Source of the DNA: an uncultured delta proteobacterium
GTDB taxonomy: Bacteria; Desulfobacterota; Desulfobacteria; Desulfobacterales; B30-G6
Direction: 5' to 3'
Assembly (NCBI GenBank): GCA_963823335.1
Contig: CAWGLD010000006.1
Coordinates: 34,559-98,558 of the forward strand
Length of the DNA stretch: 64,000 bases
The notes below the pieces were generated by a model. The model made no database searches. It was not told the DNA's origin and was given only the letters and a program-made list of their open reading frames with translations. How positions within the stretch are numbered: the first letter of the stretch is position 1; every line of letters starts with the position of its first letter. Both the position numbers and the translations under genes were made by a program. This document shows positions 1 to 64,000 of the stretch, in pieces.

Positions 1-1070
1 ATGACGCTATGCGCACCCGCCCCGATGGCTTTTGTGATGTCACCCGAGAATTTGATACCACCGTCGGCAATCAAAGGAACACCGCTTTTACTGGAGGCTG
101 ATCGGCAGTTCATGATGGCGGACACCTGCGGTACGCCGACACCGGCAACGATACGTGTGGTACAGATGGAACCGGGGCCGATGCCGATTTTGACACCGTC
201 AACACCCGCCCGGATCAAATCTTCCGCACCCTTGGCTGTTGCAACGTTTCCTGCAATGAGCTCGAGATTCACAAAGCGCTTTTTCAGTGTTTTTACTGCT
301 TGGATGACGTTTTCCGAGTGCCCATGAGAAGTATCGATGAGAATAATGTCGGCGCCTGCCCGCAACAGTTTTTCGGTTCGGTCTTCCATGTCCTCACCAA
401 CACCGATGGCGGCTCCCACACGAAGGCGACCCATCTTGTCTTTACAGGCATTGGGGTATTTCTTTATTTTTTCGATGTCCTTGATGGTGATCATGCCGGT
501 AAGACGACCAGCCTTGTCCACCACCAGAAGTTTTTCGATTCGATGTTCATGGAGCAGTCTTTTGGAATCTTCCAGAGAAATACCTTCCGAAACGGTAACG
601 AGATTTTCTTTTGTCATCACAGCGCTTATTTTTTTCTCCAGGTCGGTTTCAAATCGCAGGTCGCGGTTGGTTACGATGCCAACCAGTTTATCACCTTTGG
701 TAACCGGTACCCCGGAAATGCGATACTCTTTCATGAGCTTAAGAACTTCATGGACTTTCTGGTCAGGGGTTATGGTTACGGGATCGACAATCATGCCGCT
801 CTCCGACTTCTTGACACGATCAACTTCTGTCGCTTGTCTTTCAACGCTCATGTTACGATGGATAAATCCGATACCGCCTTCCCTGGCCATGGAGATGGAA
901 GCCCTTGCCTCGGTTACGGTATCCATGGCAGCACTTACGATGGGGATGTTCAGGGCGATATTGCGGGTTAAGCGTGTACTGATATTGACGTCTTTCGGTA
1001 ACAGATCAGAGTAGTTTGGAATCAGCAGAACGTCATCGAAAGAAAAAGATTCCTCGAGAGGTGTCATCAT
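1..1070 (-). CDS. guaB: IMP dehydrogenase, N-terminal ~356 codons (3' end lies beyond the window start)
   Basis: Absent from the supplied ORF track because it stays open to the window edge. My minus-strand translation from ATG 1070..1068 reads MMTPLEESFSFDDVLLIPNYSDLLPKDVNISTRLTRNIALNIPIVSAAMDTVTE... It has a tandem CBS region and the catalytic loop GIGPGSICTTR. GGAG RBS at 1077..1080 (rc). Confidence 0.9.
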   Translation of the reverse strand, partial: MMTPLEESFSFDDVLLIPNYSDLLPKDVNISTRLTRNIALNIPIVSAAMDTVTEARASISMAREGGIGFIHRNMSVERQATEVDRVKKSESGMIVDPVTITPDQKVHEVLKLMKEYRISGVPVTKGDKLVGIVTNRDLRFETDLEKKISAVMTKENLVTVSEGISLEDSKRLLHEHRIEKLLVVDKAGRLTGMITIKDIEKIKKYPNACKDKMGRLRVGAAIGVGEDMEDRTEKLLRAGADIILIDTSHGHSENVIQAVKTLKKRFVNLELIAGNVATAKGAEDLIRAGVDGVKIGIGPGSICTTRIVAGVGVPQVSAIMNCRSASSKSGVPLIADGGIKFSGDITKAIGAGAHSV

Positions 1071-1309
1071 GGGTAGCTCCTCCACAAGTTATTATGGTTG
1101 CCTAAGAGGGTGTATACACTATTTAGTGTATTCGAGTTTGAAATCGAATAGCAAATGGAACGATCTTTAGCAATCTTTTATTTCGCAGCTTGACAGGATA
1201 TAAGGCCCATAGTAAACATCTGCCGTTACAGATATCCATATCGTAAGTCAGAATGTCATAAAGCGCTAAAATGCTTTAATTCTGTCTCCTGATCCACAGG
1301 GTGTAAATA

Positions 1310-1918
1310 ATGCTGCTCAAGATCAATCCCATAAATCCCCAGGAAAGGCTTATCAGAAATGTCGTCGAACATTTGAAAAAAGGGGGCATCATCGCTTATC
1401 CAACCGATACGTTCTATGGCATCGGTTGTGATATCATGAATAAAAAGGCGATTGAACGCGTTTACCAGATCAAGCAGCGTCAGAAAAACAAACCTTTCAG
1501 TTTCATTTGTTCCAATCTGAAACATATCAGTCTCTATGCCAAGGTTTCCAACTATGCCTACCGAACCATGAAAAGACTTCTACCCGGACCCTATACATTT
1601 ATTCTGGAGGGTTCCAAGCTGGTGCCCAAGATAATGCTGACAAAAAGGAGAACAGCCGGTATTCGGGTCCCGGATCATCGAATATGTTTTTGCCTTACCG
1701 AAGCATTAGGAAATCCGATTTTGTCAACCAGTGCGACAAAACCCGATGGTGAGATTTTAATGGACCCCTCCCTGATCCATGACAGATTTAATTCCCAGCT
1801 TGATCTGGTCATCGACGGTGGTCCCACACCCGGTCTACCATCCAGTGTTATTTCGCTGATGGGTGATTATCCTGAAGTATTACGTGAAGGGTTAGGGGAT
1901 GTCAGTTCTCTGGAATAG
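1310..1918 (+). CDS. tsaC: L-threonylcarbamoyladenylate synthase (YrdC/TsaC/Sua5 family)
   Basis: 202 aa. YrdC-domain motifs GGIIAYPTDTFYGIGCD and LLPGPYTFIL. TAG stop. Confidence 0.8.
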   Translation: MLLKINPINPQERLIRNVVEHLKKGGIIAYPTDTFYGIGCDIMNKKAIERVYQIKQRQKNKPFSFICSNLKHISLYAKVSNYAYRTMKRLLPGPYTFILEGSKLVPKIMLTKRRTAGIRVPDHRICFCLTEALGNPILSTSATKPDGEILMDPSLIHDRFNSQLDLVIDGGPTPGLPSSVISLMGDYPEVLREGLGDVSSLE

Positions 1919-2825
1919 CGTCAGGGCTGTATAGATACCCGCCGAAAATATCTTGACGGGTCAGCCGGTTGACGAGGTCATGAAGGGTGGATTCCATGAC
2001 GTATTTGAGGAAAGAAAACTTTTCTTCTTTTTTGTAAACGGTGGAGATATTGCCCTGGATACCGCCCAGTCTACCCGCCCATTCTATGGCGTCTTCGAAA
2101 TTTCCAAGACGATCTACAAGACCCTGCTTTAGAGCTTCTTCTCCTGTATAGATGCGACCATCTGCAAGTGACTTGACACGATCGATATCCATGTCCCGGC
2201 CTTCGGCAATAGCCGTGACAAACTGTCCATGGGCTTGATCGACAAAAGCCTGCAACACCTCTTTTTCTTCCTTGCTCATATCCTTTGTAGGGGACCCCAT
2301 ATCCTTGAACGCGCCGCTTTTTATCACCACCGGGACCATACCGATTTTATCGAGAACAGCGCGAAAATTCGTGTAGGCCATTATAACACCAATGCTGCCG
2401 GTAATGGTACCTGGATTTGCGACAATCCCATTGGTTGCTGCAGCGATGTAATATCCCCCGGAAGCTGCAACAGATCCCATGGAGGCGATGACTTTCTTTG
2501 CTTGTGTTGTTTTACGAATTTCCCGGTAAATTTCCTGTGAGGGTCCGATGACCCCGCCGGGGGAGTCGATCCTGATGACAATCGATTTAATGTCATCGTT
2601 CTCTCGAAATCGTTTAATTAAGTTAAGCGTCTCTTTGGATTCTGTGATGACCCCCTGGATTTCAACTACACCGACTTGGCCGTCACCGGGTTCGATAATC
2701 AGGTCGGAGAATCCAGCGCGTTTTACGGTTGTTGTTACCAGCAACAGCAGACAGACAACGGCAATGGTGACCAGTGAGGAGAAGATTAGCAGTGCAAACA
2801 GATATGGGTGTCTTCTAGAAAACAT
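1902..2825 (-). CDS. sppA: signal peptide peptidase SppA (36K type)
   Basis: 307 aa. N-terminal TM helix. ClpP/crotonase-like motifs IRIDSPGG and MGSVAASGGYYIAAA. Confidence 0.85.
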   Translation of the reverse strand: MFSRRHPYLFALLIFSSLVTIAVVCLLLLVTTTVKRAGFSDLIIEPGDGQVGVVEIQGVITESKETLNLIKRFRENDDIKSIVIRIDSPGGVIGPSQEIYREIRKTTQAKKVIASMGSVAASGGYYIAAATNGIVANPGTITGSIGVIMAYTNFRAVLDKIGMVPVVIKSGAFKDMGSPTKDMSKEEKEVLQAFVDQAHGQFVTAIAEGRDMDIDRVKSLADGRIYTGEEALKQGLVDRLGNFEDAIEWAGRLGGIQGNISTVYKKEEKFSFLKYVMESTLHDLVNRLTRQDIFGGYLYSPDAIPEN

Positions 2826-2840
2826 GATTTTAAAGTAGAA

Positions 2841-2880
2841 ATTAGCATGCTGCAGCCCTGAGGGGCTGCAGCATGCTAAT
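2841..2880 (-). terminator. perfect 19-bp-stem hairpin between rpsA and sppA
   Basis: ATTAGCATGCTGCAGCCCC-tga-GGGGCTGCAGCATGCTAAT. It lies 50 nt downstream of the rpsA stop. No clear U-run, so it could be a terminator, an attenuator or a processing site. Confidence 0.5.
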
Positions 2881-2929
2881 TCGTTAATATAAGCGACAAG
2901 GTCGCGTCAGATAAGAGCGTGTAACGATT

Positions 2930-4762
2930 TTATTCGTCGTTGAGCTTATCTTGAAGATTTTCGCGCAGGATTTCACCGAAAGAGGAAGTAGCAGGACCGA
3001 TATTGTTTACATACTCGGTCAGCAATTCATGTTCATCCTCTATTTCCATCCTTTTAACAGAAAGGCCGATGCGGCGTTCTTCGCTGTTGATATTCATAAC
3101 CCGCGCGGTAATGACATCGCTGATGTTAAACATGCCTACGGGTGTTTTGATTTTTTCTTTACTGATTTCAGAAACATGAACGAGACCTTCGATGCCCTCT
3201 TCAAGTTCAACAAATATCCCGAAATCCGTAACATTGGTGATGGTGCCGGTGATTTCCTTGCCGACCCCGTAACGTTCGGCCACTGTCTCCCATGGATCGG
3301 CCTGAAGCTGTTTGATGCCCAATGAAAATCTTTCGTTATCCTTATCGATTTCGAGTACGATAGCCTGGATAACATCACTTTTTTGATACATTTCAGAGGG
3401 GTGCTTGATTCGTTTTGTCCAGGAGATATCCGATATATGAACCAGTCCATCGATGCCTTCATCGATTCCGACGAAAAGTCCAAAATCTGTAATGTTTTTA
3501 ATCTTGCCCTCGATGGTGGTTCCTACGGCATACTTTTCGCTGATAACATCCCAGGGATTGGGGGCTACCTGTTTCATGCCCAGTGAGATCCGTCTGCTTT
3601 CCGGCTTGATGTCTAAAACCACTGCTTCGACAATTTCTGCTACCGAAACAATTTTGGAAGGATGTCTTACTTTTCGGGTCCATGACATTTCCGATACATG
3701 AATCAGGCCTTCGATACCTTCTTCCAGTTCCACAAAGGCACCGTAGTCGGTGAGACTGACAATTTTTCCGGTGACTTTGGATCCTACGGCATATTTGTCT
3801 TTTGCCGTCAACCATGGATCTTCGGTCAATTGTTTCATGCCCAGGGATACCCGTTCCTTTTCCAGATCCAGGTTCAGCACTTTTACCGATATCTGATCCC
3901 CCATGGAAAAAAGTTCCGATGGGTGTTTTACCCTGCCCCATGAGATATCCGTGATATGAAGAAGACCATCGACACCACCCAGGTCAACAAATACACCATA
4001 TTCGGTAATGTTTTTTACAACACCATCAACAACCTTACCCTCTTCGATGGAAGCAAGCGTTGCCGCCCGTTTAGACTCACGTTCTTTTTCCAGGATAGCA
4101 CGTCGTGAAAGAACAATATTACTTCTTTTTCTATTATATTTCAATATCTTGAAATCATAGGCATTCCCGACCATATCGTCGAGATTCCGAATGGGTCGCA
4201 AGTCGGCCTGTGATCCGGGTAGAAAAGCCTGGACACCGATGTCCACCGAAAAACCGCCTTTTACGCGGTTCGTGATGGTACCTTCCACGGTTTCATCTGC
4301 ATCATGGGCCTTTTTGATCTCTTCCCAGACCTTTACCTTGGTGGCTTTTTCTTTTGACAGAACAACCACTTCATTCTCATCGTCCCACCATTCAACCATT
4401 ACTTCAACAGGATCATCAATGCTGGCCTTGATATTGCCGCTGTCATCCATGAACTCATTGATGTTGATCTGCCCCTCGGATTTATATCCTATATCAACCA
4501 GAACATGATCTTTGTCGATGGAAATGATGTGACCGATGACGACTTCACCCTCTGCAAAGCGTTTGAAGCTTTCTTCATACAGGTCCATCATGCTTTCCAT
4601 GTCGTCGTCTGCCAGCTGTTTGACATCGGACTCGGATACCTCTGGCGTCTCTTCAATGTCACCGTTTGGCGTGGAATCGGTTTCCAAATCACCCTTGTTG
4701 TTGCTTTCCGTTGAACTGTTGTTTGTAAGATCTTCCATTAATCGTGTTACCCCCTTAGCCAT
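2930..4762 (-). CDS. rpsA: 30S ribosomal protein S1 with an acidic N-terminal extension
   Basis: 610 aa. Six repeated S1 motifs (G.V..I..FG.FV.L..G..GL.H.SE.SW). Confidence 0.9.
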   Translation of the reverse strand: MAKGVTRLMEDLTNNSSTESNNKGDLETDSTPNGDIEETPEVSESDVKQLADDDMESMMDLYEESFKRFAEGEVVIGHIISIDKDHVLVDIGYKSEGQININEFMDDSGNIKASIDDPVEVMVEWWDDENEVVVLSKEKATKVKVWEEIKKAHDADETVEGTITNRVKGGFSVDIGVQAFLPGSQADLRPIRNLDDMVGNAYDFKILKYNRKRSNIVLSRRAILEKERESKRAATLASIEEGKVVDGVVKNITEYGVFVDLGGVDGLLHITDISWGRVKHPSELFSMGDQISVKVLNLDLEKERVSLGMKQLTEDPWLTAKDKYAVGSKVTGKIVSLTDYGAFVELEEGIEGLIHVSEMSWTRKVRHPSKIVSVAEIVEAVVLDIKPESRRISLGMKQVAPNPWDVISEKYAVGTTIEGKIKNITDFGLFVGIDEGIDGLVHISDISWTKRIKHPSEMYQKSDVIQAIVLEIDKDNERFSLGIKQLQADPWETVAERYGVGKEITGTITNVTDFGIFVELEEGIEGLVHVSEISKEKIKTPVGMFNISDVITARVMNINSEERRIGLSVKRMEIEDEHELLTEYVNNIGPATSSFGEILRENLQDKLNDE

Positions 4763-4880
4763 TTTTTATCGACTTTTTATAGCCGTACAAACCATTATAA
4801 TTAACAGACCTTATTTCATAAAACAATATTTAATTTCATTAATTTGTTCATTTGCAGAGAGAATAGGTGCTTTTTCCACA

Positions 4881-5579
4881 TTAAGAGGTCAAGATGTTGT
4901 TCAGCATCACCTGGACGACCTCTTCGGCGGAGAGATGGGAGGTATCGATGATAAGAGCATCTTCGGCCGGCTTTAACGGGGACAATTCCCTGCAACTGTC
5001 ATTGTGATCCCGGTTTTGCATATCCTCCTGGACCGATTCCAGGGTCTGGGCATGCTGGGTTTTCAGCTCGCCATATCGCCGTTGTGCCCTGATGCCAATC
5101 GCCGCCTCCAGATAAAACTTGACATCCGCCTCGGGAAATACCACCGTTCCCATGTCCCGGCCTTCGAAAACAACCGATTTCTTTTTCCCCATTTTTCTCT
5201 GAACATCCAGCAGGTGCTTTCTTACAGCAGGTATGGCCGATACAGCTGAGGCAAGCATCGTCACCTCTGGTGTTCTTATGTGATCGGTGATGTCTCTGTC
5301 ATTGGAAAAAATCCGTGACTGACCATCGACTTTGCGAAAGCATATGGAGAGATCCTGACACAGTTTTTGTATCGAACTATTATCTGTTGGTACAATGCCG
5401 GCTTTATCGACTTCATACGCAATACACCGGTATAGCGCCCCTGTGTCCACATATTGGTAATTGAGCTGTTCTGCAAGCAGACGGCTTACGGTTGTCTTTC
5501 CGGATCCGGCCGGCCCGTCAATGGTGATCAGCAGGGCCTTTTGGGGTTCATGGGATCTGATAGTTAGGTGTTCTGACAT
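4881..5579 (-). CDS. cmk: cytidylate kinase
   Basis: ITIDGPAGSGKTTVSRLLA and YVDTGALYR motifs. The track start at 5588 is TTG. ATG at 5579 (MSEHL...) is more likely and sits 2 nt downstream of the upstream stop. Confidence 0.9.
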   Translation of the reverse strand: MSEHLTIRSHEPQKALLITIDGPAGSGKTTVSRLLAEQLNYQYVDTGALYRCIAYEVDKAGIVPTDNSSIQKLCQDLSICFRKVDGQSRIFSNDRDITDHIRTPEVTMLASAVSAIPAVRKHLLDVQRKMGKKKSVVFEGRDMGTVVFPEADVKFYLEAAIGIRAQRRYGELKTQHAQTLESVQEDMQNRDHNDSCRELSPLKPAEDALIIDTSHLSAEEVVQVMLNNILTS

Positions 5580-5580
5580 G

Positions 5581-6123
5581 TCATTCAACGTCGCCGGCCG
5601 CTTTGATACCTTCTTCGACGGCTTTCATGTTCAAGGGGATCAGTTTTTTCTTGGCTGCAAATTCTTCTTCGATGGATGCTTTCAGGGCTTCTATGCTCAC
5701 CATGCCGCTTTTTGCCACAAAGGCCGCCAATGCGACGACATTGGCAGCTTTAACCGTTCCAAGATCCCTGGCGATTTCTATAACCGGGACGATCAATTCC
5801 CGGACATCATCACGACCGCTGGAAATGGAGATGAGTGAACCATTGATAAAGATAACTCCGCCAGGTTTGACGGTACTTGCGAATTTTTCCAGAGACGGAC
5901 GATTCATGGCAACCAGATGGGTAGGATTCTTGATTACGGGTGATCCAATGGGTTTATCGCTCACTACCACGGTGCAGTATGCGGTGCCACCCCTCATTTC
6001 CGGTCCATAGGAAGGAACCCACGACACTTCAAAACCCTCCTCCATTGCAGCATGAGCGAGAATTTTTCCCATAACCATGATACCTTGTCCACCAAAGCCG
6101 GCGAACTGTACTTCAGTCTGCAT
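5581..6123 (-). CDS. 2-oxoacid:ferredoxin oxidoreductase, gamma subunit
   Basis: 180 aa. FAGFGGQGIMVMGKIL and PSYGPEMRGG are typical of the POR/KOR gamma family. The substrate cannot be assigned from sequence. Confidence 0.8.
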   Translation of the reverse strand: MQTEVQFAGFGGQGIMVMGKILAHAAMEEGFEVSWVPSYGPEMRGGTAYCTVVVSDKPIGSPVIKNPTHLVAMNRPSLEKFASTVKPGGVIFINGSLISISSGRDDVRELIVPVIEIARDLGTVKAANVVALAAFVAKSGMVSIEALKASIEEEFAAKKKLIPLNMKAVEEGIKAAGDVE

Positions 6124-6193
6124 TGTTCCTCCTCTTTCTATACCGGTCGCCTTAACTATTCATGTTCAACCGCACATAACAAAATATGATAAG

Positions 6194-6240
6194 TTCTAAA
6201 TCCGAATATCGAAATACGAAACAAATCCAAATATCGAATG
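6194..6240. repeat. CGAAATACGAAAC-type intergenic repeat (copy 1), inside the oxidoreductase operon
   Basis: TTCTAAATCCGAATATCGAAATACGAAACAAATCCAAA matches the reverse complement of 63083..63120 almost base for base. Confidence 0.75.
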
Positions 6241-6261
6241 CTCAAATGACGGAATAAATGA

Positions 6262-7005
6262 TCAGGCCGCTTCCGGGGTCTTGTATTCACCCAAGGGATA
6301 ATAGGGCAACATGGTGTCTTCCGCCCATTTGATTGCATCAACCGGTGTCAAGCCCCAGTTGGTTGGACAGGTGCTGACCAGTTCCACCAGACTGAAGCAG
6401 CGCCCTTCCATCTGGTATTGAAAGGCCTGTTTGATGGCTTTTTTAGCCTTGACAATATGCTTGGGTTTCAAGACAGCCTGCCTGACGATATATGCGGGTG
6501 TCTGCAAAGCAGCAATCAGCTCCGCTACCTTGATGGGCATACCCACATCGTCAACATCACGACCGAAAGGTGATGTCGTTGTCCGCTGGTTCGGCATGCT
6601 TGTGGGGGCCATTTGCCCACCGGTCATTCCGTAAATAGCGTTGTTCACGAAAATAGTGGTGAATTTTTCTCCCCGGTTGGCGGCGTGGATGATTTCACCC
6701 ATGCCGATACTCGCCAGATCGCCGTCTCCCTGGTATGTAAATACCATGAGGTCCGGTCGGACCCGTTTAATGCCGGTAGCCATTGCCGGCGCCCGGCCGT
6801 GCGCCGCCTCTTGAAAATCGAATGTGAAGTAATTATATGCAAGTACGGCACAACCCACGGGAGCGATACCGACGGTACGCCCCCTGATACCCAATTCATC
6901 GATAACTTCCGCCACCAGTCTGTGAATGACACCATGTGTGCATCCCGGGCAGTAATGGGTTATCTGATCGGATAGTGCTTCGGGTTTTGTAAATGTTTTT
7001 CCCAT
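6262..7005 (-). CDS. 2-oxoacid:ferredoxin oxidoreductase, beta (TPP-binding) subunit
   Basis: 247 aa. CPGCTHG and GDGD....G..E motifs of the TPP-binding beta subunit. Confidence 0.85.
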   Translation of the reverse strand: MGKTFTKPEALSDQITHYCPGCTHGVIHRLVAEVIDELGIRGRTVGIAPVGCAVLAYNYFTFDFQEAAHGRAPAMATGIKRVRPDLMVFTYQGDGDLASIGMGEIIHAANRGEKFTTIFVNNAIYGMTGGQMAPTSMPNQRTTTSPFGRDVDDVGMPIKVAELIAALQTPAYIVRQAVLKPKHIVKAKKAIKQAFQYQMEGRCFSLVELVSTCPTNWGLTPVDAIKWAEDTMLPYYPLGEYKTPEAA

Positions 7006-7083
7006 AATGTCAACTCCTTTTGCAATACGGACAATCCGTCGATTGAAATCTGTCTGTATTCATTCCCGCAGGTATATGCGAAG

Positions 7084-8151
7084 TTATAGCAATGTGTGGA
7101 TAAATTCCGTCACTTCTTCCGGGGTGGGAACGTCACCTCCGCATTTGCCATACCAGTGAACAGGTCTTCTTCCCTGAACCGATATTTGAATATCTTCAAT
7201 CATCTGCCCCATGCTCATTTCAACACTCGCCACGGTCTTGCAGGATTTCTTTTCGGCGGCGGCCAAAACTTGCTTTTCCGGGAAGGGAAAGAGTGTCTGG
7301 GGCCTGACCATGCCTACTTCGATACCTTCATTTTTCAGATTGTCTATAGCTGTCCGGCACACACGACTCATGGTACCATAGCTGACGATGAGTACCTGGT
7401 AGTCTGTGTCGGTGTTGTAGGTTTCGAAGCGGACCTCCTCTCGTTTCATCTGGTCATATTTGGCCTTCAATGCCAGGTTGTGCTGATTGAGCGCTTCTGG
7501 ATCCAGAAAAAGTGATTTGACAAGATTCCGCTGACTACTGCCGCGGTGATCCATACCATTGGTTGCCCAGGTATCTTTGTTGGTGGCATCTGTTTTGAGA
7601 TCGTCGAAAAATTCAACGGGTTCCATCATTTGACCAATGAGTCCGTCTCCCAGAATCATGACCGGGTTTCTGTATTTTTCAGCCAGGGGAAATGCCTTCA
7701 TCACCATGGTTACGGCTTCCTGAACACTTGCCGGGGCCATGACCAGCAATCGAAAATCACCATGCCCCATGCCTTTGGTGGCCTGAAGGTAGTCTGCCTG
7801 TGATGGCAGGATTCCTCCCAGTCCCGGGCCGCCCCGCATAATATTGACAAAAACCGCAGGGCACTGAGCACCTGCTATATAGCTGATGCCCTCGCTCATA
7901 AGGCTGATTCCCGGGCTCGACGAGGTTGTGAAAACACGGGCGCCGGCAGCAGATGCGCCGAAAATCATATAAGAGACGGCCACTTCGCTTTCACCCTGCA
8001 GAAAAACCCCGCCCACCTCTTTCATCCTTCGGGCGAGATATTCAGCCACTTCCGATTGCGGTGTAATGGGATATGCAAAATAATTCAAGCATCCTGCCCG
8101 AATGGCCGCTTCTCCAATTGCTTCATTACCTTTCATTAAAACCTTAGCCAT
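7084..8151 (-). CDS. 2-oxoacid:ferredoxin oxidoreductase, alpha subunit
   Basis: MAKVLMKGNEAIGEAAIRAGC..YPITPQSE. Start moved to ATG 8151, which has a GGAGG RBS. The track start at 8190 would overlap the delta subunit gene. Confidence 0.85.
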   Translation of the reverse strand: MAKVLMKGNEAIGEAAIRAGCLNYFAYPITPQSEVAEYLARRMKEVGGVFLQGESEVAVSYMIFGASAAGARVFTTSSSPGISLMSEGISYIAGAQCPAVFVNIMRGGPGLGGILPSQADYLQATKGMGHGDFRLLVMAPASVQEAVTMVMKAFPLAEKYRNPVMILGDGLIGQMMEPVEFFDDLKTDATNKDTWATNGMDHRGSSQRNLVKSLFLDPEALNQHNLALKAKYDQMKREEVRFETYNTDTDYQVLIVSYGTMSRVCRTAIDNLKNEGIEVGMVRPQTLFPFPEKQVLAAAEKKSCKTVASVEMSMGQMIEDIQISVQGRRPVHWYGKCGGDVPTPEEVTEFIHTLL

Positions 8152-8170
8152 TTTGGTCCTCCGGATTTTC

Positions 8171-8398
8171 TCAATCGGTTGTATTCTCAACTGATTCTAC
8201 AATGGTTATGGCGACGTCCGGACACATTCGGCAACACGTTGCACAGAATATACAATCCTCGGGTCGTGCCTGATAGGCAGGAAAATAACCCTTGGGGCTG
8301 ACATCCGTGGCAATTTCCAGAACGTCTTTAGGACAGACGGTTACGCACAAAGCACATCCTTTGCAGCGTTCTTCATCGATTGAATACTGATAAGTCAT
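8171..8398 (-). CDS. 2-oxoacid:ferredoxin oxidoreductase, delta subunit (2x[4Fe-4S] ferredoxin)
   Basis: 75 aa with two clusters, CKGCALCVTVCP and CIFCATCCRMCP. Confidence 0.8.
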   Translation of the reverse strand: MTYQYSIDEERCKGCALCVTVCPKDVLEIATDVSPKGYFPAYQARPEDCIFCATCCRMCPDVAITIVESVENTTD

Positions 8399-8411
8399 CT
8401 TTCGAACTCCT

Positions 8412-9143
8412 TCATGTAAGGTCTTCAGCTTGCAGCCACGGGGGTACGAGCTGTCGTTTTATGGTCAGCAGAGGACATGAAAACCGGGTCATGTCGTTGG
8501 TCTTTTGGAGCGTATCCGGAACCGTGATGAATTCAACCGGCAAGCCGCTTTGGTCTGCCAGACGCAGAATAAAATCATATCCATGCCGGATGTGTTCCAT
8601 GGTTGTATCCTGCATCATGTTGGCATTGCTGACAATTCCGGTTATTTTCATCTTGGAAGTCATCTCGATCTCGGCTCGAATTTTTTCGCAACCTTTCAAC
8701 GTGTCGGTATACGGTCTGAAAGGGTTTACAACCTGAAGCACCTTTGTCCGCCTGCTTTTAAAGGACGCTGATAGTGCTGCAAGAACCGTTGCGCCTACGC
8801 CATCTCCCCCGACATCGAGTATGGCCAGAATGTTTTTTGTCCGAATCATTGCGGCGACACCCGGTGTGAGTATCGGCAAATCAGCCTTCATATAATGCTC
8901 CTGCGGCAGAATCACATCAATGCCGAGCATCCGCAGCTGCTTACGGGCCTCCCTGGTTCTGAAGTACGGATTTACCAGATCGAGATCAGCCACCTGAACG
9001 ACCTTTCCGGCCAGTTTTTCCATCACTGCCAGATTTATGGAAACCTCGGTCTTACCACTGCCGTAATTTCCGACAATGACAACGATATCGTTGTAATCGA
9101 TAAAATTTCTAGGGTCTTGATTCATGAGATACGGTCTTGCCAA
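8412..9143 (-). CDS. MinD/ParA/CooC-like P-loop NTPase of unknown role, first gene of the oxidoreductase operon
   Basis: 243 aa. Deviant Walker A VGNYGSGKTE and DLD..NP motif. 13-nt spacer to the delta subunit gene. Confidence 0.6.
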   Translation of the reverse strand: MARPYLMNQDPRNFIDYNDIVVIVGNYGSGKTEVSINLAVMEKLAGKVVQVADLDLVNPYFRTREARKQLRMLGIDVILPQEHYMKADLPILTPGVAAMIRTKNILAILDVGGDGVGATVLAALSASFKSRRTKVLQVVNPFRPYTDTLKGCEKIRAEIEMTSKMKITGIVSNANMMQDTTMEHIRHGYDFILRLADQSGLPVEFITVPDTLQKTNDMTRFSCPLLTIKRQLVPPWLQAEDLT

Positions 9144-9159
9144 ATATAAATGATCGGTG

Positions 9160-9183
9160 TTTTACCACAAAACAGTGGTAAAA
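9160..9183. promoter_or_regulatory. perfect 9-bp inverted repeat upstream of the P-loop/oxidoreductase operon
   Basis: TTTTACCAC-aaaaca-GTGGTAAAA, 17-40 nt upstream of the ATG at 9143. Candidate operator or 5' UTR hairpin. Confidence 0.3.
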
Positions 9184-9387
9184 TTCAAAAGACTCTCTTT
9201 CTTATTTTCAAATGCCTGGCGTGTCAAGGGTTTTAAAGAAGAAAACATTTTCTCTTTTTATATACTTTCTGCTATGTTAAGCTTTTCTAATTTCGGAAAA
9301 GACCCGTGCTTGCAATGAGGTTTCATCAAGGGAATTCTTTTGTCGACCATGCCTTTTAACGCAAACCCAACCACGGCTCTGTAAAGG

Positions 9388-10581
9388 ATGCCCGGATATA
9401 TGAAACGTGTTCAAACTGGTATCGAGACTTTTTTATCAGCACCCCCACGATGGATCAAGGGCCAGCGAATCGGACTTTTGTGCAATCCAGCATCTGTGGA
9501 TTCTGATTTTCACCATTCCCGTCTGCTGATCGAAGACAGGTTTCCCGGACAGATCACGGCCTTGTTTTTCCCTCAGCACGGGCTGTTTTCAGAAAAACAG
9601 GACAATATGGTGGAATCAGAGGATGTTGTCGACCCTGTTTTAAATGTGCCCGCATTCAGCCTGTATGGTAAAACGCGTTGTCCAGACCAAGACATGTACG
9701 ATTTGATCGATACACTCATTATCGACCTACAGGATGTTGGAACGCGGGTATACACATTCACATCCACCCTTTCCTATTGTATGGAGGCCGCCCGGCGATA
9801 CGACAAAAGCATTTTTGTCCTGGATCGCCCGAATCCTCTGGGGGGTGTCAAAATCGAAGGAAACTGTCTGACAGATCCCTGTCGCTCTTTTGTTGGGCGC
9901 TACCCGATTCCCATGCGTCATGGAATGACCATTGCTGAATATGCAGGAATGATCAACGATTATTTCAACATCGGTTGCGAACTTCACGTATCTCCCATGA
10001 AAGGCTGGAAAAGACCCATGCTTTTCGAAGATACAGGGCTTCCCTGGATTGCACCTTCACCCAACCTGCCAACGCCGGCGTCCGCCATTGTCTACCCTGG
10101 CCAGGTGATATGGGAAGGCACCAATGTTTCGGAAGGCAGGGGCACGACCCAACCATTTGAGTGTTTTGGTGCGCCCTATATCGAACCGGAAAAATTGCTG
10201 TCCCATATCGATATCCATGATCTGCCCGGTGTGATCTTTCGCGAAACAGCTTTTGAACCTACTTCCAACAAGTGGCAAGGGTTCCTATGCAGGGGACTGC
10301 ACATTCACGTTACGGATGCTGCAGCTTACAAACCCTATGAAACCAGTCTCTTGCTACTGCACGCAGTTATCACAAACCACAAAAAATCTTTTCAATGGAA
10401 AGACCCGCCTTACGAGTACGAATTTGAAAAATTACCCATCGATCTGATTGTCGGTGATTCCGGCGTCCGCAGACAAATCGAAGACCTACATGATCCATTA
10501 GAAATATTTGACTCGTGGAAACCGGCCCTGGAACAGTTTAATTCTTTTAGCAAGCGCTATTATCTATATGGATATGAATAA
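9388..10581 (+). CDS. DUF1343 protein, NamZ-like exo-beta-N-acetylmuramidase family
   Basis: 397 aa. TGIETFL....L.GQRIGLLCNPASV at the N-terminus, and VLDRPNPLGG. Confidence 0.75.
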   Translation: MPGYMKRVQTGIETFLSAPPRWIKGQRIGLLCNPASVDSDFHHSRLLIEDRFPGQITALFFPQHGLFSEKQDNMVESEDVVDPVLNVPAFSLYGKTRCPDQDMYDLIDTLIIDLQDVGTRVYTFTSTLSYCMEAARRYDKSIFVLDRPNPLGGVKIEGNCLTDPCRSFVGRYPIPMRHGMTIAEYAGMINDYFNIGCELHVSPMKGWKRPMLFEDTGLPWIAPSPNLPTPASAIVYPGQVIWEGTNVSEGRGTTQPFECFGAPYIEPEKLLSHIDIHDLPGVIFRETAFEPTSNKWQGFLCRGLHIHVTDAAAYKPYETSLLLLHAVITNHKKSFQWKDPPYEYEFEKLPIDLIVGDSGVRRQIEDLHDPLEIFDSWKPALEQFNSFSKRYYLYGYE

Positions 10582-11251
10582 AAAAACCGCCGACTGGGCA
10601 CGAATGCGATTCAAAAAAAACAAGGTCTGGGTGTCCCTGGATCCATCCGGGCAGCCAAATATCGAAGATGGTAAGGTGTTGATCAAATACCAGTTGGATC
10701 AGTCCCATGAATACAGGGTCCATAGCAATCAGGTACAGCCATTGGAATCCGCAGGCACATCAAGGGTAATTGAGAATGGTCGAACGTCCGTCTCCCCCGT
10801 GAAGGCCACATCGAAACAATGTTATAAAAATGGTGCAAAAGATGGTGTCGTCCACGTTTATACAGACGGGGCCTCTTCCGGCAATCCAGGCCCGTCTGGG
10901 ATCGGGGTGTTGCTCCGTTATGGTGACCATGAAAAGGAGATTTCAACATATATCGGTATTGCAACCAATAACATTGCTGAACTGGAGGCGATTCGGGTCG
11001 GGCTTTCCCTCATCAGAAATCCTGCCCTGCCCGTTCGGGTTTATACGGACAGTTCTTATGCCCAGGGGCTGCTTGCCAAGGGTTGGAAGGCCAGTAAAAA
11101 CAAGGAACTCGTTGCCGATATCCGTAAAATACTGTCAGAATTTCATGACATTGTATTTGTCAAAGTCAAAGGGCATTCCGGTGATGCAGGAAATGAGCGG
11201 GTAGATGGTCTGGCTACCGATGCAATTGCACGGGAGAAGAGAAATAGGTAA
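10570..11251 (+). CDS. rnhA: ribonuclease HI with a ~95-aa N-terminal extension
   Basis: The C-terminal 150 aa carry the RNase H motifs VYTDGASSGNPGPSGIG, NNIAELEA, VYTDSSY, VKGHSGDAGNERVDGLA. The start is uncertain: the track gives 10508, ATG codons lie at 10570 and 10576, and all overlap the upstream gene end. Confidence 0.85.
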
Positions 11252-11285
11252 GAGCGCTGCCTCATGTGGGCAGCGCTCTTTTTTG
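11251..11285 (+). terminator. Rho-independent terminator after rnhA
   Basis: AGAGCGCTGCC-tcatgtg-GGCAGCGCTCT followed by TTTTTT. Confidence 0.75.
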
Positions 11286-11309
11286 AACCGCAGTAGTGAA
11301 GCAGATCTG

Positions 11310-11591
11310 TTACTTGTCAGATTTCAGACTTTCGATTTCTTTTTTCAAATCGTCGATTTCTTTTTTGTAGACTTCTGTGTCTCCTGAATCGGGTTCGGCG
11401 CCCAATGATGAATCATCTTTTTTCCAGCTGTCTTTCATTTCATCAAATCCTAGATAAATAGCCAAGCCACCCCCCAGCAAAAGCATTACGGGAATAGCGC
11501 CTGCTAAAAGCTGCAGGAACTCTCCAAACCAGACGGAAAGACCAATAAGTCCCAAAACAGCTGCAACTGCACCACCAATTAACGTTTTCAT
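11310..11591 (-). CDS. hypothetical small membrane protein (two TM helices plus a charged coiled-coil tail)
   Basis: 93 aa. Gly/Ala-rich TM segments, then KKEIDDLKKEIESLKSDK. GGAGGG RBS upstream. Confidence 0.5.
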   Translation of the reverse strand: MKTLIGGAVAAVLGLIGLSVWFGEFLQLLAGAIPVMLLLGGGLAIYLGFDEMKDSWKKDDSSLGAEPDSGDTEVYKKEIDDLKKEIESLKSDK

Positions 11592-11954
11592 GAATTGTCA
11601 CCCTCCTTTAATATCCATTGGTTTTTAGCTTCGATCTATGTTTAAGGCTTAATGTAAACCAAGACGCAAGTAATGAATGATATATCAAATAGTTATTGTG
11701 AATATATCCACACGTTTCAGTAGTAAAAAAAAATATCATATCGTCTGGGCTAACGCAAGCGTATTTTTCAATTTAATCACAACGCAGGCATACGTCATTC
11801 TCTTTTTAGATATTGCAAAGGTTCAACTGTTTTGTTATTTTTCCAATAAATGTGTCGATATACACGGGCGCTAGCATAGCCCCTGAAAGAACACGGTTTC
11901 TCAAGGCCATGTCCCGGAGAAACTGCTATTATAAAGAGGAAAGCAAAAGGTGTT

Positions 11955-14588
11955 ATGATAAATAGACGCAACAACATCAAATCAAAATCTATCTGGCGCA
12001 GAATGACAGATGCTATTCTCAAAGGCACACATCAGCACTATTTGTGCTACCTTCCATCCCGCAAAGGTTTTTTTTCATCCTGGCTTTTGAAACGTTTTTT
12101 TTCAGGCATCGAAAGCCATCAGCAGCAGATTCAGATATTGAAGGCTATACCGGAAAATGCCACGATTGTTTACCTGAATAAGTTTCAGAGTTATTTTGAA
12201 TTTTTATTTTATCATACGCGCCATATTGAAAACAGGCTCCCGGTTCCCGAACTGGGTTTCAATTACCGCATCCTGATTTTTCAGCCCCTATCACGGGTAC
12301 TGCGTGTTCTATTTGCCAGATTTGATTTTCTGCTTCTGAAGTGGAAACTGCCCAATCCATATCGAGATGGTTATTTTCACAAAGAGTTGTCCCAGGGCAA
12401 AAGTGCTTTCCTGTCACTGGTTGACAAAAAGGGGTTTTACAAACGCTTTGTCAAGGCGCAGGCCGATCCGATTTACCACCTGATTGAAATGCAGCACAAT
12501 TCGGAACTGGAGATTTATATTGTGCCCCTTTTGATGTCATTCGGTAAAAAGCCATTGCGCTCAATTCCGACTATCATGGATATACTGTTGGGGCCTGAGG
12601 CCAAGCCCGGGATTCTGCGTAGACTGACAACCTTGTTTAAAAACCCGAAAAAGGTATTTTATGAAGTTTCCAACCCGTTGAGTCTGCGGCAGTTCCTGCA
12701 AAGCCCGGAAGTAAAAGACATGTCCATGGATCATCAGGCGCTGATACTCAGACGGAACCTTCTTCTGCAGATCAACAAACACCGGCAGAGCATTACCGGT
12801 CCCATGAAAAAATCCATTGAGGAATTAAAAGAAAGCATCCTGACAAGCGATCGTCTGAAAGACTACCTTGATGAGCACGCCATGAAACGCAATCTGCCCA
12901 TCTCAAAAGTTCGCAGGCAGGCAGATGCCTACATCGATGAAATTGCATGCAAACAAAATCCAGGGCTTATTCGGTTTGCTGAAATTATCATTGGATGGGT
13001 TCTGAACACGATGTTTCAAGGGGTATCCTACAATGAAGAGGGATTACAACACATCAAGGCGATATCACAGAAAGGACCGATTATTTTTGTGCCCTGCCAC
13101 AAGAGTCATGTTGATTATCTGATGCTGCCGTATTTAATGTACCGCAACAATATGGCGGTTCCTTATATCGCTGCAGGCGCCAACCTTTCCTTCTGGCCAG
13201 TCGGGCCAATTTTCAGGGCTTTGGGCGCTTTTTTTCTCAGAAGGACTTTTCGGGGAAATGTCCTCTACGCCAAGGTCTTTTCAGAATACATTCACCGGGT
13301 GCTTTTAGAGGGCTACAACATAAAGATATTCATAGAGGGTACTCGCAGCAGAACCGGTAAACTCATCATGCCCAAACTCGGCTTTCTTTCGATCCTGATG
13401 AATGCCTATAAAAACGGGGCCTGTGACGATCTTGTTTTTGCCCCTATCTACATCGGTTATGACCATGTTCTGGAGGAAAAATCCTATTTACACGAAATTG
13501 AAGGCGGAAAAAAAGAACCGGAAAGTTTTTTACAGGTAGTCAGTGCCAGAAAATTGTTAAAGAACCGTTACGGCAAGATATATATAAAATTCCATCCGAC
13601 CATCTCGCTCAACAATCTTCTTGAAAAAGAGGGTACGTGTTTTGACGAGATGCTGACCAAAGACCAGAATGCCCTGTGCCGTAATCTGGGGCATCGCATC
13701 ATCAATGCCATCAATACCGTGACCGTTATTACCCCTCATGCTTTGGTGGCCAGCGTGCTGTTGAACATTACCAAAGAAAGGCTGTCCTATGACGATGTGT
13801 TGCGCTATGTTGAGATCTACGTGCAGCATGTCACACAACAAAATGCAGATATCGCCGACACCCTTGTAATGGACCACGTCCATGCGGTGGAGAATGTTCT
13901 CGAAGATTATACCGGTCGAAAGTTGATTGAAAGAATCGACGAAAACAAGGATGGTCCCCTTTCCGAAGCCACGTACAAAGTCAATATTTCCAAACGCCCT
14001 GTTCTGGAATACTATAAAAACAACTGCATCTCCTTTTTTGTGCCGGCAGCTTTCACCGCCCTGGCAATTCTGGAAAAAGACGCTTTCCAATTTTCCGCCT
14101 CGGAGCTCCAGAAAGTTTATCTGTTTTTACAGGATTTCTTTAAATACGAATTTGCTTTTGACCTGGACAAGGCACCAGATTACTTTCTTCGTAAAACCAT
14201 CAAGTCGTTTATAGACGATGCCATCATCATCCCCCATCCAACACTCCCGGAAACTTACAATATAACCTCGGCCGGTTTTAGGAAGCTGAAAAATTACTCC
14301 CAGTTTTTAAAAACCTATTTTGAGTCCTACTGGATCGTTCTCAGCTATTTCCGCAAAAGTCCTCAAAATGAAAACACTACCAAGGACAAGCTCAAGAAAA
14401 TACAAACCCATGGTAGCAGACTGTATAAAAACAAAGAGATCGATCTGATTGAATCGCTGTCAAAAATCAATTATATGAACGGGATCAATTTTTTTACTAC
14501 CCATAATGTGAAAGGTGCGGAGGATGGCGAAGCAATCGAATTCTATACAGACATCATCCAAAAATATCTGGGCCGTATCAATCACTAG
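11955..14588 (+). CDS. plsB: glycerol-3-phosphate acyltransferase, PlsB type
   Basis: 877 aa. Acyltransferase blocks VPCHKSHVDYL (HX4D), FFLRRTF and IEGTRSRTGKL. TAG stop. Confidence 0.85.
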   Translation: MINRRNNIKSKSIWRRMTDAILKGTHQHYLCYLPSRKGFFSSWLLKRFFSGIESHQQQIQILKAIPENATIVYLNKFQSYFEFLFYHTRHIENRLPVPELGFNYRILIFQPLSRVLRVLFARFDFLLLKWKLPNPYRDGYFHKELSQGKSAFLSLVDKKGFYKRFVKAQADPIYHLIEMQHNSELEIYIVPLLMSFGKKPLRSIPTIMDILLGPEAKPGILRRLTTLFKNPKKVFYEVSNPLSLRQFLQSPEVKDMSMDHQALILRRNLLLQINKHRQSITGPMKKSIEELKESILTSDRLKDYLDEHAMKRNLPISKVRRQADAYIDEIACKQNPGLIRFAEIIIGWVLNTMFQGVSYNEEGLQHIKAISQKGPIIFVPCHKSHVDYLMLPYLMYRNNMAVPYIAAGANLSFWPVGPIFRALGAFFLRRTFRGNVLYAKVFSEYIHRVLLEGYNIKIFIEGTRSRTGKLIMPKLGFLSILMNAYKNGACDDLVFAPIYIGYDHVLEEKSYLHEIEGGKKEPESFLQVVSARKLLKNRYGKIYIKFHPTISLNNLLEKEGTCFDEMLTKDQNALCRNLGHRIINAINTVTVITPHALVASVLLNITKERLSYDDVLRYVEIYVQHVTQQNADIADTLVMDHVHAVENVLEDYTGRKLIERIDENKDGPLSEATYKVNISKRPVLEYYKNNCISFFVPAAFTALAILEKDAFQFSASELQKVYLFLQDFFKYEFAFDLDKAPDYFLRKTIKSFIDDAIIIPHPTLPETYNITSAGFRKLKNYSQFLKTYFESYWIVLSYFRKSPQNENTTKDKLKKIQTHGSRLYKNKEIDLIESLSKINYMNGINFFTTHNVKGAEDGEAIEFYTDIIQKYLGRINH

Positions 14589-14597
14589 ATACCCAAA

Positions 14598-16328
14598 ATG
14601 AAAGCACTGATCCTTGCCGCCGGCTTTGGCGAGCGACTGAAACCGTATACATGTCGCACGCCCAAGCCACTTTTCACCATATCGAAGCAGCCACTGCTGG
14701 ACAGGGTTATCCGTAAGCTGTTGTCTGCCGGTATTTCGCATATCATGGTGAATACCCATCATCTTCACCACCAGATTGAACGATATCTGTTGTCCCAGTC
14801 ATATCCCATCCCTGTCACGACAGCGTATGAACCGGAAATTCTGGGTACGGGTGGCGCTATTAAAAATCTAAGCCATTTCTGGGGTGATGAATCCTTTATG
14901 GTTGTCAATAGCGATATCCTGTTCGATACGGATCTTGAAGCCCTTTGCTGCTTTCATAAGAAAGAATGTGCGCTTGCAACACTCATGTTGTACGACCATA
15001 CCATGTTCAATCAGGTGTGGGTCGGCCCGCAGAACCGCCTTTTAGGTTTCGGTTCGGGAAAGCGGCCCCCAGGGGCCCACAAAAAACAACTGACATTCAC
15101 TGGAATTCAGATCATTGATCCACAGCTCCTGGAGTTTATTCCAGCGAAGCGGTTTTACAGTATCATTGATGCCTATAAAGTCGCTTTGGCGGAAAGAAAG
15201 GAGATCCGGGCCTACATTCCAAAGCGACTTGTCTGGACAGACATCGGATCTCCGGAACGCTACCGGGAGGCAGCCTGCCAGACAATGGCCCGGGAGGCCC
15301 TTGCTCGGCAGACAGGTCAGGACAATGTTCCCAAAATAGATATGCAACAACTGGCCGGGGATGGATCGGATCGACTATGGTATCGCTGCACGGCAGCAGG
15401 CTCCAGCATCATCATGGTCGATCACGGCATTCGGACAGGATCTGAAACACAAGAAGTCGACTCCTTTATTCGTATCGGCAAGCATCTGTCCGCCAAAGGC
15501 GTGGCCGTGCCCTGCATAATCCTGTCCGATCCATTCGCGGGGCTGGTCTTTCTTGAAGATCTGGGAGACCTTCATCTTCAGGAAAAAGTGTTGCAGAATA
15601 AAACAGACATTGATCTGATCCTGTCCCTGTATCGTTCGGTGATCGATAAACTTGTGCACATGGCATTGGCAGGGAGGCAGGGGTTCGACCCTGAATGGAC
15701 CTGGCAAAGCGCAACATATGACCATGCTATTGTTATAGAAAAGGAATGCCGTTATTTTGTGGAGGCTTTCCTGAACGGATATCTGCAGCTGGCGCTTAGT
15801 TTTGAAGAGTTTAAGGACGAGTTTGTGTTTCTTGCCGATAGCGTTGCCAACTGTACGGAGATCGGCTTTATGCACAGGGACATGCAGTCCCGCAATATCA
15901 TGATCCATCAGGATCGTTGCTTTATCATCGATTTTCAAGGCGCAAGGACAGGCCCGCTTCAGTACGACCTGGCATCTCTGCTGCTGGACCCCTATGTTGC
16001 GCTTTCCCCAAAAACCGTGAAAATACTTTATGACTATTATGTGAAATGTCTATCGGCACACGGGACCATAGATGCGGCTGTGTTTCGGAACGGATTTGAG
16101 ACCTGTGCGATAACGCGCAACCTGCAAATCCTGGGAGCTTTTGGACATCTGTCCAGGAACAAAGGCAAAACCCATTTTGAAGCATACATACCCGGGGCCT
16201 TGCAGACGCTTCGGAAAAACCTCGATGGCTATCATGCGCACGATCGTTTAGCGGGTCTGCGCAAGGTCGTTCAAATGGCGGAAAGGAAATTGAAGGAGAA
16301 CCCATGCCCCAAATCAACCTTATGGTAA
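14598..16328 (+). CDS. fusion of a sugar-1-phosphate nucleotidyltransferase (MurU-like) with an anomeric sugar kinase (AmgK-like APH fold)
   Basis: N-terminus MKALILAAGFGERLKPYT...PKPL (NTP-transferase). C-terminus GDGSDRLWYR, HRDMQSRNIMI, IIDFQGARTGPLQYDLASLLLDP (AmgK/APH signature). Confidence 0.75.
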   Translation: MKALILAAGFGERLKPYTCRTPKPLFTISKQPLLDRVIRKLLSAGISHIMVNTHHLHHQIERYLLSQSYPIPVTTAYEPEILGTGGAIKNLSHFWGDESFMVVNSDILFDTDLEALCCFHKKECALATLMLYDHTMFNQVWVGPQNRLLGFGSGKRPPGAHKKQLTFTGIQIIDPQLLEFIPAKRFYSIIDAYKVALAERKEIRAYIPKRLVWTDIGSPERYREAACQTMAREALARQTGQDNVPKIDMQQLAGDGSDRLWYRCTAAGSSIIMVDHGIRTGSETQEVDSFIRIGKHLSAKGVAVPCIILSDPFAGLVFLEDLGDLHLQEKVLQNKTDIDLILSLYRSVIDKLVHMALAGRQGFDPEWTWQSATYDHAIVIEKECRYFVEAFLNGYLQLALSFEEFKDEFVFLADSVANCTEIGFMHRDMQSRNIMIHQDRCFIIDFQGARTGPLQYDLASLLLDPYVALSPKTVKILYDYYVKCLSAHGTIDAAVFRNGFETCAITRNLQILGAFGHLSRNKGKTHFEAYIPGALQTLRKNLDGYHAHDRLAGLRKVVQMAERKLKENPCPKSTLW

Positions 16329-17143
16329 ACGGCTTGCCGGGAGATGTTGCCAAGGTGATCGCCCGGCACATTGCCTCTGACAAACGCTTTGCATTGATTC
16401 CCTATTCCCTTACCGGTCCGGAAATCGATGCAGAAGAATGTCTTGTGGACGGAACAGCGGTTTGTCTGATTCGTCCTGATGCGCGGCAAACTGTGATGGC
16501 TGATATTTTCGCGCTCCACAAACAAATAATCTGTATCGATTTCACCCATCCAGCGGCTGTTAACAGCAATGCCCGGTTTTACTGTGAACATTCAATCCCC
16601 TTTGTGATGGGAACCACCGGCGGGGATCGGGAAGCACTGCTAACGACAGTTGAAAACTCAGGTGTAGCTGCCGTGATTGCCCCGAACATGGCCAAGCAGA
16701 TCGTCGGATTTCAAGCCATGATGGCCTGGGCAGCTGATACGTTTCCTGGCTTGTTCAATGGATATGCCATCACCGTTCGGGAAAGCCATCAAAAAGGCAA
16801 GGCTGATACGAGTGGTACTGCCAAGGCCATGGTTGGATATTTCAACAGACTTGGTCTCAAATGTTCGACCGAGGACATCGAGCAGGAACGCGACCCCGAA
16901 AGACAGGTCAAGCAATGGGGGATTCCGGAAGAACATGTTGCCGGGCACGGGTGGCACACGTACACGCTGACATCAAATGACCAGACCGTTAAATTCCAGT
17001 TCACCCACAATGTGAATGGTCGTGAGATTTATGCCGGCGGCACCCTTGACGCGGTGATGTTTCTTCACCAACACGTCCAACATGGTGTTAAAGGTAAAGT
17101 TTTCAGTATGATGGACGTCTTAAAGGGACACGGTCCTTCATAA
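16304..17143 (+). CDS. dapB: 4-hydroxy-tetrahydrodipicolinate reductase (plant/long-type DapB)
   Basis: 279 aa. VNGLPG..A, DFTHPAAV, VMGTTG, ESHQKGKADTSGTA. Confidence 0.7.
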   Translation: MPQINLMVNGLPGDVAKVIARHIASDKRFALIPYSLTGPEIDAEECLVDGTAVCLIRPDARQTVMADIFALHKQIICIDFTHPAAVNSNARFYCEHSIPFVMGTTGGDREALLTTVENSGVAAVIAPNMAKQIVGFQAMMAWAADTFPGLFNGYAITVRESHQKGKADTSGTAKAMVGYFNRLGLKCSTEDIEQERDPERQVKQWGIPEEHVAGHGWHTYTLTSNDQTVKFQFTHNVNGREIYAGGTLDAVMFLHQHVQHGVKGKVFSMMDVLKGHGPS

Positions 17144-17172
17144 TACCCCGTCCGGACAAATCGTTTCTATCC

Positions 17173-19812
17173 TTACATCTTGGCAATAATATCGGCTGCT
17201 GCTTCCATGGCCTTTTCGAGATTTTCCGGATTGGGACCGCCGGCCTGGGCCATATCAGGTCTTCCACCACCGCCACCACCCACAAACACGGCTAATTTGT
17301 TGATGATTTTGCCGGCGTGAAATTGGCCGGTCAGGTCACGTGTAACAGCGGTGAGAAGCAGCGCCTTTGAACCTGATCGACTTCCCAGGACGATAATACC
17401 CGATTGGACCTGCTCCTTGAATCGGTCTGCCAGATTACGAAGGACGGCCGGGGAGTCGGCTTCTACAATTTTAGATAATAACTTTATATTGTTAACTGAG
17501 ATAATATCATCTGTAGCTTTAGAAGCTGATTGGCTCAACAGTTTTGTTTTGAGTTGCTCGATATTTTTTTCGTTACTCCTGAGCTGTTCCAGCAGCTTTT
17601 CAATTCGCGAGGGCACAGCATCGGGCTGATGCCGCAGAAGCCTGGCAGCCTCCTGGACCAGATGGGTGGTCTTCTGCAGGTGCTTCAGTGCGGCCTCACC
17701 GGTCAGTGCCTCGATTCTGCGAACACCTGAAGCAATACTCGATTCGCTGACGATTTTGAACAGTCCGAGATTGCCGGTTCGCCCTGTGTGGGTTCCGCCA
17801 CATAGTTCCATGCTGAAATCGGACAGGGAAACTACACGGACCCTGTCACCATATTTTTCTTCAAAGAGTGCGGTTGCACCTGAATTGTAGGCATCCTCTG
17901 CATCCATTTCTTCTGTTTGTACTGGAACGTTATCCCGGATTCTGCTGTTCACCACAGACTCTATTTCATCCAGCTGTTCCGGGCTGACCTGAGCAAAATG
18001 GTTGAAATCAAAGCGAAATCTGTCTGGTGCCACAAGTGATCCCGCCTGTTTGATGTGTTCCCCTAAAACGTTTCTCAAGGCATGATGCAGAATGTGCGTG
18101 GCGGTGTGGTTTGCGGCGGTGGCGTTTCTTTTTTCCATATCCACCGACAGGGTCACCTTTTGGTTCTTTTGAATGATTCCCGAAAGCACCTTGCCTCTGT
18201 GAATAATGAGGCCGGTGGGGTCTTTGATGGTATCGGTGACCTCCATCAAAAAAGAATGTCCGTTGTTCGATGCTGCGATGGTGCCGGTGTCGCCGGTCTG
18301 TCCACCGGATTCAGCGTAAAACGGCGTCTTGTCAGTAACGAGATCTATCTCCATGTCCTTTTCTATGGATTCCACTTGCTTGCCTTCGGACACCAGGACA
18401 AGAATCGTGGCGTCCAGGGTAAACCGGTCATATCCCAAGAATTCAGCTTTGATGCCTTTGGCGGAAAGTTCCCGGTAAGCATCTCCGAGTTCGGAAAAAG
18501 GTGTCACCATCCGCGATCTTTCCCTCTGGGCTTCCATGGCAGACTCGAAACCATCCATATCGAGCACCATTTTTTCGTCTCGCACAATATCTCTGACAAT
18601 ATCAACAGGAAAGCCGTATGTGTCGTACAGTTTGAAAATAACACCGCCCGGAACACGGTCGCTCCCTTGGGCTCTCAGTTCTGAAAGGGTGTCGTTCAGG
18701 AGGGTCAGCCCGTGATCGAGGGTCTCTGAAAAACGGGTTTCTTCGTTGTGAATGACACTGGTGATGAATGCTTTGGAAGCCATAAGCTCCGGATAGGCAT
18801 CCTGCATGATATCGAAAACCACACTGGCGGTAACATCCAAAAAAGGTTTGTTGAGACCCAAGTTTCTGCCGTAACGGATGGCACGCCGCATGATACGTCG
18901 CAGGACATACCCCCGGCCTTCATTGGATGGCAGAACACCATCTCCGATCAGAAAGGCTGCCGCGCGGCTGTGGTCGGCAATAACCTTCATGGCCACGTCC
19001 TTTTCTGCTGATTCTCCCATTTTTGTCTCGGACAGCTCTTCCGCCTTTTGGATGATCGGCAGGAGCAGATCCGTTTCATAATTGGTGGGTACATCCTGAA
19101 GGAGGGTCACCATCCTTTCAAGTCCTAAACCCGTGTCGATGCTGGGTTTTGGCAAAGGTGTCATTTTCCCGGATGCATCCCGGTTGAACTGCATGAAAAC
19201 CAGATTCCATATCTCCAGGTAGCGATCACATTCGCAGCCGACGCGACACTCGGGACGGCCGCATCCATAACTCTCGCCCCTGTCCAGCAAAAGCTCCGAA
19301 CATGGACCACATGGGCCGGTGTCACCCATGGCCCAGAAATTGTCTTTTTCGCCAAATCGTACAACCCGTTCTTCGGGGATACCGATCTGTTGATGCCAGA
19401 GATCATAGGCTTCGTCATCGTCAAGATAAACAGACGCGTACAGTTTTTCCTCGGGAAGCCCGTATCCATTGGTCAACAGGTCCCAGGCAAATTCGATGGC
19501 TTTTTCCTTGAAGTAATCTCCAAATGAAAAATTTCCCAGCATTTCAAAAAAGGTATGATGACGTGCGGTATATCCGACATTTTCCAGGTCGTTGTGCTTC
19601 CCCCCGGCTCGAACACATTTCTGAGATGTCGTGGCGCGAACATAGCCCCTTTTCTCCTCGCCGAGAAAGGCACGTTTAAACTGTACCATACCGGCATTTG
19701 TGAAAAGAAGGGTTGGATCGTCCTGGGGAACGAGTGAGGAACTTCTAACAACTTTATGGTGATGTTTTCTGAAATATTCTAAATATTTTTGTCGCACCTC
19801 ATTGCCGGTCAT
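17173..19812 (-). CDS. alaS: alanine--tRNA ligase
   Basis: 879 aa. FTNAGMVQFK, the HHTFFEMLGNFSFGDYFK motif, an editing domain (HTATHIL, CGGTH) and a C-terminal DHHA1 domain. Confidence 0.95.
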   Translation of the reverse strand: MTGNEVRQKYLEYFRKHHHKVVRSSSLVPQDDPTLLFTNAGMVQFKRAFLGEEKRGYVRATTSQKCVRAGGKHNDLENVGYTARHHTFFEMLGNFSFGDYFKEKAIEFAWDLLTNGYGLPEEKLYASVYLDDDEAYDLWHQQIGIPEERVVRFGEKDNFWAMGDTGPCGPCSELLLDRGESYGCGRPECRVGCECDRYLEIWNLVFMQFNRDASGKMTPLPKPSIDTGLGLERMVTLLQDVPTNYETDLLLPIIQKAEELSETKMGESAEKDVAMKVIADHSRAAAFLIGDGVLPSNEGRGYVLRRIMRRAIRYGRNLGLNKPFLDVTASVVFDIMQDAYPELMASKAFITSVIHNEETRFSETLDHGLTLLNDTLSELRAQGSDRVPGGVIFKLYDTYGFPVDIVRDIVRDEKMVLDMDGFESAMEAQRERSRMVTPFSELGDAYRELSAKGIKAEFLGYDRFTLDATILVLVSEGKQVESIEKDMEIDLVTDKTPFYAESGGQTGDTGTIAASNNGHSFLMEVTDTIKDPTGLIIHRGKVLSGIIQKNQKVTLSVDMEKRNATAANHTATHILHHALRNVLGEHIKQAGSLVAPDRFRFDFNHFAQVSPEQLDEIESVVNSRIRDNVPVQTEEMDAEDAYNSGATALFEEKYGDRVRVVSLSDFSMELCGGTHTGRTGNLGLFKIVSESSIASGVRRIEALTGEAALKHLQKTTHLVQEAARLLRHQPDAVPSRIEKLLEQLRSNEKNIEQLKTKLLSQSASKATDDIISVNNIKLLSKIVEADSPAVLRNLADRFKEQVQSGIIVLGSRSGSKALLLTAVTRDLTGQFHAGKIINKLAVFVGGGGGGRPDMAQAGGPNPENLEKAMEAAADIIAKM

Positions 19813-19861
19813 GTTGTACTCCTAAACTACATGGTTTTAGTAATTTCTTCTCTCAATAACT

Positions 19862-20013
19862 GGGAGAAAGGGTTCAAGGTACAGGATTGAAGAATCCAAG
19901 TGCCTGTTTTCAGTTAAATACAAACAAAGCTTATACGATTTTGGAGGCTGCTATCTGCTTTAAGCCGTCAGCCTCCCTCGAACCCTTGTATCACCCTTGA
20001 CCCCTTGAACCCT
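19862..20013. repeat. decayed 'GGGTTCAAGG' cassette repeat (family A, copy 1) in the recA-alaS spacer
   Basis: Its ends and internal blocks (AAAATCGTATAAGCTTTGTTTG, CTTGAACCCTTTCTCCC in rc) match the element at 49853..50135. The block GCCGTCAGCCTCCCTCGAACCCTTG is also shared with 31556..31643 and 55211..55356. Confidence 0.7.
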
Positions 20014-20017
20014 TTAT

Positions 20018-21064
20018 TCATGATTTGTCCTCTTCCCGAGAGTCATTGGTGGTGTTTTTGTTCTTTTCTTTATTGAGACCCATGGACGTTCGAATTGTGT
20101 CCGCCAATGTTCCCATCAATTCCTTGTTATCACCTAAAAATGATTTAACGTTTTCACGGCCCTGGCCGATTCTTTCACCATTGTAGGAATACCAGGAACC
20201 GCTTTTGTCGATAACACCCGTTTCCACACCCAGATCGACAATTTCACCGGTTCTGGAAATTCCTTCACCGTACATGATATCGAATTCAGCATTTTTAAAA
20301 GGGGGTGCCATTTTATTTTTGACTACCTTGACGCGGGTTCTATTGCCGGTAATTTCCTGACCGTCCTTAATAGCGGTACTGCGTCTGATTTCAAGTCGTA
20401 CGGAAGAGTAAAATTTAAGCGCATTTCCGCCGGTGGTGGTTTCAGGGTTGCCGAAGACCACACCGATTTTCATCCGTATCTGGTTGATGAAAATCAGCGA
20501 GGTCATGGTTTTGCTGATGGACCCGGTCAGCTTTCGCAGTGCCTGGGACATGAGTCTTGCCTGAAGGCCCATGTGGGAATCACCCATCTCCCCTTCGATT
20601 TCCGCACGGGGTACCAGGGCTGCCACTGAATCGATGACAATGACGTCGATGGCGCCGCTTCGAATCAGCATGTCCGCAATTTCAAGTGCCTGTTCGCCCG
20701 TGTCCGGTTGTGCCACGAGAAGATCGTCACAGTTTACGTTTAGCTTTCTGGCGTAAGATGTATCCAGTGCGTGTTCGGCGTCGATAAATGCTGCAATCCC
20801 ACCCTGTTTCTGTGCGTTGGCAACCGCATGAAGGGCAAGGGTTGTTTTCCCTGAAGATTCAGGCCCGTACACTTCAATGACACGACCTCTGGGCAGGCCT
20901 CCGATTCCCAGGGCCACGTCAAGAGCAATGGATCCTGTCGAAATTACAGGAACTTCTATAATGGGTTGGCTGCCGAGTTTCATGATGGATCCTTTTCCGA
21001 ACTGGCGTTCTATCTGGAGCATCGCTGAGTCGACGGCTTTTTCCTTATCGAGTGAGATGGTCAT
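20018..21064 (-). CDS. recA: recombinase RecA
   Basis: [12 protein letters not shown] Walker [19 protein letters not shown]. Start set to ATG 21064 ([10 protein letters not shown]...), which has an AGGAGG RBS. The track start at 21103 adds 13 aa. Confidence 0.95.
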
Positions 21065-21117
21065 TTTGTCCTCCTGCTTGGGGCTGTCCATTAAGTGATA
21101 CAAATTGTTCCATGATG

Positions 21118-21146
21118 TTAGAAGCTATCTCAAAAAAAGGGTAACC
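21118..21146. repeat. solo end fragment of the 148-bp MITE
   Basis: TTAGAAGCTATCTCAAAAAAAGGGT matches the first 25 nt of the element at 34915. Confidence 0.6.
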
Positions 21147-21288
21147 TTTCGTGTTCAAATATTCAAGTACGAATCAGCTGATATTTTCCCGTACCAACGT
21201 TGAGCGATTGTCGGGGTTTCCGTTACTATGTGGACATTTCACAATATGTCCGGGTGACGCAATGTTGAACCGCAACAGCGAGCGCATT

Positions 21289-21351
21289 CCCCGTAGGTTC
21301 TGCCGTTCGGCAGAACATTCCTCGCAGCTTGTGCTGCGAGGTTCTTCAAAT
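21289..21351. repeat. family B hairpin repeat (short copy)
   Basis: CCCCGTAGGTTCTGCCGTTCGGCAG...CCTCGCAGCTTGTGCTGCGAGGTTCTTCAAAT shares both ends with 34248..34370. The thpR stop codon lies in its last bases. Confidence 0.7.
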
Positions 21352-21918
21352 GCCGAGAGGTATCCTGTAAAGCTGGGTGTAAACAGGGCCGTTTGGGTGT
21401 AGTTCACTTTTGAAGATTATCAGACGTCTGACTGTAAACGCCTCGCAATCAAACTCTTGCTGGGTCCGCAAGGCAGTCACAAGACTGCCTTGATTGGGGC
21501 GGTTTTTTATACGACCTATGGTCAGATGTCCCCTGTAAGGGCGTTTCTCCGCTGCGAATCCCAAGGGAACCAAAACGTTTACAACAGACTTCTGTACGGA
21601 TCTGAGAACGTCGGTCTTACCTGCTATACCGACCCAGATAATTCGAGGTCTCCTTACGTTCGGAAAAATACCCACGCCCCGTGGAGATAGATCGAATATG
21701 GGGTAGTTTGCTGCAATATCTGACAACACCCTGTTAACAGTCTCGATATCAAGCGGGTCGACATCCCCCAGGAACGATAGGGTTAAATGCGTGTTCCCCG
21801 GTTTCACCCAGCGAATGTCCAATCGGTGGGATGCAAAAGAATGCTGCAATTTCCGGATAGCGTCTTGTATATTTTGCGGCAGCTCGATTGCGACGAATGT
21901 CCTGAATTTCGGTTTCAT
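21346..21918 (-). CDS. thpR: RNA 2',3'-cyclic phosphodiesterase (2H phosphoesterase, LigT/ThpR)
   Basis: 190 aa. Two HxTx motifs (HLTLSFLG and HLTIGRI). Confidence 0.8.
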   Translation of the reverse strand: MKPKFRTFVAIELPQNIQDAIRKLQHSFASHRLDIRWVKPGNTHLTLSFLGDVDPLDIETVNRVLSDIAANYPIFDLSPRGVGIFPNVRRPRIIWVGIAGKTDVLRSVQKSVVNVLVPLGFAAEKRPYRGHLTIGRIKNRPNQGSLVTALRTQQEFDCEAFTVRRLIIFKSELHPNGPVYTQLYRIPLGI

Positions 21919-21927
21919 TAAGCGATG

Positions 21928-23097
21928 CTATTTCCAGGGTAGCGTAAATTGAGGCTCTCCCAACAAGAATTTACCGGCGGATATTCTTTTCTTGAGCAAG
22001 TCGGCTATTTCACGCGCCCTGACCATACTGGAAAGGGGAACGGTGGGAATGCGTTTGCCACCTACCTCGATACCACCGCTTTTAAGTTCCGCATAACTGA
22101 CTTTGCCGTAATTTTTGGCATTTCCCTGGGGATAGTCTTTACCGTAGTCGATGACATGGGTGTATAACTCCTCGTCTGAAATCGATGTGTATTTCGCCAT
22201 CTCTTCATTCAAGATCGGTATGGGGATACCAAGACCCACGGCAAGGGAGCATCCATATCCCTGAATACTGACACCCACGAGCCATTTGGGCTGCATTTTT
22301 TTAAGATCTCCCATTACAAACAAGGTGCCGGCAGGTGTCAGCGGGGCACCCTTTGGTGTTCGCTTGGCAGACGGTTTGTGCTGGGTTCCGTTCCAGGTGA
22401 CAAACCCCTCTGTTCCCCCTAAAAAAATGCGTGTTCCCAGTCCAATGGTTTTATAATAGGGATCGTTGAACAGAGGGCTCAACTGGCCGGCAGAACAGTA
22501 ATTGGCATTCCCCATGCGTGGCTTGAGTGCGCCCATGTAGGTATAGACTGTTTTCTTGGTGGTATTAATGGCGCAATTGTAGTTTTGATATGCATTTCTG
22601 GGGTTACACAGCATGGCGTTCGGCAGGGTCTTGAGCGAAATTTTCTTTTCGATCTGTTTGTTTGGATAACAGTCAGTGCCATAGGCGGATGCCCTGAGAT
22701 GAACCGTTTTACCCGCCACCAGATCGTGAATGACATGCCCACCCCCGTAGTTGAATTCTCCAGGGTAGACCTTGTTTAAGGGGTCGTCTTCACATGGTTC
22801 CGTCGCACCGATGTAGCAGTCCACCGCTGCGATGCCGGCATAGGCGGACACGTTGTTGAGCCATACTTTTGAGGCCTTGATCCCGGGAGAGGAGTGGCCG
22901 AAATTGATAAAGGCGCCCGAGGAGCACATGGGGGCAAAAGTCCCGGTTGTTACCACATCCACATGACTTGCAGCTTCAACAGGTCCCTCTTCCTTGACCA
23001 GACCGATCATCTCTTCGGCGGTTACCACAACAGCCTCTCCTGCCCGTATCTTATCATTGATCTGTTGGTATGTTTTGTTTATGGTAAATTTCTTCAT
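21928..23097 (-). CDS. DUF39/COG1900 homocysteine biosynthesis protein
   Basis: 389 aa. VVTAEE, DVVTTGTF.PMCSSGAF.NFGH and AAVD.YIGATE are typical of the COG1900 family. Confidence 0.7.
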   Translation of the reverse strand: MKKFTINKTYQQINDKIRAGEAVVVTAEEMIGLVKEEGPVEAASHVDVVTTGTFAPMCSSGAFINFGHSSPGIKASKVWLNNVSAYAGIAAVDCYIGATEPCEDDPLNKVYPGEFNYGGGHVIHDLVAGKTVHLRASAYGTDCYPNKQIEKKISLKTLPNAMLCNPRNAYQNYNCAINTTKKTVYTYMGALKPRMGNANYCSAGQLSPLFNDPYYKTIGLGTRIFLGGTEGFVTWNGTQHKPSAKRTPKGAPLTPAGTLFVMGDLKKMQPKWLVGVSIQGYGCSLAVGLGIPIPILNEEMAKYTSISDEELYTHVIDYGKDYPQGNAKNYGKVSYAELKSGGIEVGGKRIPTVPLSSMVRAREIADLLKKRISAGKFLLGEPQFTLPWK

Positions 23098-24602
23098 GAC
23101 CCTTCTCCCAACCGTTCGATTTTATTTGTAATGTTATTTTGGATCCATGAAGCGTCCCACCATTCAAGTGGATCGACAAACGTGCCGCTTATCAGGACGC
23201 TGTAATGTAGATGATCCCCTCCGGCAAGACCTGATTTTCCGGTGTTGCCGATGATGTCTCCCTTTTTAACCATTTGCCCGACAGGAACGTTGAAACCGCT
23301 GAGATGGGCATACATGCTAAAAAGTCCATAACCATGGTCGATGACAATAAGGCGTCCGTATATACCCAGGGTTTCGGCAAAAATAACCTTGCCGGAGTTC
23401 GCAGCCGGCACCGGTGACATGGCCAGCGAGGCAAGATCGATCCCTAAATGCGTCTGTTTATCAACGGTTTTGCCTTGGTACTGATATGTGCGCCGATCCC
23501 CAAAACCCGATCTTGTAGCCGATTTCGGAAGCCGCAGAAAGGTACCGTCCCAGTACATCACAGGATCGCTTTGCTGCATCAAAGTGTTGAGGACCACTTT
23601 GTTCTGGGCGCGTATCTCCCTGTTGATAAATAAAAATTTATCAGCAGGAGATTCCAGACTGTTACCCGCCAGGGTCTTTTCGAACTCAGGCAGTTTCTCC
23701 AGAATAAACCTGTCGCTTACTTGTATGGTATCCTTTTTAAATCTTTTGGTTTTTATATAGTGGGGAAACCCTGTTTTTGTTTGATTGCCGGCACGATCTT
23801 TGGCCAGGAGATATATGTCGGTTCCTTGATGCTGCTGGTCATTCAGCGCGAAAAATGCGATCCGAACATCATCCTTTCCTCCCAGATCAGGATACCCCGG
23901 ATAAAAAGTGTCCGCCACCTGGACGCCGCTGATATCGCAGGGTTCAGACAATGCATACGCAACCGCGTTGCTGCCACCAGGGCTGATATTGTGAGAGCGG
24001 GTCAACACCGAGGTAATGGGGGCTTCTGTATCGATAATAATTTCCTTTTCAGAATAAGCCCGATTTCCTTTTCCCCATGATCTCCAGGAATAATCCACCG
24101 CCATCATGCGAAGCATGGCTTTGCCATCCTTCACGTCAGTCTTTTGAGGCTCTATCTTGATACGGATGGATTCGGATTTTGTGGTGCCTTTGCGCAGGAT
24201 TCCTGAAGCCGGGAAGTGTTTTTCCAGAAGTGTCGTTTCCTTGTCGTCCTGCAGAATGGCAACCCAGAATCGTTTCAGTCCGCTTTTCTGATCTTCAAGG
24301 TTGATTTCCAGCCATTTTTCCTTGCCAATGAACTCGGAGGAGAGTTCAAGTTCTAGGCTGGGTTGCTGGTTTTCCATGCGTATAGCAAGTATTGTCAACA
24401 ATGGCAGGAAAATCAGGACGCAAATGATGATCAGCAGCTTGGTACTCAGTGTTTTATTTTTATCTTTCAATAGGTTAAAGGCTCCTTTCATGTGGAATAT
24501 ATCGCCGGAACAATACCAGCTAAATCGCGGCTTATCAAGGGCTCTTTTTCGTTTCTTGACTTTTAGCAGCATGCGCGATAGATATGTTCCATGCGATACC
24601 AA
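23094..24602 (-). CDS. M23 family peptidoglycan metalloendopeptidase
   Basis: C-terminal LytM domain HLGIDLA....GYGLFSMYAHLS....GNTGKSGLAGGDHLHYSV. The start may be the internal ATG at 24491 (MKGAF..., followed by a TM helix). Confidence 0.8.
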   Translation of the reverse strand: MVSHGTYLSRMLLKVKKRKRALDKPRFSWYCSGDIFHMKGAFNLLKDKNKTLSTKLLIIICVLIFLPLLTILAIRMENQQPSLELELSSEFIGKEKWLEINLEDQKSGLKRFWVAILQDDKETTLLEKHFPASGILRKGTTKSESIRIKIEPQKTDVKDGKAMLRMMAVDYSWRSWGKGNRAYSEKEIIIDTEAPITSVLTRSHNISPGGSNAVAYALSEPCDISGVQVADTFYPGYPDLGGKDDVRIAFFALNDQQHQGTDIYLLAKDRAGNQTKTGFPHYIKTKRFKKDTIQVSDRFILEKLPEFEKTLAGNSLESPADKFLFINREIRAQNKVVLNTLMQQSDPVMYWDGTFLRLPKSATRSGFGDRRTYQYQGKTVDKQTHLGIDLASLAMSPVPAANSGKVIFAETLGIYGRLIVIDHGYGLFSMYAHLSGFNVPVGQMVKKGDIIGNTGKSGLAGGDHLHYSVLISGTFVDPLEWWDASWIQNNITNKIERLGEGS

Positions 24603-24633
24603 GCTGCCATTAACCTCTATCAGTACAAGCTAT

Positions 24634-24759
24634 ATGGATATGAGCATCTCTGATATTATTTCCGACAAAGCATCTCCCCTTCTGCTCATTTCAGGACCTT
24701 GCGTGGTCGATGACGTTTTAACCGATGGCGAATTTCTGTGGAGATTTCGTTGGCGCTAA
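24634..24759 (+). pseudogene. possible N-terminal remnant of a KdsA/DAHP-synthase-family gene
   Basis: MDMSISDIISDKASPLLLISGPCVVDD resembles the conserved N-terminus (P.vLIAGPCviE) of KDO-8-P synthase. The frame then decays and stops at 24759, overlapping the lptC start. Confidence 0.35.
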
Positions 24760-25334
24760 GATATACGCAACACCGTGGCTTTAAGTTAAGTTTATTGATC
24801 ACCACACTGCTTGTTTTTGGGGTTGTATTAACCGTTTTTATCGGGTATCGAACGGTTTCCAATCCACGGGAATTATTATTGTCTTCCCTGGTTCATGATG
24901 ATGCCACAATCGCCATCGACAGGGTTCATCAGACATCGACGAAGAATGGTGTCAAGGAATGGCGTCTCGATGCAACGTCTGCTCGGTTTATCGAAAAAGA
25001 CAGGCAGGCGGTTTTTGACGAGCTGACCATGACATTTTTCATGGAAAACGACAAGTTGGTAAAATTATCTGCCCACAAAGGCTATCTGAATACTGACACC
25101 AGGGATATGCATGTCGACGGTGATGTCATTGCCGACGACGGTGAACTAAAGATCCTGACGGAAACCCTTAACTATGAATACGGGCCACGTGTTCTTGTGG
25201 CTACAAAACCTGTGCAGATCCTTGGCAGTGCATTTCGTTTGAATGCCGATTCCGCTTCATACGATTTGTCATCACAGAAAACGACCTTTAAAGGAAACGT
25301 AGAGGGAACTATTTTTGACAAAATTGATTTATGA
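24738..25334 (+). CDS. lptC: LPS export protein LptC
   Basis: 198 aa. GTG start, single N-terminal TM helix, OstA-like beta-jellyroll repeats. Sits immediately upstream of lptA-lptB. Confidence 0.6.
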   Translation: MEISLALRYTQHRGFKLSLLITTLLVFGVVLTVFIGYRTVSNPRELLLSSLVHDDATIAIDRVHQTSTKNGVKEWRLDATSARFIEKDRQAVFDELTMTFFMENDKLVKLSAHKGYLNTDTRDMHVDGDVIADDGELKILTETLNYEYGPRVLVATKPVQILGSAFRLNADSASYDLSSQKTTFKGNVEGTIFDKIDL

Positions 25335-25902
25335 CCGCCCTGCCCTGTTTTTCTTCTATTTTGCAGGCACCCTTGTTTTAATGGTGCTATGCGTTTTGGT
25401 GTTTTCTGCGCTCGCTCAAGATACCCCTGCCGGAAATCCTTTGTCTGGCGTGGAAAACCCCATTCACATTACAGCTGACAGTTTGATTACGGATCCCCAG
25501 AATAAATCTGCCGAGTTTATCGGGCATGTTTTGGCAACCCAGGGCGACACGACAATCACAGCCGACAAGCTCAAGGTTTATTATAAAGGAGGGATCCAAT
25601 CAGGGGCTGCCTCCGGTATGGGGACCATCGTTCGTATCATTGCCCAGGGAACGGTCAAAATCGTCCTTGAAGACAAGATCGCCCATACCGAACACGCTGA
25701 ATATATTGCCGACAAGAGTCTTGTGGTCCTCACCGGGCCAAACTCGAGAATCATCGATGGAAACAACTCTATTTCCGGGCAGAAGATCACACTCTACAGG
25801 GATGATCGACGAATACATGTGGCGGGAACACAGAAGGAACCGGTGGAAGCTTTTTTTTATTCGGATGAAAACATTTTGGGCACCCCAGAAAAGAAAAATT
25901 GA
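25315..25902 (+). CDS. lptA: LPS transport periplasmic protein LptA (OstA-like)
   Basis: 195 aa. Signal peptide ...VFSALAQD, then IHITADSL..D......F.G.V....GD..I.ADKL.VYY. TTG start assumed. Confidence 0.7.
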   Translation: MTKLIYDRPALFFFYFAGTLVLMVLCVLVFSALAQDTPAGNPLSGVENPIHITADSLITDPQNKSAEFIGHVLATQGDTTITADKLKVYYKGGIQSGAASGMGTIVRIIAQGTVKIVLEDKIAHTEHAEYIADKSLVVLTGPNSRIIDGNNSISGQKITLYRDDRRIHVAGTQKEPVEAFFYSDENILGTPEKKN

Positions 25903-26624
25903 TGACGACGTTAGCGGTTGAAAACCTGGTTAAAGCATATCGTGGTAGAAAAGTCGTCAACGCCATCAGCTTGTATGTCCAAAGCGGTGAGGTCGTCGGC
26001 CTGCTGGGTCCGAATGGTGCCGGAAAGACAACGACGTTTTACATGACTGTCGGGATTGTAAAACCGGATGGGGGCAAGGTGCTTCTTGACCAGAACGACA
26101 TTACCCGAATGCCCATGTATCAAAGAGCCAGAAGAGGTGTGGGTTACCTTCCCCAGGAAGCATCCATCTTCAGAAAGCTGACGGTCAGGCAGAATGTCAT
26201 GGCAATTCTTGAAACCCTTTCGATTTCAAAGGAAATACAAAAGGAACGTGCATCGGTTCTGTTGACAGAACTGGGTATCGATCACCTTTCGAATCAGAGA
26301 GCCAGTGTTCTGTCAGGTGGGGAAAGAAGGCGGCTTGAAATTGCGCGTTCCCTCGTCACCGATCCGTCTTTCATCCTACTGGATGAGCCGTTTGCTGGCA
26401 TCGATCCCTTGGCGGTGATCGACATAAAAAAAATCATAAGCCATCTCAGAAAAAGAAATATCGGCATTTTGATATCGGATCATAACGTGCGTGAGACCCT
26501 TGAGGTTTGTGATAAAGCGTATATAGTTAACAATGGTGAGGTGATCGAGTCTGGCCCTCCTGACCACATCGCTAGCAGCGAGCTTGCCCGGCGTATATAT
26601 CTTGGGGATGAATTCAAACTTTAG
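25902..26624 (+). CDS. lptB: LPS export ABC transporter ATP-binding protein LptB
   Basis: GLLGPNGAGKTTTF, LSGGERRRLEIARSL, ILLDEPFAGIDP. Confidence 0.9.
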   Translation: MTTLAVENLVKAYRGRKVVNAISLYVQSGEVVGLLGPNGAGKTTTFYMTVGIVKPDGGKVLLDQNDITRMPMYQRARRGVGYLPQEASIFRKLTVRQNVMAILETLSISKEIQKERASVLLTELGIDHLSNQRASVLSGGERRRLEIARSLVTDPSFILLDEPFAGIDPLAVIDIKKIISHLRKRNIGILISDHNVRETLEVCDKAYIVNNGEVIESGPPDHIASSELARRIYLGDEFKL

Positions 26625-26668
26625 AATGATAAAATGGCGTTTCACAAAATTCATGGAATGAATTGAAT

Positions 26669-28105
26669 ATGGCAATTGAACTCCGACAACAGCTAAAACT
26701 GACCCAGCAACTTATCATGACCCCACAGTTGCAGATGGCCATAAAGCTTCTCCAGCTTTCGAGGTTGGAGCTCGTCGAAAAGATTCAGCAGGAGCTTGAG
26801 GAAAATCCTGCGCTTGATGAGGTACAGGAAACACTATCCCCGGAACTCGCCGGCGAAAAGACTGAGACAGACCCTGGGGTGTCCGAACAGACCAAGGAAG
26901 TAACCTTTGAAGAGAAAATGAATGAAGATATCGACTGGAGGAATTATATAGAGGAATATAATTCTCCTGGCAGAATGCCGGTCGAATCTGAAGGAAGGGA
27001 AACACCTCAGTTCGATTCGTTTATATCAAAGAAAGAGTCCTTGAGCGATCATTTGCTCTGGCAGTTCCTGATGACATCTCCGGATTCAAGCGCTGAGAAG
27101 ATTGGCAGTCTTGTCATCGGGAATCTGAACAGAGATGGGTACCTGGATGTATCCCTGGATGAAATTGTAGAAACGAGCGGAACATCCCGCGAGGAGGTGG
27201 AGCGGGTCCTGGCCGTGTTGCAGACTTTTAATCCGATTGGTGTCTGCGCCAGGAATCTCAGCGAATGTTTGCTGATCCAACTCAAACATCTGGGTCTTGG
27301 CGACAACAGTATTTTGACTGAAATTGTCAAAAATCACCTACATCATCTGGAAAATAAAAATTATCGGGCAATCTGCAAAACGCTGAAAGTTCGGTTGGAT
27401 AATGTGATTGCAGCCGTTAATGTTATCAAGGGTTTAGAACCGAAACCAGGACGCGAATTCAGCGAATCCGATGTTCAATACATTACACCCGATATTTATG
27501 TCTACAAATCAGAAAACGATTTTGTGATTGTTCTCAATGATGACGGTCTTCCAAAACTCCAGGTGAATTCATATTATAAAAAGGCCATGGTGCGGGGAGA
27601 CAAAATCTCCGCCGAGACCAAGGAATATCTTCAGGACAAACTGCGTTCCGCTGCATGGCTTATCCGCAGTATTCATCAGCGGCAGAAAACGATCTTCAAG
27701 GTCATGGAGAGTATTCTGAAATTTCAGCGGTCCTTTTTCGAAAACGGTATCACCCATCTGAAACCGATGGTTCTTCGCGATGTTGCCGAGGATATCGAGA
27801 TGCACGAATCGACCATCAGCCGTGTCACGACGAACAAATATGCCTATACGCCCCAGGGCATATTTGAATTGAAGTACTTTTTCAACAGTTCTATTAAGAG
27901 AATCCACGGGGACGCCATTGCCTCGGCGAGCGTGCAGGATAAAATAAAAAAGATCATTGAAAGCGAGAACCCTAAAAAACCATTCAGTGACAGTAAAATG
28001 GCAGATATGCTGAAGGATCAAAACGTCGATATCGCCCGCAGGACGGTTGCAAAATACCGTGAGCTTCTGGGGGTGTTATCATCAAATAAACGCAAACAAT
28101 TCTAA
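26669..28105 (+). CDS. rpoN: RNA polymerase sigma-54 factor
   Basis: N-terminal LKLTQQLIMTPQLQMAIKLLQLS. C-terminal RpoN box ARRTVAKYRE. Confidence 0.95.
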   Translation: MAIELRQQLKLTQQLIMTPQLQMAIKLLQLSRLELVEKIQQELEENPALDEVQETLSPELAGEKTETDPGVSEQTKEVTFEEKMNEDIDWRNYIEEYNSPGRMPVESEGRETPQFDSFISKKESLSDHLLWQFLMTSPDSSAEKIGSLVIGNLNRDGYLDVSLDEIVETSGTSREEVERVLAVLQTFNPIGVCARNLSECLLIQLKHLGLGDNSILTEIVKNHLHHLENKNYRAICKTLKVRLDNVIAAVNVIKGLEPKPGREFSESDVQYITPDIYVYKSENDFVIVLNDDGLPKLQVNSYYKKAMVRGDKISAETKEYLQDKLRSAAWLIRSIHQRQKTIFKVMESILKFQRSFFENGITHLKPMVLRDVAEDIEMHESTISRVTTNKYAYTPQGIFELKYFFNSSIKRIHGDAIASASVQDKIKKIIESENPKKPFSDSKMADMLKDQNVDIARRTVAKYRELLGVLSSNKRKQF

Positions 28106-28116
28106 GGAGATTTCAT

Positions 28117-28650
28117 ATGCACACATCTGTTACCTTCAAGAACATTGATTCCTCCGAAAACTTGAGAACCTATGTTTCCGATAAACTCGATCGATTTGAC
28201 AAGTATCTCTACAACCCTGCCGAAGCCAGTGTCGTCCTGTCGGTGGAAAAATTCAGGCATATTGCAGAAATTAACATCAAAGGAGACAGACTGAATATCA
28301 ACGGCAAGGAAGAGACCGAAGATATGTATGCCGCCATCGATATGGTTCTGGACAAGCTTGAAAAACAGATCAAGAAGAATAAAGAGAAATTGAGCGACAA
28401 AAGATCCGGATCCAAACATAGAGGGAAGGCTGCGATCTCAGCGGATTCCTTCCAGGGTGAAGATGATTTCGAAAAGCAGGTTAAAATCCACCATATTGAA
28501 TACAAACCCATGGATGTTGACGAAGCTGTCATGCAAATGGAGCTGGTTGACGACAACTTTCTTGTTTTTACCAATGCAAGGGATAGTCAGATCAATGTCC
28601 TGTATCGGCGCAAGGATGGTCATTACGGGCTTATTCAGCCCAACAACTGA
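28117..28650 (+). CDS. hpf: ribosome hibernation promoting factor (long HPF)
   Basis: 177 aa. The N-terminal S30AE domain starts MHTSVTFKNIDSSENLRTYV. C-terminal dimerisation domain with PMDVDEAVMQMEL..DNFLVF. Confidence 0.9.
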   Translation: MHTSVTFKNIDSSENLRTYVSDKLDRFDKYLYNPAEASVVLSVEKFRHIAEINIKGDRLNINGKEETEDMYAAIDMVLDKLEKQIKKNKEKLSDKRSGSKHRGKAAISADSFQGEDDFEKQVKIHHIEYKPMDVDEAVMQMELVDDNFLVFTNARDSQINVLYRRKDGHYGLIQPNN

Positions 28651-28727
28651 AGTGGAAACCTGCTTCCAAGGAATACGACGCTCATGGCACACTGTCCACG
28701 GGCAAATCAGGTAATTGCGAGTAAAAA

Positions 28728-29186
28728 ATGAGAATTCTCGAAGCACTTAACAAGAATGCCATTATCGACGATTTAAAGGCAAAAGATAAAAAAGGCATTC
28801 TGGAAGAACTTGTCTTCCCTCTCGTCGAGACAACAGGGATAGATCAAGACGCCCTGGTAAAAGTACTTATCGAAAGAGAACGACTCGGGAGTACGGGTAT
28901 CGGAGGCGGCGTCGGTATTCCCCATGGCAAGCTGGCTGAGCTGAAAACGATCGTCCTGGGATTTGGTGTCAGCAGAAGTGGTGTCGATTTCGAATCCATG
29001 GATGGGAAACCGACCCACCTATTCTTTCTGTTACTGACGCCTGAAAATTCAACCGGACTTCATTTGAAATTGCTGGCAAGAATCTCCAGACTGTTGAAAA
29101 AAGGACCATTTAGGGAAAGACTCCTCCTGGCGCTTGACAGGGATGAAATCTATCATGCCATCAGGGAGGAGGATGAAGATTTCTAA
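28728..29186 (+). CDS. ptsN: PTS-Ntr EIIA (PtsN)
   Basis: 152 aa. RE.LGSTGIGGGVGIPHGK with the phosphorylatable His. Confidence 0.85.
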   Translation: MRILEALNKNAIIDDLKAKDKKGILEELVFPLVETTGIDQDALVKVLIERERLGSTGIGGGVGIPHGKLAELKTIVLGFGVSRSGVDFESMDGKPTHLFFLLLTPENSTGLHLKLLARISRLLKKGPFRERLLLALDRDEIYHAIREEDEDF

Positions 29187-30051
29187 CCCGAATAAAATAT
29201 ATATTATCACGGGACGATCGGGCTCAGGGAAAAGTACTGCTATTGCTGCCTTCGAAGATGCCGGATTCTATTGTGTCGACAACATGCCGGTGGCTCTTTT
29301 ACCCAATTTCTTGAGCCTGCCCATTGAAAACGCCTCTGAACTTTCCGGATTTGCTTTTGTGATGGATCTCCGGGAAACAGGGTTTGTCGATAAATACAGA
29401 CAGGTGTTTCGCTCCCTGGAGGAAAAAGGGTTTAGGTTTGAGATTCTTTTCCTGGAAGCGGATGAAAATGTTCTTTTGCAACGCTATTCACAAACACGTA
29501 GACACCATCCGCTTGCCAGGGGTAAAAACCTCCTGGAGGGCGTGCGGACAGAAGAGTTGTCTCTTGGCGGCTTGAAAAAAGAAGCTGACAGGGTTATCGA
29601 CACGACCCAATTCACGGTCCATGAACTAAAATCGTGCATTTTCAACATCGTAAAGGAAAATGCCGAGATCGCACCTATTAAAATCAATGTGCTTTCTTTC
29701 GGTTACAAATACGGCATCCCCCATCACGCGGATCTGATCATAGACGTTCGTTTCCTGCCCAACCCGTATTTCATTACCGCTCTCCGGAAACTGGATGGTG
29801 AATCTGATCCGGTTAAAAAATACCTTTCCGGTAAATCAGATACTAAAGAATTTCTGAAAAAATACTTAGATCTGCTTGACTATTTGATCCCATTGTACGA
29901 AAAGGAGGGCAAAACGTATCTAACCATCGCTGTTGGGTGCACAGGAGGGCGGCATCGGTCCGTCTTCATAGCAAGAGAAATCTTTGATCATGTCAGGAAA
30001 AATGGCAGAGACGTCACTGTCAGCCATCAGGACATTGTACAGAAAGATTAA
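29173..30051 (+). CDS. rapZ: RNase adapter protein RapZ
   Basis: MKISNPNKIYIITGRSGSGKSTA Walker A, and C-terminal GCTGGRHRSV. Start placed at ATG 29173 after a GGAGGAGG RBS. Confidence 0.9.
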   Translation: MKISNPNKIYIITGRSGSGKSTAIAAFEDAGFYCVDNMPVALLPNFLSLPIENASELSGFAFVMDLRETGFVDKYRQVFRSLEEKGFRFEILFLEADENVLLQRYSQTRRHHPLARGKNLLEGVRTEELSLGGLKKEADRVIDTTQFTVHELKSCIFNIVKENAEIAPIKINVLSFGYKYGIPHHADLIIDVRFLPNPYFITALRKLDGESDPVKKYLSGKSDTKEFLKKYLDLLDYLIPLYEKEGKTYLTIAVGCTGGRHRSVFIAREIFDHVRKNGRDVTVSHQDIVQKD

Positions 30052-30077
30052 CCCAAACAGGCTTATCGGGATATATT

Positions 30078-30491
30078 ATGATCGGCATCGTTATCGTGAC
30101 ACACAGGCAGCTCGGAGATTCCCTCGTGGATGCTGCGCAGTTTATTGTTGGTTCCAAACCAGAGTCGATTGTATCAATTTCAATTGATCTGAATGAAAAC
30201 GTCGATGTGCTTAGAGATAAAATCGTAAAAGGAATCAAAAAGGTCAAATCTGATGATGGTATCCTTATTCTGACTGACATGTTCGGTGGAACACCATCCA
30301 ATTTAAGCTATTCTTTTCTTGAGGAAGGGCATATTGAAGTTCTATCCGGTGTCAATCTACCCATTCTTATCAAAGCGATTAATTCTCGCCCCGATATGGA
30401 ACTCACCAAGCTGACTGAGTGCCTCGAAATATATGGCAAAAAGAGTATATCTATGGCCAGCAGCATACTAAAGGGCAAGTCGCGCAATTAG
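30078..30491 (+). CDS. PTS EIIA component, mannose family
   Basis: 137 aa. MIGIVIVTHRQLGDSL with the active-site His. ILTDMFGGTPSN. Confidence 0.75.
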   Translation: MIGIVIVTHRQLGDSLVDAAQFIVGSKPESIVSISIDLNENVDVLRDKIVKGIKKVKSDDGILILTDMFGGTPSNLSYSFLEEGHIEVLSGVNLPILIKAINSRPDMELTKLTECLEIYGKKSISMASSILKGKSRN

Positions 30492-30543
30492 CTACATTTA
30501 GTGACGCATTCTCGATATTAGAATACACCAACAGGAGGAAGAT

Positions 30544-31548
30544 ATGAGTATCAAAATAGGAATTAACGGGTTTGGTAGAATCGGGCGGCTGGTATTCAGG
30601 GCGGCATGGAAACATCCCGATGTAGAAGTCGTTGCCATCAATGACTTGACGGACGCGGCTACCATGGCGCACCTGCTTACATATGATTCCGTACATGGCA
30701 AACTGGATCTTGACATCCGTGCCAAAGAAGACGCCATCGAAGTCGAGGGTCGATCCATCACATTTACATCCATAAAAGACCCTGAGCAGTTGAAGTGGAA
30801 GGAACTGGGTGTGGACGTCGCTGCTGAATGCACCGGTTTGTTCAGGGATCGGGAGAATGCCGGCAAGCACCTTACCGCAGGGGCGCGTAAAGTGATTATT
30901 TCCGCACCTGCCAAAGATCCTGACATTACCATCGTAATGGGAGTCAATTCCAGCAAGTATGACCCGAAACAGCATCACATTATCTCGAACGCCTCCTGTA
31001 CGACCAACTGCCTCGCACCGGTAGCAAAGGTGCTTCTTGAAAATTTTGGCTTGAAATCCGGGCTGATGACGACGATTCATGCCTATACCGGCGACCAGCG
31101 TCTTCTCGACTTTCCGCATAAAGACCTCCGGCGTGCAAGAGCGGCCTGCCTGTCCATGATCCCCACGACAACGGGTGCGGCCAAAGCCGTTTCCCTGGTG
31201 TTGCCGGAACTTAGCGGAAAGCTGAATGGACTTGCCATACGTGTGCCGACGCCCAATGTATCGATCGTAGACCTTGTGGCAACGATTGAAAAGACAGGTG
31301 TAACCACATCGGAAGTCAACCAGGCCTTGAAAACGGCGGCTGAGGGAGAACTGGCCGGTATTCTTGGGTATTCTGAACTACCTCTGGTTTCATCTGATTA
31401 TAACGGCTCAAGCCTCTCTTCCATTGTGGATGCAGCAACAACCTATGTGGTGGATGACATGGTGAAGGTGCTTTCCTGGTATGATAACGAGTCCGGGTAT
31501 TCCCACCGCATGGTTGACCTGGCCGCTATGGTGGGCAGCATGCTGTAA
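30544..31548 (+). CDS. gap: type I glyceraldehyde-3-phosphate dehydrogenase
   Basis: INGFGRIGR, SNASCTTNCLAP, WYDNE. Confidence 0.95.
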   Translation: MSIKIGINGFGRIGRLVFRAAWKHPDVEVVAINDLTDAATMAHLLTYDSVHGKLDLDIRAKEDAIEVEGRSITFTSIKDPEQLKWKELGVDVAAECTGLFRDRENAGKHLTAGARKVIISAPAKDPDITIVMGVNSSKYDPKQHHIISNASCTTNCLAPVAKVLLENFGLKSGLMTTIHAYTGDQRLLDFPHKDLRRARAACLSMIPTTTGAAKAVSLVLPELSGKLNGLAIRVPTPNVSIVDLVATIEKTGVTTSEVNQALKTAAEGELAGILGYSELPLVSSDYNGSSLSSIVDAATTYVVDDMVKVLSWYDNESGYSHRMVDLAAMVGSML

Positions 31549-31555
31549 CAAATTT

Positions 31556-31643
31556 AGGATTCGAGTGATACAAGGGTTCGAGGATGGCTGAGAGCTATAA
31601 GCGAACAGCAGCCTTCAAGCCTCCCAGGATCCTCGCTTCCCAG
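31556..31643. repeat. family A repeat fragment in the gap-tpiA spacer
   Basis: Shares, in rc, GGCTGCTGTTCGCTTATAGCTCTCAGCCATCCTCGAACCCTTG with the 19.9 kb and 55.3 kb copies. Confidence 0.6.
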
Positions 31644-31664
31644 CATTACAACAAGGAGTAATAA

Positions 31665-32420
31665 ATGAGTGCTCGTAGACCGCTTATCGCAGGCAACTGG
31701 AAGATGTATAAAACCTGTACCGAAGCAGTAGAGACAGCCAAGAAACTTAAAGGTCTCGTTAAAAGCGCTTCCGAGGTCGATATCATGATCGCACCCTCGT
31801 TCACATCGCTCTCCCAGGTATCGGAAGCCCTGTCCGGAAGTAACATCCATGTGGGTGCTCAAAATCTTTCCTGGCATGCGGAAGGGGCTTTCACCGGCGA
31901 CATATCGCCGTCCATGGTAGTGTCGACTGGCTGTGATCATGTTATACTGGGGCATTCCGAACGACGGCAGTACTTCCACGAGACTGATGAAACCGTGAAC
32001 AAAAGGATCGTTGCCGCCATCAAACACCATCTGGTGCCGGTATTCTGCGTTGGGGAAACCGAAACCGAGCGTGAAACGAACATTACCTTTTCTGTACTTG
32101 ACAAACAGGTCACAACTGGTTTACAAGATATCGCTTTGGAAGACTTGGCTACACTGGTGATTGCCTATGAACCTGTCTGGGCCATCGGCACCGGCAAGAC
32201 CGCAACAATGGAACAGGCCCAGGAAGTTCACCAGTTTCTACGGTCCCTGCTTGAAAAAGCATATGGTTCAGAATTTGCGCAATCTGTCAGAATTCTATAC
32301 GGCGGAAGCGTTAAACCGGGGAATATCGCTGAACTGATGTCCATGCCGGATGTGGATGGAGGGCTCGTTGGGGGCGCTAGTCTGGATGCTGAAACCTTCA
32401 GTCAAATTGTTCTATTTTAA
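31665..32420 (+). CDS. tpiA: triose-phosphate isomerase
   Basis: IAGNWKM, ILGHSERR, AYEPVWAIGTGK, YGGSV. Confidence 0.95.
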   Translation: MSARRPLIAGNWKMYKTCTEAVETAKKLKGLVKSASEVDIMIAPSFTSLSQVSEALSGSNIHVGAQNLSWHAEGAFTGDISPSMVVSTGCDHVILGHSERRQYFHETDETVNKRIVAAIKHHLVPVFCVGETETERETNITFSVLDKQVTTGLQDIALEDLATLVIAYEPVWAIGTGKTATMEQAQEVHQFLRSLLEKAYGSEFAQSVRILYGGSVKPGNIAELMSMPDVDGGLVGGASLDAETFSQIVLF

Positions 32421-32450
32421 CCTAAAACATAAAATGTAAAACTAAAGAAA

Positions 32451-32810
32451 ATGTTATTATTCATTATTGTTATACACATTGTCGTGTGCATTGCACTTAT
32501 TATGATTGTACTTCTGCAGACCGGTAAGGGCGCCGACATGGGCGCAGCATTTGGAGGAGGTTCAAGCCAGACGCTCTTTGGCAGCACGGGCGCGTCTACT
32601 TTTTTGAGTAAAGCCACCACGGCTGCAGCCATCTTGTTCATGTTGACATCGTTGATACTGGCGTATATGTCGGGGAACAAATCCGGCAAATCCATCGTTA
32701 TGGATGCACCGGCCCCCATCGAACAGACACTACCGGCGCAGGAGACTGCACCGGTAGCACCAGTTCTGCCTGCCGATACAGCTTCGGGTGAACCGGCGAA
32801 AGCAGAGTAG
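32451..32810 (+). CDS. secG: preprotein translocase subunit SecG
   Basis: 119 aa. LLQTGKGADMGAAFGGGSSQTLFGS signature. Confidence 0.85.
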   Translation: MLLFIIVIHIVVCIALIMIVLLQTGKGADMGAAFGGGSSQTLFGSTGASTFLSKATTAAAILFMLTSLILAYMSGNKSGKSIVMDAPAPIEQTLPAQETAPVAPVLPADTASGEPAKAE

Positions 32811-32822
32811 AAAAGGGATTGT

Positions 32823-32908
32823 GCCGAAGTGGTGGAACTTGGTAGACACGCTATCTTGAGGGGGTAGTGGGGAGACCCGTGCCGGTTCAAGTCCGGCCTT
32901 CGGCACCA
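32823..32908 (+). tRNA. tRNA-Leu (anticodon GAG), type II with a long variable arm and encoded CCA
   Basis: Folded by hand. Acceptor GCCGAAG/CTTCGGC. Anticodon stem CTATC/GGTAG with loop TTGAGGG. Variable arm GGG..CCC. T arm GCCGG-TTCAAGT-CCGGC. Ends in ACCA. Confidence 0.85.
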
Positions 32909-32919
32909 GCAATAATTTT

Positions 32920-32949
32920 AAAAGGTTATACACTATTGTATAACCTTTT
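32920..32949 (+). terminator. 13-bp perfect hairpin directly after tRNA-Leu
   Basis: AAAAGGTTATACA-ctat-TGTATAACCTTTT, whose distal arm ends in TTTT. Confidence 0.65.
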
Positions 32950-33298
32950 ACTTTATGAGAGAGTATCTTCCCGTAAGAGAATGGCTGAAACCCAATCCTC
33001 ATGTGATGGTGTGGAACACCGGAATGATTCCCTATTGCCTCTTTATCTGAGATCTCTTTTTGTCCTTGAAAATTTATGTTTCTCCCAAATAAAACTTGAA
33101 ATATTCCTATATGTAGTATAATTTTTTTACACCCTGTACTTCATATAGGTCATTGCTTAATTTGCAAGAGGTTTAACATCGAGAAAACCATGAGAGACAA
33201 ATATGGTTTTGCCAGTCCGCCTTACGGCCTATTAGAGATACACACCGCAACAATGAGGAAATGGTTTGACAAAGCTACGTTAAGAATCAGGAGACAGC

Positions 33299-33631
33299 AT
33301 GGTTTCCCACAAGAAAAAACAGGTTTCAATATTTGACACAATGGTTTTGACCGGAATAGGCCTTGGGATTATTTACTGGATAATCGAGACCATTTACGAT
33401 GTCTTGACTGTTGATGGAGCCGGTTTTCTGGGAGGCCTGTTCGGAGGCGGGTTGTCCGGGATAGGAACACGGATTATCGTGATCTGTCTGTTCATAATTT
33501 TTGGAGCGCACGCCCAGTATAATATCAATAAGCGTAAGCAGGCAGAATCTGAATTAGCCGACCTCACATCCAAAATCGAAACTTTTAAAGCGGATACAGA
33601 AACTTCAAAAAAAAGAAGAAAAACGACCTGA
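33299..33631 (+). CDS. hypothetical membrane protein (two TM helices plus a basic coiled-coil tail)
   Basis: 110 aa. GGAGA RBS 6 nt upstream. No recognisable family. Confidence 0.4.
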   Translation: MVSHKKKQVSIFDTMVLTGIGLGIIYWIIETIYDVLTVDGAGFLGGLFGGGLSGIGTRIIVICLFIIFGAHAQYNINKRKQAESELADLTSKIETFKADTETSKKRRKTT

Positions 33632-33902
33632 AATATGTGACATAACCACCCTATTCTTCAAGCCAGTCCTTCGCAAACGCATTTATTGATTATCTACCGC
33701 AAGCATCCCAACTACCATCATCTAAGCATTGGACGTTTTACAACCTGCTAGAAAAACTGACACATGCATCCTGTAATCCTTTTTACTTAATTGATAATAT
33801 GCATTAATAATCACAGATAATTTAAATAGATACACTGCTTGATCGATAATTATAAAAGTGGCCTCACTTTTGCAAATTATATTTTAAACAAGGAGGTGAT
33901 TT

Positions 33903-34199
33903 ATGCAAAAGATCAAATCAAAACAAGAGATCAAAAAACGCAAGGCAGAATTTTCGATATATTCTGCCGATGCCAAAGAGGTGTACCTGATGGGGTCTTT
34001 CAACAATTGGAACCCAAGAAAACACCCCATGCATCAGAACCATATGGGGATGTGGGAAAAGACCGTGATAATTCCTCCTGGTATCTATGAATATAAATTC
34101 CTGGTTGACGGTCAGTGGAAAATTGATCCCCAAAATTGTCTAACCTGTATGAACGGCTTTGGGACCAAGAACAGCGTGCTCGATCTTACCCGGAAGTAA
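33903..34199 (+). CDS. stand-alone glycogen-binding CBM48 / AMPK-beta-like domain protein
   Basis: 98 aa. F...A..V.L.GSFNNWNP..HPM....G.W......PPG.YEYKF.VDG.W..DP. AGGAGG RBS. Confidence 0.65.
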   Translation: MQKIKSKQEIKKRKAEFSIYSADAKEVYLMGSFNNWNPRKHPMHQNHMGMWEKTVIIPPGIYEYKFLVDGQWKIDPQNCLTCMNGFGTKNSVLDLTRK

Positions 34200-34247
34200 A
34201 AAAAGCGCATACTGTCAGGATAGTTGAACCGAAAAAGCGATTGCTAA

Positions 34248-34370
34248 CCCCGTAGGTTCTGCCATTCGGCAGTGCTTCGCATGCTACGGGGTTTGCGATC
34301 GAGTCTAAATTAGACAGAATTCCTTACGGTCGAAGTTTTCTCGTAGCTTGTGCTGCGAGGTTCTTCAAAT
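34248..34370. repeat. family B hairpin repeat (long copy)
   Basis: Nested hairpins CCCCGTAG..CTGCCattcGGCAG..CTACGGGG and CCTCGTAGCttgtGCTGCGAGG. Both ends are shared with 21289..21351. Confidence 0.7.
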
Positions 34371-34471
34371 ATCATCAGGTTTCCATGTTACTTAGTATGA
34401 AAATAGAGATGTGTTTCATCTGACATTATTGGGCGATATTGATGGAGCATTTATAGAAAAGGGGGCGTTAC

Positions 34472-34918
34472 ATGTATCAAAAGATTCTGGTTCCTCTGGA
34501 TGGATCCAAACGGGCGGAAAAAATCCTGCCCCATGTTGAAAATTTAGCGAGCCAATACCATTCTACAATTTTTCTGCTGACGGCCCTTGAGTATAATTTT
34601 AACTTTGGTATTGAAGGAACGTTTATCGAGACGGTTGAAAAAGAATTTGACCTAAAACAAGAAAAAGCAGAGTCTTACCTGAGTAGAATTGCTCGTAAAT
34701 TAACTTCAAAAAATATAAATACTGAAACGCGATTGGCTTCAGGAAACGCGATCAGTTCCATCATTGAAGCAGCAAATATTTATAGCGTGGACCTTATCGC
34801 CATGGCGAGTCATGGTCGTGGGGCCCTTACACGGGTATTTTATGGCAGTGTTGCCTCAGGGGTTTTGAACCGTGTGGATCGTCCCCTGCTGATTGTTCGA
34901 TCCAGAAAATTACATTAG
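34472..34918 (+). CDS. universal stress protein (UspA family)
   Basis: 148 aa. YQKILVPLDGS, DLIAMASHGRG......GSVA..V. The TAG stop (34916..34918) lies inside the MITE terminal repeat. Confidence 0.8.
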   Translation: MYQKILVPLDGSKRAEKILPHVENLASQYHSTIFLLTALEYNFNFGIEGTFIETVEKEFDLKQEKAESYLSRIARKLTSKNINTETRLASGNAISSIIEAANIYSVDLIAMASHGRGALTRVFYGSVASGVLNRVDRPLLIVRSRKLH

Positions 34919-35062
34919 AAGCCATCTCAAAAAAAGGGTTTTGGTTCAAGTTCAAGGCGGGCCCGAACTTCAACCCGCAGGCATACTCAAGTATTCCGAG
35001 GAGTTGAAGCAAGGGACCAACACAGAAATTGGGCTAAAAAACTTGTTTGAGATAGCTTCTAG
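34915..35062. mobile_element. 148-bp MITE-like element, copy 1
   Basis: Terminal inverted repeats TTAGAAGCCATCTCAAAAAA ... TTTGAGATAGCTTCTAG. It matches the reverse complement of 51121..51268 at all but about 3 positions. No coding capacity. Confidence 0.8.
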
Positions 35063-35361
35063 TATTGACCCGTTGAAACGCAACAGAACATTATACAACT
35101 TGTCACCAATAAGCTCCGAACGGTATCATGACTAACGCACTATTTTTTCATAACGGATGCCAGTCATGCTTTCCTATTTCGGAATTCTATAAAAACCTGC
35201 GCTCTTCCCCTCAGTTTTAACCTACAGGCCAGTCAAAGTCGTCGATCAAGTAATTTAATATCTCTCAGCTATGTAATATAATTCCTATTATGGAAACGTT
35301 TGTCGGAATAAATTATATTTAACTACCTGATATAGTAATTAAAGATGCGATATCTGTATTG

Positions 35362-35377
35362 CGGCATGATAATTGCT
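35362..35377 (+). promoter_or_regulatory. candidate sigma-54 promoter (-24/-12)
   Basis: cGGCATG-ATAA-TTGCT versus consensus TGGCACG-N4-TTGCW. Correct GG-N10-GC spacing. 36 nt upstream of the 35413 ORF. rpoN is encoded in this window. Confidence 0.35.
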
Positions 35378-35412
35378 ATACTATGTTTTTGATATGAATT
35401 AACAATACAAGA

Positions 35413-35646
35413 ATGCTAAATGGGAAGGTTCTTATGAAACATTATTCAATTATTGTAATTTGGTCGGCGGTTTTCGCCCTGATCATGGTGTCCTCGGTTG
35501 CTGCGAGATATGTTTCCATTCCAGCCGAGACCTTAGTGGACAATTTCATTAAAACCATGGAACCATCAAAAGAATTTATGTATTTTGCCTTTGTGGGTCT
35601 TATCTCCTGCCTGATTGGTACATTGATTAGACCTCGTCGAAAATAA
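35413..35646 (+). CDS. hypothetical small membrane protein
   Basis: 77 aa with two predicted TM helices. The internal ATG at 35434 (MKHYS...) follows GGGAAGG and may be the real start. Confidence 0.35.
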   Translation: MLNGKVLMKHYSIIVIWSAVFALIMVSSVAARYVSIPAETLVDNFIKTMEPSKEFMYFAFVGLISCLIGTLIRPRRK

Positions 35647-35817
35647 AATCATACCCCTTCCGACTCCGCTTACGTATCATATTCATTTGTACAATTAGTC
35701 AAGGACGTCCCCTATAGGGACTTTATCGGCATAAAGATTGCCCAATTCTTGGCAGTAATGAATTATCTTCTTGCACAGCCCTTATTGATTATATAGGCTA
35801 ATGATCAAACCAATGAA

Positions 35818-36012
35818 TTGGAGAAAAAAATGGGCAGGGACAGACGCATAGATACAGACCGCAGAATGGAAAGAGATAGACGACTGGGTAACAGCCGTGA
35901 TGGGTATAACGGCCCTGAAAGAAGAAGCGTCTATGATCGTAGAAGTTATAGCGAAAGAAGATATTTAAGACATATGTCTTCCAAGATTGATTTATTCCAA
36001 AGCGCATATTAG
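35818..36012 (+). CDS. hypothetical arginine-rich peptide with repeated (D/E)RR motifs
   Basis: 64 aa: MEKKMGRDRRIDTDRRMERDRRLGNSRDGYNGPERRSVYDRRSYSERRY... GGAG 8 nt upstream. An antisense ORF (35798..36034) covers the same DNA, so strand choice is tentative. Confidence 0.3.
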   Translation: MEKKMGRDRRIDTDRRMERDRRLGNSRDGYNGPERRSVYDRRSYSERRYLRHMSSKIDLFQSAY

Positions 36013-36116
36013 ACCATACTAATTTGAGAAGCATCCACAGGATCTAATCGGCCCTGTTTTTTATGTCTGAACGACCTTTTTCATTTAGGTCCAACACCTG
36101 CTGACTAAGGAGCAAA

Positions 36117-36698
36117 ATGAAAAAAATCTATTTATTCCCCATGATAGTGATAACGATTGTGTTTGCTCTGGCTTTATCAACACCTGCAATTGCTGACAAT
36201 TTTAACAACACAATCGAGATCTTCAAAAAGTCTGAAGCGACACAGCCATTTTTCAAGAGCGCGTACGGCTTTGCGGTTTTCCCGACAGTCGGAAAGGCCG
36301 GCATCGTTATCGGCGGTGCGTACGGCAAAGGTCAGGTATACCGTGAAGGCGATATTACCGGCGAAACCACTCTAATCAAGGCGACCATTGGTCTTCAACT
36401 TGGCGGTCAGGCCTTCAGCGAGATAATATTTTTTGAAGACAAACGTGCCTATGACGATTATACCAGCGGGAATTTTGAGTTTGACGCTTCGGCTTCCGCT
36501 GTTGTGATCACCGCCGGGATTCAGGCAAAAGCTGGTACAGAGGGCGCGACTGCCGGTGCAAGCGCAGGTCCGGCAACTGGTACACAGGCTCAGACGAGCT
36601 ATCATAAAGGCATGGCCGTATTCGTTCATATAAAAGGCGGTTTGATGTACGAGGCCAGTATTGGTGGCCAAAAATTTAATTTTACCGCCAAGGAATAA
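36117..36698 (+). CDS. SYLF (DUF500/Ysc84-like) lipid-binding domain protein with a signal peptide
   Basis: 193 aa. A.GFAVFP.V.KAG..IGG.YG.G.V.......G......A..G.Q.GGQ....I.FF. Confidence 0.7.
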   Translation: MKKIYLFPMIVITIVFALALSTPAIADNFNNTIEIFKKSEATQPFFKSAYGFAVFPTVGKAGIVIGGAYGKGQVYREGDITGETTLIKATIGLQLGGQAFSEIIFFEDKRAYDDYTSGNFEFDASASAVVITAGIQAKAGTEGATAGASAGPATGTQAQTSYHKGMAVFVHIKGGLMYEASIGGQKFNFTAKE

Positions 36699-36754
36699 GC
36701 GCGGGACCCTTCCACATTAATTCCTATATTCCCAACTTCTAATACAAATATAGC

Positions 36755-36798
36755 TTGACAAACGTGTCGATCTTCCATAATTGTATGGTTGTATATAC
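36755..36798 (+). promoter_or_regulatory. candidate sigma-70 promoter plus a GntR/HutC-type operator upstream of the transketolase gene
   Basis: TTGACA (36755..36760), then 17 nt, then TAATTG. The palindrome GTATATAC (36791..36798) fits the HutC-subfamily core GT-N-TA-N-AC. A HutC-type regulator is encoded 2 kb downstream. Confidence 0.3.
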
Positions 36799-36861
36799 AT
36801 TTATAACTCTATACGTTGTTGCACGGTCCGATAACAGTCAAATTGCCGGACAAAAAGGAGG

Positions 36862-38766
36862 ATGCACATGCAGTTTCCCTTTAATTTAGAGACATACACA
36901 CCTGTCAAATTCGATCTTTCCCAAAAAGAGATGACCAACGAGCAAAAAGAGCAATTGAGTATAAATATACAATTAATTCGGGATAGTATCGTATTTTTTA
37001 CGGCCTATGCCAACACAAAGGGTCTTGGTGGCCACACAGGCGGCGCATATGATATCGTTCCGGAGATACTGATCATTGACGGTTTCATGAAAAAGCACTC
37101 GTCCATATACCCTGTCTTTTTCGACGAGGCCGGACACCGGGTTGCTGCCCAATATCAGATGGCGGTATTAAATGGATACATGCCCATCGAATCGCTGTTT
37201 CATTATCGTGAATTTGAAAGCGGACTTTATGGCCACCCTGAAAGAGACGATGCCAAAGGTATCTTTTTTAGTTCGGGTCGTCTGGGACATCTCTGGAGTT
37301 ATGTCAATGGCATTGCCACCGCCCATCCGGAAAAGACCGTTGTGATGTTCGGCAGTGATGGATCCCAGCAGGAAGGTGGAGACGCAGAAGCGGCACGGTA
37401 TGCCGTAGCACAAAATCTTAATGTGAAACTACTCATCGATGACAACGATGTGACAATCGCCGGCCACCCCAGCGAATATTTGAAGGGATTCAGCGTCGCG
37501 ACCACCCTCAAAGGACACGGAATGCCGGTAGACACATGCGACGGAGAAGATCTGGAAGCACTTTACAGGAACATCCGGAAACTGCTGTCCACCGAAGGCC
37601 CCATGGCCTTGGTCAACTATCGGAAAATGGGTGTTGGTATCAAGGGGATTGAAGGAACCCCCAAGGGTCATGATGTCATAGCTGTGGATCTGGCCATTGA
37701 TTACCTCAAAGAAAAAGGACGAGATGCGGCCGTCATTATATTGGAAAATGCTACCAAAAAATCCGCTGCTCGAACATACCTTGGCAGTTCTACGGAAAAA
37801 GCGAAAAACCGGGATAATTTTGGTAAAATTATCTGCGATATCCTTCAAAATATACCCGACCGGAAATCGAAAGTACTGGTGGTGGACTCGGATCTTGAGG
37901 GATCATGCGGTCTACACCATATTCGCAAGACCTTTCCCGAAGTATATGTGCACGGCGGAATCATGGAAAGGAACAATTTTTCAGTGGCGGCCGGATTTGG
38001 TGCGACATCGGGAAAACAAGGCATTTTCGGTACGTTTTCAGCATTCCTTGAAATGGTTGTTTCAGAAATAACCATGGCCCGTTTGAACAATGCCAACCTC
38101 CTGGCCCATTTTTCCCATGCGGGTGTGGACGATATGGCCGACAATACCTGCCATTTCGGTATCAACAATTTCTTTGCCGACAATGGCTTGCAGGACAATG
38201 ACACGACCCGTCTCTATTATCCGGCGGACTCTCATCAATTGAGGGCGCTTCTCACTAAAATCTTTGATGACGAAGGGCTGCGCTTCGTGTTTTCAACCCG
38301 ATCTGCGGTTCCTTTTATACAAAACCAGGCAGGCCAGCCTCTTTTTGATGATGAATACCAATTTACTCCTGGAAAAGACGAGATCATTCGCGAAGGTGAC
38401 CTGGGATATGTGGTTTCCTACGGTGAAATGCTCTACCGATGCCTGGATGCCGTGGATCGATTGCGGAAAGAAGGCATACGGGTCGGACTGATCAACAAAC
38501 CGACCCTGAATGTGGTGGATGAGGAAATGATGACCCGCCTGGGTTCCGCAGGTTTTGTTCTGCTGGTGGAGACCCAAAACATCAAGTCGGGTTTAGGCGT
38601 CAGATTCGGCACATGGCTACTCGAAAGGGGCCACGCAACTAGGTATGCGCACCTGGGTGTTACACGGGAGGGTCATGGTGGCATCGTAGAACAGATTCCC
38701 TGTCAGGGACTCGACCCGGCCGACATCCTGAGCAAGATACGGTCTATGATTCAGAGTAAAGCGTAG
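36862..38766 (+). CDS. transketolase-family TPP enzyme (single polypeptide, divergent)
   Basis: 634 aa. GGHTGGA, SSGRLGH, GSDGSQQEGGDAEA..YA....L.V..LIDDNDV.I.G (TPP/metal site), and a Pyr domain with GI.ERN....AAG. TAG stop. Confidence 0.75.
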   Translation: MHMQFPFNLETYTPVKFDLSQKEMTNEQKEQLSINIQLIRDSIVFFTAYANTKGLGGHTGGAYDIVPEILIIDGFMKKHSSIYPVFFDEAGHRVAAQYQMAVLNGYMPIESLFHYREFESGLYGHPERDDAKGIFFSSGRLGHLWSYVNGIATAHPEKTVVMFGSDGSQQEGGDAEAARYAVAQNLNVKLLIDDNDVTIAGHPSEYLKGFSVATTLKGHGMPVDTCDGEDLEALYRNIRKLLSTEGPMALVNYRKMGVGIKGIEGTPKGHDVIAVDLAIDYLKEKGRDAAVIILENATKKSAARTYLGSSTEKAKNRDNFGKIICDILQNIPDRKSKVLVVDSDLEGSCGLHHIRKTFPEVYVHGGIMERNNFSVAAGFGATSGKQGIFGTFSAFLEMVVSEITMARLNNANLLAHFSHAGVDDMADNTCHFGINNFFADNGLQDNDTTRLYYPADSHQLRALLTKIFDDEGLRFVFSTRSAVPFIQNQAGQPLFDDEYQFTPGKDEIIREGDLGYVVSYGEMLYRCLDAVDRLRKEGIRVGLINKPTLNVVDEEMMTRLGSAGFVLLVETQNIKSGLGVRFGTWLLERGHATRYAHLGVTREGHGGIVEQIPCQGLDPADILSKIRSMIQSKA

Positions 38767-38838
38767 TGCATCAATGGAACAAATGAAACCATGTCCGGGA
38801 ACATCTGCCGTGTTTCCGGAAGTTGAAATGGACGAAAT

Positions 38839-39594
38839 ATGCAAATAGTCGACCCCAACAATCCCATACCTAAATATCTTCAGATCAGTATTTGGCTCAA
38901 GGAAGCGATCCAGATCGGCAGATATCCTTTGGGAGAGAAAATTCCTTCCGAAGTCGAACTGTCACGCATGTGCCAGGTCAACCGCAACACCCTGAGACAG
39001 GCTATTGCCGAATTATCGAAGAATGGCCTTCTAACCAAGAAAAAAGGCAAGGGAACCTTTGTAACCGCATCGAAACCCACCGCGCTCAGGCATCAGCTCA
39101 ATCGGATATCCAGTTTCAGCAAAGAGCTTTCTGCGGCGGGCATTCAGGAGAACACCTGCCTGCTCGGCAAGGGTATCGAGAAACCGTCTGAACGTACAGC
39201 AAAGGCACTTACCCTCGGGCCCGACACCGATGTAATCGCCATTCGGCGTCTGAGGACCGGGGACGATCTGCCTCTCATTTATGAGGAAACGTATCTTCCG
39301 GTCGATCTGTACGACGGTATTTTAAAAATGGATCTGACCGGATCCCTGTATGAGATATTCACGACTTCGTTCAACACCGTGCTGGCCCGTTGCGAGCAGA
39401 CCATTACGGCCGTCAACCTGAACGGCGAGATTGCGCATTCGCTGAAATTGAAGAAAAACGCTGCTGCGCTATACATGGAAAGCGTTACCTATAACGACCA
39501 CAATATGCCGGTTGAATTTCTGTGCGGCTATTTCAGGGGTGATAAATACGCATTTGCTGTCGAGCTCGGTCGATACCATTTAACAGAACAATAA
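38839..39594 (+). CDS. GntR-family transcriptional regulator, HutC/FarR subfamily (UTRA effector domain)
   Basis: 251 aa. The wHTH region reads PKYLQISIWLKEAIQIGRYPLGEKIPSEVELSRMCQVNRNTLRQAIAEL. C-terminal UTRA-like domain. Confidence 0.85.
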   Translation: MQIVDPNNPIPKYLQISIWLKEAIQIGRYPLGEKIPSEVELSRMCQVNRNTLRQAIAELSKNGLLTKKKGKGTFVTASKPTALRHQLNRISSFSKELSAAGIQENTCLLGKGIEKPSERTAKALTLGPDTDVIAIRRLRTGDDLPLIYEETYLPVDLYDGILKMDLTGSLYEIFTTSFNTVLARCEQTITAVNLNGEIAHSLKLKKNAAALYMESVTYNDHNMPVEFLCGYFRGDKYAFAVELGRYHLTEQ

Positions 39595-39701
39595 ATGTGT
39601 TATACAAATTTATTTGACGCGACTGCGTCGCTTATAGAACGAACGGATGAATCAAGTTTTAACGAGACATCGATATCAATTAGAAAGTTAAAGCAGTTTT
39701 A

Positions 39702-39729
39702 CTAGAAGCCATTTTGAGATAGCTTCTAA
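39702..39729. repeat. 28-bp mini-copy or footprint of the MITE (terminal repeat tips only)
   Basis: CTAGAAGCCAT+TTTGAGATAGCTTCTAA equals the left 11 nt and the right 17 nt of the 148-bp element. Confidence 0.6.
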
Positions 39730-39748
39730 AACCGCCAAGGAGGCAAAC

Positions 39749-40948
39749 ATGCAAGAAAGAAATCTGTTAGAAAAATTAGTCGACGTCAGCCCCGGAATGG
39801 AGATCTGGTGGGATTCATCACCGGTCATTTATAACAACTGGTGCAAGAAATTGCTCGACAAGGCCGATGTTGCCGATCGAGGGCTTCTGCAGGCCCAGTT
39901 TGACCGGATGTATAATCCCTCCAGTCCCGAGACACAGCTTTTCAGGGGTGTAACCACCAACCCGCCCCTCTCTCTCCAGGCAATTCAGGATGATGTTCCC
40001 CTGTGGCAAAAAAAGGCCCAGGAAATCATCACCGCCAATCCAGGCATCGACACGGAGTCGCTTTTCTGGAAACTCTACCTTTCCGTTGTCAAACTGGGTT
40101 CGGATCTGTATCTGCCCCTGTTTGAAAAGTCTGGATATACCGAGGGCTTTCTTTCAGGTCAGACAGATCCCCGCAGTGCGTTTGACAAAGATGCCATGAT
40201 TAAGCAAGCTCTCGATATCGCCAAAATAAATCCCAACGTCATGATCAAGGTGCCGGGAACCAAAGAAGGCTATGAGGTCATCGAATTTCTGACATCCAAA
40301 GGTATTGCCACCAACAACACCCTGACCTTTGTACTGCCCCAACTGGTTGATTGTGCCGAGTCGGTTAAGCGCGGTCTTGAAACGGCCAAAAAGAACAATG
40401 TGGATCTTTCCAAATGGCGCTCAGTGATTACGCACATGGAATCGAGATACGGTGATCTTGGGGGTCTTAGGGATTTTGCAGCCGAGAAAAATATCGAACT
40501 TTCGGACATGGACGTCAGATGGGCGGAGCTGGCCATTTTCAAAAAAGCTTATAAGTACCTGATCGACAACAAAATGTCGAGCAAGATGCTCTCCTGTTCC
40601 CTGCGGATCGGTCCCGTGGTGGACGGTGTCACACGCATTCCGCATCTGGAGGAAAAAGCAGGCTGTGCAACGGTCGTAACCTGCCCGCCGACCTTTATCG
40701 ACCAGATCATCAACTTTGCAGAACAGGATAAAATTGTCTTCGAGAAAGACCGTATCCTCAAAGACATTCCCAAGGATGTCATGGACAAGCTGATGCAGGT
40801 ACCCTATTTTGAAAAAGCCTATGCAGTGGACGGCTATTCCCGGGATGAGTACAATACCCACCCCGCACTTCAGCGGACGGCGGCACAATTTTCCAAAGCC
40901 ACCGAAGAAATGGTGGCGTTTGCAGACAATTGTCTGAATAACGCTTAA
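39749..40948 (+). CDS. transaldolase-family protein (long form)
   Basis: 399 aa. TTNP near the N-terminus and VMIKVPGT.EG (Schiff-base Lys context), then ATNNTL.F. Confidence 0.7.
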   Translation: MQERNLLEKLVDVSPGMEIWWDSSPVIYNNWCKKLLDKADVADRGLLQAQFDRMYNPSSPETQLFRGVTTNPPLSLQAIQDDVPLWQKKAQEIITANPGIDTESLFWKLYLSVVKLGSDLYLPLFEKSGYTEGFLSGQTDPRSAFDKDAMIKQALDIAKINPNVMIKVPGTKEGYEVIEFLTSKGIATNNTLTFVLPQLVDCAESVKRGLETAKKNNVDLSKWRSVITHMESRYGDLGGLRDFAAEKNIELSDMDVRWAELAIFKKAYKYLIDNKMSSKMLSCSLRIGPVVDGVTRIPHLEEKAGCATVVTCPPTFIDQIINFAEQDKIVFEKDRILKDIPKDVMDKLMQVPYFEKAYAVDGYSRDEYNTHPALQRTAAQFSKATEEMVAFADNCLNNA

Positions 40949-40978
40949 TATTTGTTCCCTTACGTAAAGGAGGACCTT

Positions 40979-42091
40979 ATGAAAGTAGGTGTTTTAAAAG
41001 AAATCAAAACAAAGGAGAACCGCGTCGCCATGACACCTGCGGGTGTCGAACAGATGGTTGTCCACGGACATACGGTCATGGTGGAAACCACCGCCGGTGA
41101 AGGCTCAGGCTTTTCCGACAAGACCTATGAAAAAGCCGGTGCCAGGATCGAACCTTCGGCCCAGGCGATTTACGAAAAAAATGAAATGGTCATGAAAGTA
41201 AAAGAACCCTTACCGGTGGAATTCCCTCTGATCCGTAAAGGTCAGGTGCTGTTTACCTACTTTCATTTTGCTGCCTCAGAGGTGTTGACACGTGCCATCA
41301 TCGACACCGGCTCCATTGCCGTTGCCTATGAAACCGTCGAAAAAGCCAACGGTTCCCTGCCCCTGCTGACGCCCATGAGCGAAGTGGCCGGGCGGATGGC
41401 GATTCATGAAGGTGCCAAGTACCTTGAAAAGACCTACAATGGCAAAGGCATTCTGCTGGGCGGGGTTCCGGGAACGGAACCGGGAACCGTCATCGTCATT
41501 GGCGGCGGCATTGTCGGTACCAATGCAGCTAAAATAGCCTGTGGCATGGGGGCCAAGGTATATCTTCTGGACACCAATCTGGAACGGCTCCGGTATCTTT
41601 CGGATGTCATGCCAAAAAATTGTTTCCCCCTCATGTCCAACCCGGCTATCCTGCGCAAACTGCTCAAGGAGGCCGATCTGGTCGTAGGCGCCGTCTTGAT
41701 TCCAGGCGCCGTGGCCCCCAAGCTGATCACCCGTGAGATGTTGGGGTACATGAAAAAAGGATCCGTGATTGTGGATGTGGCCATCGATCAGGGCGGGTGT
41801 TTTGAAACGTCAAAAGCCACCACCCATGACGATCCCATCTATGAGGTGGACGGTATTATTCACTATTGTGTGGCCAATATGCCTGGAGCGGTTTCCATGA
41901 CCTCAACGGTCGCTCTGACAAACGCCACCCTGCCCTATGCCCTTCAACTCGCAAACAAGGGCTACAGGATTGCAGCTCTGGAAAACCCCGAACTCGCCAA
42001 AGGTCTAAATATAGTTGAAGGAAAAGTGACCTACAAAGGCGTAGCTGATGCATTTAACCTGGCATTCGAACCATTCGAATCCGTTTTATAG
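40979..42091 (+). CDS. ald: alanine dehydrogenase
   Basis: [32 protein letters not shown] Rossmann motif, [14 protein letters not shown] 40979 follows GGAGG. Confidence 0.9.
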
Positions 42092-42141
42092 GACATTTAT
42101 TTTGCAACGCACCCAATCAATCATATGAAAGGACACTAAAA

Positions 42142-43230
42142 ATGAAAAAAGTACTAAAAGACTGGATCGTACCCTGGCTCTATACGGCTAGAGAATATAA
42201 TGTCGGCATTCTGGACAAGGCATGGGCCAATCCGGACCACGCCCGCCTCATGCTCAATGAAAACCCCATTCAACCCTCGGAAAAGGTGGTGGAGGCAGTG
42301 GCGCAAGCCATCCGCAATGGCAACCGCTATCCTGACAGCTTTCTGCGCTTGAGGACCAAAATCGGCAAGATGTATGGCCTGGGACCGGACAACGTGGCAC
42401 TTTGCAATGGTTCTTCTGAGACCATCGATGCCATGATGCGTGTTTTCCTGCAGCCTGGCGACGAGTTCATGCTGTCCACGCCGACCTTCGAGCTTTTTCC
42501 ACCGCGTGCAGAGCTGTGCAATGCCAAGGTTGTTTCAATCCCGGTTCGGGAAGAAGACCTGCAGTATGATGTCGATGCGATGCTGGCCGCCATCAACGAC
42601 AGGACCAAACTGATCCTGATCATCAACCCTAACAACCCCACCGGCGTCTTCATCGATGATGCCGATCTGGACCGATTCTGTGAAACGGGTGTCCCCCTCT
42701 GTGTGGACGAGGCTTACCTGGACTACAACCCTGACAGACCTTCGAAAGCGTATCTGATCAAGAAATATCCCCAGGTATTCCTGTCGGTAACTTTTTCCAA
42801 GGCCTATGGGTTTGCAGGCATTCGTTTCGGGTTCGTACTGGGAACCGAAGAGATGATCGCCGCCTTCAACCGCATGTTCCTGCCCTGGAACGTGAGCCTG
42901 ATGTCCGCTGCCGCTGCTGAAGCCATCCTCGACAATCCAGACGAGGTCAAGCAAAAGGTCGCGCACAACAACAAGTGGATGGCTGTTTTTTCCGAAGAAC
43001 TCAAGAAGCTGGGGCTCAAACCTTTTCCGGCCAATGGTAATTACATGCTTATCGACGGTACCATGACGGGCAAGAGCACCGAAGAAATCCTCAAAGCCGC
43101 TCTTGACGAAAAAATATATCTCAAGAAAATAGGTGAAATCCACGGGAAGACCGGCTATTTCAGGGTAACCCCTGGAACGGATGCAGAAAACGAGAAGTTC
43201 ATAAAATTTATCCGCGCTTATTTCGCATAA
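42142..43230 (+). CDS. class I/II pyridoxal-phosphate aminotransferase, HisC/CobD-like
   Basis: 362 aa. LNENP, NPNNPTG, TFSKAYGFAGIRFGF (PLP Lys). Confidence 0.75.
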   Translation: MKKVLKDWIVPWLYTAREYNVGILDKAWANPDHARLMLNENPIQPSEKVVEAVAQAIRNGNRYPDSFLRLRTKIGKMYGLGPDNVALCNGSSETIDAMMRVFLQPGDEFMLSTPTFELFPPRAELCNAKVVSIPVREEDLQYDVDAMLAAINDRTKLILIINPNNPTGVFIDDADLDRFCETGVPLCVDEAYLDYNPDRPSKAYLIKKYPQVFLSVTFSKAYGFAGIRFGFVLGTEEMIAAFNRMFLPWNVSLMSAAAAEAILDNPDEVKQKVAHNNKWMAVFSEELKKLGLKPFPANGNYMLIDGTMTGKSTEEILKAALDEKIYLKKIGEIHGKTGYFRVTPGTDAENEKFIKFIRAYFA

Positions 43231-43267
43231 ATTATCAAAAAAAATATAGATCTCCCAAGCTAAAATC

Positions 43268-43355
43268 GGACATTCCATGAGAAGGCAGTTGTTTCCTCTT
43301 TCATGGAATGATCCGGTTTCTTGTACCTGAGCGGCACACATGATTGGGTGTGCCG
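43268..43355 (+). terminator. two strong hairpins between the aminotransferase genes
   Basis: GGAcATTCCATGA...TCATGGAATgaTCC (43268..43314) and CGGCACAC-atgattgg-GTGTGCCG (43332..43355). U-rich but not canonical tails. Could be a terminator or a leader structure. Confidence 0.4.
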
Positions 43356-43487
43356 AAATGGACCACTCGGTTTATTTCCTCTTGTTTTGTCTGAATAATT
43401 CATATAGGGAATTCCCAAACAATGGAACCTCCTCAAAATTAAAGACGTTCCCAAATCACCGACCGACACCTTAGAAAGGGAAGCTGA

Positions 43488-44333
43488 ATGGATATCTATT
43501 ACATCGACGGGCAGTATGTAGATGAGGACAAATGTGTACTGTCCGTGAAAGACATTATCGTTCTGAGGGGTTTTGGTGTATTCGATTTCTTGATTACCTA
43601 TAACAAACGACCCTTCTATTTAAAGGAACACGTTCAACGCCTGGAAACATCAGCCCAAAAAATTGGACTCAAGATAAGACACGCCAACGACGAGATCTGT
43701 CGTATTGTCGAAGAAACAATCCGGCGTAACACCCACCACGATGAATCGAACATCCGTATCGTTTACACCGGCGGCATCAGCTCGGATGGCGTCACACCAG
43801 AGGGAAACGGATACCTGATCGTCATGGTGACACCCAAACACCAACTGCCTGAATGGTGGTATTCCGACGGTGCAAAATTGATTACCGCGGAGATCGAGCG
43901 TTTTATCCCCGGCGCCAAAAGCACCAACTATCTGACAGCGGTATGGGCTCTGGAGCGGGCACACGCCATGGGTGCCATCGAGTCCATCTATGTGGATCGC
44001 AACAACCGACTTCTTGAAGGCACCACCACGAATTTTTTCTGTTTCAAGGAGAACAAACTTATCACACCCAAACTGGATATATTGCCGGGTATTACGCGCA
44101 GTGTACTGGTGGACCTGGTCGAGGGACACTTTGATCTGGAAATCAGGGAAATCCATAGGGCTGAACTCTCCTCCATGGAAGAGGTTTTCATTTCTGCCTC
44201 TAATAAAGAGATCGTACCGATTATAGAAGTGGACGACATCAAAATCGGAAACGGTCGGCCCGGTCAGAGAACACAAAAAGTGATGCAGCTTTTCAAAGAC
44301 TACACCACTGCGTACGGACAGGGAAAGGTGTGA
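43488..44333 (+). CDS. class IV aminotransferase (D-amino-acid / branched-chain aminotransferase fold)
   Basis: 281 aa. RGFGVFD, GAKSTNYL, E.TT.NFF, PGITR. Confidence 0.8.
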   Translation: MDIYYIDGQYVDEDKCVLSVKDIIVLRGFGVFDFLITYNKRPFYLKEHVQRLETSAQKIGLKIRHANDEICRIVEETIRRNTHHDESNIRIVYTGGISSDGVTPEGNGYLIVMVTPKHQLPEWWYSDGAKLITAEIERFIPGAKSTNYLTAVWALERAHAMGAIESIYVDRNNRLLEGTTTNFFCFKENKLITPKLDILPGITRSVLVDLVEGHFDLEIREIHRAELSSMEEVFISASNKEIVPIIEVDDIKIGNGRPGQRTQKVMQLFKDYTTAYGQGKV

Positions 44334-44334
44334 C

Positions 44335-45522
44335 ATGGAAGCCATGCCCGGCCCAGCCGGTGACATTCCTCCCCTGACCTGGGCGGAAATCGATCTTGGT
44401 GCGCTGGCACATAATTATCGTGAATTGCGACGTGTCACCAAATCGTCTGCTGTCATGATGGCTGTTGTAAAAGCGGATGGATATGGCCATGGTGCACCCC
44501 AGGTGGCCCGGGTGGCCCTTGAAAATGGTGCCGAACTTCTCGCAGTGGCACGTATGGGTGAGGCTATCAGACTTCGGGAAGCCGGTATATCGGCACCCAT
44601 ACTTCTTTTTGGTCACAGCTTGCCCGCGTATGTAGATATTCTGGCAGTCAGTGACATTCGGGCGGCCCTTAACTCACTGGATGGTGCCCGTTCCATTTCA
44701 GCGCAGGCCGTACGCCGCAAAACAAGCATCAAGGCCCACATCAAGGTTGACACCGGCATGGGGCGTCTGGGTCTTCTGGCGGATGAAATTGCAATCCAGA
44801 CAGATGCCGGCGAACAGTTCAACCGTGCCGTAAATGACATTCTGTCTATCTCCGCCCTTCCCGGCATCGAAGTGGAGGGTATTTTTACGCATTTTGCCAC
44901 TGCAGACAGTCGGGACAAGCGTTATGCAACGACCCAGTTGTCGCGCTTTACCAGACTGCTGGAAACGCTGGAAACGCATTCTTTACGGGTCCGGTATCGC
45001 CACGCCGCCAACAGTGCCGCCATCATTGAAATGCCCGAGTCCCACCTGGATCTGGTGAGACCCGGAATTGCCCAATATGGACTCTGGCCGTCGGATGAAG
45101 TGGACAAGCAACGAATCCATCTCAAGCCGGTAATGTCCATTAAATCCAGGGTAATTCATGTAAAGGATGTTGGTGCTGATTTTGCCGTCAGCTACGGCAG
45201 CACCCATGTTACATCCCATCCCACACGGATTGCCACCATTCCCATCGGTTACGCCGACGGATACAACCGGGTCCTTTCCTCCAATGGCTATATGCTGGTA
45301 AAGGGTGTGCGAGCTCCTATCATCGGCAGGGTTTGTATGGATCTGACCATGATCGATGTGGGTCATGTGCCGGATGTTTCTCTCGAAGATGAAGTCGTTA
45401 TACTGGGATCGCAAGGAGACGAAACCATCTCAGCAGATGAGATTGCAAAAAAGGCAGGCACCATTAATTACGAAATCGTATCGTCGCTGACATCCAGGGT
45501 ACCCAGGGTATATGTTCGGTGA
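44335..45522 (+). CDS. alr: alanine racemase
   Basis: 395 aa. AVVKADGYGHG (PLP Lys), FTHFA.AD, and GYADGY with R.G.VCMD. Confidence 0.85.
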   Translation: MEAMPGPAGDIPPLTWAEIDLGALAHNYRELRRVTKSSAVMMAVVKADGYGHGAPQVARVALENGAELLAVARMGEAIRLREAGISAPILLFGHSLPAYVDILAVSDIRAALNSLDGARSISAQAVRRKTSIKAHIKVDTGMGRLGLLADEIAIQTDAGEQFNRAVNDILSISALPGIEVEGIFTHFATADSRDKRYATTQLSRFTRLLETLETHSLRVRYRHAANSAAIIEMPESHLDLVRPGIAQYGLWPSDEVDKQRIHLKPVMSIKSRVIHVKDVGADFAVSYGSTHVTSHPTRIATIPIGYADGYNRVLSSNGYMLVKGVRAPIIGRVCMDLTMIDVGHVPDVSLEDEVVILGSQGDETISADEIAKKAGTINYEIVSSLTSRVPRVYVR

Positions 45523-45626
45523 GTTTGTTGAGTTCTTTGCGTTTGTTGGGTGTCCCTTAAAAATTGTTTTAACGCTGGTAAACGAACGAACATCGAACAT
45601 CGAACGTCCAACATCGAATTTTGAAT

Positions 45627-46868
45627 ATGAATCGCCCACCTGAAAATACAATAGACTGGCAGACAGGCACATACCACAATCCTCGGGCCGGAGAAACACA
45701 GGCTGACGTCATCATATGCTCTGACTGGGCACCTATTCGCGGATTCAAGGATATCATTCTCCAGAATCCGGAAGCTGTTTATGGTGATCTGCTTCCGGAG
45801 TTGCGAGACGGCGATATGCGGATCGTCAACCTGGAATGCCCCCTAGTGGATCAAGGGGAGCCGGTTTCCAAAAGTGGGGCTGTCCTGAAGGGTCTTTCCG
45901 GGCACATTACAGGACTCACCAGCATTCCCTTCGAGGTGGCCACCCTGGGCAATAATCACGTTTTTGATTACGGGACCGAAGCCTTTGTCCAAACCAGGGA
46001 TCTGCTGTATCAAAACAATATCAAGACCGTTGGTGCCGGCATGTCCATAGAGGAAGCGGCAGTGCCGTTGATTGTCACATCCAGGGGTGTTGCCATCGCT
46101 ATTGTCAATTTCAGTGAAGGTGAGGATCTGACCGCTGCAGGAGAAAACCCGGGCGTTCATGGCTGGGAAATCGATCGGGTGGTCGCTCAGGTTCAGGAGC
46201 TGCAGAGTCAGGTCAATGCAACCATCGTTGTCTGCCATGGTGGTGTCGAGTACATCCCCTATCCCCCACCCTACCTGGCTGCCGCATTTCATCGGATTGC
46301 CGATGCGGGTGCAGACCTGATCATCGGTCACCACCCCCACGTACCCCAAGGTGTTGACATACGAAACCATGTGCCCATCTGCTACAGCCTGGGCAATTTT
46401 GTTTTCTTTCAACACACCCGGCTGCAGTTCAGAAAAATAGGTTATTTTGTTAAAGCCGGAATTGCCGAAAATGGCCTCGCTCGAATGCGTATCGTACCTT
46501 ACGAAATCTTGCCCACCCGACTTCAATTGTTGAAAGAGGAAAAGTATCGCTGGATAATGAAAAAACTCAAAACCATATCTGAGCCTTTGAACGATTTATC
46601 CCGGATCATCCAGGCCTGGAACGGATTTATAAAACACTATGGTATCAACGGTTTTCAGAATGAGGTTGCCAACATTATGGAAACCCTTGCCCGGGAACCT
46701 GCCAAAGGAGCCGCCATGTTCCGAAACCGGATCACGACCATGCAGCACAACCAGCACCTGGTTGACACCATGACCCGTATCATGGACGGAACCATTGACC
46801 AGGCACCGGCATGGGCTCTCGACACTGTGTCCGAATGGCTCACACGGCAGATATCAGACAAACAGTAG
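45627..46868 (+). CDS. CapA-family (PGA_cap) metallophosphoesterase-fold protein without an N-terminal TM anchor
   Basis: NLE.P, LGNNHVFDYG, V.CHGG.EY...P, GHHPHV.QG. The track start at 45621 is TTG and the ATG lies at 45627. TAG stop. Confidence 0.7.
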   Translation: MNRPPENTIDWQTGTYHNPRAGETQADVIICSDWAPIRGFKDIILQNPEAVYGDLLPELRDGDMRIVNLECPLVDQGEPVSKSGAVLKGLSGHITGLTSIPFEVATLGNNHVFDYGTEAFVQTRDLLYQNNIKTVGAGMSIEEAAVPLIVTSRGVAIAIVNFSEGEDLTAAGENPGVHGWEIDRVVAQVQELQSQVNATIVVCHGGVEYIPYPPPYLAAAFHRIADAGADLIIGHHPHVPQGVDIRNHVPICYSLGNFVFFQHTRLQFRKIGYFVKAGIAENGLARMRIVPYEILPTRLQLLKEEKYRWIMKKLKTISEPLNDLSRIIQAWNGFIKHYGINGFQNEVANIMETLAREPAKGAAMFRNRITTMQHNQHLVDTMTRIMDGTIDQAPAWALDTVSEWLTRQISDKQ

Positions 46869-46877
46869 GAAAATTGA

Positions 46878-47813
46878 TTGACCATGCCCCTTTCTGAATC
46901 CAAAAAAATCAGCCGGTTTTATGAGAAAAAGCAGGTCACAGTTCTCATTACCGACTCCGGTCTGGGGGGTATCTCCATTTGTGCAGAAATCGCCAATGAA
47001 TTAAGGCGACGTCATATATTCGAAAATGTTTCACTGGTCTATTTCAACGCCTGGCCGGAGAAAGACCGGGGGTACAATCGGCTCAGCAACACAGCCGAAA
47101 GAATCCAGGTGTTTGATGGCGCTCTGGAAGGGATGATGAAATTTAAGCCGGATTTCATCATGATCGCCTGCAATACCCTGTCTGTTCTCTATCATCGTAC
47201 ACAATTCAGTCACCATGTACGAATCCCGGTTGTTGACATTGTCGGGTTTGGCGTGGAGATGATGGCCGATGCTCTGGAGAAATCATCACAGGCCCAGGCA
47301 GTTATCCTGGGAACCGTAACCACCATCGACAGCCGGTTGCATCACGATCAGCTGATTCAAAGAGGGATTCAACCCGCACAAATCGTTTCGCAGCCGTGCG
47401 ATCAGCTTGCAACACAGATCGAAATGGGACCCGACAGCTCTATTGTATCTGAAATGATTGATACGTTCATGCGCCAGGCAGCCCGAAATATCGATCCTGG
47501 TTCAAGTAAAATATATGCTGCCCTTTGCTGTACCCATTTTGGCTATTGTCAGGAATTGATTCAAGCCAGCCTGGCTGATTTCGCAAATAAACCGGTGACA
47601 ATTCTAAACCCGAACCATAAAATGGCCGCCTGTCTGTCGGCCAACGGCCGCAAGATTCGTTTTTCAGACACCAAAATTCAAATACAGGTGGTTTCAAAGA
47701 TCACTTGGGAAGAAAGGAAGATCAATTCCATTTCGAGTTTCATTCAGTCGCTTTCTGCTGAAACAGCGCATGCTTTAATGAACTATGCGCAAATTCCAAA
47801 CCTGTTTAGCTGA
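46878..47813 (+). CDS. MurI-like Asp/Glu racemase
   Basis: 311 aa. ITDSGLGG, IACNTLS (first catalytic Cys), LCCTHF (second catalytic Cys). Confidence 0.7.
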   Translation: MTMPLSESKKISRFYEKKQVTVLITDSGLGGISICAEIANELRRRHIFENVSLVYFNAWPEKDRGYNRLSNTAERIQVFDGALEGMMKFKPDFIMIACNTLSVLYHRTQFSHHVRIPVVDIVGFGVEMMADALEKSSQAQAVILGTVTTIDSRLHHDQLIQRGIQPAQIVSQPCDQLATQIEMGPDSSIVSEMIDTFMRQAARNIDPGSSKIYAALCCTHFGYCQELIQASLADFANKPVTILNPNHKMAACLSANGRKIRFSDTKIQIQVVSKITWEERKINSISSFIQSLSAETAHALMNYAQIPNLFS

Positions 47814-47880
47814 AAAGAGTTTGCCTGCCCGATCTGCATACAATCCGAATATGACCCAATCAAATCTGGAGGAAGTGAGC

Positions 47881-48873
47881 ATGAAAAGAGTATTAATCAT
47901 TACCGGCCCCGGCGGCGATGCCCAGGGGTGGGGAAATCTTGAAGTAACCCAAACACTCAGCCAGGCACTCAATTCCGATGGCAAGTCGTCTGAAATAGTA
48001 TTTGTCAATACCATGGATGGCTTTTTAAAAGCCATTGACAGCCATACCTATGATATTGTCTGGAGTGCCCTTTACTATATCTCCGAAAAGGAAGATATCA
48101 TCGGGTTGAACATTGATGACGGTGCCTGGCTGGCGGACGAACTCGATCGGCGTCAGATACCCTATATCGGTCCCAGTGCCCAGACCATGAAAGATCTCAT
48201 CAATAAAACAGCAACCCACCGCATTCTCAGTTCAAAAAACATCTCCGTTCCCGAACATCATCAGGTGGATATGGGAGAATCTGTACCCGACATTCGATTT
48301 CCGGCTTTTGTCAAGCCCAGTTGTGAATCGCGATCTGTTGGGATCAGTGATGAGAGCGTTGTCCAGAACACGACAGAGCTTCAAAAACGGATTGCATTCA
48401 TCCACAGGCAATTCGAACAGCCGGCCCTGATCGAGGATTACCTTCCGGGAGAAGAATACACAGTTCTGATGATCGGCAATGGAAAAGATCAGATATTCAT
48501 TCCCGGTGTCGTGACGGTAAAGGGGGGCAACAACGGAAAATTTCCTATCCTGCGAAGTGACATGCGGGGAGTCGGCATTACCAAAATTGGCATACCCGAA
48601 CATAGTGCCGAGGCAGCCAATGCCTTGTGCCTAGAAGCGGTTGAAGCTTTGAACTGTTTGGATCATGTTCGTGTGGATATGCGTTTCGACACCCATTCAA
48701 AATTGAAAATCATCGAAGTCAACGGTATCCCGGGACTCAAGCCGATCAAAAGCTGGAGCCCCCAGATGTTTACACTGTACAATAAATCACCTCAAGGTCC
48801 TCTTGAGGATTATCGACTCCTGCTGCATAAAATTGTGGATTCCGGCCTCACACGCTACAATATATCGCTTTGA
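47881..48873 (+). CDS. ATP-grasp ligase, D-alanine--D-alanine ligase-like
   Basis: MKRVLIITG... after a GGAGG RBS. The central FPAFVKPS.E.RSVGIS, EDYLPG.EYTV and R.DMR......L..IEVNG.PGL are typical of the Ddl/ATP-grasp fold. Confidence 0.7.
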   Translation: MKRVLIITGPGGDAQGWGNLEVTQTLSQALNSDGKSSEIVFVNTMDGFLKAIDSHTYDIVWSALYYISEKEDIIGLNIDDGAWLADELDRRQIPYIGPSAQTMKDLINKTATHRILSSKNISVPEHHQVDMGESVPDIRFPAFVKPSCESRSVGISDESVVQNTTELQKRIAFIHRQFEQPALIEDYLPGEEYTVLMIGNGKDQIFIPGVVTVKGGNNGKFPILRSDMRGVGITKIGIPEHSAEAANALCLEAVEALNCLDHVRVDMRFDTHSKLKIIEVNGIPGLKPIKSWSPQMFTLYNKSPQGPLEDYRLLLHKIVDSGLTRYNISL

Positions 48874-48967
48874 TTATACCCTTTGATGTGATAAGGCTTT
48901 GTGCGGTTTTTCTGATCTGGCCCAGAGGACCAGGTTTTTAATGACGGAATAAATAAAGGTGAATAAC

Positions 48968-49732
48968 ATGAAAATTCTTGTATGTGTCAAACATGTGCCG
49001 GATACTGCGGCAAACATCAAGGTCGTGGGAGATAACGGATTTGACGAGTCGGTAAAATTCGTCATGAATCCCTATGACGAATATGCGGTGGAAGAGGCCG
49101 TCAGAACCGTTCAGAAGAACGGCGGTGAAGTAGTGGTGGTATCTGTGGGAAAGCCAAGTGCCGCCAACACCCTGCGAAGCGCGCTGGCGGTGGGCGCCGA
49201 CAGGGGCATCCTTGTCAAGACAGATGCCCAGTTTCTGGACAGCGAAACGACCGCCCGGGCCCTCAAGGCCGTTATTGATCAGGATGGTGCTCCGGATCTT
49301 ATTTTTACCGGAAAACAGTCCGTAGACAGCGAAGGCATGCAGACCCATTATCGGCTGGCTGGAAAACTGGGCCTCCCTGTTGCATCGGAGGTGTCGGCTT
49401 TCAGTATGGAAAACGATAAAGCCATTGTAGAATGTGAAATTGGCGGTGGCAACCGAGAAGTGATTGAAATGACCATGCCTTGCGTCATCGGTGCTACAAA
49501 GGGTTTGAACGAGCCCCGCTACCCCAAACTGCCCGATATTCTCAAAGCCAAAAAGAAACCTCTTGTTGAAATGGAATTGTCCGATTTGGGCATTGCCATG
49601 TCATCGATTTCATCCACGACAAAGCTGACACCGGTAAAAGAACGTGGTGCAGCGACGATGCTCCAAGGCTCGGTCGGGGATATGGTTGCAGACCTGGTCA
49701 ACCGGCTTGAAAACGAGGTTAAGGTTCTTTAA
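48968..49732 (+). CDS. etfB: electron transfer flavoprotein, beta subunit
   Basis: MKILVCVKHVPDTA, NPYDEYAVEEA, and VVVVSVG together with D.I..GKQS.D. Confidence 0.9.
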   Translation: MKILVCVKHVPDTAANIKVVGDNGFDESVKFVMNPYDEYAVEEAVRTVQKNGGEVVVVSVGKPSAANTLRSALAVGADRGILVKTDAQFLDSETTARALKAVIDQDGAPDLIFTGKQSVDSEGMQTHYRLAGKLGLPVASEVSAFSMENDKAIVECEIGGGNREVIEMTMPCVIGATKGLNEPRYPKLPDILKAKKKPLVEMELSDLGIAMSSISSTTKLTPVKERGAATMLQGSVGDMVADLVNRLENEVKVL

Positions 49733-49913
49733 TAAATTCGGTGCACGAATTTATTCCGTGCCGGGCCCTTCGGACCCGGGTATCTGCAATATACTTGGGT
49801 TTTATTGATAACTACATATTTTTTGATCATCTCCCAAAGAGTTGATCAAAATGAAGGGTTCAAGGATTCCAGGGGTCCAGGGTTCGAGTGAGATGAAGTA
49901 GGGTGTCAGCTAA

Positions 49914-50107
49914 ATGCTTAAGAATTATAAAGAGTTAAACGATTGGAAAAAATCGTATAAACTTTGTTTGGATAAACGATGATATCTGGCGATTTGGGTT
50001 ATGTGGAGAAAGAAAGGCTTGAGGAATTAAGAATGAAGATCGGAGATGTAGAGAGAATGCTAAAAGTGATGATCACATCCCTGGAAAACAAACACTTGAA
50101 TCCTTGA
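49914..50107 (+). pseudogene. internally deleted four-helix-bundle protein gene (23S rRNA intervening-sequence protein family) in the etfB-etfA spacer
   Basis: N-terminal piece MLKNYKELNDWKKSYKLCLD, then a stop. A C-terminal piece lies in another frame: GDLGYVEKERLEELRMKIGDVERMLKVMITSLENKHLNP*. Flanked by GGGTTCAAGG-type repeats. Confidence 0.5.
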
Positions 50108-50180
50108 ATCCTGGACTCCTTGAACCCTTTCTCCCAACTTATTGGGAGAAGAACCATATTTTTAACGCACGAGGGAGAGT

Positions 50181-51116
50181 ATGAGCATGTCCAATATTGG
50201 TGTATTGATAGAAATGGATGGGCAAGAGATAAAGGCACCCAATTACGGTGTCTTGACGGCAGCCTGCGCGGGCGGGAATGTCGTAGCGCTGGTTTTTACC
50301 GATGACGGTCAGGCCTGTAAAGGCGAGTTGGAACGATTTGGCGCAGAGAAGATTGTGACAATGTCTGCGGAGAGTCCGGTTCAAAAGGCAAACCTGCTGG
50401 CAGCCGCGATCAAAGAATATGATCTGCGTGTGCTGATGGGACTTTCCAGCGCACGGGGTCGCGATCTTCTGAGCCGATGCGCCTGCATACTTGATGCACC
50501 GCTGGCTCTGGATGCCATACAAGCAAACCTGTCGGACGGAACGGTAGTAAAAAGCCATTTTTCAGGGAAAACAACGGCAGCCATAAAACTCACAGGCGAA
50601 ACGCTGCTGATCGGCCTGCGTCCCAATGTGATCGAGCCCATTGAAAATCCCGTGTCCGCTGAACGTATCTCCTTCAGCGCAGAAGCAGGCAACAGCGATG
50701 GTTTTAAAGTCCTTGAAGTCAAAAAGGGGGGTTCAGGTGCCATTGATCTGACCGAAGCTGAAATTATCATTACCGGTGGACGCCCCATGGATTCGGCTGA
50801 GAACTTCAAGATCCTTTATGCTTGTGCCAAGGAGCTGGGCGCTGCCGTGGGGGCCTCTCGTGCGGCTGTGGACGCAGGTTTCGCACCACACAGCATGCAG
50901 GTGGGCCAGACCGGCAAGACGGTTTCGCCCAAACTTTATATTGGCTGTGGCCTGTCCGGTTCTGTTCAGCATTTTGCTGGAATGAAAACTTCCCGGGTGA
51001 TTGTGGGTATCAACACGGACAAAGATGCACCCATTTTCGGTAAGTGCGACTATGGCATCGTAGGGGATCTGTTCGAAGTCGTTCCGGCATTGACGGAAGC
51101 ACTAAAAGCTCGTTAG
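50181..51116 (+). CDS. etfA: electron transfer flavoprotein, alpha subunit
   Basis: 311 aa. C-terminal FAD domain GASRAAVDAG..P...QVGQTGK.V.P.LYI..G.SG..QH..G. TAG stop. Confidence 0.9.
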   Translation: MSMSNIGVLIEMDGQEIKAPNYGVLTAACAGGNVVALVFTDDGQACKGELERFGAEKIVTMSAESPVQKANLLAAAIKEYDLRVLMGLSSARGRDLLSRCACILDAPLALDAIQANLSDGTVVKSHFSGKTTAAIKLTGETLLIGLRPNVIEPIENPVSAERISFSAEAGNSDGFKVLEVKKGGSGAIDLTEAEIIITGGRPMDSAENFKILYACAKELGAAVGASRAAVDAGFAPHSMQVGQTGKTVSPKLYIGCGLSGSVQHFAGMKTSRVIVGINTDKDAPIFGKCDYGIVGDLFEVVPALTEALKAR

Positions 51117-51120
51117 ACGA

Positions 51121-51268
51121 TTAGAAGCTATCTCAAAAAAGTTTTTTAGCCCAATTTCTGTGTTGGTCCCTTGCTTCAACTCCTCGGAATACTTGAGTAT
51201 GCCTGCGGGTTGAAGTTCGGGCCCGCCTTGAACTTGAGCCAAAACCCTTTTTTTGAGATGGCTTCTAG
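51121..51268. mobile_element. 148-bp MITE-like element, copy 2 (inverted relative to copy 1)
   Basis: TTAGAAGCTATCTCAAAAAA ... TTTTTTGAGATGGCTTCTAG. Begins 5 nt after the etfA stop. Confidence 0.8.
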
Positions 51269-51320
51269 ACTGTTAGACCCTATGCGGCCTATTAGTCTAA
51301 CAGCCTAACAGCCTAAATAC

Positions 51321-52601
51321 CTACCGTTTTTCAGGTATGAGTCCCTTCTCTACCACCATTCTGGCCCAGTCGTCAAAGGCACTCAAATTCGCCGTGGTAT
51401 GTGCATCCGTATGATAGTCACAACTGGCTACCCGCTGAATGACATCAAATGCCTGCCTGTCTTCCGGGAGATACAGTGGTTTCAATTCTGACGAATCCCT
51501 GCCGGATTCCAGGTATTCACGATGTGACTGGCAATCGCGCTGGAATGCATCCTCACTGAAGAAATTGAGATTGTCCAGTACACCGAAACAGTGACGGGCC
51601 TTGTGGACACCGAAATCGCAAAGTATTTTTCGCCCGCGTTCCCCATCGGAAAGGGCCTGTTTGTTCGGGTTCTTTTCACCCGTGCTTCCACCGGACTGAA
51701 CGGTGGGAAGCCCGGTCACCCACATGTTCAAACGCGCCACGGCCACATTTAAAAGATTCATGGCATCATTTGAATAATCGAGATCGCCATCGGGTCTTGT
51801 GGTGCAGGGCATGCCGCCAAACATGCACAACATTCCGGGGTTGACTGTCTGGGTTACGGCCAGCATGAACAGGACCTCGGCATGGGTGATCACGATGCAG
51901 GCTTCGGGTGTCTGAGGGGCTGTTCTTCCTGCCAGCGGCATGGTTGTCAAGCGTAGATTGTTTCCAGACTTGGCGCTCTTTATGAGCGCATCCATCATGT
52001 TGTCCATGCAGATCAGAGGGGACTTGACACCGCAGATGGAATCGTGCCAGTCTTCCCGACCGGAAAACCATTTTACAGCGGCGTCCTCTTCCATGTAGGC
52101 GCTGCAGGTAACCTTGATGCAGCCGCTCAGCCGGTCCATGATCTGGTTACATTTGAGCGGATCACCTTTTTGGACCTTGACCGGCTGGCTTAGAAATCGA
52201 ACGACATCGAGGTTTTCCCCAATAACCCCGATGAGATGTTCCAGTTCTTCGTAGGATGCCGGCATGGGGTAACGATCTGCTTCCCGGTATAAAAATGGTG
52301 GAATACCGCCGATCCCTAGCGTGTTTTGCCCCTCGTCGCCTTGAAACGATTTTGCCGCCGAGGACAGGCATTGATCCACCAATTCCGGAAGTAGATAGAT
52401 ACGACCGGCAGAAGAATCGTAGCCGGCAAGACCGGTGCCTTCCAAAATAGAAATGACATCCTGGTTTTTTGTTTCTATGCCGACTTCGGCCAGGACTGAT
52501 TTGGTGGTGTCATGAATTCTCTCATAGGATTCTTTTTCTTTCAGAAGTGCGTCTTGATAAACTTCGGGAGCCTTTTCTATCAATGCGTTGATATGGGTCA
52601 T
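51321..52601 (-). CDS. MttB-superfamily methyltransferase, non-pyrrolysine type
   Basis: About 426 aa from ATG 52601 (GGAGA RBS, 14 nt after the upstream stop). Colinear with the MttB at 58280..59797. It has Ser at the aligned Pyl column (LPTVQSGG-S-TGEK). TAG stop. Confidence 0.75.
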   Translation of the reverse strand: MTHINALIEKAPEVYQDALLKEKESYERIHDTTKSVLAEVGIETKNQDVISILEGTGLAGYDSSAGRIYLLPELVDQCLSSAAKSFQGDEGQNTLGIGGIPPFLYREADRYPMPASYEELEHLIGVIGENLDVVRFLSQPVKVQKGDPLKCNQIMDRLSGCIKVTCSAYMEEDAAVKWFSGREDWHDSICGVKSPLICMDNMMDALIKSAKSGNNLRLTTMPLAGRTAPQTPEACIVITHAEVLFMLAVTQTVNPGMLCMFGGMPCTTRPDGDLDYSNDAMNLLNVAVARLNMWVTGLPTVQSGGSTGEKNPNKQALSDGERGRKILCDFGVHKARHCFGVLDNLNFFSEDAFQRDCQSHREYLESGRDSSELKPLYLPEDRQAFDVIQRVASCDYHTDAHTTANLSAFDDWARMVVEKGLIPEKR

Positions 52602-52617
52602 GACATTTTCTCCAGTC

Positions 52618-55041
52618 TTAAGCGAGTATCTTCTTCCGTTCAGGATCATACAATTGACGGTTGAGTTCCAGTTGGATCGGGAAGACTGTTTTATAAGACT
52701 CGATTTCATATCCATCTGTGACCCCGCTCATGTCTGCGGGAAGATATCCATAACAGATATTTTTTCCGATGGTGTGACCGTACCCTGAACTGGAGGTTAC
52801 ACCCACCACGGTGCCGTTGTGCAGAATAGGCGCGCTTCCCTGGAGCATTAGCGGCTTTTCCGCATGGATGGTGAAAGTGCACAGCTTCCAAGGGGCACCT
52901 TCGGTCTTGATTCTTGCCAGGGCCTCTTTGCCGATAAAATCATTCTTGTCAAGCGCAACACAAAAACCCAGACCGACATCAAATGGGGTGTATTCGGGAG
53001 TGAGCTCGGAACCCCAGTCGGCGTATCCTTTTTCCAGATGCAGGGAGGCGATTGTTCGGTATCCGGCGTTTTTAATTCCGAGATCCTGACCGGCCTCCCA
53101 TAGTGTATCGTATACATGGCCAGCAAATTCTGTGGGGATATACAGTTCGTAACCGAGTTCCCCCACATAGGTCACCCGAAAGGAAATGACCGGTGCATAC
53201 CCTACGCTGAAAGATTTGCAGGTCCCGAACGGAAAACTCTTGTTGGTCAGGTCTTCTTGGGTTGTTTTTTTCAACAGTTCTCTCGATTTGGGCCCGATGA
53301 CATTGATGACAGCATAGGCCGACGTAACTTCCCGGAATGAAACGGTGCCGTCAGTGGGCATGTGGTTTTCGATCCACCACGATGTGCGGAGACCGAAGGC
53401 CGTGCCGACAACGATCATAAATTTATCTGTTGTCAAGCGACCGACGGTCATGTCACATTCGATGGTGCCGCGTCCATTGCACATCTGCGTGTAGATCACC
53501 TTCCCCACAGGCTGGTCGATCTGATTGGCACAAAGCCGGTTCAGAAACGGAAGGGCGCCCGGACCTTGCACCTCGAATTTGCAGAAAGAGCTCTGGTCGA
53601 TTAGCACCACATTTTCGCGAGCGTTTTGATGCTCGGCAGCCACATATCCAAACCAGTTCGGGGTTTCGAAAGTAACATCATCTTGCGGCTCAATACCTTC
53701 CGGCGCAAACCAGTTGGCCCTTTCCCACCCGTATTTTGCCCCGTAAACGGCACCTTTATCTTTGAGCTGGTAATAGAGGGGGCTACGTCTCACCCCTCTT
53801 GCGGAGTCATGCTCTTCGTGAGGCCAATGAATGGTATAATGTTTGCCGTATAGTTCCCTTGTTCTTTCCACATTGTACCTTCGGCTATGGTGATACGGAC
53901 CAAATCTTCGGATATCCAGCGGCCAGATATCGAGACTCGGCTCTCCCTCGATAATCCATTCAGCCATCATCCGCCCGGCGCCACCACCGGCAGCTATTCC
54001 GAACGCGTTGAATCCCGCAGCTACGAAACAGTTATCGAGTTCCGGGGCGGGCCCCATAATGGCATCACCGTCCGGGGTAAATGCCTCCGGCCCATTGACC
54101 AGACGGGCAATACCGGCTTCTTCGAGGCACGGCGTTCGCCGCATGGCCGGATCTGATAGCGATTGGAAATGGTCATAATCGGGTTCCAGCAACTGAGAAA
54201 TGAAATCATTGCCCACGCCATTGATGGCCCACGGTATTCCGTTGCGTTCATAGCCGCCCATGACCAGACCACCCACTTCGTCTTTATAATAGAGAAGACT
54301 GTCTTTGTCGCGGATGGTGGGAAGGTTTGGTGGCATCCCCTGGATCTCATCCGTGACTAGAAACTGGTGCTGGAAAGGAACCAGGGGTATGTTGACGCCC
54401 AGCATTTCCCCTACCTGGTATCCCCACATGCCCGTACAGTTGACGACAATATCGCATTGAATATCACCTTTGTCGGTTTTTACCGTGGTAACCCGTCTCT
54501 TGTCGAATTCAAAGCCGGTCACCAGCGTGTGCTCATATATGCTCGCACCTCGATTCCTGGCACCTTTGGCCATGGCCTGGGTGATCCCCGCAGGATCCGC
54601 CTGGCCATCTGTGGGCATAAAAGCTGCGCCAATAATATCATCTATAGTAATGATCGGGCAAAGATCGTAAGCCTCCTTGGGCGTGATAATGTTCATCTCC
54701 AGTCCGAAACTGCGTGCCGTGGTAGCCCCCTTTTTCAGTTCGTACATACGCTCTTTTGTGCTGGCCAGATGAAGACAACCACTTTTTTTCCAGCCCGTGG
54801 TCAATCCTGTTTCAGCCTCGAGCTGTTCGTAGAGACTAACGCTGTACTGCAGCATCCGGGTAATGTTTCGTTCACTGCGCAGTTGACCCACAAGCCCGGC
54901 AGCATGCCAGGTGGAACCACTGGTGAGCTCTCCCTTTTCGAGTATCACCACATCGTTCCATCCCATCTTGGTTAGATGGTAGGCTGTGCTGCAACCAATA
55001 ATGCCACCGCCAATAATTACAACCTGTGCACGATCTTGCAT
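52618..55041 (-). CDS. dimethylglycine/sarcosine dehydrogenase-family flavoprotein (DAO domain fused to a GcvT-like folate-binding domain)
   Basis: 807 aa. VVIIGGGIIGCSTAYHL dinucleotide fold. TSGSTWHAAG (covalent-FAD His context of DMGDH/SARDH). C-terminal aminomethyltransferase fold. Confidence 0.85.
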   Translation of the reverse strand: MQDRAQVVIIGGGIIGCSTAYHLTKMGWNDVVILEKGELTSGSTWHAAGLVGQLRSERNITRMLQYSVSLYEQLEAETGLTTGWKKSGCLHLASTKERMYELKKGATTARSFGLEMNIITPKEAYDLCPIITIDDIIGAAFMPTDGQADPAGITQAMAKGARNRGASIYEHTLVTGFEFDKRRVTTVKTDKGDIQCDIVVNCTGMWGYQVGEMLGVNIPLVPFQHQFLVTDEIQGMPPNLPTIRDKDSLLYYKDEVGGLVMGGYERNGIPWAINGVGNDFISQLLEPDYDHFQSLSDPAMRRTPCLEEAGIARLVNGPEAFTPDGDAIMGPAPELDNCFVAAGFNAFGIAAGGGAGRMMAEWIIEGEPSLDIWPLDIRRFGPYHHSRRYNVERTRELYGKHYTIHWPHEEHDSARGVRRSPLYYQLKDKGAVYGAKYGWERANWFAPEGIEPQDDVTFETPNWFGYVAAEHQNARENVVLIDQSSFCKFEVQGPGALPFLNRLCANQIDQPVGKVIYTQMCNGRGTIECDMTVGRLTTDKFMIVVGTAFGLRTSWWIENHMPTDGTVSFREVTSAYAVINVIGPKSRELLKKTTQEDLTNKSFPFGTCKSFSVGYAPVISFRVTYVGELGYELYIPTEFAGHVYDTLWEAGQDLGIKNAGYRTIASLHLEKGYADWGSELTPEYTPFDVGLGFCVALDKNDFIGKEALARIKTEGAPWKLCTFTIHAEKPLMLQGSAPILHNGTVVGVTSSSGYGHTIGKNICYGYLPADMSGVTDGYEIESYKTVFPIQLELNRQLYDPERKKILA

Positions 55042-55210
55042 GAATCCTCTCCTTATCGGATCGTTTCACGATCCAATCTGACGCGGCCTGGCCGCTTTTT
55101 TGAAATTAGCAGACATTGTATTTTTTGTGTTTTGTTTTTCGTATTTTGTGTTTGTGTTTGTGGTTGGAATTAGGCCAAATTCTTTTCGCAATTAGACTGT
55201 AAACCACTAA

Positions 55211-55356
55211 CAGCTTATTGCTTAAAGCTTATAGCCACCCGCCAACCCTTGTGTGCTGTGATGCTATGATGCTTGGAAGCTGGGTTGCTGCTGTCCGCTC
55301 ATAGCCGTCAGCTACCCTCCAACCCTGGTATCCCCCTCCACCCCTCGAACCCTTTC
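55211..55356. repeat. family A repeat copy upstream of the DMGDH-like gene
   Basis: AAGCTTATAGCC...GCTGCTGTCCGCTCATAGCCGTCAGCTACCCTCCAACCC...CCTCGAACCCTTTC. Shares blocks with 19.9, 31.6 and 50.1 kb. Confidence 0.6.
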
Positions 55357-55357
55357 T

Positions 55358-57361
55358 TTACCCCGTTGCCTCATCGACGATTTCAGCAATATCTTTGACA
55401 GTTGCATCTTCCCGGCAGTCCGAAATGCCGTCGGTTAGCATGGTCACACAGAATGGACAGGCCGCGGCAACCGTTTTCGAACCGGTTGACAGTAACTCTT
55501 CGGCACGTTCTATGTTGATGCGTTTTCCAATGGTTTCCTCCATAAACATCCTTGCGCCACCAGCGCCACAGCAAAAGCCTTTGTCCCCGTGGCGTTCGGG
55601 CAAAACCAATTCACCACCTGTGTTAATGCTGCGCAGGAGTTCTCGCGGAGCAGCGATAATGCCGTTCCACCTCCCCAGATAGCAAGAATCATGAAAAGCA
55701 ATATCTCCCAAAGAAGTACCGTTGGGCTTCAGACGACCCTGTTTCACCAAATCCAGCAAAAACGCCGTGTGGTGGACAACGTCAAATTTTGCGCCAAACT
55801 GAGGGTATTCGTTTTTTATGATGTTGTAACAGTGAGGGCAGCCTGTAAGAATTTTTTTGGGTTTGTAGTGATTGAGGGTCTCAACGTTTTCCTGAATCAT
55901 GGTCTGAGCCAGGTATTCGTTTCCAGCCCTGCGGGCCATATCTCCGTTACAGCGTTCCTCCTGACCGAGTATGGCAAAATTGATTCCGGCTCTTTTTAAT
56001 ACGCGCACCAGCGCTCGAGATATTTTTTTCCCACGATCGTCGAATGATCCGGCACATCCGACGAAATAGAGAAGGTCCGTTTCGGGTTGATCCGACATGA
56101 GGGGTACATCCATGTCTTTGCACCAGTCAGCCCGGGTGTCGTCGGAAAACCCCCATGGATTCGACTGGTTTTCCAGATTCGTAAATGTTTCCTGCATTTC
56201 CGGCGGGAATGCAGCCTCCATAAGAACCTGGTATTTTCTAGCTTCCAGGATAATATCCAGATGCTGGATATTGACAGGACAAATGTCTTCGCAGGCCCGG
56301 CAGGTAGTGCATGACCACAGGACATCTTCAGTTACGTGAGACGCTTCTCGAATCAACGGTTCGACAGCGTCGATGTTGCCTGCCAAAAGTGGTCCTGCCT
56401 GATCGAAAAGATCGTGTTTGATATCGGACACCACTCTCTTTGGTGAAAGAGGCTTGCCGCTGTAGTCTGCCGGACATTGCTCCTGGCACCGGCCACACTC
56501 CGTGCAGGCATACAGATCGAGTACCGATTTCCAGTTTAAATCCGAAACACGGCCGAGTCCGAAGCTGTCCGCATCCTCGTCTTCGATATCTGTTTTAATG
56601 ATCGCTTTTTCCCGTTCCAAAGGCTTTAAATAAACATTGGGGACGGCTGCCAGCAGATGCAGATGCTTGGACCCGGGAATATAAATGAGAAACCCAAGAA
56701 TCGTCAGGATGTGGATCCAGTAGGATATTTCATACCCTATCGTTAACTGACCTACAGTCAGAGACGAAAAAGCGAATAGATTCGCCAAACCGGCTGACAC
56801 CGTGAAAAAGGCTGAATAGTCAAAACCATCCTCAGCGGGTTGCGACATCTGGAAGGCATTGACAAGGTGAAACGACACGATGATGACGGCTGTGAAAAGA
56901 ATGATAAGTTTTGCATCCAGATTATTGGTTAAATATTCAGGTTTTTCAATCAAGCGTCTGTAAAGAGCATACCCAAGCCCAAACAGAACAAAGATTGCGA
57001 GGGTGTCTGCGACAAAGAGGTACGCACCATAGAGGCCAGGCGATAAATGAGAAACGTGAAAACCGGGAAATACGCCTTGAACCATCAACTCCAGGGAGTG
57101 AGGCTGGACAGCTATAAAACCAAAAAATATCAAGGTATGCGCCATGCCTGGGAGGAACTTTCTCCTGACATTCGACTGGCCGATCACGTCCGTGAAAAGT
57201 GTTTTGACCCTCTCGGGAAAACGATCTATTTGCAGGGACGCCTTGCCTTTTACGGCCATCATAATTCTGACAAGATGCCTGACCTTTACAAAAAAAAGAC
57301 TGAATGCGGTTATAAGGAAGACCGCCATTATCAAAGATTTAATTATCGTATAGGTACCCAT
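55358..57361 (-). CDS. membrane-bound Fe-S oxidoreductase (HdrD/DsrK-like with an N-terminal multi-TM domain); candidate ETF:menaquinone oxidoreductase
   Basis: 667 aa. About 6 N-terminal TM helices. CTECGRCQEQCP and CTTCRACEDICP ferredoxin motifs. Two CCG-type Cys-rich domains (VGCAGSF, GCPHC, FCCGAGG). Confidence 0.7.
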   Translation of the reverse strand: MGTYTIIKSLIMAVFLITAFSLFFVKVRHLVRIMMAVKGKASLQIDRFPERVKTLFTDVIGQSNVRRKFLPGMAHTLIFFGFIAVQPHSLELMVQGVFPGFHVSHLSPGLYGAYLFVADTLAIFVLFGLGYALYRRLIEKPEYLTNNLDAKLIILFTAVIIVSFHLVNAFQMSQPAEDGFDYSAFFTVSAGLANLFAFSSLTVGQLTIGYEISYWIHILTILGFLIYIPGSKHLHLLAAVPNVYLKPLEREKAIIKTDIEDEDADSFGLGRVSDLNWKSVLDLYACTECGRCQEQCPADYSGKPLSPKRVVSDIKHDLFDQAGPLLAGNIDAVEPLIREASHVTEDVLWSCTTCRACEDICPVNIQHLDIILEARKYQVLMEAAFPPEMQETFTNLENQSNPWGFSDDTRADWCKDMDVPLMSDQPETDLLYFVGCAGSFDDRGKKISRALVRVLKRAGINFAILGQEERCNGDMARRAGNEYLAQTMIQENVETLNHYKPKKILTGCPHCYNIIKNEYPQFGAKFDVVHHTAFLLDLVKQGRLKPNGTSLGDIAFHDSCYLGRWNGIIAAPRELLRSINTGGELVLPERHGDKGFCCGAGGARMFMEETIGKRINIERAEELLSTGSKTVAAACPFCVTMLTDGISDCREDATVKDIAEIVDEATG

Positions 57362-57436
57362 TGATTCTCCACCGTGATTCAGATGCGCTCGCTAACCCCG
57401 CAGCAAGCTAAGGGGGAATGCGCTCGTTGTTTCGGT

Positions 57437-58249
57437 TCAAGACACAATCACGACGTTAACGCCCATTTTATCGATATATTTCTGAAAATCGGAAGGTATT
57501 TTCCGGTTGGTTATAAGGACATTAATGTGTTTAAGAGGTGCAATCGATATTTCAGCAACCAGACCGAATTTGAAATGATCCGCCATGACGATCACCTGAC
57601 CCCGCGTCTGCTGAATCATACTTCTTTCGATGGCAGCTATTTCAAAATCCGGTGTGCTCACACCGGCACTGAGACTGAGCCCGTCGGCACCGATAAAAAC
57701 CTTGGTGGCGTTTACCTGTCGGATCATTTCCATGGTCAACGGCCCTGAAAGCGCGTGGGTTGTGGGGTTGTATCTACCGGGCAACAACACCAGCTCGGCT
57801 GCCATGTTTACCGTTTCCGACTCCGGTATTACACCGAGATTGTTGGTAAATATGGTAAAAGGCAGGGCGGGGTCCACAAAACGAACCAACATCGATGCCG
57901 TGGTTCCTTCCCCAATGTAAACCGTGTCATGGGGTTCGATCAGGGACGCAGCTTTTTGGGCAATTTTTTCTTTTTGCTCACGATTCTCATTTATGCTGTT
58001 TCGGTAATGAAAGTTGCTTGTCACCCGCTCCTGCCGGAACACGGCCCCGCCGTGGGTTCTTTCCACAAGCCCCGATTGTTCTAGAACATCCAGATCTCGG
58101 CGAATCGTCATCTCGGATACACCGAGCAGTTTGCTCAAATTTGAACTCCGCGTACTGAAATCTTCTTTCAGGATATCGATTATTCGCTGCTGCCGCTCGA
58201 CAGGCAGGAACGAATTATTTTTACTCTTGTTTATCAGTGTGTGTTTCAT
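57437..58249 (-). CDS. DeoR-family transcriptional regulator
   Basis: 270 aa. N-terminal HTH ERQQRIIDILKEDFSTRSSNLSKLLGVSEMTIRRDLDVLE. C-terminal DeoR sugar-binding-like domain. Confidence 0.85.
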   Translation of the reverse strand: MKHTLINKSKNNSFLPVERQQRIIDILKEDFSTRSSNLSKLLGVSEMTIRRDLDVLEQSGLVERTHGGAVFRQERVTSNFHYRNSINENREQKEKIAQKAASLIEPHDTVYIGEGTTASMLVRFVDPALPFTIFTNNLGVIPESETVNMAAELVLLPGRYNPTTHALSGPLTMEMIRQVNATKVFIGADGLSLSAGVSTPDFEIAAIERSMIQQTRGQVIVMADHFKFGLVAEISIAPLKHINVLITNRKIPSDFQKYIDKMGVNVVIVS

Positions 58250-58279
58250 TTGTTAAACGGACATGTTTAAAAAGTTTGT

Positions 58280-59797
58280 TCAGGTATTCATTACCAGACT
58301 AGCCGGATCGAAGTCGGGATTTTTCGGTTCAACTCCCCATTCTTTTTCCACTTCAGTCACAAACCTTCGTAAATCAGCGGCTACGGACTCAGAAAGAGGT
58401 GTCGGTTTATGGTTGACTAATATATCTTTGACCTTTGCATTGGCCAAATCATAGGGGTCGGGTTTTCCGGCATTTATCCAGGTGGTTCGATTCATGCGTT
58501 GAAAAAATTTCGGTCTGCTTTGTGTCCGCATATATTTCAGGGTCATGGGTGACATTAGAAAATCGGACTTGGAGCCCCCTTGCCTAACTTCATCCACACA
58601 TAATGTCTCATCACTGACTTCGACCCCACCAAGAAAATACTTTACCATATCAATTATGTCGCTATCTAATAACAATTGGGCATAATCCACAACCATGCCA
58701 CACTCTAACATTCCTGCTCCGTATAAGACATTGTTCCCTGACATTGCCGCAATGAGAGCTGTTAGAGTTTTTTCATGGCCGGCTTGTGCCCCACCGGCGA
58801 TATTGCTATCCGTCTACGTCCCGCCGCTCCAGGAGGGTACTTTGTAAAACTGGGCCATTTGGGCGTTCATGGCGGCAAATAACGCCATTTCCGGAGAACC
58901 CACCGCAGCTTCGGCACTTTTTAGATCCATTGATGTCGTTGAACTGCTGCAAATCACCGGGGCTCCGGGACGCACAGCTTGGTGCATCACGACACAGGCG
59001 AGAAATTCGGCATTTTGAACAGCCTGGGTGCCAGCCAGGGTAATCGGACTGGTAGCGCCCGAGAGCGCCATCGTTGTAAAACGAACAGGAATGCTGAGTT
59101 CGGCGGCCTTCATGCCAATTTCGCAGCAATGTTTGACCAGGCGCAAAGGGGTAACCGGGCAGGTAGAGGCGCATATCAGGGGGTTATCCACCAAGGTATC
59201 TTCTCCACCGGCAATGATGGCTGACATTTGATAGATTTTTTCCAGACACCTCCCGTCACCGGGTCCTAAGCTGACCGGTTTGTCCGTGTTATTTACAAGT
59301 GCTTCATAATTATGGAGTGTATAGGTAACAGGGTCTACATCCAGAGAAGAAACAGGTCGATGACAAACGCCATAGGCATCCAGTGCATCCATCAATCTTG
59401 CTCCGGCAGCCAGATCTTTTTTGGTCGAGTCCCTGATTTTACCGGTATTGATATCCACAACACTGACACCTTCGCCAAATGAGGTGAAGGTTACCCTTTT
59501 ACCTTCCATGATGTAACTTTTATCATGGTTACGTGCGCCCAGCGTAATTCTGGACGGCGCTGTTCTTATGGCTTTTTCTACAAGGTAGTGAGGTATTTTG
59601 ACTATTTTTTTGTCGATATCTACACGGCAGCCGATGGAATGGAAGAGATCGATGGCGTCATCATCTTCCACATAAACACCGGTTTTTTCGAGTATTTCAA
59701 GGCTGGCATAGTGGATATCGGTAATCTCATCGTCGGACAATACCTTGAAATCAATACCTTTGATTTGATATTTGCCGCTGCAAATGGCACGATTCAT
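58280..59797 (-). CDS. mttB: trimethylamine methyltransferase MttB with one in-frame UAG (candidate pyrrolysine codon) at 58814..58816
   Basis: Track ORFs 58814..59797 and 58280..58744 share one frame. The 23 codons between them are open. The joined product is 505 aa. Context is KVPSWSGGT-UAG-TDSNIAGGAQAGHEKT. GGAGG RBS before ATG 59797. Confidence 0.7.
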
Positions 59798-60422
59798 ATT
59801 TATCCTCCTTTCACATGGTAATGGTTTTCGGTGTGCGCCTTTAAAGCTGGATGCTTATCTCACGCGAACCGTGCCACAACTTCCGTATTAAATCTATGGC
59901 TTAGCAAAGAAATGCAGCATCGTAGCTGTTGTTTCCCCCGGTGTATATTATGTTTGAATCTGATGTCAAGTGTTAGTTTTAAAATGATAATGAACATAGA
60001 GATAAAAAGGGAAGACAATCATATTTATGGAATTTAATGGATACGAATATTTGTTTTCAATATACTAGATTAATTAGATATAAAAATAGTACAGAATATG
60101 TAAACCAGATCTTTCATGTCTGCAAGCGCGTTGCCGCGAGGGATTGAAGCTACCCATTTCCAGCTGATTAATTACCTATCGAATCTGTCAATCATCACTA
60201 ATACGAACATTAATCAATTTAGCTGCATTTTTTTTGACGACAAATGCAAAACAACCCCTGCATTAACCTGCCTTAAAGTATTGACACGATTCAATATATT
60301 TTATATCGTCAACAGATTGTGGTTATGCATATGTTTATGAAACGCGTCGTTCTCGCTTATATGGTCAAAGATTTAACATCCTGCTTGCAGGCAAATTTTC
60401 TATCCTTAAAGGAATCTCCAAT

Positions 60423-61166
60423 ATGAGCACCCTTCGGATAAAAACCATCTTTGCTGTTTCTGTTTTGTTATGTAGTCTTTATGGTATTGTTCTAGTGTCC
60501 GCCGCCATGGCCGACACCCAATATGTTTCAGAGTTGTTGATTATTTCGATCAAAGAAAGCCAGGATCCTGATGCCGCTGTGACAGGGTATCTGCGGTCCG
60601 CCGACCCGGTGGAGGTCCTGGAAGAAACCGAAGAATTGATGCAAATTCTGACAGCAGACGGCACCCAGGGATGGGTCAGAAAAAAATTCATTGTGAAAGA
60701 AAAACCCAAAGCCGTCATCATCAGTGAACTCGAAGAAAAAATCGCCCTGCTGGAGGACGACATTAAAACCCTCCAGGAAGGATCTGACACGCAGGGGTTA
60801 ATGAATACGATCAAGGAGAACAGACAGCAGATTGCAGCCCTGACGGCATCTCTGGAAAATGAAAAGAAGACATCATTGAGCTTGAAAGAGAACCTGACCC
60901 AGGTCAACACCTCGTATCAGGATCTTGAGAACACGCACAAAAACGACGCTGGCAAGATAAAAGAACTCGCCTCTATTAAAAAAGAACTCGCCTCCATTAA
61001 AGAAGAAAACAAAGCCCTGAAAGATAAAATAGCAGCCATGACGCCCACTGATTCAACCCCCATGCTGTCGGGAAACATGAAATGGTTTCTCATCGGGGGC
61101 AGTGTTTTGCTTTTGGGTTTTCTCATCGGAAGGTCCATCAGGGGAAACCGGACGCATCGGTATTAA
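60423..61166 (+). CDS. YgiM-like SH3-domain protein (signal/anchor, SH3b, coiled coil, C-terminal TM)
   Basis: 247 aa. Architecture matches the TIGR04211-type SH3 protein family. C-terminal WFLIGGSVLLLGFLIG helix. Confidence 0.65.
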   Translation: MSTLRIKTIFAVSVLLCSLYGIVLVSAAMADTQYVSELLIISIKESQDPDAAVTGYLRSADPVEVLEETEELMQILTADGTQGWVRKKFIVKEKPKAVIISELEEKIALLEDDIKTLQEGSDTQGLMNTIKENRQQIAALTASLENEKKTSLSLKENLTQVNTSYQDLENTHKNDAGKIKELASIKKELASIKEENKALKDKIAAMTPTDSTPMLSGNMKWFLIGGSVLLLGFLIGRSIRGNRTHRY

Positions 61167-61171
61167 AATTC

Positions 61172-61213
61172 AGCCATAAGCAATAAGCAGCTTAGCGCTT
61201 AATGCTTATGGCT
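61172..61213. terminator. 11-bp-stem palindrome between the convergent SH3-protein and dctM genes
   Basis: AGCCATAAGCA-(20 nt containing AAGC..GCTT)-TGCTTATGGCT. Related to the AAGCTTATAGC motifs of family A. Confidence 0.45.
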
Positions 61214-61243
61214 TATAGCTCAATAACCGATCCCCCTGATTTG

Positions 61244-62548
61244 TCATTTGATCAAGCCCGGCAGAAACAGAACAAGTTTCGGGAATATCATGAGTATGAA
61301 GATACAGAGAAGATAGGCAGGCAGAAAATAGGTCACACCCTTGAATACATCTTCCAGGGGCACATCTTTTGCCATGCCGCCGACCACATAAGTGGTAGCC
61401 CCCACGGGAGGTGTGACAGCACCGAGCGTTGTCACCACGGTAATGGTAACCCCGAACCAGATGGGGTCGTATCCAAGTTCCATGGCTACAGGAAAGAAAA
61501 TAGGGATTGTGATCAAGAGCAGTGCCAGGGCATCCATCACCGCACCACCCACAATATATATGGCAAAGATAATTGCCATGATGGCCATGTCAGGAACCGG
61601 CAAGCCTACAACCCAGGAGGCGATGTCATAGGGTATCCGGGTTACCGCCAGAAATCGACCGAATATCATGGCACCGGCCACGATAACGATCACCATACAG
61701 GAGACCCGGATGGTATCGGTGATGGCCCTCAGAAAACCCTCCCAACTGAGTTTTTTCTGAATCACACTGAGCAGGACGGCGAAAAGAGACCCAACGGCAC
61801 CGGCCTCGGTGGGTGTAAAAAAGCCGAAATAGAGACCCATCATCACCAGCATGAACAGAATGGCCATTTCAAAGGCACCCGAGAGACCCTTTATCTTTTC
61901 GACAAAGGTGGTCCTGGGTCCCACCGGCCCCCAGTCCGGATGCATTGTGCAGACAACATAGACCGTCAGAATCAGCAAAACCGCCAGAACAACTCCGGCA
62001 CCGATTCCGCCGTAAAACAGGCGGGCAATGGACTGTTCAGTGGAAAGCCCGATGACGATCAGCACTACGCTCGGCGGTATCACGACACCTAGTGTCGAGC
62101 CGCATGCTATCGCTCCTGTACTCAGACGTGAATCATAGCGGTACTTTTTCATCTGGGGGAGCGCTACCGTGGTCATGGTGGCTGCAGTGGCTGCATTGGA
62201 ACCGCAAATAGCTGAAAACGCCGAACAGGCCATGATGGTGGCCATGGCCACGCCGCCACGAATCTGGCCCACCCATTGATAGGCCGCTTTGTACAGTTTC
62301 TCGTTGACACCCGAATAAAATGCGATCTGCCCCATGAAAATAAACAAAGGGATGACGGTCAGGCCATATTTGGAAAAGGTCTCCCACAAAACGGAGCCCA
62401 GCATGTTCAATCCTGCCTTGAAAGAGATAAGATAGCAGAACCCGCAGAATCCCACGATGCCCATGGCGAAGCCCACAGGAGTACCGAGCAAGAAGAGCAT
62501 CAACAAGAGGATGACGATGCCGAGGATACCAATAGCAGCTGGCGTCAC
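61244..62548 (-). CDS. dctM: TRAP transporter large permease subunit
   Basis: A GTG start at 62548 overlaps the dctQ stop (GTGA) and is preceded by AGGAGG. Multi-TM DctM-like sequence. Confidence 0.9.
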   Translation of the reverse strand: MTPAAIGILGIVILLLMLFLLGTPVGFAMGIVGFCGFCYLISFKAGLNMLGSVLWETFSKYGLTVIPLFIFMGQIAFYSGVNEKLYKAAYQWVGQIRGGVAMATIMACSAFSAICGSNAATAATMTTVALPQMKKYRYDSRLSTGAIACGSTLGVVIPPSVVLIVIGLSTEQSIARLFYGGIGAGVVLAVLLILTVYVVCTMHPDWGPVGPRTTFVEKIKGLSGAFEMAILFMLVMMGLYFGFFTPTEAGAVGSLFAVLLSVIQKKLSWEGFLRAITDTIRVSCMVIVIVAGAMIFGRFLAVTRIPYDIASWVVGLPVPDMAIMAIIFAIYIVGGAVMDALALLLITIPIFFPVAMELGYDPIWFGVTITVVTTLGAVTPPVGATTYVVGGMAKDVPLEDVFKGVTYFLPAYLLCIFILMIFPKLVLFLPGLIK

Positions 62549-63036
62549 GATTCTGCCTCCTTGGTGGAAATGAGCTGTTTTAAGAAATCCGTAAGAAGAA
62601 TCAATGCGAGCACCCCACACCCAAGGGCGACCGCATACGTGAATGGGTAGTAGATGATTCTGAGGGTTTCCGTGACTTCACCGGTACTTCTGAGGGTATT
62701 GGCTTTTAATGCCAGCTGCCAGCCGGCCAGGATAAAAAATACGGAACACATAGCATTGTTGACTGCCGCAAGAACCCAACGGGTCTTGGGAGGAAAGACA
62801 TTTACCAGTACATCCACGGCAATATGGCCTTTTTTGATCTGTGTGTAGGCCAAGGCAAAGGCTGTCAAAAGCGCTCCTGAAAATCCCATCAGTTCATATG
62901 TCCCGCTGATGGGCACCCAGAACATACGAAAAACAATATTGGCACATGTCAACAGAACCATGACAATCAGAACAAGGCCCGCCAGAAACGTCAGTATTTT
63001 GTTAAGGTACGCTGTAATCTTCGTTAAATAGTTCAT
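62545..63036 (-). CDS. dctQ: TRAP transporter small permease subunit
   Basis: 163 aa with four TM helices, directly upstream of dctM. Confidence 0.85.
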   Translation of the reverse strand: MNYLTKITAYLNKILTFLAGLVLIVMVLLTCANIVFRMFWVPISGTYELMGFSGALLTAFALAYTQIKKGHIAVDVLVNVFPPKTRWVLAAVNNAMCSVFFILAGWQLALKANTLRSTGEVTETLRIIYYPFTYAVALGCGVLALILLTDFLKQLISTKEAES

Positions 63037-63051
63037 GATACATCCGAAGCA

Positions 63052-63120
63052 CGAAATTCGAAATACGAAACAATACTCAATGTTTGGATTTGTTTCGTAT
63101 TTCGATATTCGAATTTAGAG
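63052..63120. repeat. CGAAATACGAAAC-type repeat (copy 2) forming a long hairpin between dctP and dctQ
   Basis: CGAAATTCGAAATACGAAACA...TGTTTCGTATTTCGATATTCGAATTT. The distal arm is the reverse complement of 6194..6231. Confidence 0.75.
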
Positions 63121-63140
63121 TTTTCTTTCGGCCGTACGTT

Positions 63141-64000
63141 TTACTTTCCAGCGTGTTTTGCGGTGAGCGCTTTGATGTCGTTCACAATGGCTTCACCGGG
63201 ATAGCCCTTTTCCGTAGCACTTTTGATCCAGTCTTCAGTCATAAAGGTAAGTTTGGCATCCCATTTGGCTTTCTCTGCAGAAGACAGGCGGATGAATTCC
63301 ACACCCTGTTCTTTTTGCGACCATGCATTGGCCTCTTTCACGTGATTGTCCATATACGTGCCCGTCCAAAGGGCCTGCTCCACACGCAGGTTTTCAATCA
63401 CTGCCTTGACATCATCGGGCAATGCATTCCATTTTTCGATATTCATGACCACCGCAAATGGATAGATGACCGTATCGGTTTGGGTAACATATTTACAAAT
63501 TTCTGCAAATTTAAAATCTTTCATGACCTCCGTGGAGGTAAAGAGACCCTGAACAACACCCTTTTGCAGGGCTTCGGGTGTTTCAGACATGGGCATACCT
63601 ACCTGGTTGGCACCCCAGGCTTTAAGGATCTGGGCCGCCCCACCAGAGGCTCTTAAGTCCAGGCCTTTGATATCATCAAGGGTTCTTACCGGTACTTTGG
63701 ACATGATATTGGCGGGTGCTGTGGTAAACATGGTCAGGACCCGGACCTTGGCAAAAGATGTGGGCAGGTATTTCTGATAGAGATCCCAGAGTACCAGACT
63801 ACCGGTTTTAGCATCGGGCAATCCCAATGGAAGGCTGGTGGCGTTGGTGGTGATAAAACGGCCGGGCTGATAGGCCATGCAGAGGCAACCGATATCTGCC
63901 GTTCCGGCGATGACACCGTCCATCATGTCCATGGCACCCAGGAGGGTTCCACCCGGGTATGTGTTGATGGCGACTTTGTTGGCAGTTCTTTGCTCAACTT
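63141..64000 (-). CDS. dctP: TRAP transporter substrate-binding protein (5' end beyond the window)
   Basis: The frame stays open upstream of the track Met to the window edge (...VAINTYPGGTLLGAMDMMDGVIAGTADIG...). DctP-family motifs. Confidence 0.85.
   Translation of the reverse strand, partial: VEQRTANKVAINTYPGGTLLGAMDMMDGVIAGTADIGCLCMAYQPGRFITTNATSLPLGLPDAKTGSLVLWDLYQKYLPTSFAKVRVLTMFTTAPANIMSKVPVRTLDDIKGLDLRASGGAAQILKAWGANQVGMPMSETPEALQKGVVQGLFTSTEVMKDFKFAEICKYVTQTDTVIYPFAVVMNIEKWNALPDDVKAVIENLRVEQALWTGTYMDNHVKEANAWSQKEQGVEFIRLSSAEKAKWDAKLTFMTEDWIKSATEKGYPGEAIVNDIKALTAKHAGK

Follow-up and report, generated by a model that had tools for sequence, protein, structure and literature searches.

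Several characterized enzymes provide context for the locus described here. D-Glu for poly-gamma-glutamate (PGA) is supplied by glutamate racemase and D-amino-acid aminotransferase (PMC3815933). The Haliscomenobacter (Halhy) D-amino-acid transaminase prefers the D-Glu/2-oxoglutarate and D-Ala/pyruvate pairs (PMC8401098). MslH epimerizes a peptide at its C-terminal residue (PMC10406935), and its authors proposed peptide epimerization as the activity of CapA proteins (PMC8179263). The locus combines homologs of these enzymes with a Ddl-fold ligase. This five-gene set, which comes from the genome of a sulfate reducer and is widely conserved, probably makes or converts a small D-amino-acid-containing peptide and does not resemble ordinary cell-wall synthesis.

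Structure and boundaries of the locus

The window, meaning the whole 64-kb stretch of DNA analyzed, contains five intact open reading frames on the + strand between 43488 and 48873 (Table 1). Coordinates confirm the 1-nt gap between the transaminase and alanine racemase (Alr) genes and the 9-nt gap between the CapA-like and racemase genes that were reported in the initial annotation. Alr is translationally coupled to the transaminase through the 1-nt gap. The database copy of the CapA-like protein starts at 45627, versus 45621 in the ORF call. Because ligase homologs are 328–330 aa long, the true start of the ligase is almost certainly the ATG at 47881 (MKRVLIITGPGG), which would leave a 67-nt spacer after the racemase gene and no overlap.

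Table 1. Features of the cassette and its upstream boundary.
Feature	Coordinates	Strand	Evidence or remarks
Terminator hairpin (predicted)	43271..43310	+	Inverted repeat: 10-bp stem, 20-nt loop
Class IV (fold type IV) PLP aminotransferase	43488..44333	+	PF01063, 157 bits
Alanine racemase	44335..45522	+	TIGR00492, PF01168, PF00842
CapA/PGA_cap-family metalloenzyme	45621..46868	+	PF09587, 185 bits
Asp/Glu racemase superfamily two-cysteine racemase/epimerase	46878..47813	+	PF01177, 33 bits
Ddl-fold ATP-grasp amide ligase, 330 aa	47881..48873	+	PF07478; open frame from 47785

A 257-nt spacer with two hairpins precedes the transaminase gene. A T-run follows the first hairpin (Table 1), which is kept in relatives L004–L006; the L006 version shows a compensatory change. 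The second (8-bp stem, 43332–43355) is not conserved in relatives. The conserved hairpin is a predicted intrinsic terminator at the end of a TAL-AlaDH-HisC operon, and it delimits the module's transcription unit on the 5′ side. Conservation of this terminator thus indicates that the cassette is a transcription unit of its own.

Upstream of the cassette lie genes for a HisC-like aminotransferase (42142–43230) and for alanine dehydrogenase (AlaDH, 40952–42091), the latter scoring above the TIGR00518 cut-off. The initial annotation placed both genes and the two hairpins immediately upstream. All are real and adjacent, but the two genes form a separate, terminator-bounded operon that is present in the close clade only. 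Surroundings in the window's clade are catabolic (AlaDH, aminotransferase, ETF, dimethylglycine-dehydrogenase-like, and MttB genes), and these neighbors count against a reading of the cassette as a peptide synthesis system.

Sequence and structure of the encoded proteins

Pfam and NCBIfam profile searches assigned the five proteins to families. These searches bear out the families proposed earlier from the motifs AVVKADGYGHG, ACNTLS, CCTHF, GNNH, and GHHPH, all of which are present. None of the five proteins has a membrane-anchor-like segment: the Kyte-Doolittle 19-mer maximum is ≤1.72 and lies inside enzyme folds, not at the N-terminus. The previously noted lack of an N-terminal anchor in the CapA-like protein therefore stands.

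The ligase matches only PF07478, lacks the Ddl N-terminal Pfam domain, and scores 80 bits against the best Ddl model (cut-off 243). Its AF2 model (pLDDT 87) retrieves Ddl/Van ligases as all of the top 50 Foldseek matches (TM 0.64–0.76, 16–23% identity). The ligase retains the Ddl catalytic residues Lys144, Glu180, Glu187, Arg255, Asp257, Glu270, Asn272, and Gly276, and probably Ser281 as well. By contrast, the D-Ala1 and omega-loop residues of Ddl are replaced, and the substrate sites contain three extra invariant arginines. An invariant Arg151 occupies the position of Ddl Ser150, and an invariant PILRSDMRGVG stands in place of the Ddl Lys215-Tyr216 loop. The first 78 residues do not align with Ddl and include the family motif GPGGDAQGWG. 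Although publicly annotated as a ‘D-alanine-D-alanine ligase’ (NCBI labels the Desulfosarcina alkanivorans protein only a ‘family protein’), the enzyme is, judging from its sequence, clearly not a canonical Ddl but a Ddl fold and catalytic core with altered substrate sites.

The MurI-like racemase scores 53 bits against MurI TIGR00067 (cut-off 147), and its best PDB matches are glutamate racemases at only 37 bits. All MurI catalytic residues are retained: the Asp-Ser of TDSGLGG, the Cys of ACNT, Glu-x-Gly, and Cys-Thr-His are invariant across 67 family members. The MurI loop LGDTxxxPYG is replaced by an invariant FNAW...GY. This protein is clearly not a canonical MurI, and its substrate loop differs.

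The sole NCBIfam match of the CapA-like protein is the lasso-peptide epimerase MslH. Its AF2 model (pLDDT 91.9) has a calcineurin-like fold and a C-terminal helical domain with a basic motif. Foldseek ranks MslH first (E 4e-20, TM 0.62), followed by 5'-nucleotidases (E 1e-10, TM 0.4). Positions aligned to MslH Glu44, Asn87, His88, Asp91, His259, and His295 are invariant. We propose that an invariant Asp35 (DWAP), which lies outside the aligned region, is the counterpart of MslH Asp11. The position of MslH His261 falls in the canonical CapA HxGxEY motif and has a different residue. The label ‘CapA-like’ holds insofar as the protein belongs to PF09587, but it is better read as a candidate MslH-type peptide C-terminal epimerase than as a capsule protein. 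Given the His261 metal-ligand difference, it could instead be a hydrolase.

The transaminase has a predicted catalytic Lys144 and predicted carboxylate-binding Arg27 and Arg90. It falls below all BCAT, DAAT, and ADCL equivalog cut-offs (NCBIfam profiles), and its PDB neighbors are partly BCATs and partly structures 7p7x/7p8o (145 bits) of the Haliscomenobacter D-amino-acid transaminase. Like the latter, it has the LRG[FY]G Arg, Phe33, and Arg90, and its O-pocket loop is equally long (PMC8401098, PMC12429042). We predict that it belongs to the non-canonical ‘group II’ D-amino-acid transaminases. Alr scores 380 bits against TIGR00492 (cut-off 168). Since its identity tracks that of the ligase (rho 0.90) and it is 64% identical to a copy in a Spirochaetota MAG, Alr appears to be a module-linked paralogue.

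Conservation and spread of the cassette

We identified relatives of the ligase in 186 of ~185,000 species genomes, and only 40 representatives with E≤1e-30 among 1.84 billion proteins. Most carriers belong to the Desulfobacterales and Syntrophales; some are Spirochaetota, and one is a Lentisphaerae MAG. The family is patchy across phyla, at 57–62% identity. Complete genomes with the cassette include those of D. alkanivorans (NZ_AP021874.1) and Desulfocicer vacuolatum DSM 3385. Among 68 ligase loci with sufficient flank, the ligase gene is accompanied by genes for the racemase-like protein (97%), the CapA-like protein (94%), a class IV transaminase (68%), Alr (59%), and an FGase-type amidohydrolase (56%). 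Both Alr and the transaminase are missing from about one quarter of loci, including that of the cultured D. alkanivorans. The set stays together where its order is permuted (Spirochaetota and Leptospirales) and in a clade with ~50% ligase identity in which the CapA-like gene is convergent to the ligase gene. Recurrence in >100 independent loci places this arrangement far from chance.

Partner and ligase identities co-vary (rho 0.64–0.90, highest for Alr). Cross-phylum identities are 56–69% for the transaminase, Alr, the CapA-like protein, and the ligase, and 45% for the racemase, which suggests that the cassette moved between lineages as one block. Two MAGs each contain two copies. Flanking genes vary by lineage, and mur/dcw genes, exporters, and pgsB/pgsC are never among them in the loci surveyed, in agreement with the initial annotation, which saw no mur/ddl cell-wall context.

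The five genes had been treated as a unit. Conservation across genomes and even phyla was indeed found, but it is strongest for a core trio. Judged by co-occurrence, the CapA-like, racemase, and ligase genes form the evolutionary core, and the transaminase and Alr genes are frequent, dispensable add-ons. The FGase-type amidohydrolase can be counted as a sixth cassette member, present in about half of loci; it is not encoded in the window and is missing from ~44% of loci.

Candidate functions and comparison with known systems

Our favored reading, to which we assign a probability of roughly 0.4, is that the transcription unit is an accessory, horizontally spread, cytoplasmic cassette for making or interconverting a peptide that includes an acidic D-amino acid, and is not a housekeeping peptidoglycan set. 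From residue patterns and by analogy with related enzymes, the acidic residue is probably D-Glu. We infer the individual steps from homology. Alr would supply D-Ala, and the group II transaminase would form D-Glu by transferring the D-amino group to 2-oxoglutarate, the most likely 2-oxo acid acceptor. The MurI-like two-cysteine racemase would provide a second, direct route to the acidic D-amino acid. These enzymes do look like the two routes to D-Ala/D-Glu recognized previously. The Ddl-fold ligase, with its three gained arginines, would couple two amino acids through an acyl-phosphate to give a dipeptide or short peptide with an acidic D-amino acid. The CapA/MslH-like enzyme would then work on the free C-terminal residue of this peptide, most likely epimerizing it, and in about half of genomes, not here, the FGase-type (N-acyl-glutamate-type) amidohydrolase would cleave the product or a precursor. 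This product probably stays inside the cell, given that the cassette is never linked to an exporter, membrane component, or polymerase. About one quarter of loci encode neither Alr nor the transaminase, so the cassette need not generate its own D-Ala or D-Glu. The reactions of transaminases and racemases run both ways, and the gene set could therefore act catabolically. A make-then-break cycle suits the proximity of amidohydrolase and ligase at least as well as net synthesis does.

A catabolic direction is central to the strongest alternative, which we nevertheless consider unlikely: salvage of D-amino acids by ‘indirect racemization’. The ligase would N-acylate a free D-amino acid (for example D-Glu) with another amino acid, the CapA/MslH-like or MurI-like enzyme would epimerize the C-terminus of the dipeptide, and the FGase-type amidohydrolase would free the L-amino acid; in parallel, the transaminase, Alr, and the clade's AlaDH would support oxygen-free D-amino-acid deamination through a pyruvate/alanine shuttle. 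The carriers are sediment anaerobes, and peptidoglycan-derived D-amino acids are plentiful in their habitat, which fits salvage. The dgcN pathway for D-Glu sets an example of derivatization, epimerization, and hydrolysis (PMC12363236), MslH acts at the peptide position required (PMC10406935), and the founding FGase activity is N-acyl-L-glutamate hydrolysis (Pfam PF05013), encoded beside the ligase in 56% of loci. In the window's clade, moreover, the cassette sits between AlaDH/aminotransferase and amine-catabolic genes. However, the ligase route would be redundant, because the MurI-like racemase, or the transaminase with Alr, would convert D-Glu at no ATP cost. The loci surveyed also include no consistently linked D-amino-acid or peptide transporter, the hydrolase is missing from the window and many other loci, and AlaDH and HisC belong to a separate operon limited to one clade.

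It is highly improbable that the cluster represents ordinary peptidoglycan precursor supply, that is, the organism's own alr, murI, and ddl plus dat. Alr passes the alanine racemase equivalog model, the ligase and racemase are Ddl-like and MurI-like in fold and catalytic residues, and the public ligase name agrees, although NCBI's name for the D. alkanivorans protein does not go that far. The ligase and racemase nevertheless fall far below their family cut-offs, as the profile searches suggested in the initial annotation revealed. The absent Ddl N-terminal signature, the replaced D-Ala1 and omega-loop residues, the rarity and patchiness of the family, its duplication within single MAGs, the D. 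alkanivorans cassette without Alr or transaminase, the constant linkage to a CapA-like gene, and the lack of any linkage to mur/fts genes all argue against a housekeeping role.

Least probable of all is a classical poly-gamma-glutamate capsule (CapBCA/PgsBCA type) or lasso-peptide/RiPP maturation: PF09587 membership, the MslH structural match, and the glutamate racemase and D-amino-acid aminotransferase that accompany PGA production in Bacillus (PMC3815933) point that way, but PgsB/CapB (Mur-ligase type), PgsC, PgsE, and a membrane anchor are absent, identity to MslH is only ~19%, and ~150 loci yielded no precursor peptide, no lasso cyclase, no leader protease, and no RiPP recognition protein.

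The initial annotation, which suggested synthesis or salvage of a D-amino-acid dipeptide or short polymer, is thus partly supported. It could name no characterized pathway of this composition, and we likewise found none. Structure prediction, which it had also proposed, linked the CapA-like protein to MslH and the ligase to the Ddl/Van fold (AF2 and Foldseek), and several systems share parts of the cassette.

Ddl/Van ligases share the full three-domain fold (TM 0.72–0.76) and the ATP/Mg and transition-state residues with the cassette ligase, and, like van clusters (VanA/VanC with the VanT racemase and VanX dipeptidase), the cassette brings a ligase together with a racemase and, in many loci, an amide hydrolase. 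However, the cassette ligase is far under all Ddl and Van model cut-offs. It lacks the GGxSxEhEVS motif of Ddl, and carries Arg for Ser150 and PILRSDMRGVG for the Lys215-Tyr216 omega loop. The cassette lacks VanH, VanX, VanR, VanS, and a mur context, and pairs its ligase with a CapA-like enzyme.

The CapA-like protein has one close structural match, which is also its best: MslH (PDB 8gq9; PMC10406935). Both are soluble and have the calcineurin-like fold, and the aligned catalytic positions are shared. In contrast to MslH, the CapA-like protein (~19% identical, TM only 0.62) has His261 replaced, keeps the CapA HxGxEY motif, and has its own invariant basic motif in the C-terminal helical domain. 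Because lasso genes are absent, its substrate cannot be a lasso precursor.

The Bacillus PGA system (PgsBCA/CapBCA; RacE/Glr, Dat, Alr; PgdS/PghP) has counterparts in the cassette family for all gene classes but the polymerase: a CapA homolog, a glutamate-racemase-like protein, a D-amino-acid aminotransferase, Alr, and an amidohydrolase. The amide ligase of the cassette is instead ATP-grasp, not Mur-ligase-type PgsB, and there is no PgsC/PgsE. All cassette components are soluble, and the carriers are Gram-negative anaerobes.

The transaminase shares the first-shell Arg (LRGxG), Phe33, and the second-shell Arg90 with the Haliscomenobacter hydrossis group II DATA (PDB 7p7x), but has Thr in place of Arg179 and is roughly one third identical (145 bits).

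Finally, the DgcN/DgcA (D-Glu) and N-succinyl-amino-acid racemase pathways N-derivatize, epimerize, and hydrolyze their substrates, roles that the ligase, CapA-like, and FGase-like proteins could fill. The cassette differs in all of these enzyme families: an ATP-grasp ligase stands where those pathways use an acyl-CoA transferase, and in place of the enolase-superfamily racemase it has one of the calcineurin-like or two-cysteine type. It also includes a direct racemase.

A conserved accessory cassette

The class IV aminotransferase, alanine racemase (Alr), CapA-like protein, MurI-like racemase and Ddl-like ligase constitute a conserved, accessory, cytoplasmic cassette with intact active sites. 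We confirmed all five genes as same-strand reading frames with assigned Pfam families, separated by the 1-nt (aminotransferase–alr) and 9-nt (capA–racemase) gaps that had been reported, and found in their products every catalytic motif that the initial annotation had quoted. The CapA-like protein had been described as missing its N-terminal membrane anchor and indeed contains no anchor-like hydrophobic segment; a segment able to anchor in the membrane is likewise absent from each of the five proteins. Because the 120 closest ligase homologues are nearly all 328–330 aa, ligase translation most likely begins at ATG 47881 (MKRVLIITGPGG). With this predicted start, the racemase and ligase genes do not overlap but lie 67 nt apart.

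Features of the cassette and its surroundings (window coordinates)
Feature	Coordinates	Strand	Remarks
tRNA-Leu(GAG)	32823-32908		
Low G+C stretch	32900-36100		3.2 kb, G+C 0.41-0.43; small ORFs only
Small carbohydrate-binding-module-like ORF	33903-34199		By appearance
Apparent universal-stress-protein-like ORF	34472-34918		By appearance
Clade-specific block	36862-43230		Transketolase-like, GntR/UTRA regulator, transaldolase-family, AlaDH, HisC-like
Conserved hairpin	43271-43310		Followed by T-run
Class IV aminotransferase	43488-44333	+	Aminotran_4, 157 bits
Alanine racemase	44335-45522	+	Ala_racemase_N, 225 bits; Ala_racemase_C, 168 bits
CapA-like	45621-46868	+	PGA_cap, 185 bits
MurI-like racemase	46878-47813	+	Asp_Glu_race, weak, 33 bits
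Ddl-like ligase ORF	47785-48873	+	Dala_Dala_lig_C, 67 bits; without Ddl N-terminal domain
Methylated-amine catabolic island	48959-58249		Immediately 3' of cassette
ETF beta	48959-49732		Downstream island
ETF alpha	50181-51116		Downstream island
Non-Pyl MttB-superfamily protein	51321-52715	-	
Dimethylglycine/sarcosine-dehydrogenase-like FAD/GcvT fusion	52618-55041	-	
HdrD-like CCG/4Fe-4S protein	55358-57361	-	
DeoR regulator	57437-58249	-	
mttB (trimethylamine methyltransferase)	58280-59797	-	~505 codons
PYLIS_3 element	58714-58816	-	Rfam, 55 bits; gathering score 38
In-frame TAG of mttB	58814-58816	-	Single

Scanning a single genome for each of ~185,000 species, we identified ligase relatives in 186 and retrieved 80 loci; a metagenome scan provided 80 further loci. 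Most carriers belong to the Desulfobacterales, among them two cultured species, Desulfosarcina alkanivorans (PL12, NZ_AP021874.1) and Desulfocicer vacuolatum (DSM 3385); the rest extend to Syntrophales, Spirochaetota/Leptospirales and one Lentisphaerae metagenome-assembled genome (MAG). The MAG chromosomes OY764894.2 and OY771474.1 are carriers as well. The initial annotation treated the five genes as a unit and allowed that this unit might not be kept in relatives. Among the 68 loci with enough flanking sequence, the ligase is accompanied by a racemase-like gene in 97% and a CapA-like gene in 94%, and this trio is the core of the cassette. The class IV transaminase (68%) and alanine racemase (59%) do not share this constant membership.

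An FGase-family amidohydrolase gene (Pfam accession PF05013, 'FGase-like') directly follows the ligase at 56% of the same 68 loci. No FGase-like gene is present in the entire 64-kb window, and PDB searches with a single sequence and with the family profile found no relative of this family. In Desulfotignum, genes with nicotinamidase/isochorismatase-type motifs (recognized by eye) occupy the FGase-like position directly after the ligase (L042:11014-11688 and L080:11077-11649, loci of relatives carrying ligase homologues). These could be functional replacements of the FGase-like gene, or their placement could be coincidence.

Several observations argue for functional coupling of the cassette genes and their transfer as a block. 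First, gene order is permuted (LIG-FGase-AT4-ALR-PGA-RACE in Spirochaetota and RACE-LIG-PGA in other lineages, denoting ligase, FGase-like, transaminase, Alr, CapA-like and racemase genes) with the set still together, and in a clade at ~50% ligase identity the set is kept together with a convergent CapA-like gene. Second, identities of the partners follow ligase identity (rho 0.64–0.90). Third, the Spirochaetota transaminase, Alr, CapA-like and ligase copies are 56–69% identical to those of the window (racemase, 45%), and 56–69% cross-phylum identity is high for housekeeping genes. Fourth, two Desulfobacteraceae MAGs contain two cassettes each (loci L057 and L063 in MAG OB14, L032 and L070 in MAG BB40), one copy with Alr and the other without, a pairing that suggests diversification of substrate specificity. 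Finally, flanking genes vary by lineage and never include mur/fts, pgsB/pgsC, exporter or RiPP genes; the claimed setting outside a mur/ddl context is thus borne out, with no mur/fts neighbors at any locus examined. As substrate hints the flanks were discarded, since none of their contents (TRAP transporter, acyl-CoA enzymes, B12 salvage, regulators, the Desulfotignum nicotinamidase) is consistent across lineages.

The cassette represents a widespread, unannotated part of the D-amino-acid metabolism of sulfate-reducing and syntrophic sediment bacteria. D-amino-acid turnover in such sediments matters for carbon and nitrogen cycling.

The cassette enzymes

The cassette ligase is a paralogue of Ddl, not an orthologue. 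It scores 80.5 bits against the Ddl model NF002378 (cut-off 243) and 65.3 bits against TIGR01205 (cut-off 245.65). Its AlphaFold model (pLDDT 87) adopts the three-domain ATP-grasp fold, and each of its 50 best Foldseek matches is a Ddl/Van ligase, over the full length (TM 0.64–0.76, 16–23% identity). In profile alignments Lys144, Glu180, Glu187, Arg255, Asp257, Glu270, Asn272 and Gly276 are kept, as is, probably, Ser281. At the N-terminus, where we looked for PF01820 and the D-Ala1-site residues Glu15 and His63, a Pfam search gave no match to PF01820, and residues 1–78 have no detectable DdlB counterpart and bear a family-specific GPGGDAQGWG motif. An invariant Arg151 takes the place of Ddl Ser150 (D-Ala1 site), and an invariant PILRSDMRGVG that of the Lys215-Tyr216 omega loop. 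Three additional invariant arginines surround the substrate sites, which suggests that the ligase may act on an acidic substrate.

When 1.84 billion representative proteins were searched exhaustively, the ligase family proved to be small and distinct: no more than 40 representatives reached E<=1e-30, of which ~25 are full-length, with identities from 57% down to 31%. The family comprises two subtypes, ESRS/KSWS (including the window ligase) and a sister ESES/KSRS. Members of the sister subtype (P0243-P0276 in our alignment A3) have ESESxG and KSRS motifs, are 31–45% identical and retain the N-terminal QGWG motif. Racemase-like and CapA-like partners are absent from the sole three loci for this subtype (L084-L086). 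All ten of the next-nearest representatives tested are sub-threshold Ddl-like paralogues, so E. coli DdlB was the one reference for residue mapping. A broad zone of further sub-threshold paralogues separates the family from true Ddl, and many Ddl-like proteins beyond the sister subtype score 124–199 bits (Ddl cut-off 243). This indicates that Ddl has a large number of paralogues still to be characterised. The public 'D-alanine-D-alanine ligase' annotation of cassette ligases is probably wrong and makes metagenomic surveys overcount cell-wall and D-amino-acid genes. PylC, considered on account of the nearby pyrrolysine mttB, was rejected as an identity for the ligase (TIGR03909, 31 bits; cut-off 248).

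The cassette racemase is similarly a paralogue of MurI, not an orthologue, scoring 53.4 bits against TIGR00067 (cut-off 146.65). MurI catalytic positions (TDSGLGG Asp-Ser, ACNT Cys, Glu-x-Gly and Cys-Thr-His) are invariant in 67 family members, and the LGDTxxxPYG substrate loop of MurI is replaced by an invariant FNAW...GY. The alanine racemase exceeds its equivalog threshold (TIGR00492, 379.9 bits; cut-off 168) and contains both PF01168 and PF00842 and the PLP Lys motif AVVKADGYGHG.

The class IV aminotransferase reaches none of the curated cut-offs for BCAT, D-amino-acid transaminase or ADC lyase. Among solved structures, its closest neighbors are in part archaeal-type BCATs and in part a non-canonical D-amino-acid transaminase, that of Haliscomenobacter hydrossis (Halhy), which is strictly D-selective with D-Glu/2-oxoglutarate and D-Ala/pyruvate as best pairs (PMC8401098). 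Specificity-defining residues match Halhy: the LRGFG Arg (corresponding to Halhy Arg28, the binder of the substrate alpha-carboxylate), Phe33 and Arg90 in NIRIV (group II definitions from PMC8401098 and PMC12429042). Alignment to Halhy structure 7p8o further revealed an O-pocket loop of equal length (GISSDGVTPEG), which lacks the Bacillus carboxylate trap, and the catalytic Lys144. The protein thus has the beta-X strand Arg, second-shell Arg90, short O-pocket loop and Lys of group II (non-canonical) D-amino-acid transaminases, a signature from which D-selectivity is predicted. DtolTA, a characterised Desulfobacula toluolica transaminase, differs at its active site (Lys137, Tyr34, Lys91, Arg144); it is therefore not an orthologue, and its biochemistry is not transferable to the cassette enzyme.

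The CapA homologue is closest to a peptide epimerase, and epimerisation is its predicted activity. Its sole NCBIfam match is MslH, the lasso-peptide C-terminal epimerase (NF038314, 66.4 bits, below the equivalog cut-off of 700). MslH is also the top structural match of its model (pLDDT 91.9; E 4e-20, TM 0.62), ten orders of magnitude ahead of the 5'-nucleotidases that follow (E 1e-10, TM 0.4). We compared the MslH His88/Asp91 and His295/Asp11 dyads and the metal ligands Glu44, Asn87, His259 and His261, drawing on the residues found essential by mutagenesis (PMC10406935). Six of these eight (Glu44, Asn87, His88, Asp91, His259 and His295) have aligned, invariant counterparts in the CapA-like family. 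An invariant Asp35 (DWAP), in an N-terminal region outside the alignment, is likely the counterpart of Asp11. The predicted catalytic pairs of the CapA-like protein are His113/Asp116 and His240/Asp35. At the His261 position the family has Gly, inside the canonical CapA HxGxEY motif and near an invariant Glu210. An invariant basic motif also occurs in the C-terminal helical domain. Lasso genes are absent around the CapA-like gene at all loci examined.

Neighboring genes and RNA elements

Two hairpins had been placed upstream of the aminotransferase, and both exist. The first is conserved in relatives with a compensatory change and precedes a T-run, and is therefore the terminator of a TAL-AlaDH-HisC operon (TAL, transaldolase-like); the second is not conserved among relatives. 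AlaDH and HisC are accordingly neighbors of the cassette, not members. In the 257-nt spacer no regulatory RNA was found (no Rfam match at E<=1), and promoter and terminator consensus scans performed no better than on shuffled sequence.

The transketolase-like, GntR, transaldolase-like, AlaDH and HisC-like genes occur upstream only in the close clade of the window (>=66% ligase identity). The transketolase-like gene is strongly divergent (234 bits, cut-off 575), the transaldolase-family protein (399 aa) is divergent (96 bits, cut-off 367) and the HisC-like aminotransferase scores exactly at the TIGR01141 cut-off. TAL, AlaDH and HisC look like one operon, and the gene content of the block hints that it may break down an aminated sugar or polyol phosphate, using a pyruvate/alanine shuttle. 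Together with Alr and the D-amino-acid transaminase, AlaDH would form an oxygen-independent D-amino-acid deamination cycle. Farther upstream, the low G+C stretch may be an insertion at tRNA-Leu(GAG).

Synteny across the downstream methylated-amine catabolic island is confined to the closest relatives (loci L004-L006, L008, L010 and L014). Beyond it, the in-frame TAG of mttB is followed by a PYLIS_3 element, and pyrrolysine is therefore probably decoded in this Desulfobacterales-like genome; pylBCD and pylS were not seen in annotated parts of the window.

Proposed function of the cassette

We infer a small-peptide product for the cassette, and a role for each enzyme, as follows. The peptide would contain an acidic D-amino acid, probably D-Glu, whose supply would come from Alr with the transaminase, from the MurI-like racemase, or from both. 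The Ddl-like enzyme would ligate this amino acid into the peptide, the CapA-like enzyme would act on the C-terminal residue, and the FGase-like hydrolase, where present, would turn the peptide over.

The main rival to peptide synthesis is salvage by 'indirect racemisation', a cycle that would begin with derivatisation of a substrate by the ligase and continue with epimerisation by the CapA-like enzyme and hydrolysis by the FGase-like enzyme. The dgcN pathway is a precedent for such a cycle, which would use the same cassette parts in another net direction; the sequence data are compatible with both readings. Ordinary peptidoglycan synthesis fares worse. The ligase and racemase fall below the Ddl and MurI cut-offs, the family occurs in only 186 of the scanned species, mur/fts context is missing and two MAGs contain two copies. 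These several independent, indirect lines of evidence speak against a housekeeping role. A search with E. coli DdlB for a canonical ddl in the window and 83 loci matched only cassette ligases. A membrane-bound PgsBCA/CapBCA capsule system is rejected by the anchorless CapA-like protein and by the absence of pgsB and pgsC near the window genes and at all loci. RiPP maturation is dismissed for want of RiPP or lasso genes at any locus examined. The initial annotation could name no characterised pathway of this composition, and our literature search on the gene combination likewise found no match.

Both the anthrax capsule and natto poly-gamma-glutamate (PGA) require CapA/PgsA proteins, whose biochemical role has long eluded study owing to a native complex that is unstable and bound to the membrane. 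The MslH authors proposed CapA proteins as peptide epimerases (PMC8179263). In the cassette, a soluble CapA homologue is tied by gene linkage to a ligase and a racemase that are soluble too, which makes this hypothesis directly testable in vitro.

In gene content the cassette parallels the PGA system, with counterparts of its CapA, glutamate racemase, D-amino-acid aminotransferase and Alr, and differs in having an ATP-grasp enzyme in place of PgsB. Alr provides a route to D-Glu in the PGA system. It is conceivable, if rather unlikely, that the cassette is a soluble ATP-grasp counterpart of this system, in which the ligase would assemble D/L-glutamyl dipeptides or oligomers, the CapA homologue, free of an anchor, would epimerise the terminal residue and the FGase-like enzyme would trim the product. 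If so, the cassette ligase would be the 'unidentified PGA synthetase with an ATP-grasp domain' whose existence work on PGA has predicted (PMC3815933), and the cassette would offer the first tractable soluble model for CapA/PgsA function.

Follow-up and report, generated by a model that had tools for sequence, protein, structure and literature searches.

An intact mttB gene with an in-frame UAG at the pyrrolysine position in a Desulfobacteraceae-like bacterium

The window, the 64,000-nt stretch of DNA analyzed here, contains a gene for a trimethylamine:corrinoid methyltransferase (mttB) that is interrupted by a single in-frame UAG. With a probability of roughly 0.88, the locus represents an intact pyrrolysine (Pyl)-dependent mttB gene of a Desulfobacteraceae-like bacterium, a marine organism of the sulfate-reducer type, in which the UAG is decoded, the inserted residue probably being Pyl. 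An earlier note, made from the sequence alone, had read the gene as Pyl-type with the UAG at the Pyl position, and this reading is supported by the alignment, the equivalog score and the comparative data presented below. Pyl-MttB is already known from marine Desulfobacteraceae (Kivenson, Paul and Valentine, 2021; PMC8318568), and the mttB of the window represents a further, well-supported lineage of this kind among the sulfate-reducing Desulfobacterota. Sediment metagenomes contain this lineage in abundance, with 429 and 59 members in two clusters at 90% identity, which lends support to the published picture of these bacteria as competitors of methanogens for trimethylamine. The conserved linkage of the gene to demethylase and ETF genes and a zone of synonymous constraint behind the UAG may outweigh the gene itself in importance.

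The mttB frame and the position of its UAG codon

Translation of the 505 codons shows that the two minus-strand ORFs 58814..59797 (327 aa) and 58280..58744 (154 aa) have a common frame and that the TAG at 58814-58816 is the sole internal stop within it, both as the earlier note had stated; the 23 codons 3' of this TAG also read as given there, TDSNIAGGAQAGHEKTLTALIAA. In automatic gene calling the gene falls into products of 327 and 154 aa, and these calls should be joined in the annotation as a single Pyl protein. The joined product of 505 aa matches the NCBIfam Pyl-MttB equivalog TIGR02369 with 578 bits (curated cutoff 525 bits) over profile positions 2-469 of 469, and Pfam PF06253 with 296.5 bits over positions 30-498 of 500. 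Because the coverage of both profiles is near complete, the proposed colinearity of the joined product with the MttB family holds from end to end. The gene is confirmed as an intact, full-length member of the Pyl-MttB equivalog, and its product matches the Methanosarcina barkeri MttB (PDB 7xcl/7xcm) with E=1e-94.

The M. barkeri enzyme (PDB 7XCL/7XCM/7XCN, PMC9842639) has the same fold and length, with 38% identity over residues 7-486, and its Pyl334 shares a column with the UAG of the window gene. An alignment run as a check pairs X328 of the query with X334 of 7xcl, so that the predicted placement of the TAG in the Pyl column stands. The residues flanking the UAG are VPSWSGGT-O-TDSNIAGGAQAGHEK, and past the Pyl site the window gene has one extra codon relative to M. 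barkeri. Residue mapping equates Gly110, Met249, Tyr364, and Gly372 of M. barkeri MttB with G108, M243, Y359, and G367 of the window product; the catalytic Tyr359 and Gly367 are both encoded 3' of the UAG. Gly110 and Tyr364 are fully conserved among Pyl-MttBs, and roles for Met249 and Gly372 also come from the structure paper (PMC9842639). Thr111 and Glu225 of the M. barkeri enzyme are replaced by Glu109 and Arg219, respectively, and the contacts with the corrinoid protein may therefore differ.

Among the MttB-family cores in the loci fetched for comparison, 34 of 45 carry TAG at the Pyl column. About 33 of the 120 database homologs listed, which are 40-94% identical, have been called at 326-333 aa, indicating a stop at the same column as the UAG of mttB, and full-length non-Pyl homologs among the matches listed reach at most 43% identity to the mttB product. 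The glycine betaine methyltransferase MtgB of Desulfitobacterium hafniense (PDB 2QNE/9YCE) belongs to the same TIM-barrel superfamily (E=5e-63 to the window product). In members of the non-Pyl MttB superfamily, whose substrates are quaternary amines, the Pyl column is occupied by a sense codon; the window mttB has TAG there, and its product exceeds the Pyl-type cutoff. The recoding of the UAG looks genuine.

Table 1. Coordinates of mttB, of the elements within and next to it, and of the neighboring genes (window positions).
Feature	Position	Strand	Remarks
mttB, Pyl-type trimethylamine:corrinoid methyltransferase	58280..59797	-	505 codons + TGA stop; one in-frame UAG
Shine-Dalgarno AAGGAGG	59804..59810	-	6 nt 5' of the mttB ATG; read from sequence
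In-frame UAG, codon 328, putative pyrrolysine codon	58814..58816	-	aligned with X334 (Pyl) of 7xcl
177 codons 3' of the UAG	58283..58813	-	QAGHEKT motif, Tyr359, Gly367, remainder of the TIM barrel, dimerisation loop
Rfam RF02510 PYLIS_3 match	58714..58816	-	begins exactly at the UAG; 55 bits (gathering score 38)
Zone of suppressed synonymous variation	58700..58777	-	codons 341-366; 13-38 codons, 39-114 nt, 3' of the UAG
DeoR-family transcriptional regulator	57437..58249	-	30 nt 3' of mttB, same strand
Fe-S/CCG-domain oxidoreductase (HdrD/GlpC/DsrK-like)	55358..57361	-	profile matches
DAO-FAO_M-GCV_T fusion, dimethylglycine/sarcosine-dehydrogenase-like folate-dependent N-demethylase	52618..55041	-	
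Divergent non-Pyl MttB-superfamily paralog	51321..52715	-	PF06253 81.7 bits; TIGR02369 65.6 bits (cutoff 525)
ETF subunit beta	48959-49732	+	profile matches
ETF subunit alpha	50181-51116	+	profile matches

Conservation of the UAG and alternative readings of the locus

Codon 328 is TAG, and never TAA or TGA, in every one of the 35 related contigs that span it. One of them is a near-identical sister contig (99.2-99.7% identity) of a different ENA assembly, with the TAG at the same codon, and the other 34 are orthologs from a metagenome collection of JGI and NCBI WGS records (77-92% nucleotide identity); the presence of TAG in all of them puts it far beyond chance. In the mttB orthologs the region downstream of the UAG evolves under purifying selection, with dN/dS of 0.06-0.29 at dS values of up to more than 1. 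The frame of 177 codons behind the UAG is free of stops in every ortholog, and no frameshift occurs in the 24 orthologs (77-92% nucleotide identity) that align without gaps over all or nearly all of their length. For the 23 codons leading from the UAG to Met352, pN/pS is 0.108.

In the window, TAG terminates 10 of the 49 ORFs counted (about 20%) and is thus not depleted, so that UAG is ambiguous in this host. The list of ordinary TAG stops drawn up in the earlier note could be followed for the tsaC-like gene, plsB, the transketolase, the capA-like gene, etfA, and the second MttB gene, while uspA was not identified. That neither pylT nor pylSBCD is visible in the window holds under specific searches: ARAGORN, which called tRNA-Pyl in three pyl loci used as a control, finds no tRNA-Pyl, and tblastn gives no match to PylSc, PylSn, PylB, PylC, or PylD. 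When about 18 kb of flanking sequence from the sister contig is added (about 82 kb in all), the searches find no pylT, pylSc, pylSn, pylB, pylC, or pylD, and no gene for a corrinoid protein, RamA, or an MtbA-type MT2; nor do any of these turn up in 49 orthologous metagenome loci. For the corrinoid protein, four seeds gave no tblastn match at E<=0.01 in the window and the loci L005, L135, and L136, and two seeds none at E<=1e-5 in the 49 orthologous loci. An ATP-grasp protein at 47785-48873 was considered as PylC and rejected, since it scores 31 bits against a cutoff of 248 and is a Ddl-like ligase. A cognate corrinoid protein (MttC) encoded beside mttB is typical for such genes, as in L001-L003, where a corrinoid gene adjoins mttB, but not strictly defining, and Pyl clusters are not necessarily located near mttB. 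The Desulfobacterota genomes L041, L063, and L073 contain pylT, pylS, pylB, pylC, and pylD together with a split mttB or mtbB, and a scan of species-representative genomes for PylS returned mostly Firmicutes loci. A PylS protein search gave 5,016 hits, and none of those examined could be assigned to the host of the window.

The absence of these genes from the 82 kb and from the orthologous loci would also agree with readthrough of the UAG without Pyl, in which some other suppressor or near-cognate tRNA inserts a canonical residue in a pyl-less lineage and the enzyme has a different chemistry or substrate. The Pyl column would allow for this, since non-Pyl MttB relatives in the fetched loci carry and tolerate V, W, I, C, S, or L there. 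Such readthrough is nevertheless improbable, because a canonical residue is more simply encoded by a sense codon, yet the TAG has persisted throughout the related contigs even at dS above 1. Moreover, the product has kept Tyr359 and Gly108, the counterparts of residues with 100% conservation specifically among Pyl-MttBs, it exceeds the cutoff of the Pyl-specific equivalog, and the TAG-type genes of the other fetched genomes are close to pyl clusters, their MttB cores lying mostly less than 10 kb from pylS.

Two further explanations are considerably less likely still. A nonsense mutation that killed mttB and left only a non-functional 327-aa fragment would fit the two products of the gene callers and the use of TAG as a normal stop in the host genome, but is contradicted by the low dN/dS downstream and by the absence of stops and frameshifts in the 24 gapless orthologs. 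In addition, the TAG is never swapped for another stop in the orthologs, and TAG recurs in the same column in clades that are only 40-55% identical. The gene might instead be split, with polypeptides 1-327 and 352-505 assembling without Pyl, as an in-frame ATG (at 58744) lies 23 codons past the TAG. This reading is likewise contradicted, given that the supposed spacer codons are under purifying selection and encode the QAGHEKT motif, that inspection of the sequence reveals no Shine-Dalgarno-like motif upstream of ATG352, and that position 352 is Leu or Gln, not Met, in clades at about 50% identity or less; an internal start at Met352 is ruled out by the pN/pS value together with the missing Shine-Dalgarno sequence. 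A false TAG from a sequencing or assembly error, a general possibility in any metagenome-assembled genome, is contradicted by the same TAG in an independent ENA assembly and 34 metagenome contigs.

For a Pyl-dependent mttB, the ATG at 59797, which follows a strong ribosome-binding site, would serve as the start of translation, and the UAG at codon 328 would be read by a UAG-decoding tRNA, which we infer to be Pyl-tRNA(CUA), in competition with release factor 1. The genes pylT and pylSBCD would be encoded elsewhere in the genome. The resulting 505-aa enzyme is predicted to hold Pyl in its active site beside Tyr359 and Gly108 and, by analogy with the M. barkeri enzyme, would use trimethylamine as the donor of a methyl group for a corrinoid protein, itself likewise encoded elsewhere. 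In the bacterial host the methyl group presumably passes on to tetrahydrofolate, whereas in M. barkeri it is transferred to coenzyme M. The yield of MttB would hinge on the supply of Pyl-tRNA and possibly on the context 3' of the UAG.

Gene neighborhood and comparison with known Pyl-MttB loci

The DeoR gene adjoins mttB in the sister contig and in L090, L098, and L122. L109 has a rearranged cluster, with a DeoR of greater divergence (62%) about 7 kb from mttB. The Fe-S/CCG oxidoreductase, a putative acceptor of the electrons of ETF, is syntenic in L090, L098, L109, and L122, and the ETF genes are syntenic in L090, L109, and L122. The DAO-FAO_M-GCV_T fusion is linked to Pyl-mttB in L090, L107, L108, L109, and L122. 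The MttB paralog falls on the non-Pyl side of the superfamily: as had been noted before, it has Ser at the Pyl column, a position read from the family alignment since the BLASTP match stopped short of that column, and in the same alignment it lacks both the QAGHEKT motif and the Tyr. Since the linkage of mttB to these neighbors is conserved, the cluster of mttB with the DMGDH-like demethylase, ETF, the Fe-S oxidoreductase, and the non-Pyl MttB paralog suggests a methylamine or betaine catabolic island. An ortholog group located beside a folate-dependent demethylase, ETF, and an Fe-S oxidoreductase, and not beside corrinoid or pyl genes, hints at a mixed corrinoid/flavin breakdown of methylamines or betaine.

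Unlike in M. barkeri, no mttC or mttP is adjacent to the window mttB. The closest described system is the Pyl-MttB of the marine Desulfobacteraceae MAGs termed Deltaproteobacteria-bbl, for which the full pyl machinery and expression have been reported (Kivenson, Paul and Valentine, 2021; PMC8318568). These bacteria belong to the same family-level group and type of habitat, relatives from Guaymas Basin are found in both cases, and both loci contain a transcriptional regulator and a non-Pyl MttB homolog. The amber codon is at 327 of 485 in Deltaproteobacteria-bbl and at 328 of 505 in the window gene, while the contexts of the UAG, YVAGQ-O-GDSK and WSGGT-O-TDSN, respectively, differ and mark a different ortholog group. 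The neighborhoods differ as well: in Deltaproteobacteria-bbl an ABC transporter, a GntR/PhnR regulator, and a corrinoid protein are encoded within 10 genes, whereas the window mttB is accompanied by genes for DeoR, the Fe-S/CCG oxidoreductase, the DMGDH-like demethylase, ETF, and a TRAP transporter, and a corrinoid gene is absent from about 82 kb. Past one edge of the window, the sister contig continues with genes for a hydantoinase, an acyl-CoA ligase, and a molybdo-hydroxylase; past the opposite edge follow those for IMPDH and DnaE. A precomputed annotation as the magnetosome protein MamI was not reproduced at E<=1e-5 and was discarded; the neighbors of that gene are housekeeping genes.

Sequence constraint downstream of the UAG

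The stretch of about 100 nt behind the UAG resembles the PYLIS elements (PYLIS_3 of mttB, RF02510, and the PYLIS of mtmB) in that the PYLIS_3 match is in register, spans model positions 1-100 of 100, and coincides with constraint at the nucleotide level. It differs from PYLIS in that half of the consensus pairs are broken (4 of 8 are non-canonical) and the fold is not significant, being no more stable than expected by chance against dinucleotide shuffles (z = -0.97) or synonymous recodings (z = +0.93). On account of the fold energy and the broken pairs, PYLIS was rejected as a real RNA structure in mttB, and we read the match as in-register nucleotide homology to Pyl-mttB genes and not as evidence of a folded RNA. 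Conservation of the region downstream of a UAG has been used to predict Pyl genes (Theil Have et al.).

Synonymous variation in mttB, which averages 0.325 over the gene, falls to its minimum of 0.092 (15-codon window; permutation p=0.00025) in the zone of codons 341-366, and the dip persists when only codons with an invariant amino acid are considered (0.133 vs 0.344; Mann-Whitney p=1e-6). A hairpin at nt 69-90 after the UAG was considered as the cause of this constraint and rejected, its stability in this clade being no higher than that of recodings for the same peptide. In this hairpin 68.8% of cells are paired, compared to 63.5% in shuffles (reached in 4 of 500), and six pairs have double-sided changes (3 of 500 shuffles); the covariation is only suggestive, as its score of 0.243 is similar to the 0.234 of a control slid by +3.

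A synonymous dip at the same offset recurs in two further gene sets, a Firmicutes mttB clade and the non-homologous mtbB. The constraint bears on the question of whether Pyl insertion has a cis-acting signal. Tentatively, the zone might be a sequence-level cis element that favors Pyl insertion over termination in hosts where UAG is a common stop, although this is on the unlikely side; if so, the element would be tied to UAG decoding and not to one protein. Alternatively, the zone may reflect stronger selection on codon choice around the active site, which lies just after Pyl in both enzymes, MttB and MtbB.

Reading frame and active site of MttB

The earlier note had described an mttB gene interrupted by an in-frame amber codon, and this observation is correct. 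Translation yields 505 sense codons with a single internal TAG (codon 328) and a TGA at the end; the mechanically called ORFs of 327 and 154 aa share one frame in which this TAG is the sole interruption, and the 23 open codons from TAG to the next Met read TDSNIAGGAQAGHEKTLTALIAA, as first reported. A strong Shine-Dalgarno sequence (AAGGAGG) lies 6 nt 5' of the first ATG, and sequence inspection found nothing comparable ahead of the internal ATG.

The joined product, which had been called colinear with the MttB family, spans Pfam PF06253 (MTTB) end to end (296.5 bits) and reaches 578 bits (cutoff 525 bits) against NCBIfam TIGR02369, a curated equivalog that represents the pyrrolysine (Pyl)-type trimethylamine:corrinoid methyltransferase. 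Among proteins of solved structure its best match is MttB of Methanosarcina barkeri (7xcl/7xcm; E = 1e-94, residues 7-486, 38% identity), and in this alignment the TAG falls in the Pyl column, exactly on the pyrrolysine X334 of 7xcl. Gly110 and Tyr364, which show 100% conservation in Pyl-MttBs and matter for Pyl activation, and Met249 and Gly372, which line the corrinoid/substrate pocket of the M. barkeri enzyme (PMC9842639), correspond to G108, Y359, M243, and G367. As the TAG precedes Tyr359, Gly367, the dimerisation loop, and part of the TIM barrel, a 327-aa product would be inactive as an enzyme. Thr111 and Glu225 of M. barkeri are replaced by Glu and Arg, which may alter how the enzyme contacts the corrinoid protein.

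Conservation of the amber codon

An assembly error is ruled out, since a contig from another ENA assembly (ERZ25039603 contig_10409, 363,856 bp), syntenic with the window and 99.2-99.7% identical, carries the identical TAG, as do 34 orthologs. Five codons of mttB differ in this sister contig, four of them synonymously. A scan of the metagenome collection returned 49 orthologous mttB loci (77-92% nucleotide identity). The site is covered by 35 related contigs (34 orthologs and the sister contig); every one of them has TAG there and none has TAA or TGA, even though dS among the orthologs rises above 1.

This TAG-only conservation also rules out a pseudogene, together with gapless alignments of 24 full-length or near-full-length orthologs and low dN/dS 3' of the TAG (0.06-0.29, against 0.02-0.07 on its 5' side; Nei-Gojobori). 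The sole extra in-frame stop among the orthologs, codon 135 of locus L127 (L-numbers denote DNA loci from database genomes or metagenomes), lies 5' of the TAG and may stem from a sequencing error or mark a true pseudogene copy. Under a split-gene model the 23 codons after the TAG would be an untranslated spacer; their pN/pS is 0.108, they contain the family motif QAGHEKT, and the internal ATG lacks a Shine-Dalgarno sequence, which rules this model out as well.

Among the 120 homologs in the matches listed, about 33 stop at the same column (called at 326-333 aa, 40-94% identity), and full-length non-Pyl homologs there reach at most 43% identity. In 45 MttB-family cores, drawn from the 85 loci fetched at that stage, the Pyl column holds TAG in 34 and a sense codon (V, W, I, C, S, L) in 11. 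The proposal that this TAG marks the pyrrolysine position is thus borne out by the X334 column, the TIGR02369 score, and the 35/35 TAG count, and sequence comparison makes the Pyl interpretation well supported.

UAG as a stop codon and constraint downstream

TAG had also been said to double as an ordinary stop, and it ends 10 of the 49 ORFs counted in the window (TAA 21, TGA 18; GC 47.7%). Ordinary termination at UAG thus persists, and Pyl insertion must compete with it. This usage fits the published picture of UAG as an ambiguous codon among Pyl users, with no targeted insertion mechanism known and TAG usage of 1% to 27% in Pyl-positive archaeal genomes (PMC12626013). Because the next genes start in the same frame three codons beyond the TAGs of plsB and a HcyBio-family gene, read-through would fuse neighboring proteins; the frame of a third ORF (337-1014) continues without a stop over at least 30 codons beyond its TAG.

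An Rfam match to PYLIS_3 (PYLIS, putative pyrrolysine insertion sequence) begins at the UAG with 55 bits (gathering score 38). As an RNA element it is rejected: four of eight consensus pairs are non-canonical, its 103 nt gain no folding stability over dinucleotide shuffles (z = -0.97) or synonymous recodings (z = +0.93), and an analysis of the 100 nt 3' of UAG in Pyl genes found no common structure for mttB (Theil Have et al., 2013; PMC3639795). On these grounds we take the match to reflect nucleotide homology, in register, with Pyl-mttB genes.

Synonymous constraint after the UAG is real and replicated, and it is the only element that might lead to something new. Across 23 unique full-length or near-full-length sequences (the window and 22 orthologs), codons 341-366, 39-114 nt 3' of UAG, show the lowest synonymous variability of the gene (15-codon minimum 0.092, gene mean 0.325; column-permutation p = 0.00025 for the minimum), also when only amino-acid-invariant codons are counted (0.133 against 0.344; Mann-Whitney p = 1e-6). 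The five codons directly 3' of UAG are nearly frozen too. Within the frozen stretch neighboring Asn residues use AAC and AAT and neighboring Ala residues GCG and GCA, which argues against simple optimal-codon selection. In a Firmicutes mttB clade (n = 14; L006, L010, L012, L013, L015-L021, L025, L026, L031) the ten lowest windows begin 10-20 codons after UAG (0.13 against 0.455, permutation p = 0.0004), and in bacterial mtbB, encoding a Pyl enzyme non-homologous to MttB (n = 15; L041, L043, L051, L055, L060, L061, L070, L071, L073, L074, L077, L079, L082, L084), 14-25 codons after it (0.40 against 0.61, permutation p = 0.021). In three independent datasets the gene-wide minimum thus falls 10-40 codons beyond the Pyl UAG. 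Several clades share a small hairpin at nt 69-90, in one register but with differing stem sequences. In 18 clade representatives its covariation support is moderate and only suggestive: 4/500 and 3/500 shuffles reached the observed values, but a +3 slide control scored nearly as high. In the window's clade, recodings of the same peptide are as stable as the hairpin. Either a sequence-level recoding signal or codon-level selection beside the active site may underlie the constraint.

Gene neighborhood, pyl genes, and other features

Features of the window and of compared loci
Feature	Position	Strand	Remark
mttB	58280-59797	-	
Internal TAG	58814-58816	-	
PYLIS_3 match	58714-58816		
Codons 341-366	58700-58777	-	
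DeoR regulator	30-nt gap 3' of mttB	-	
Fe-S/CCG oxidoreductase	3' of mttB	-	
DAO-FAO_M-GCV_T fusion	3' of mttB	-	dimethylglycine/sarcosine-dehydrogenase-like
MttB paralog	51321-52715, 3' of mttB	-	divergent
ETF beta and alpha		+	
TRAP transporter	5' of mttB		
Genes associated with Pyl-mttB	48959-58249		
plsB	11955-14588		site 14586-14600
HcyBio-family gene	21928-23097		site 21916-21930
ATP-grasp protein	47785-48873		
146-nt element	34916-35061; 51122-51267; L005 642-790		L005 copy just past the right edge, 5' of dctP
ORF-poor stretch	32900-36100		about 3.2 kb without ORF of at least 150 aa
tRNA-Leu(GAG)	32823-32908		
63-nt direct repeat	34322-34384; 21303-21365		78% identical
93-aa gene	about 11310-11591; L136 20001-20282	-	
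Amino-acid/D-amino-acid genes	40952-48873	+	
Pyl-type mttB and Eut cluster of L004	L004 1-9500		mttB 54% identical, split 327+157

The association of Pyl-mttB with the DMGDH-like DAO/GCV_T fusion, Fe-S/CCG oxidoreductase, ETF, DeoR, and non-Pyl paralog recurs in rearranged order in L090, L098, L107, L108, L109, and L122, which suggests a methylamine/betaine catabolic island. Linkage of Pyl-mttB to corrinoid or pyl genes is seen neither in the window nor in these loci. The paralog has Ser at the Pyl column, in line with its earlier assignment as non-Pyl type. MttB and the paralog may carry out corrinoid-dependent demethylation, possibly combined with flavin-/folate-dependent oxidative demethylation that would pass electrons to ETF and the Fe-S protein. 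The mttB of L004 lies in a metabolically unlike setting, beside an ethanolamine-utilisation microcompartment cluster (EutB, EutC, BMC shell proteins, aldehyde dehydrogenase, EutN, EutQ).

The absence of pylT and pylSBCD from the 64 kb, noted before, held in both searches of the window. ARAGORN found tRNA-Leu(GAG) as the sole tRNA there and no tRNA-Pyl, a meaningful negative since it calls tRNA-Pyl(CUA) in three Desulfobacterota pyl loci. NCBIfam-confirmed seeds for PylSc, PylSn, PylB, PylC, PylD, corrinoid protein, RamA, and MT2 (from L022, L041, L073, L138, L139; PylS seeds checked against PDB) had no match in the window, the sister contig, or flanks of about 7.5 and 9 kb; the Pyl and corrinoid seeds likewise had none in the 49 orthologous loci. 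In this lineage mttB therefore lies apart from any pyl genes and from its putative corrinoid partner. The ATP-grasp protein was rejected as PylC in a profile test.

Where relatives of the window's proteins are named, they are MAGs of Desulfobacteraceae, Deltaproteobacteria, and Thermodesulfobacteriota; some bear DRH90/DRI24-type locus tags, which we take to be those of Guaymas Basin MAGs. Precedent is strong: species-representative genomes hold at least 574 PylS-encoding stretches, and among the 80 loci retained, 3 come from Desulfobacterota MAGs in which pylS and pylT adjoin split mtbB and/or mttB, or more pyl genes. Kivenson et al. (2021; PMC8318568) describe marine Desulfobacteraceae that possess the complete Pyl and Sec machinery, together with a Pyl-MttB whose amber codon is 327 of 485; they report relatives from Guaymas Basin as well as expression in metatranscriptomes of the Baltic Sea and the Columbia River. 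The window gene adds another member to this documented set, and its ortholog group is not that of the Kivenson et al. protein, which has the context AGQ-O-GDSK and neighbors unlike the window's. L138 and L139, from other projects, share a compact bacterial monomethylamine/Pyl island (corrinoid protein, split mtmB, ramA, mtbA-like URO-D, pylSc, pylB, pylC, pylD, a 120-aa gene that is probably pylSn, a second URO-D gene, and cobW).

At least three copies of the 146-nt element exist, which share 98-99% identity. The element is an almost perfect palindrome bounded by terminal inverted repeats (MFE -60.1 kcal/mol, z = -7.9); it lacks an Rfam match and looks like a MITE or REP-type element. One copy lies where etfA and the non-Pyl paralog converge and could be a bidirectional terminator there; another lies in the ORF-poor stretch, which also holds the tRNA-Leu gene and one copy of the 63-nt repeat. 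A precomputed Pfam match of the 93-aa gene to the magnetosome protein MamI was not reproduced in a fresh scan at E ≤ 1e-5, and with housekeeping neighbors (NamZ, RNase H, PlsB) a magnetosome island was rejected. The amino-acid gene run (alanine dehydrogenase, HisC-like and class IV [D-amino-acid/branched-chain] aminotransferases, alanine racemase, PGA_cap/CapA-like protein, Asp/Glu-racemase-like protein, and Ddl-like ATP-grasp ligase) may serve to make a polymer or peptide that contains D-amino acids.
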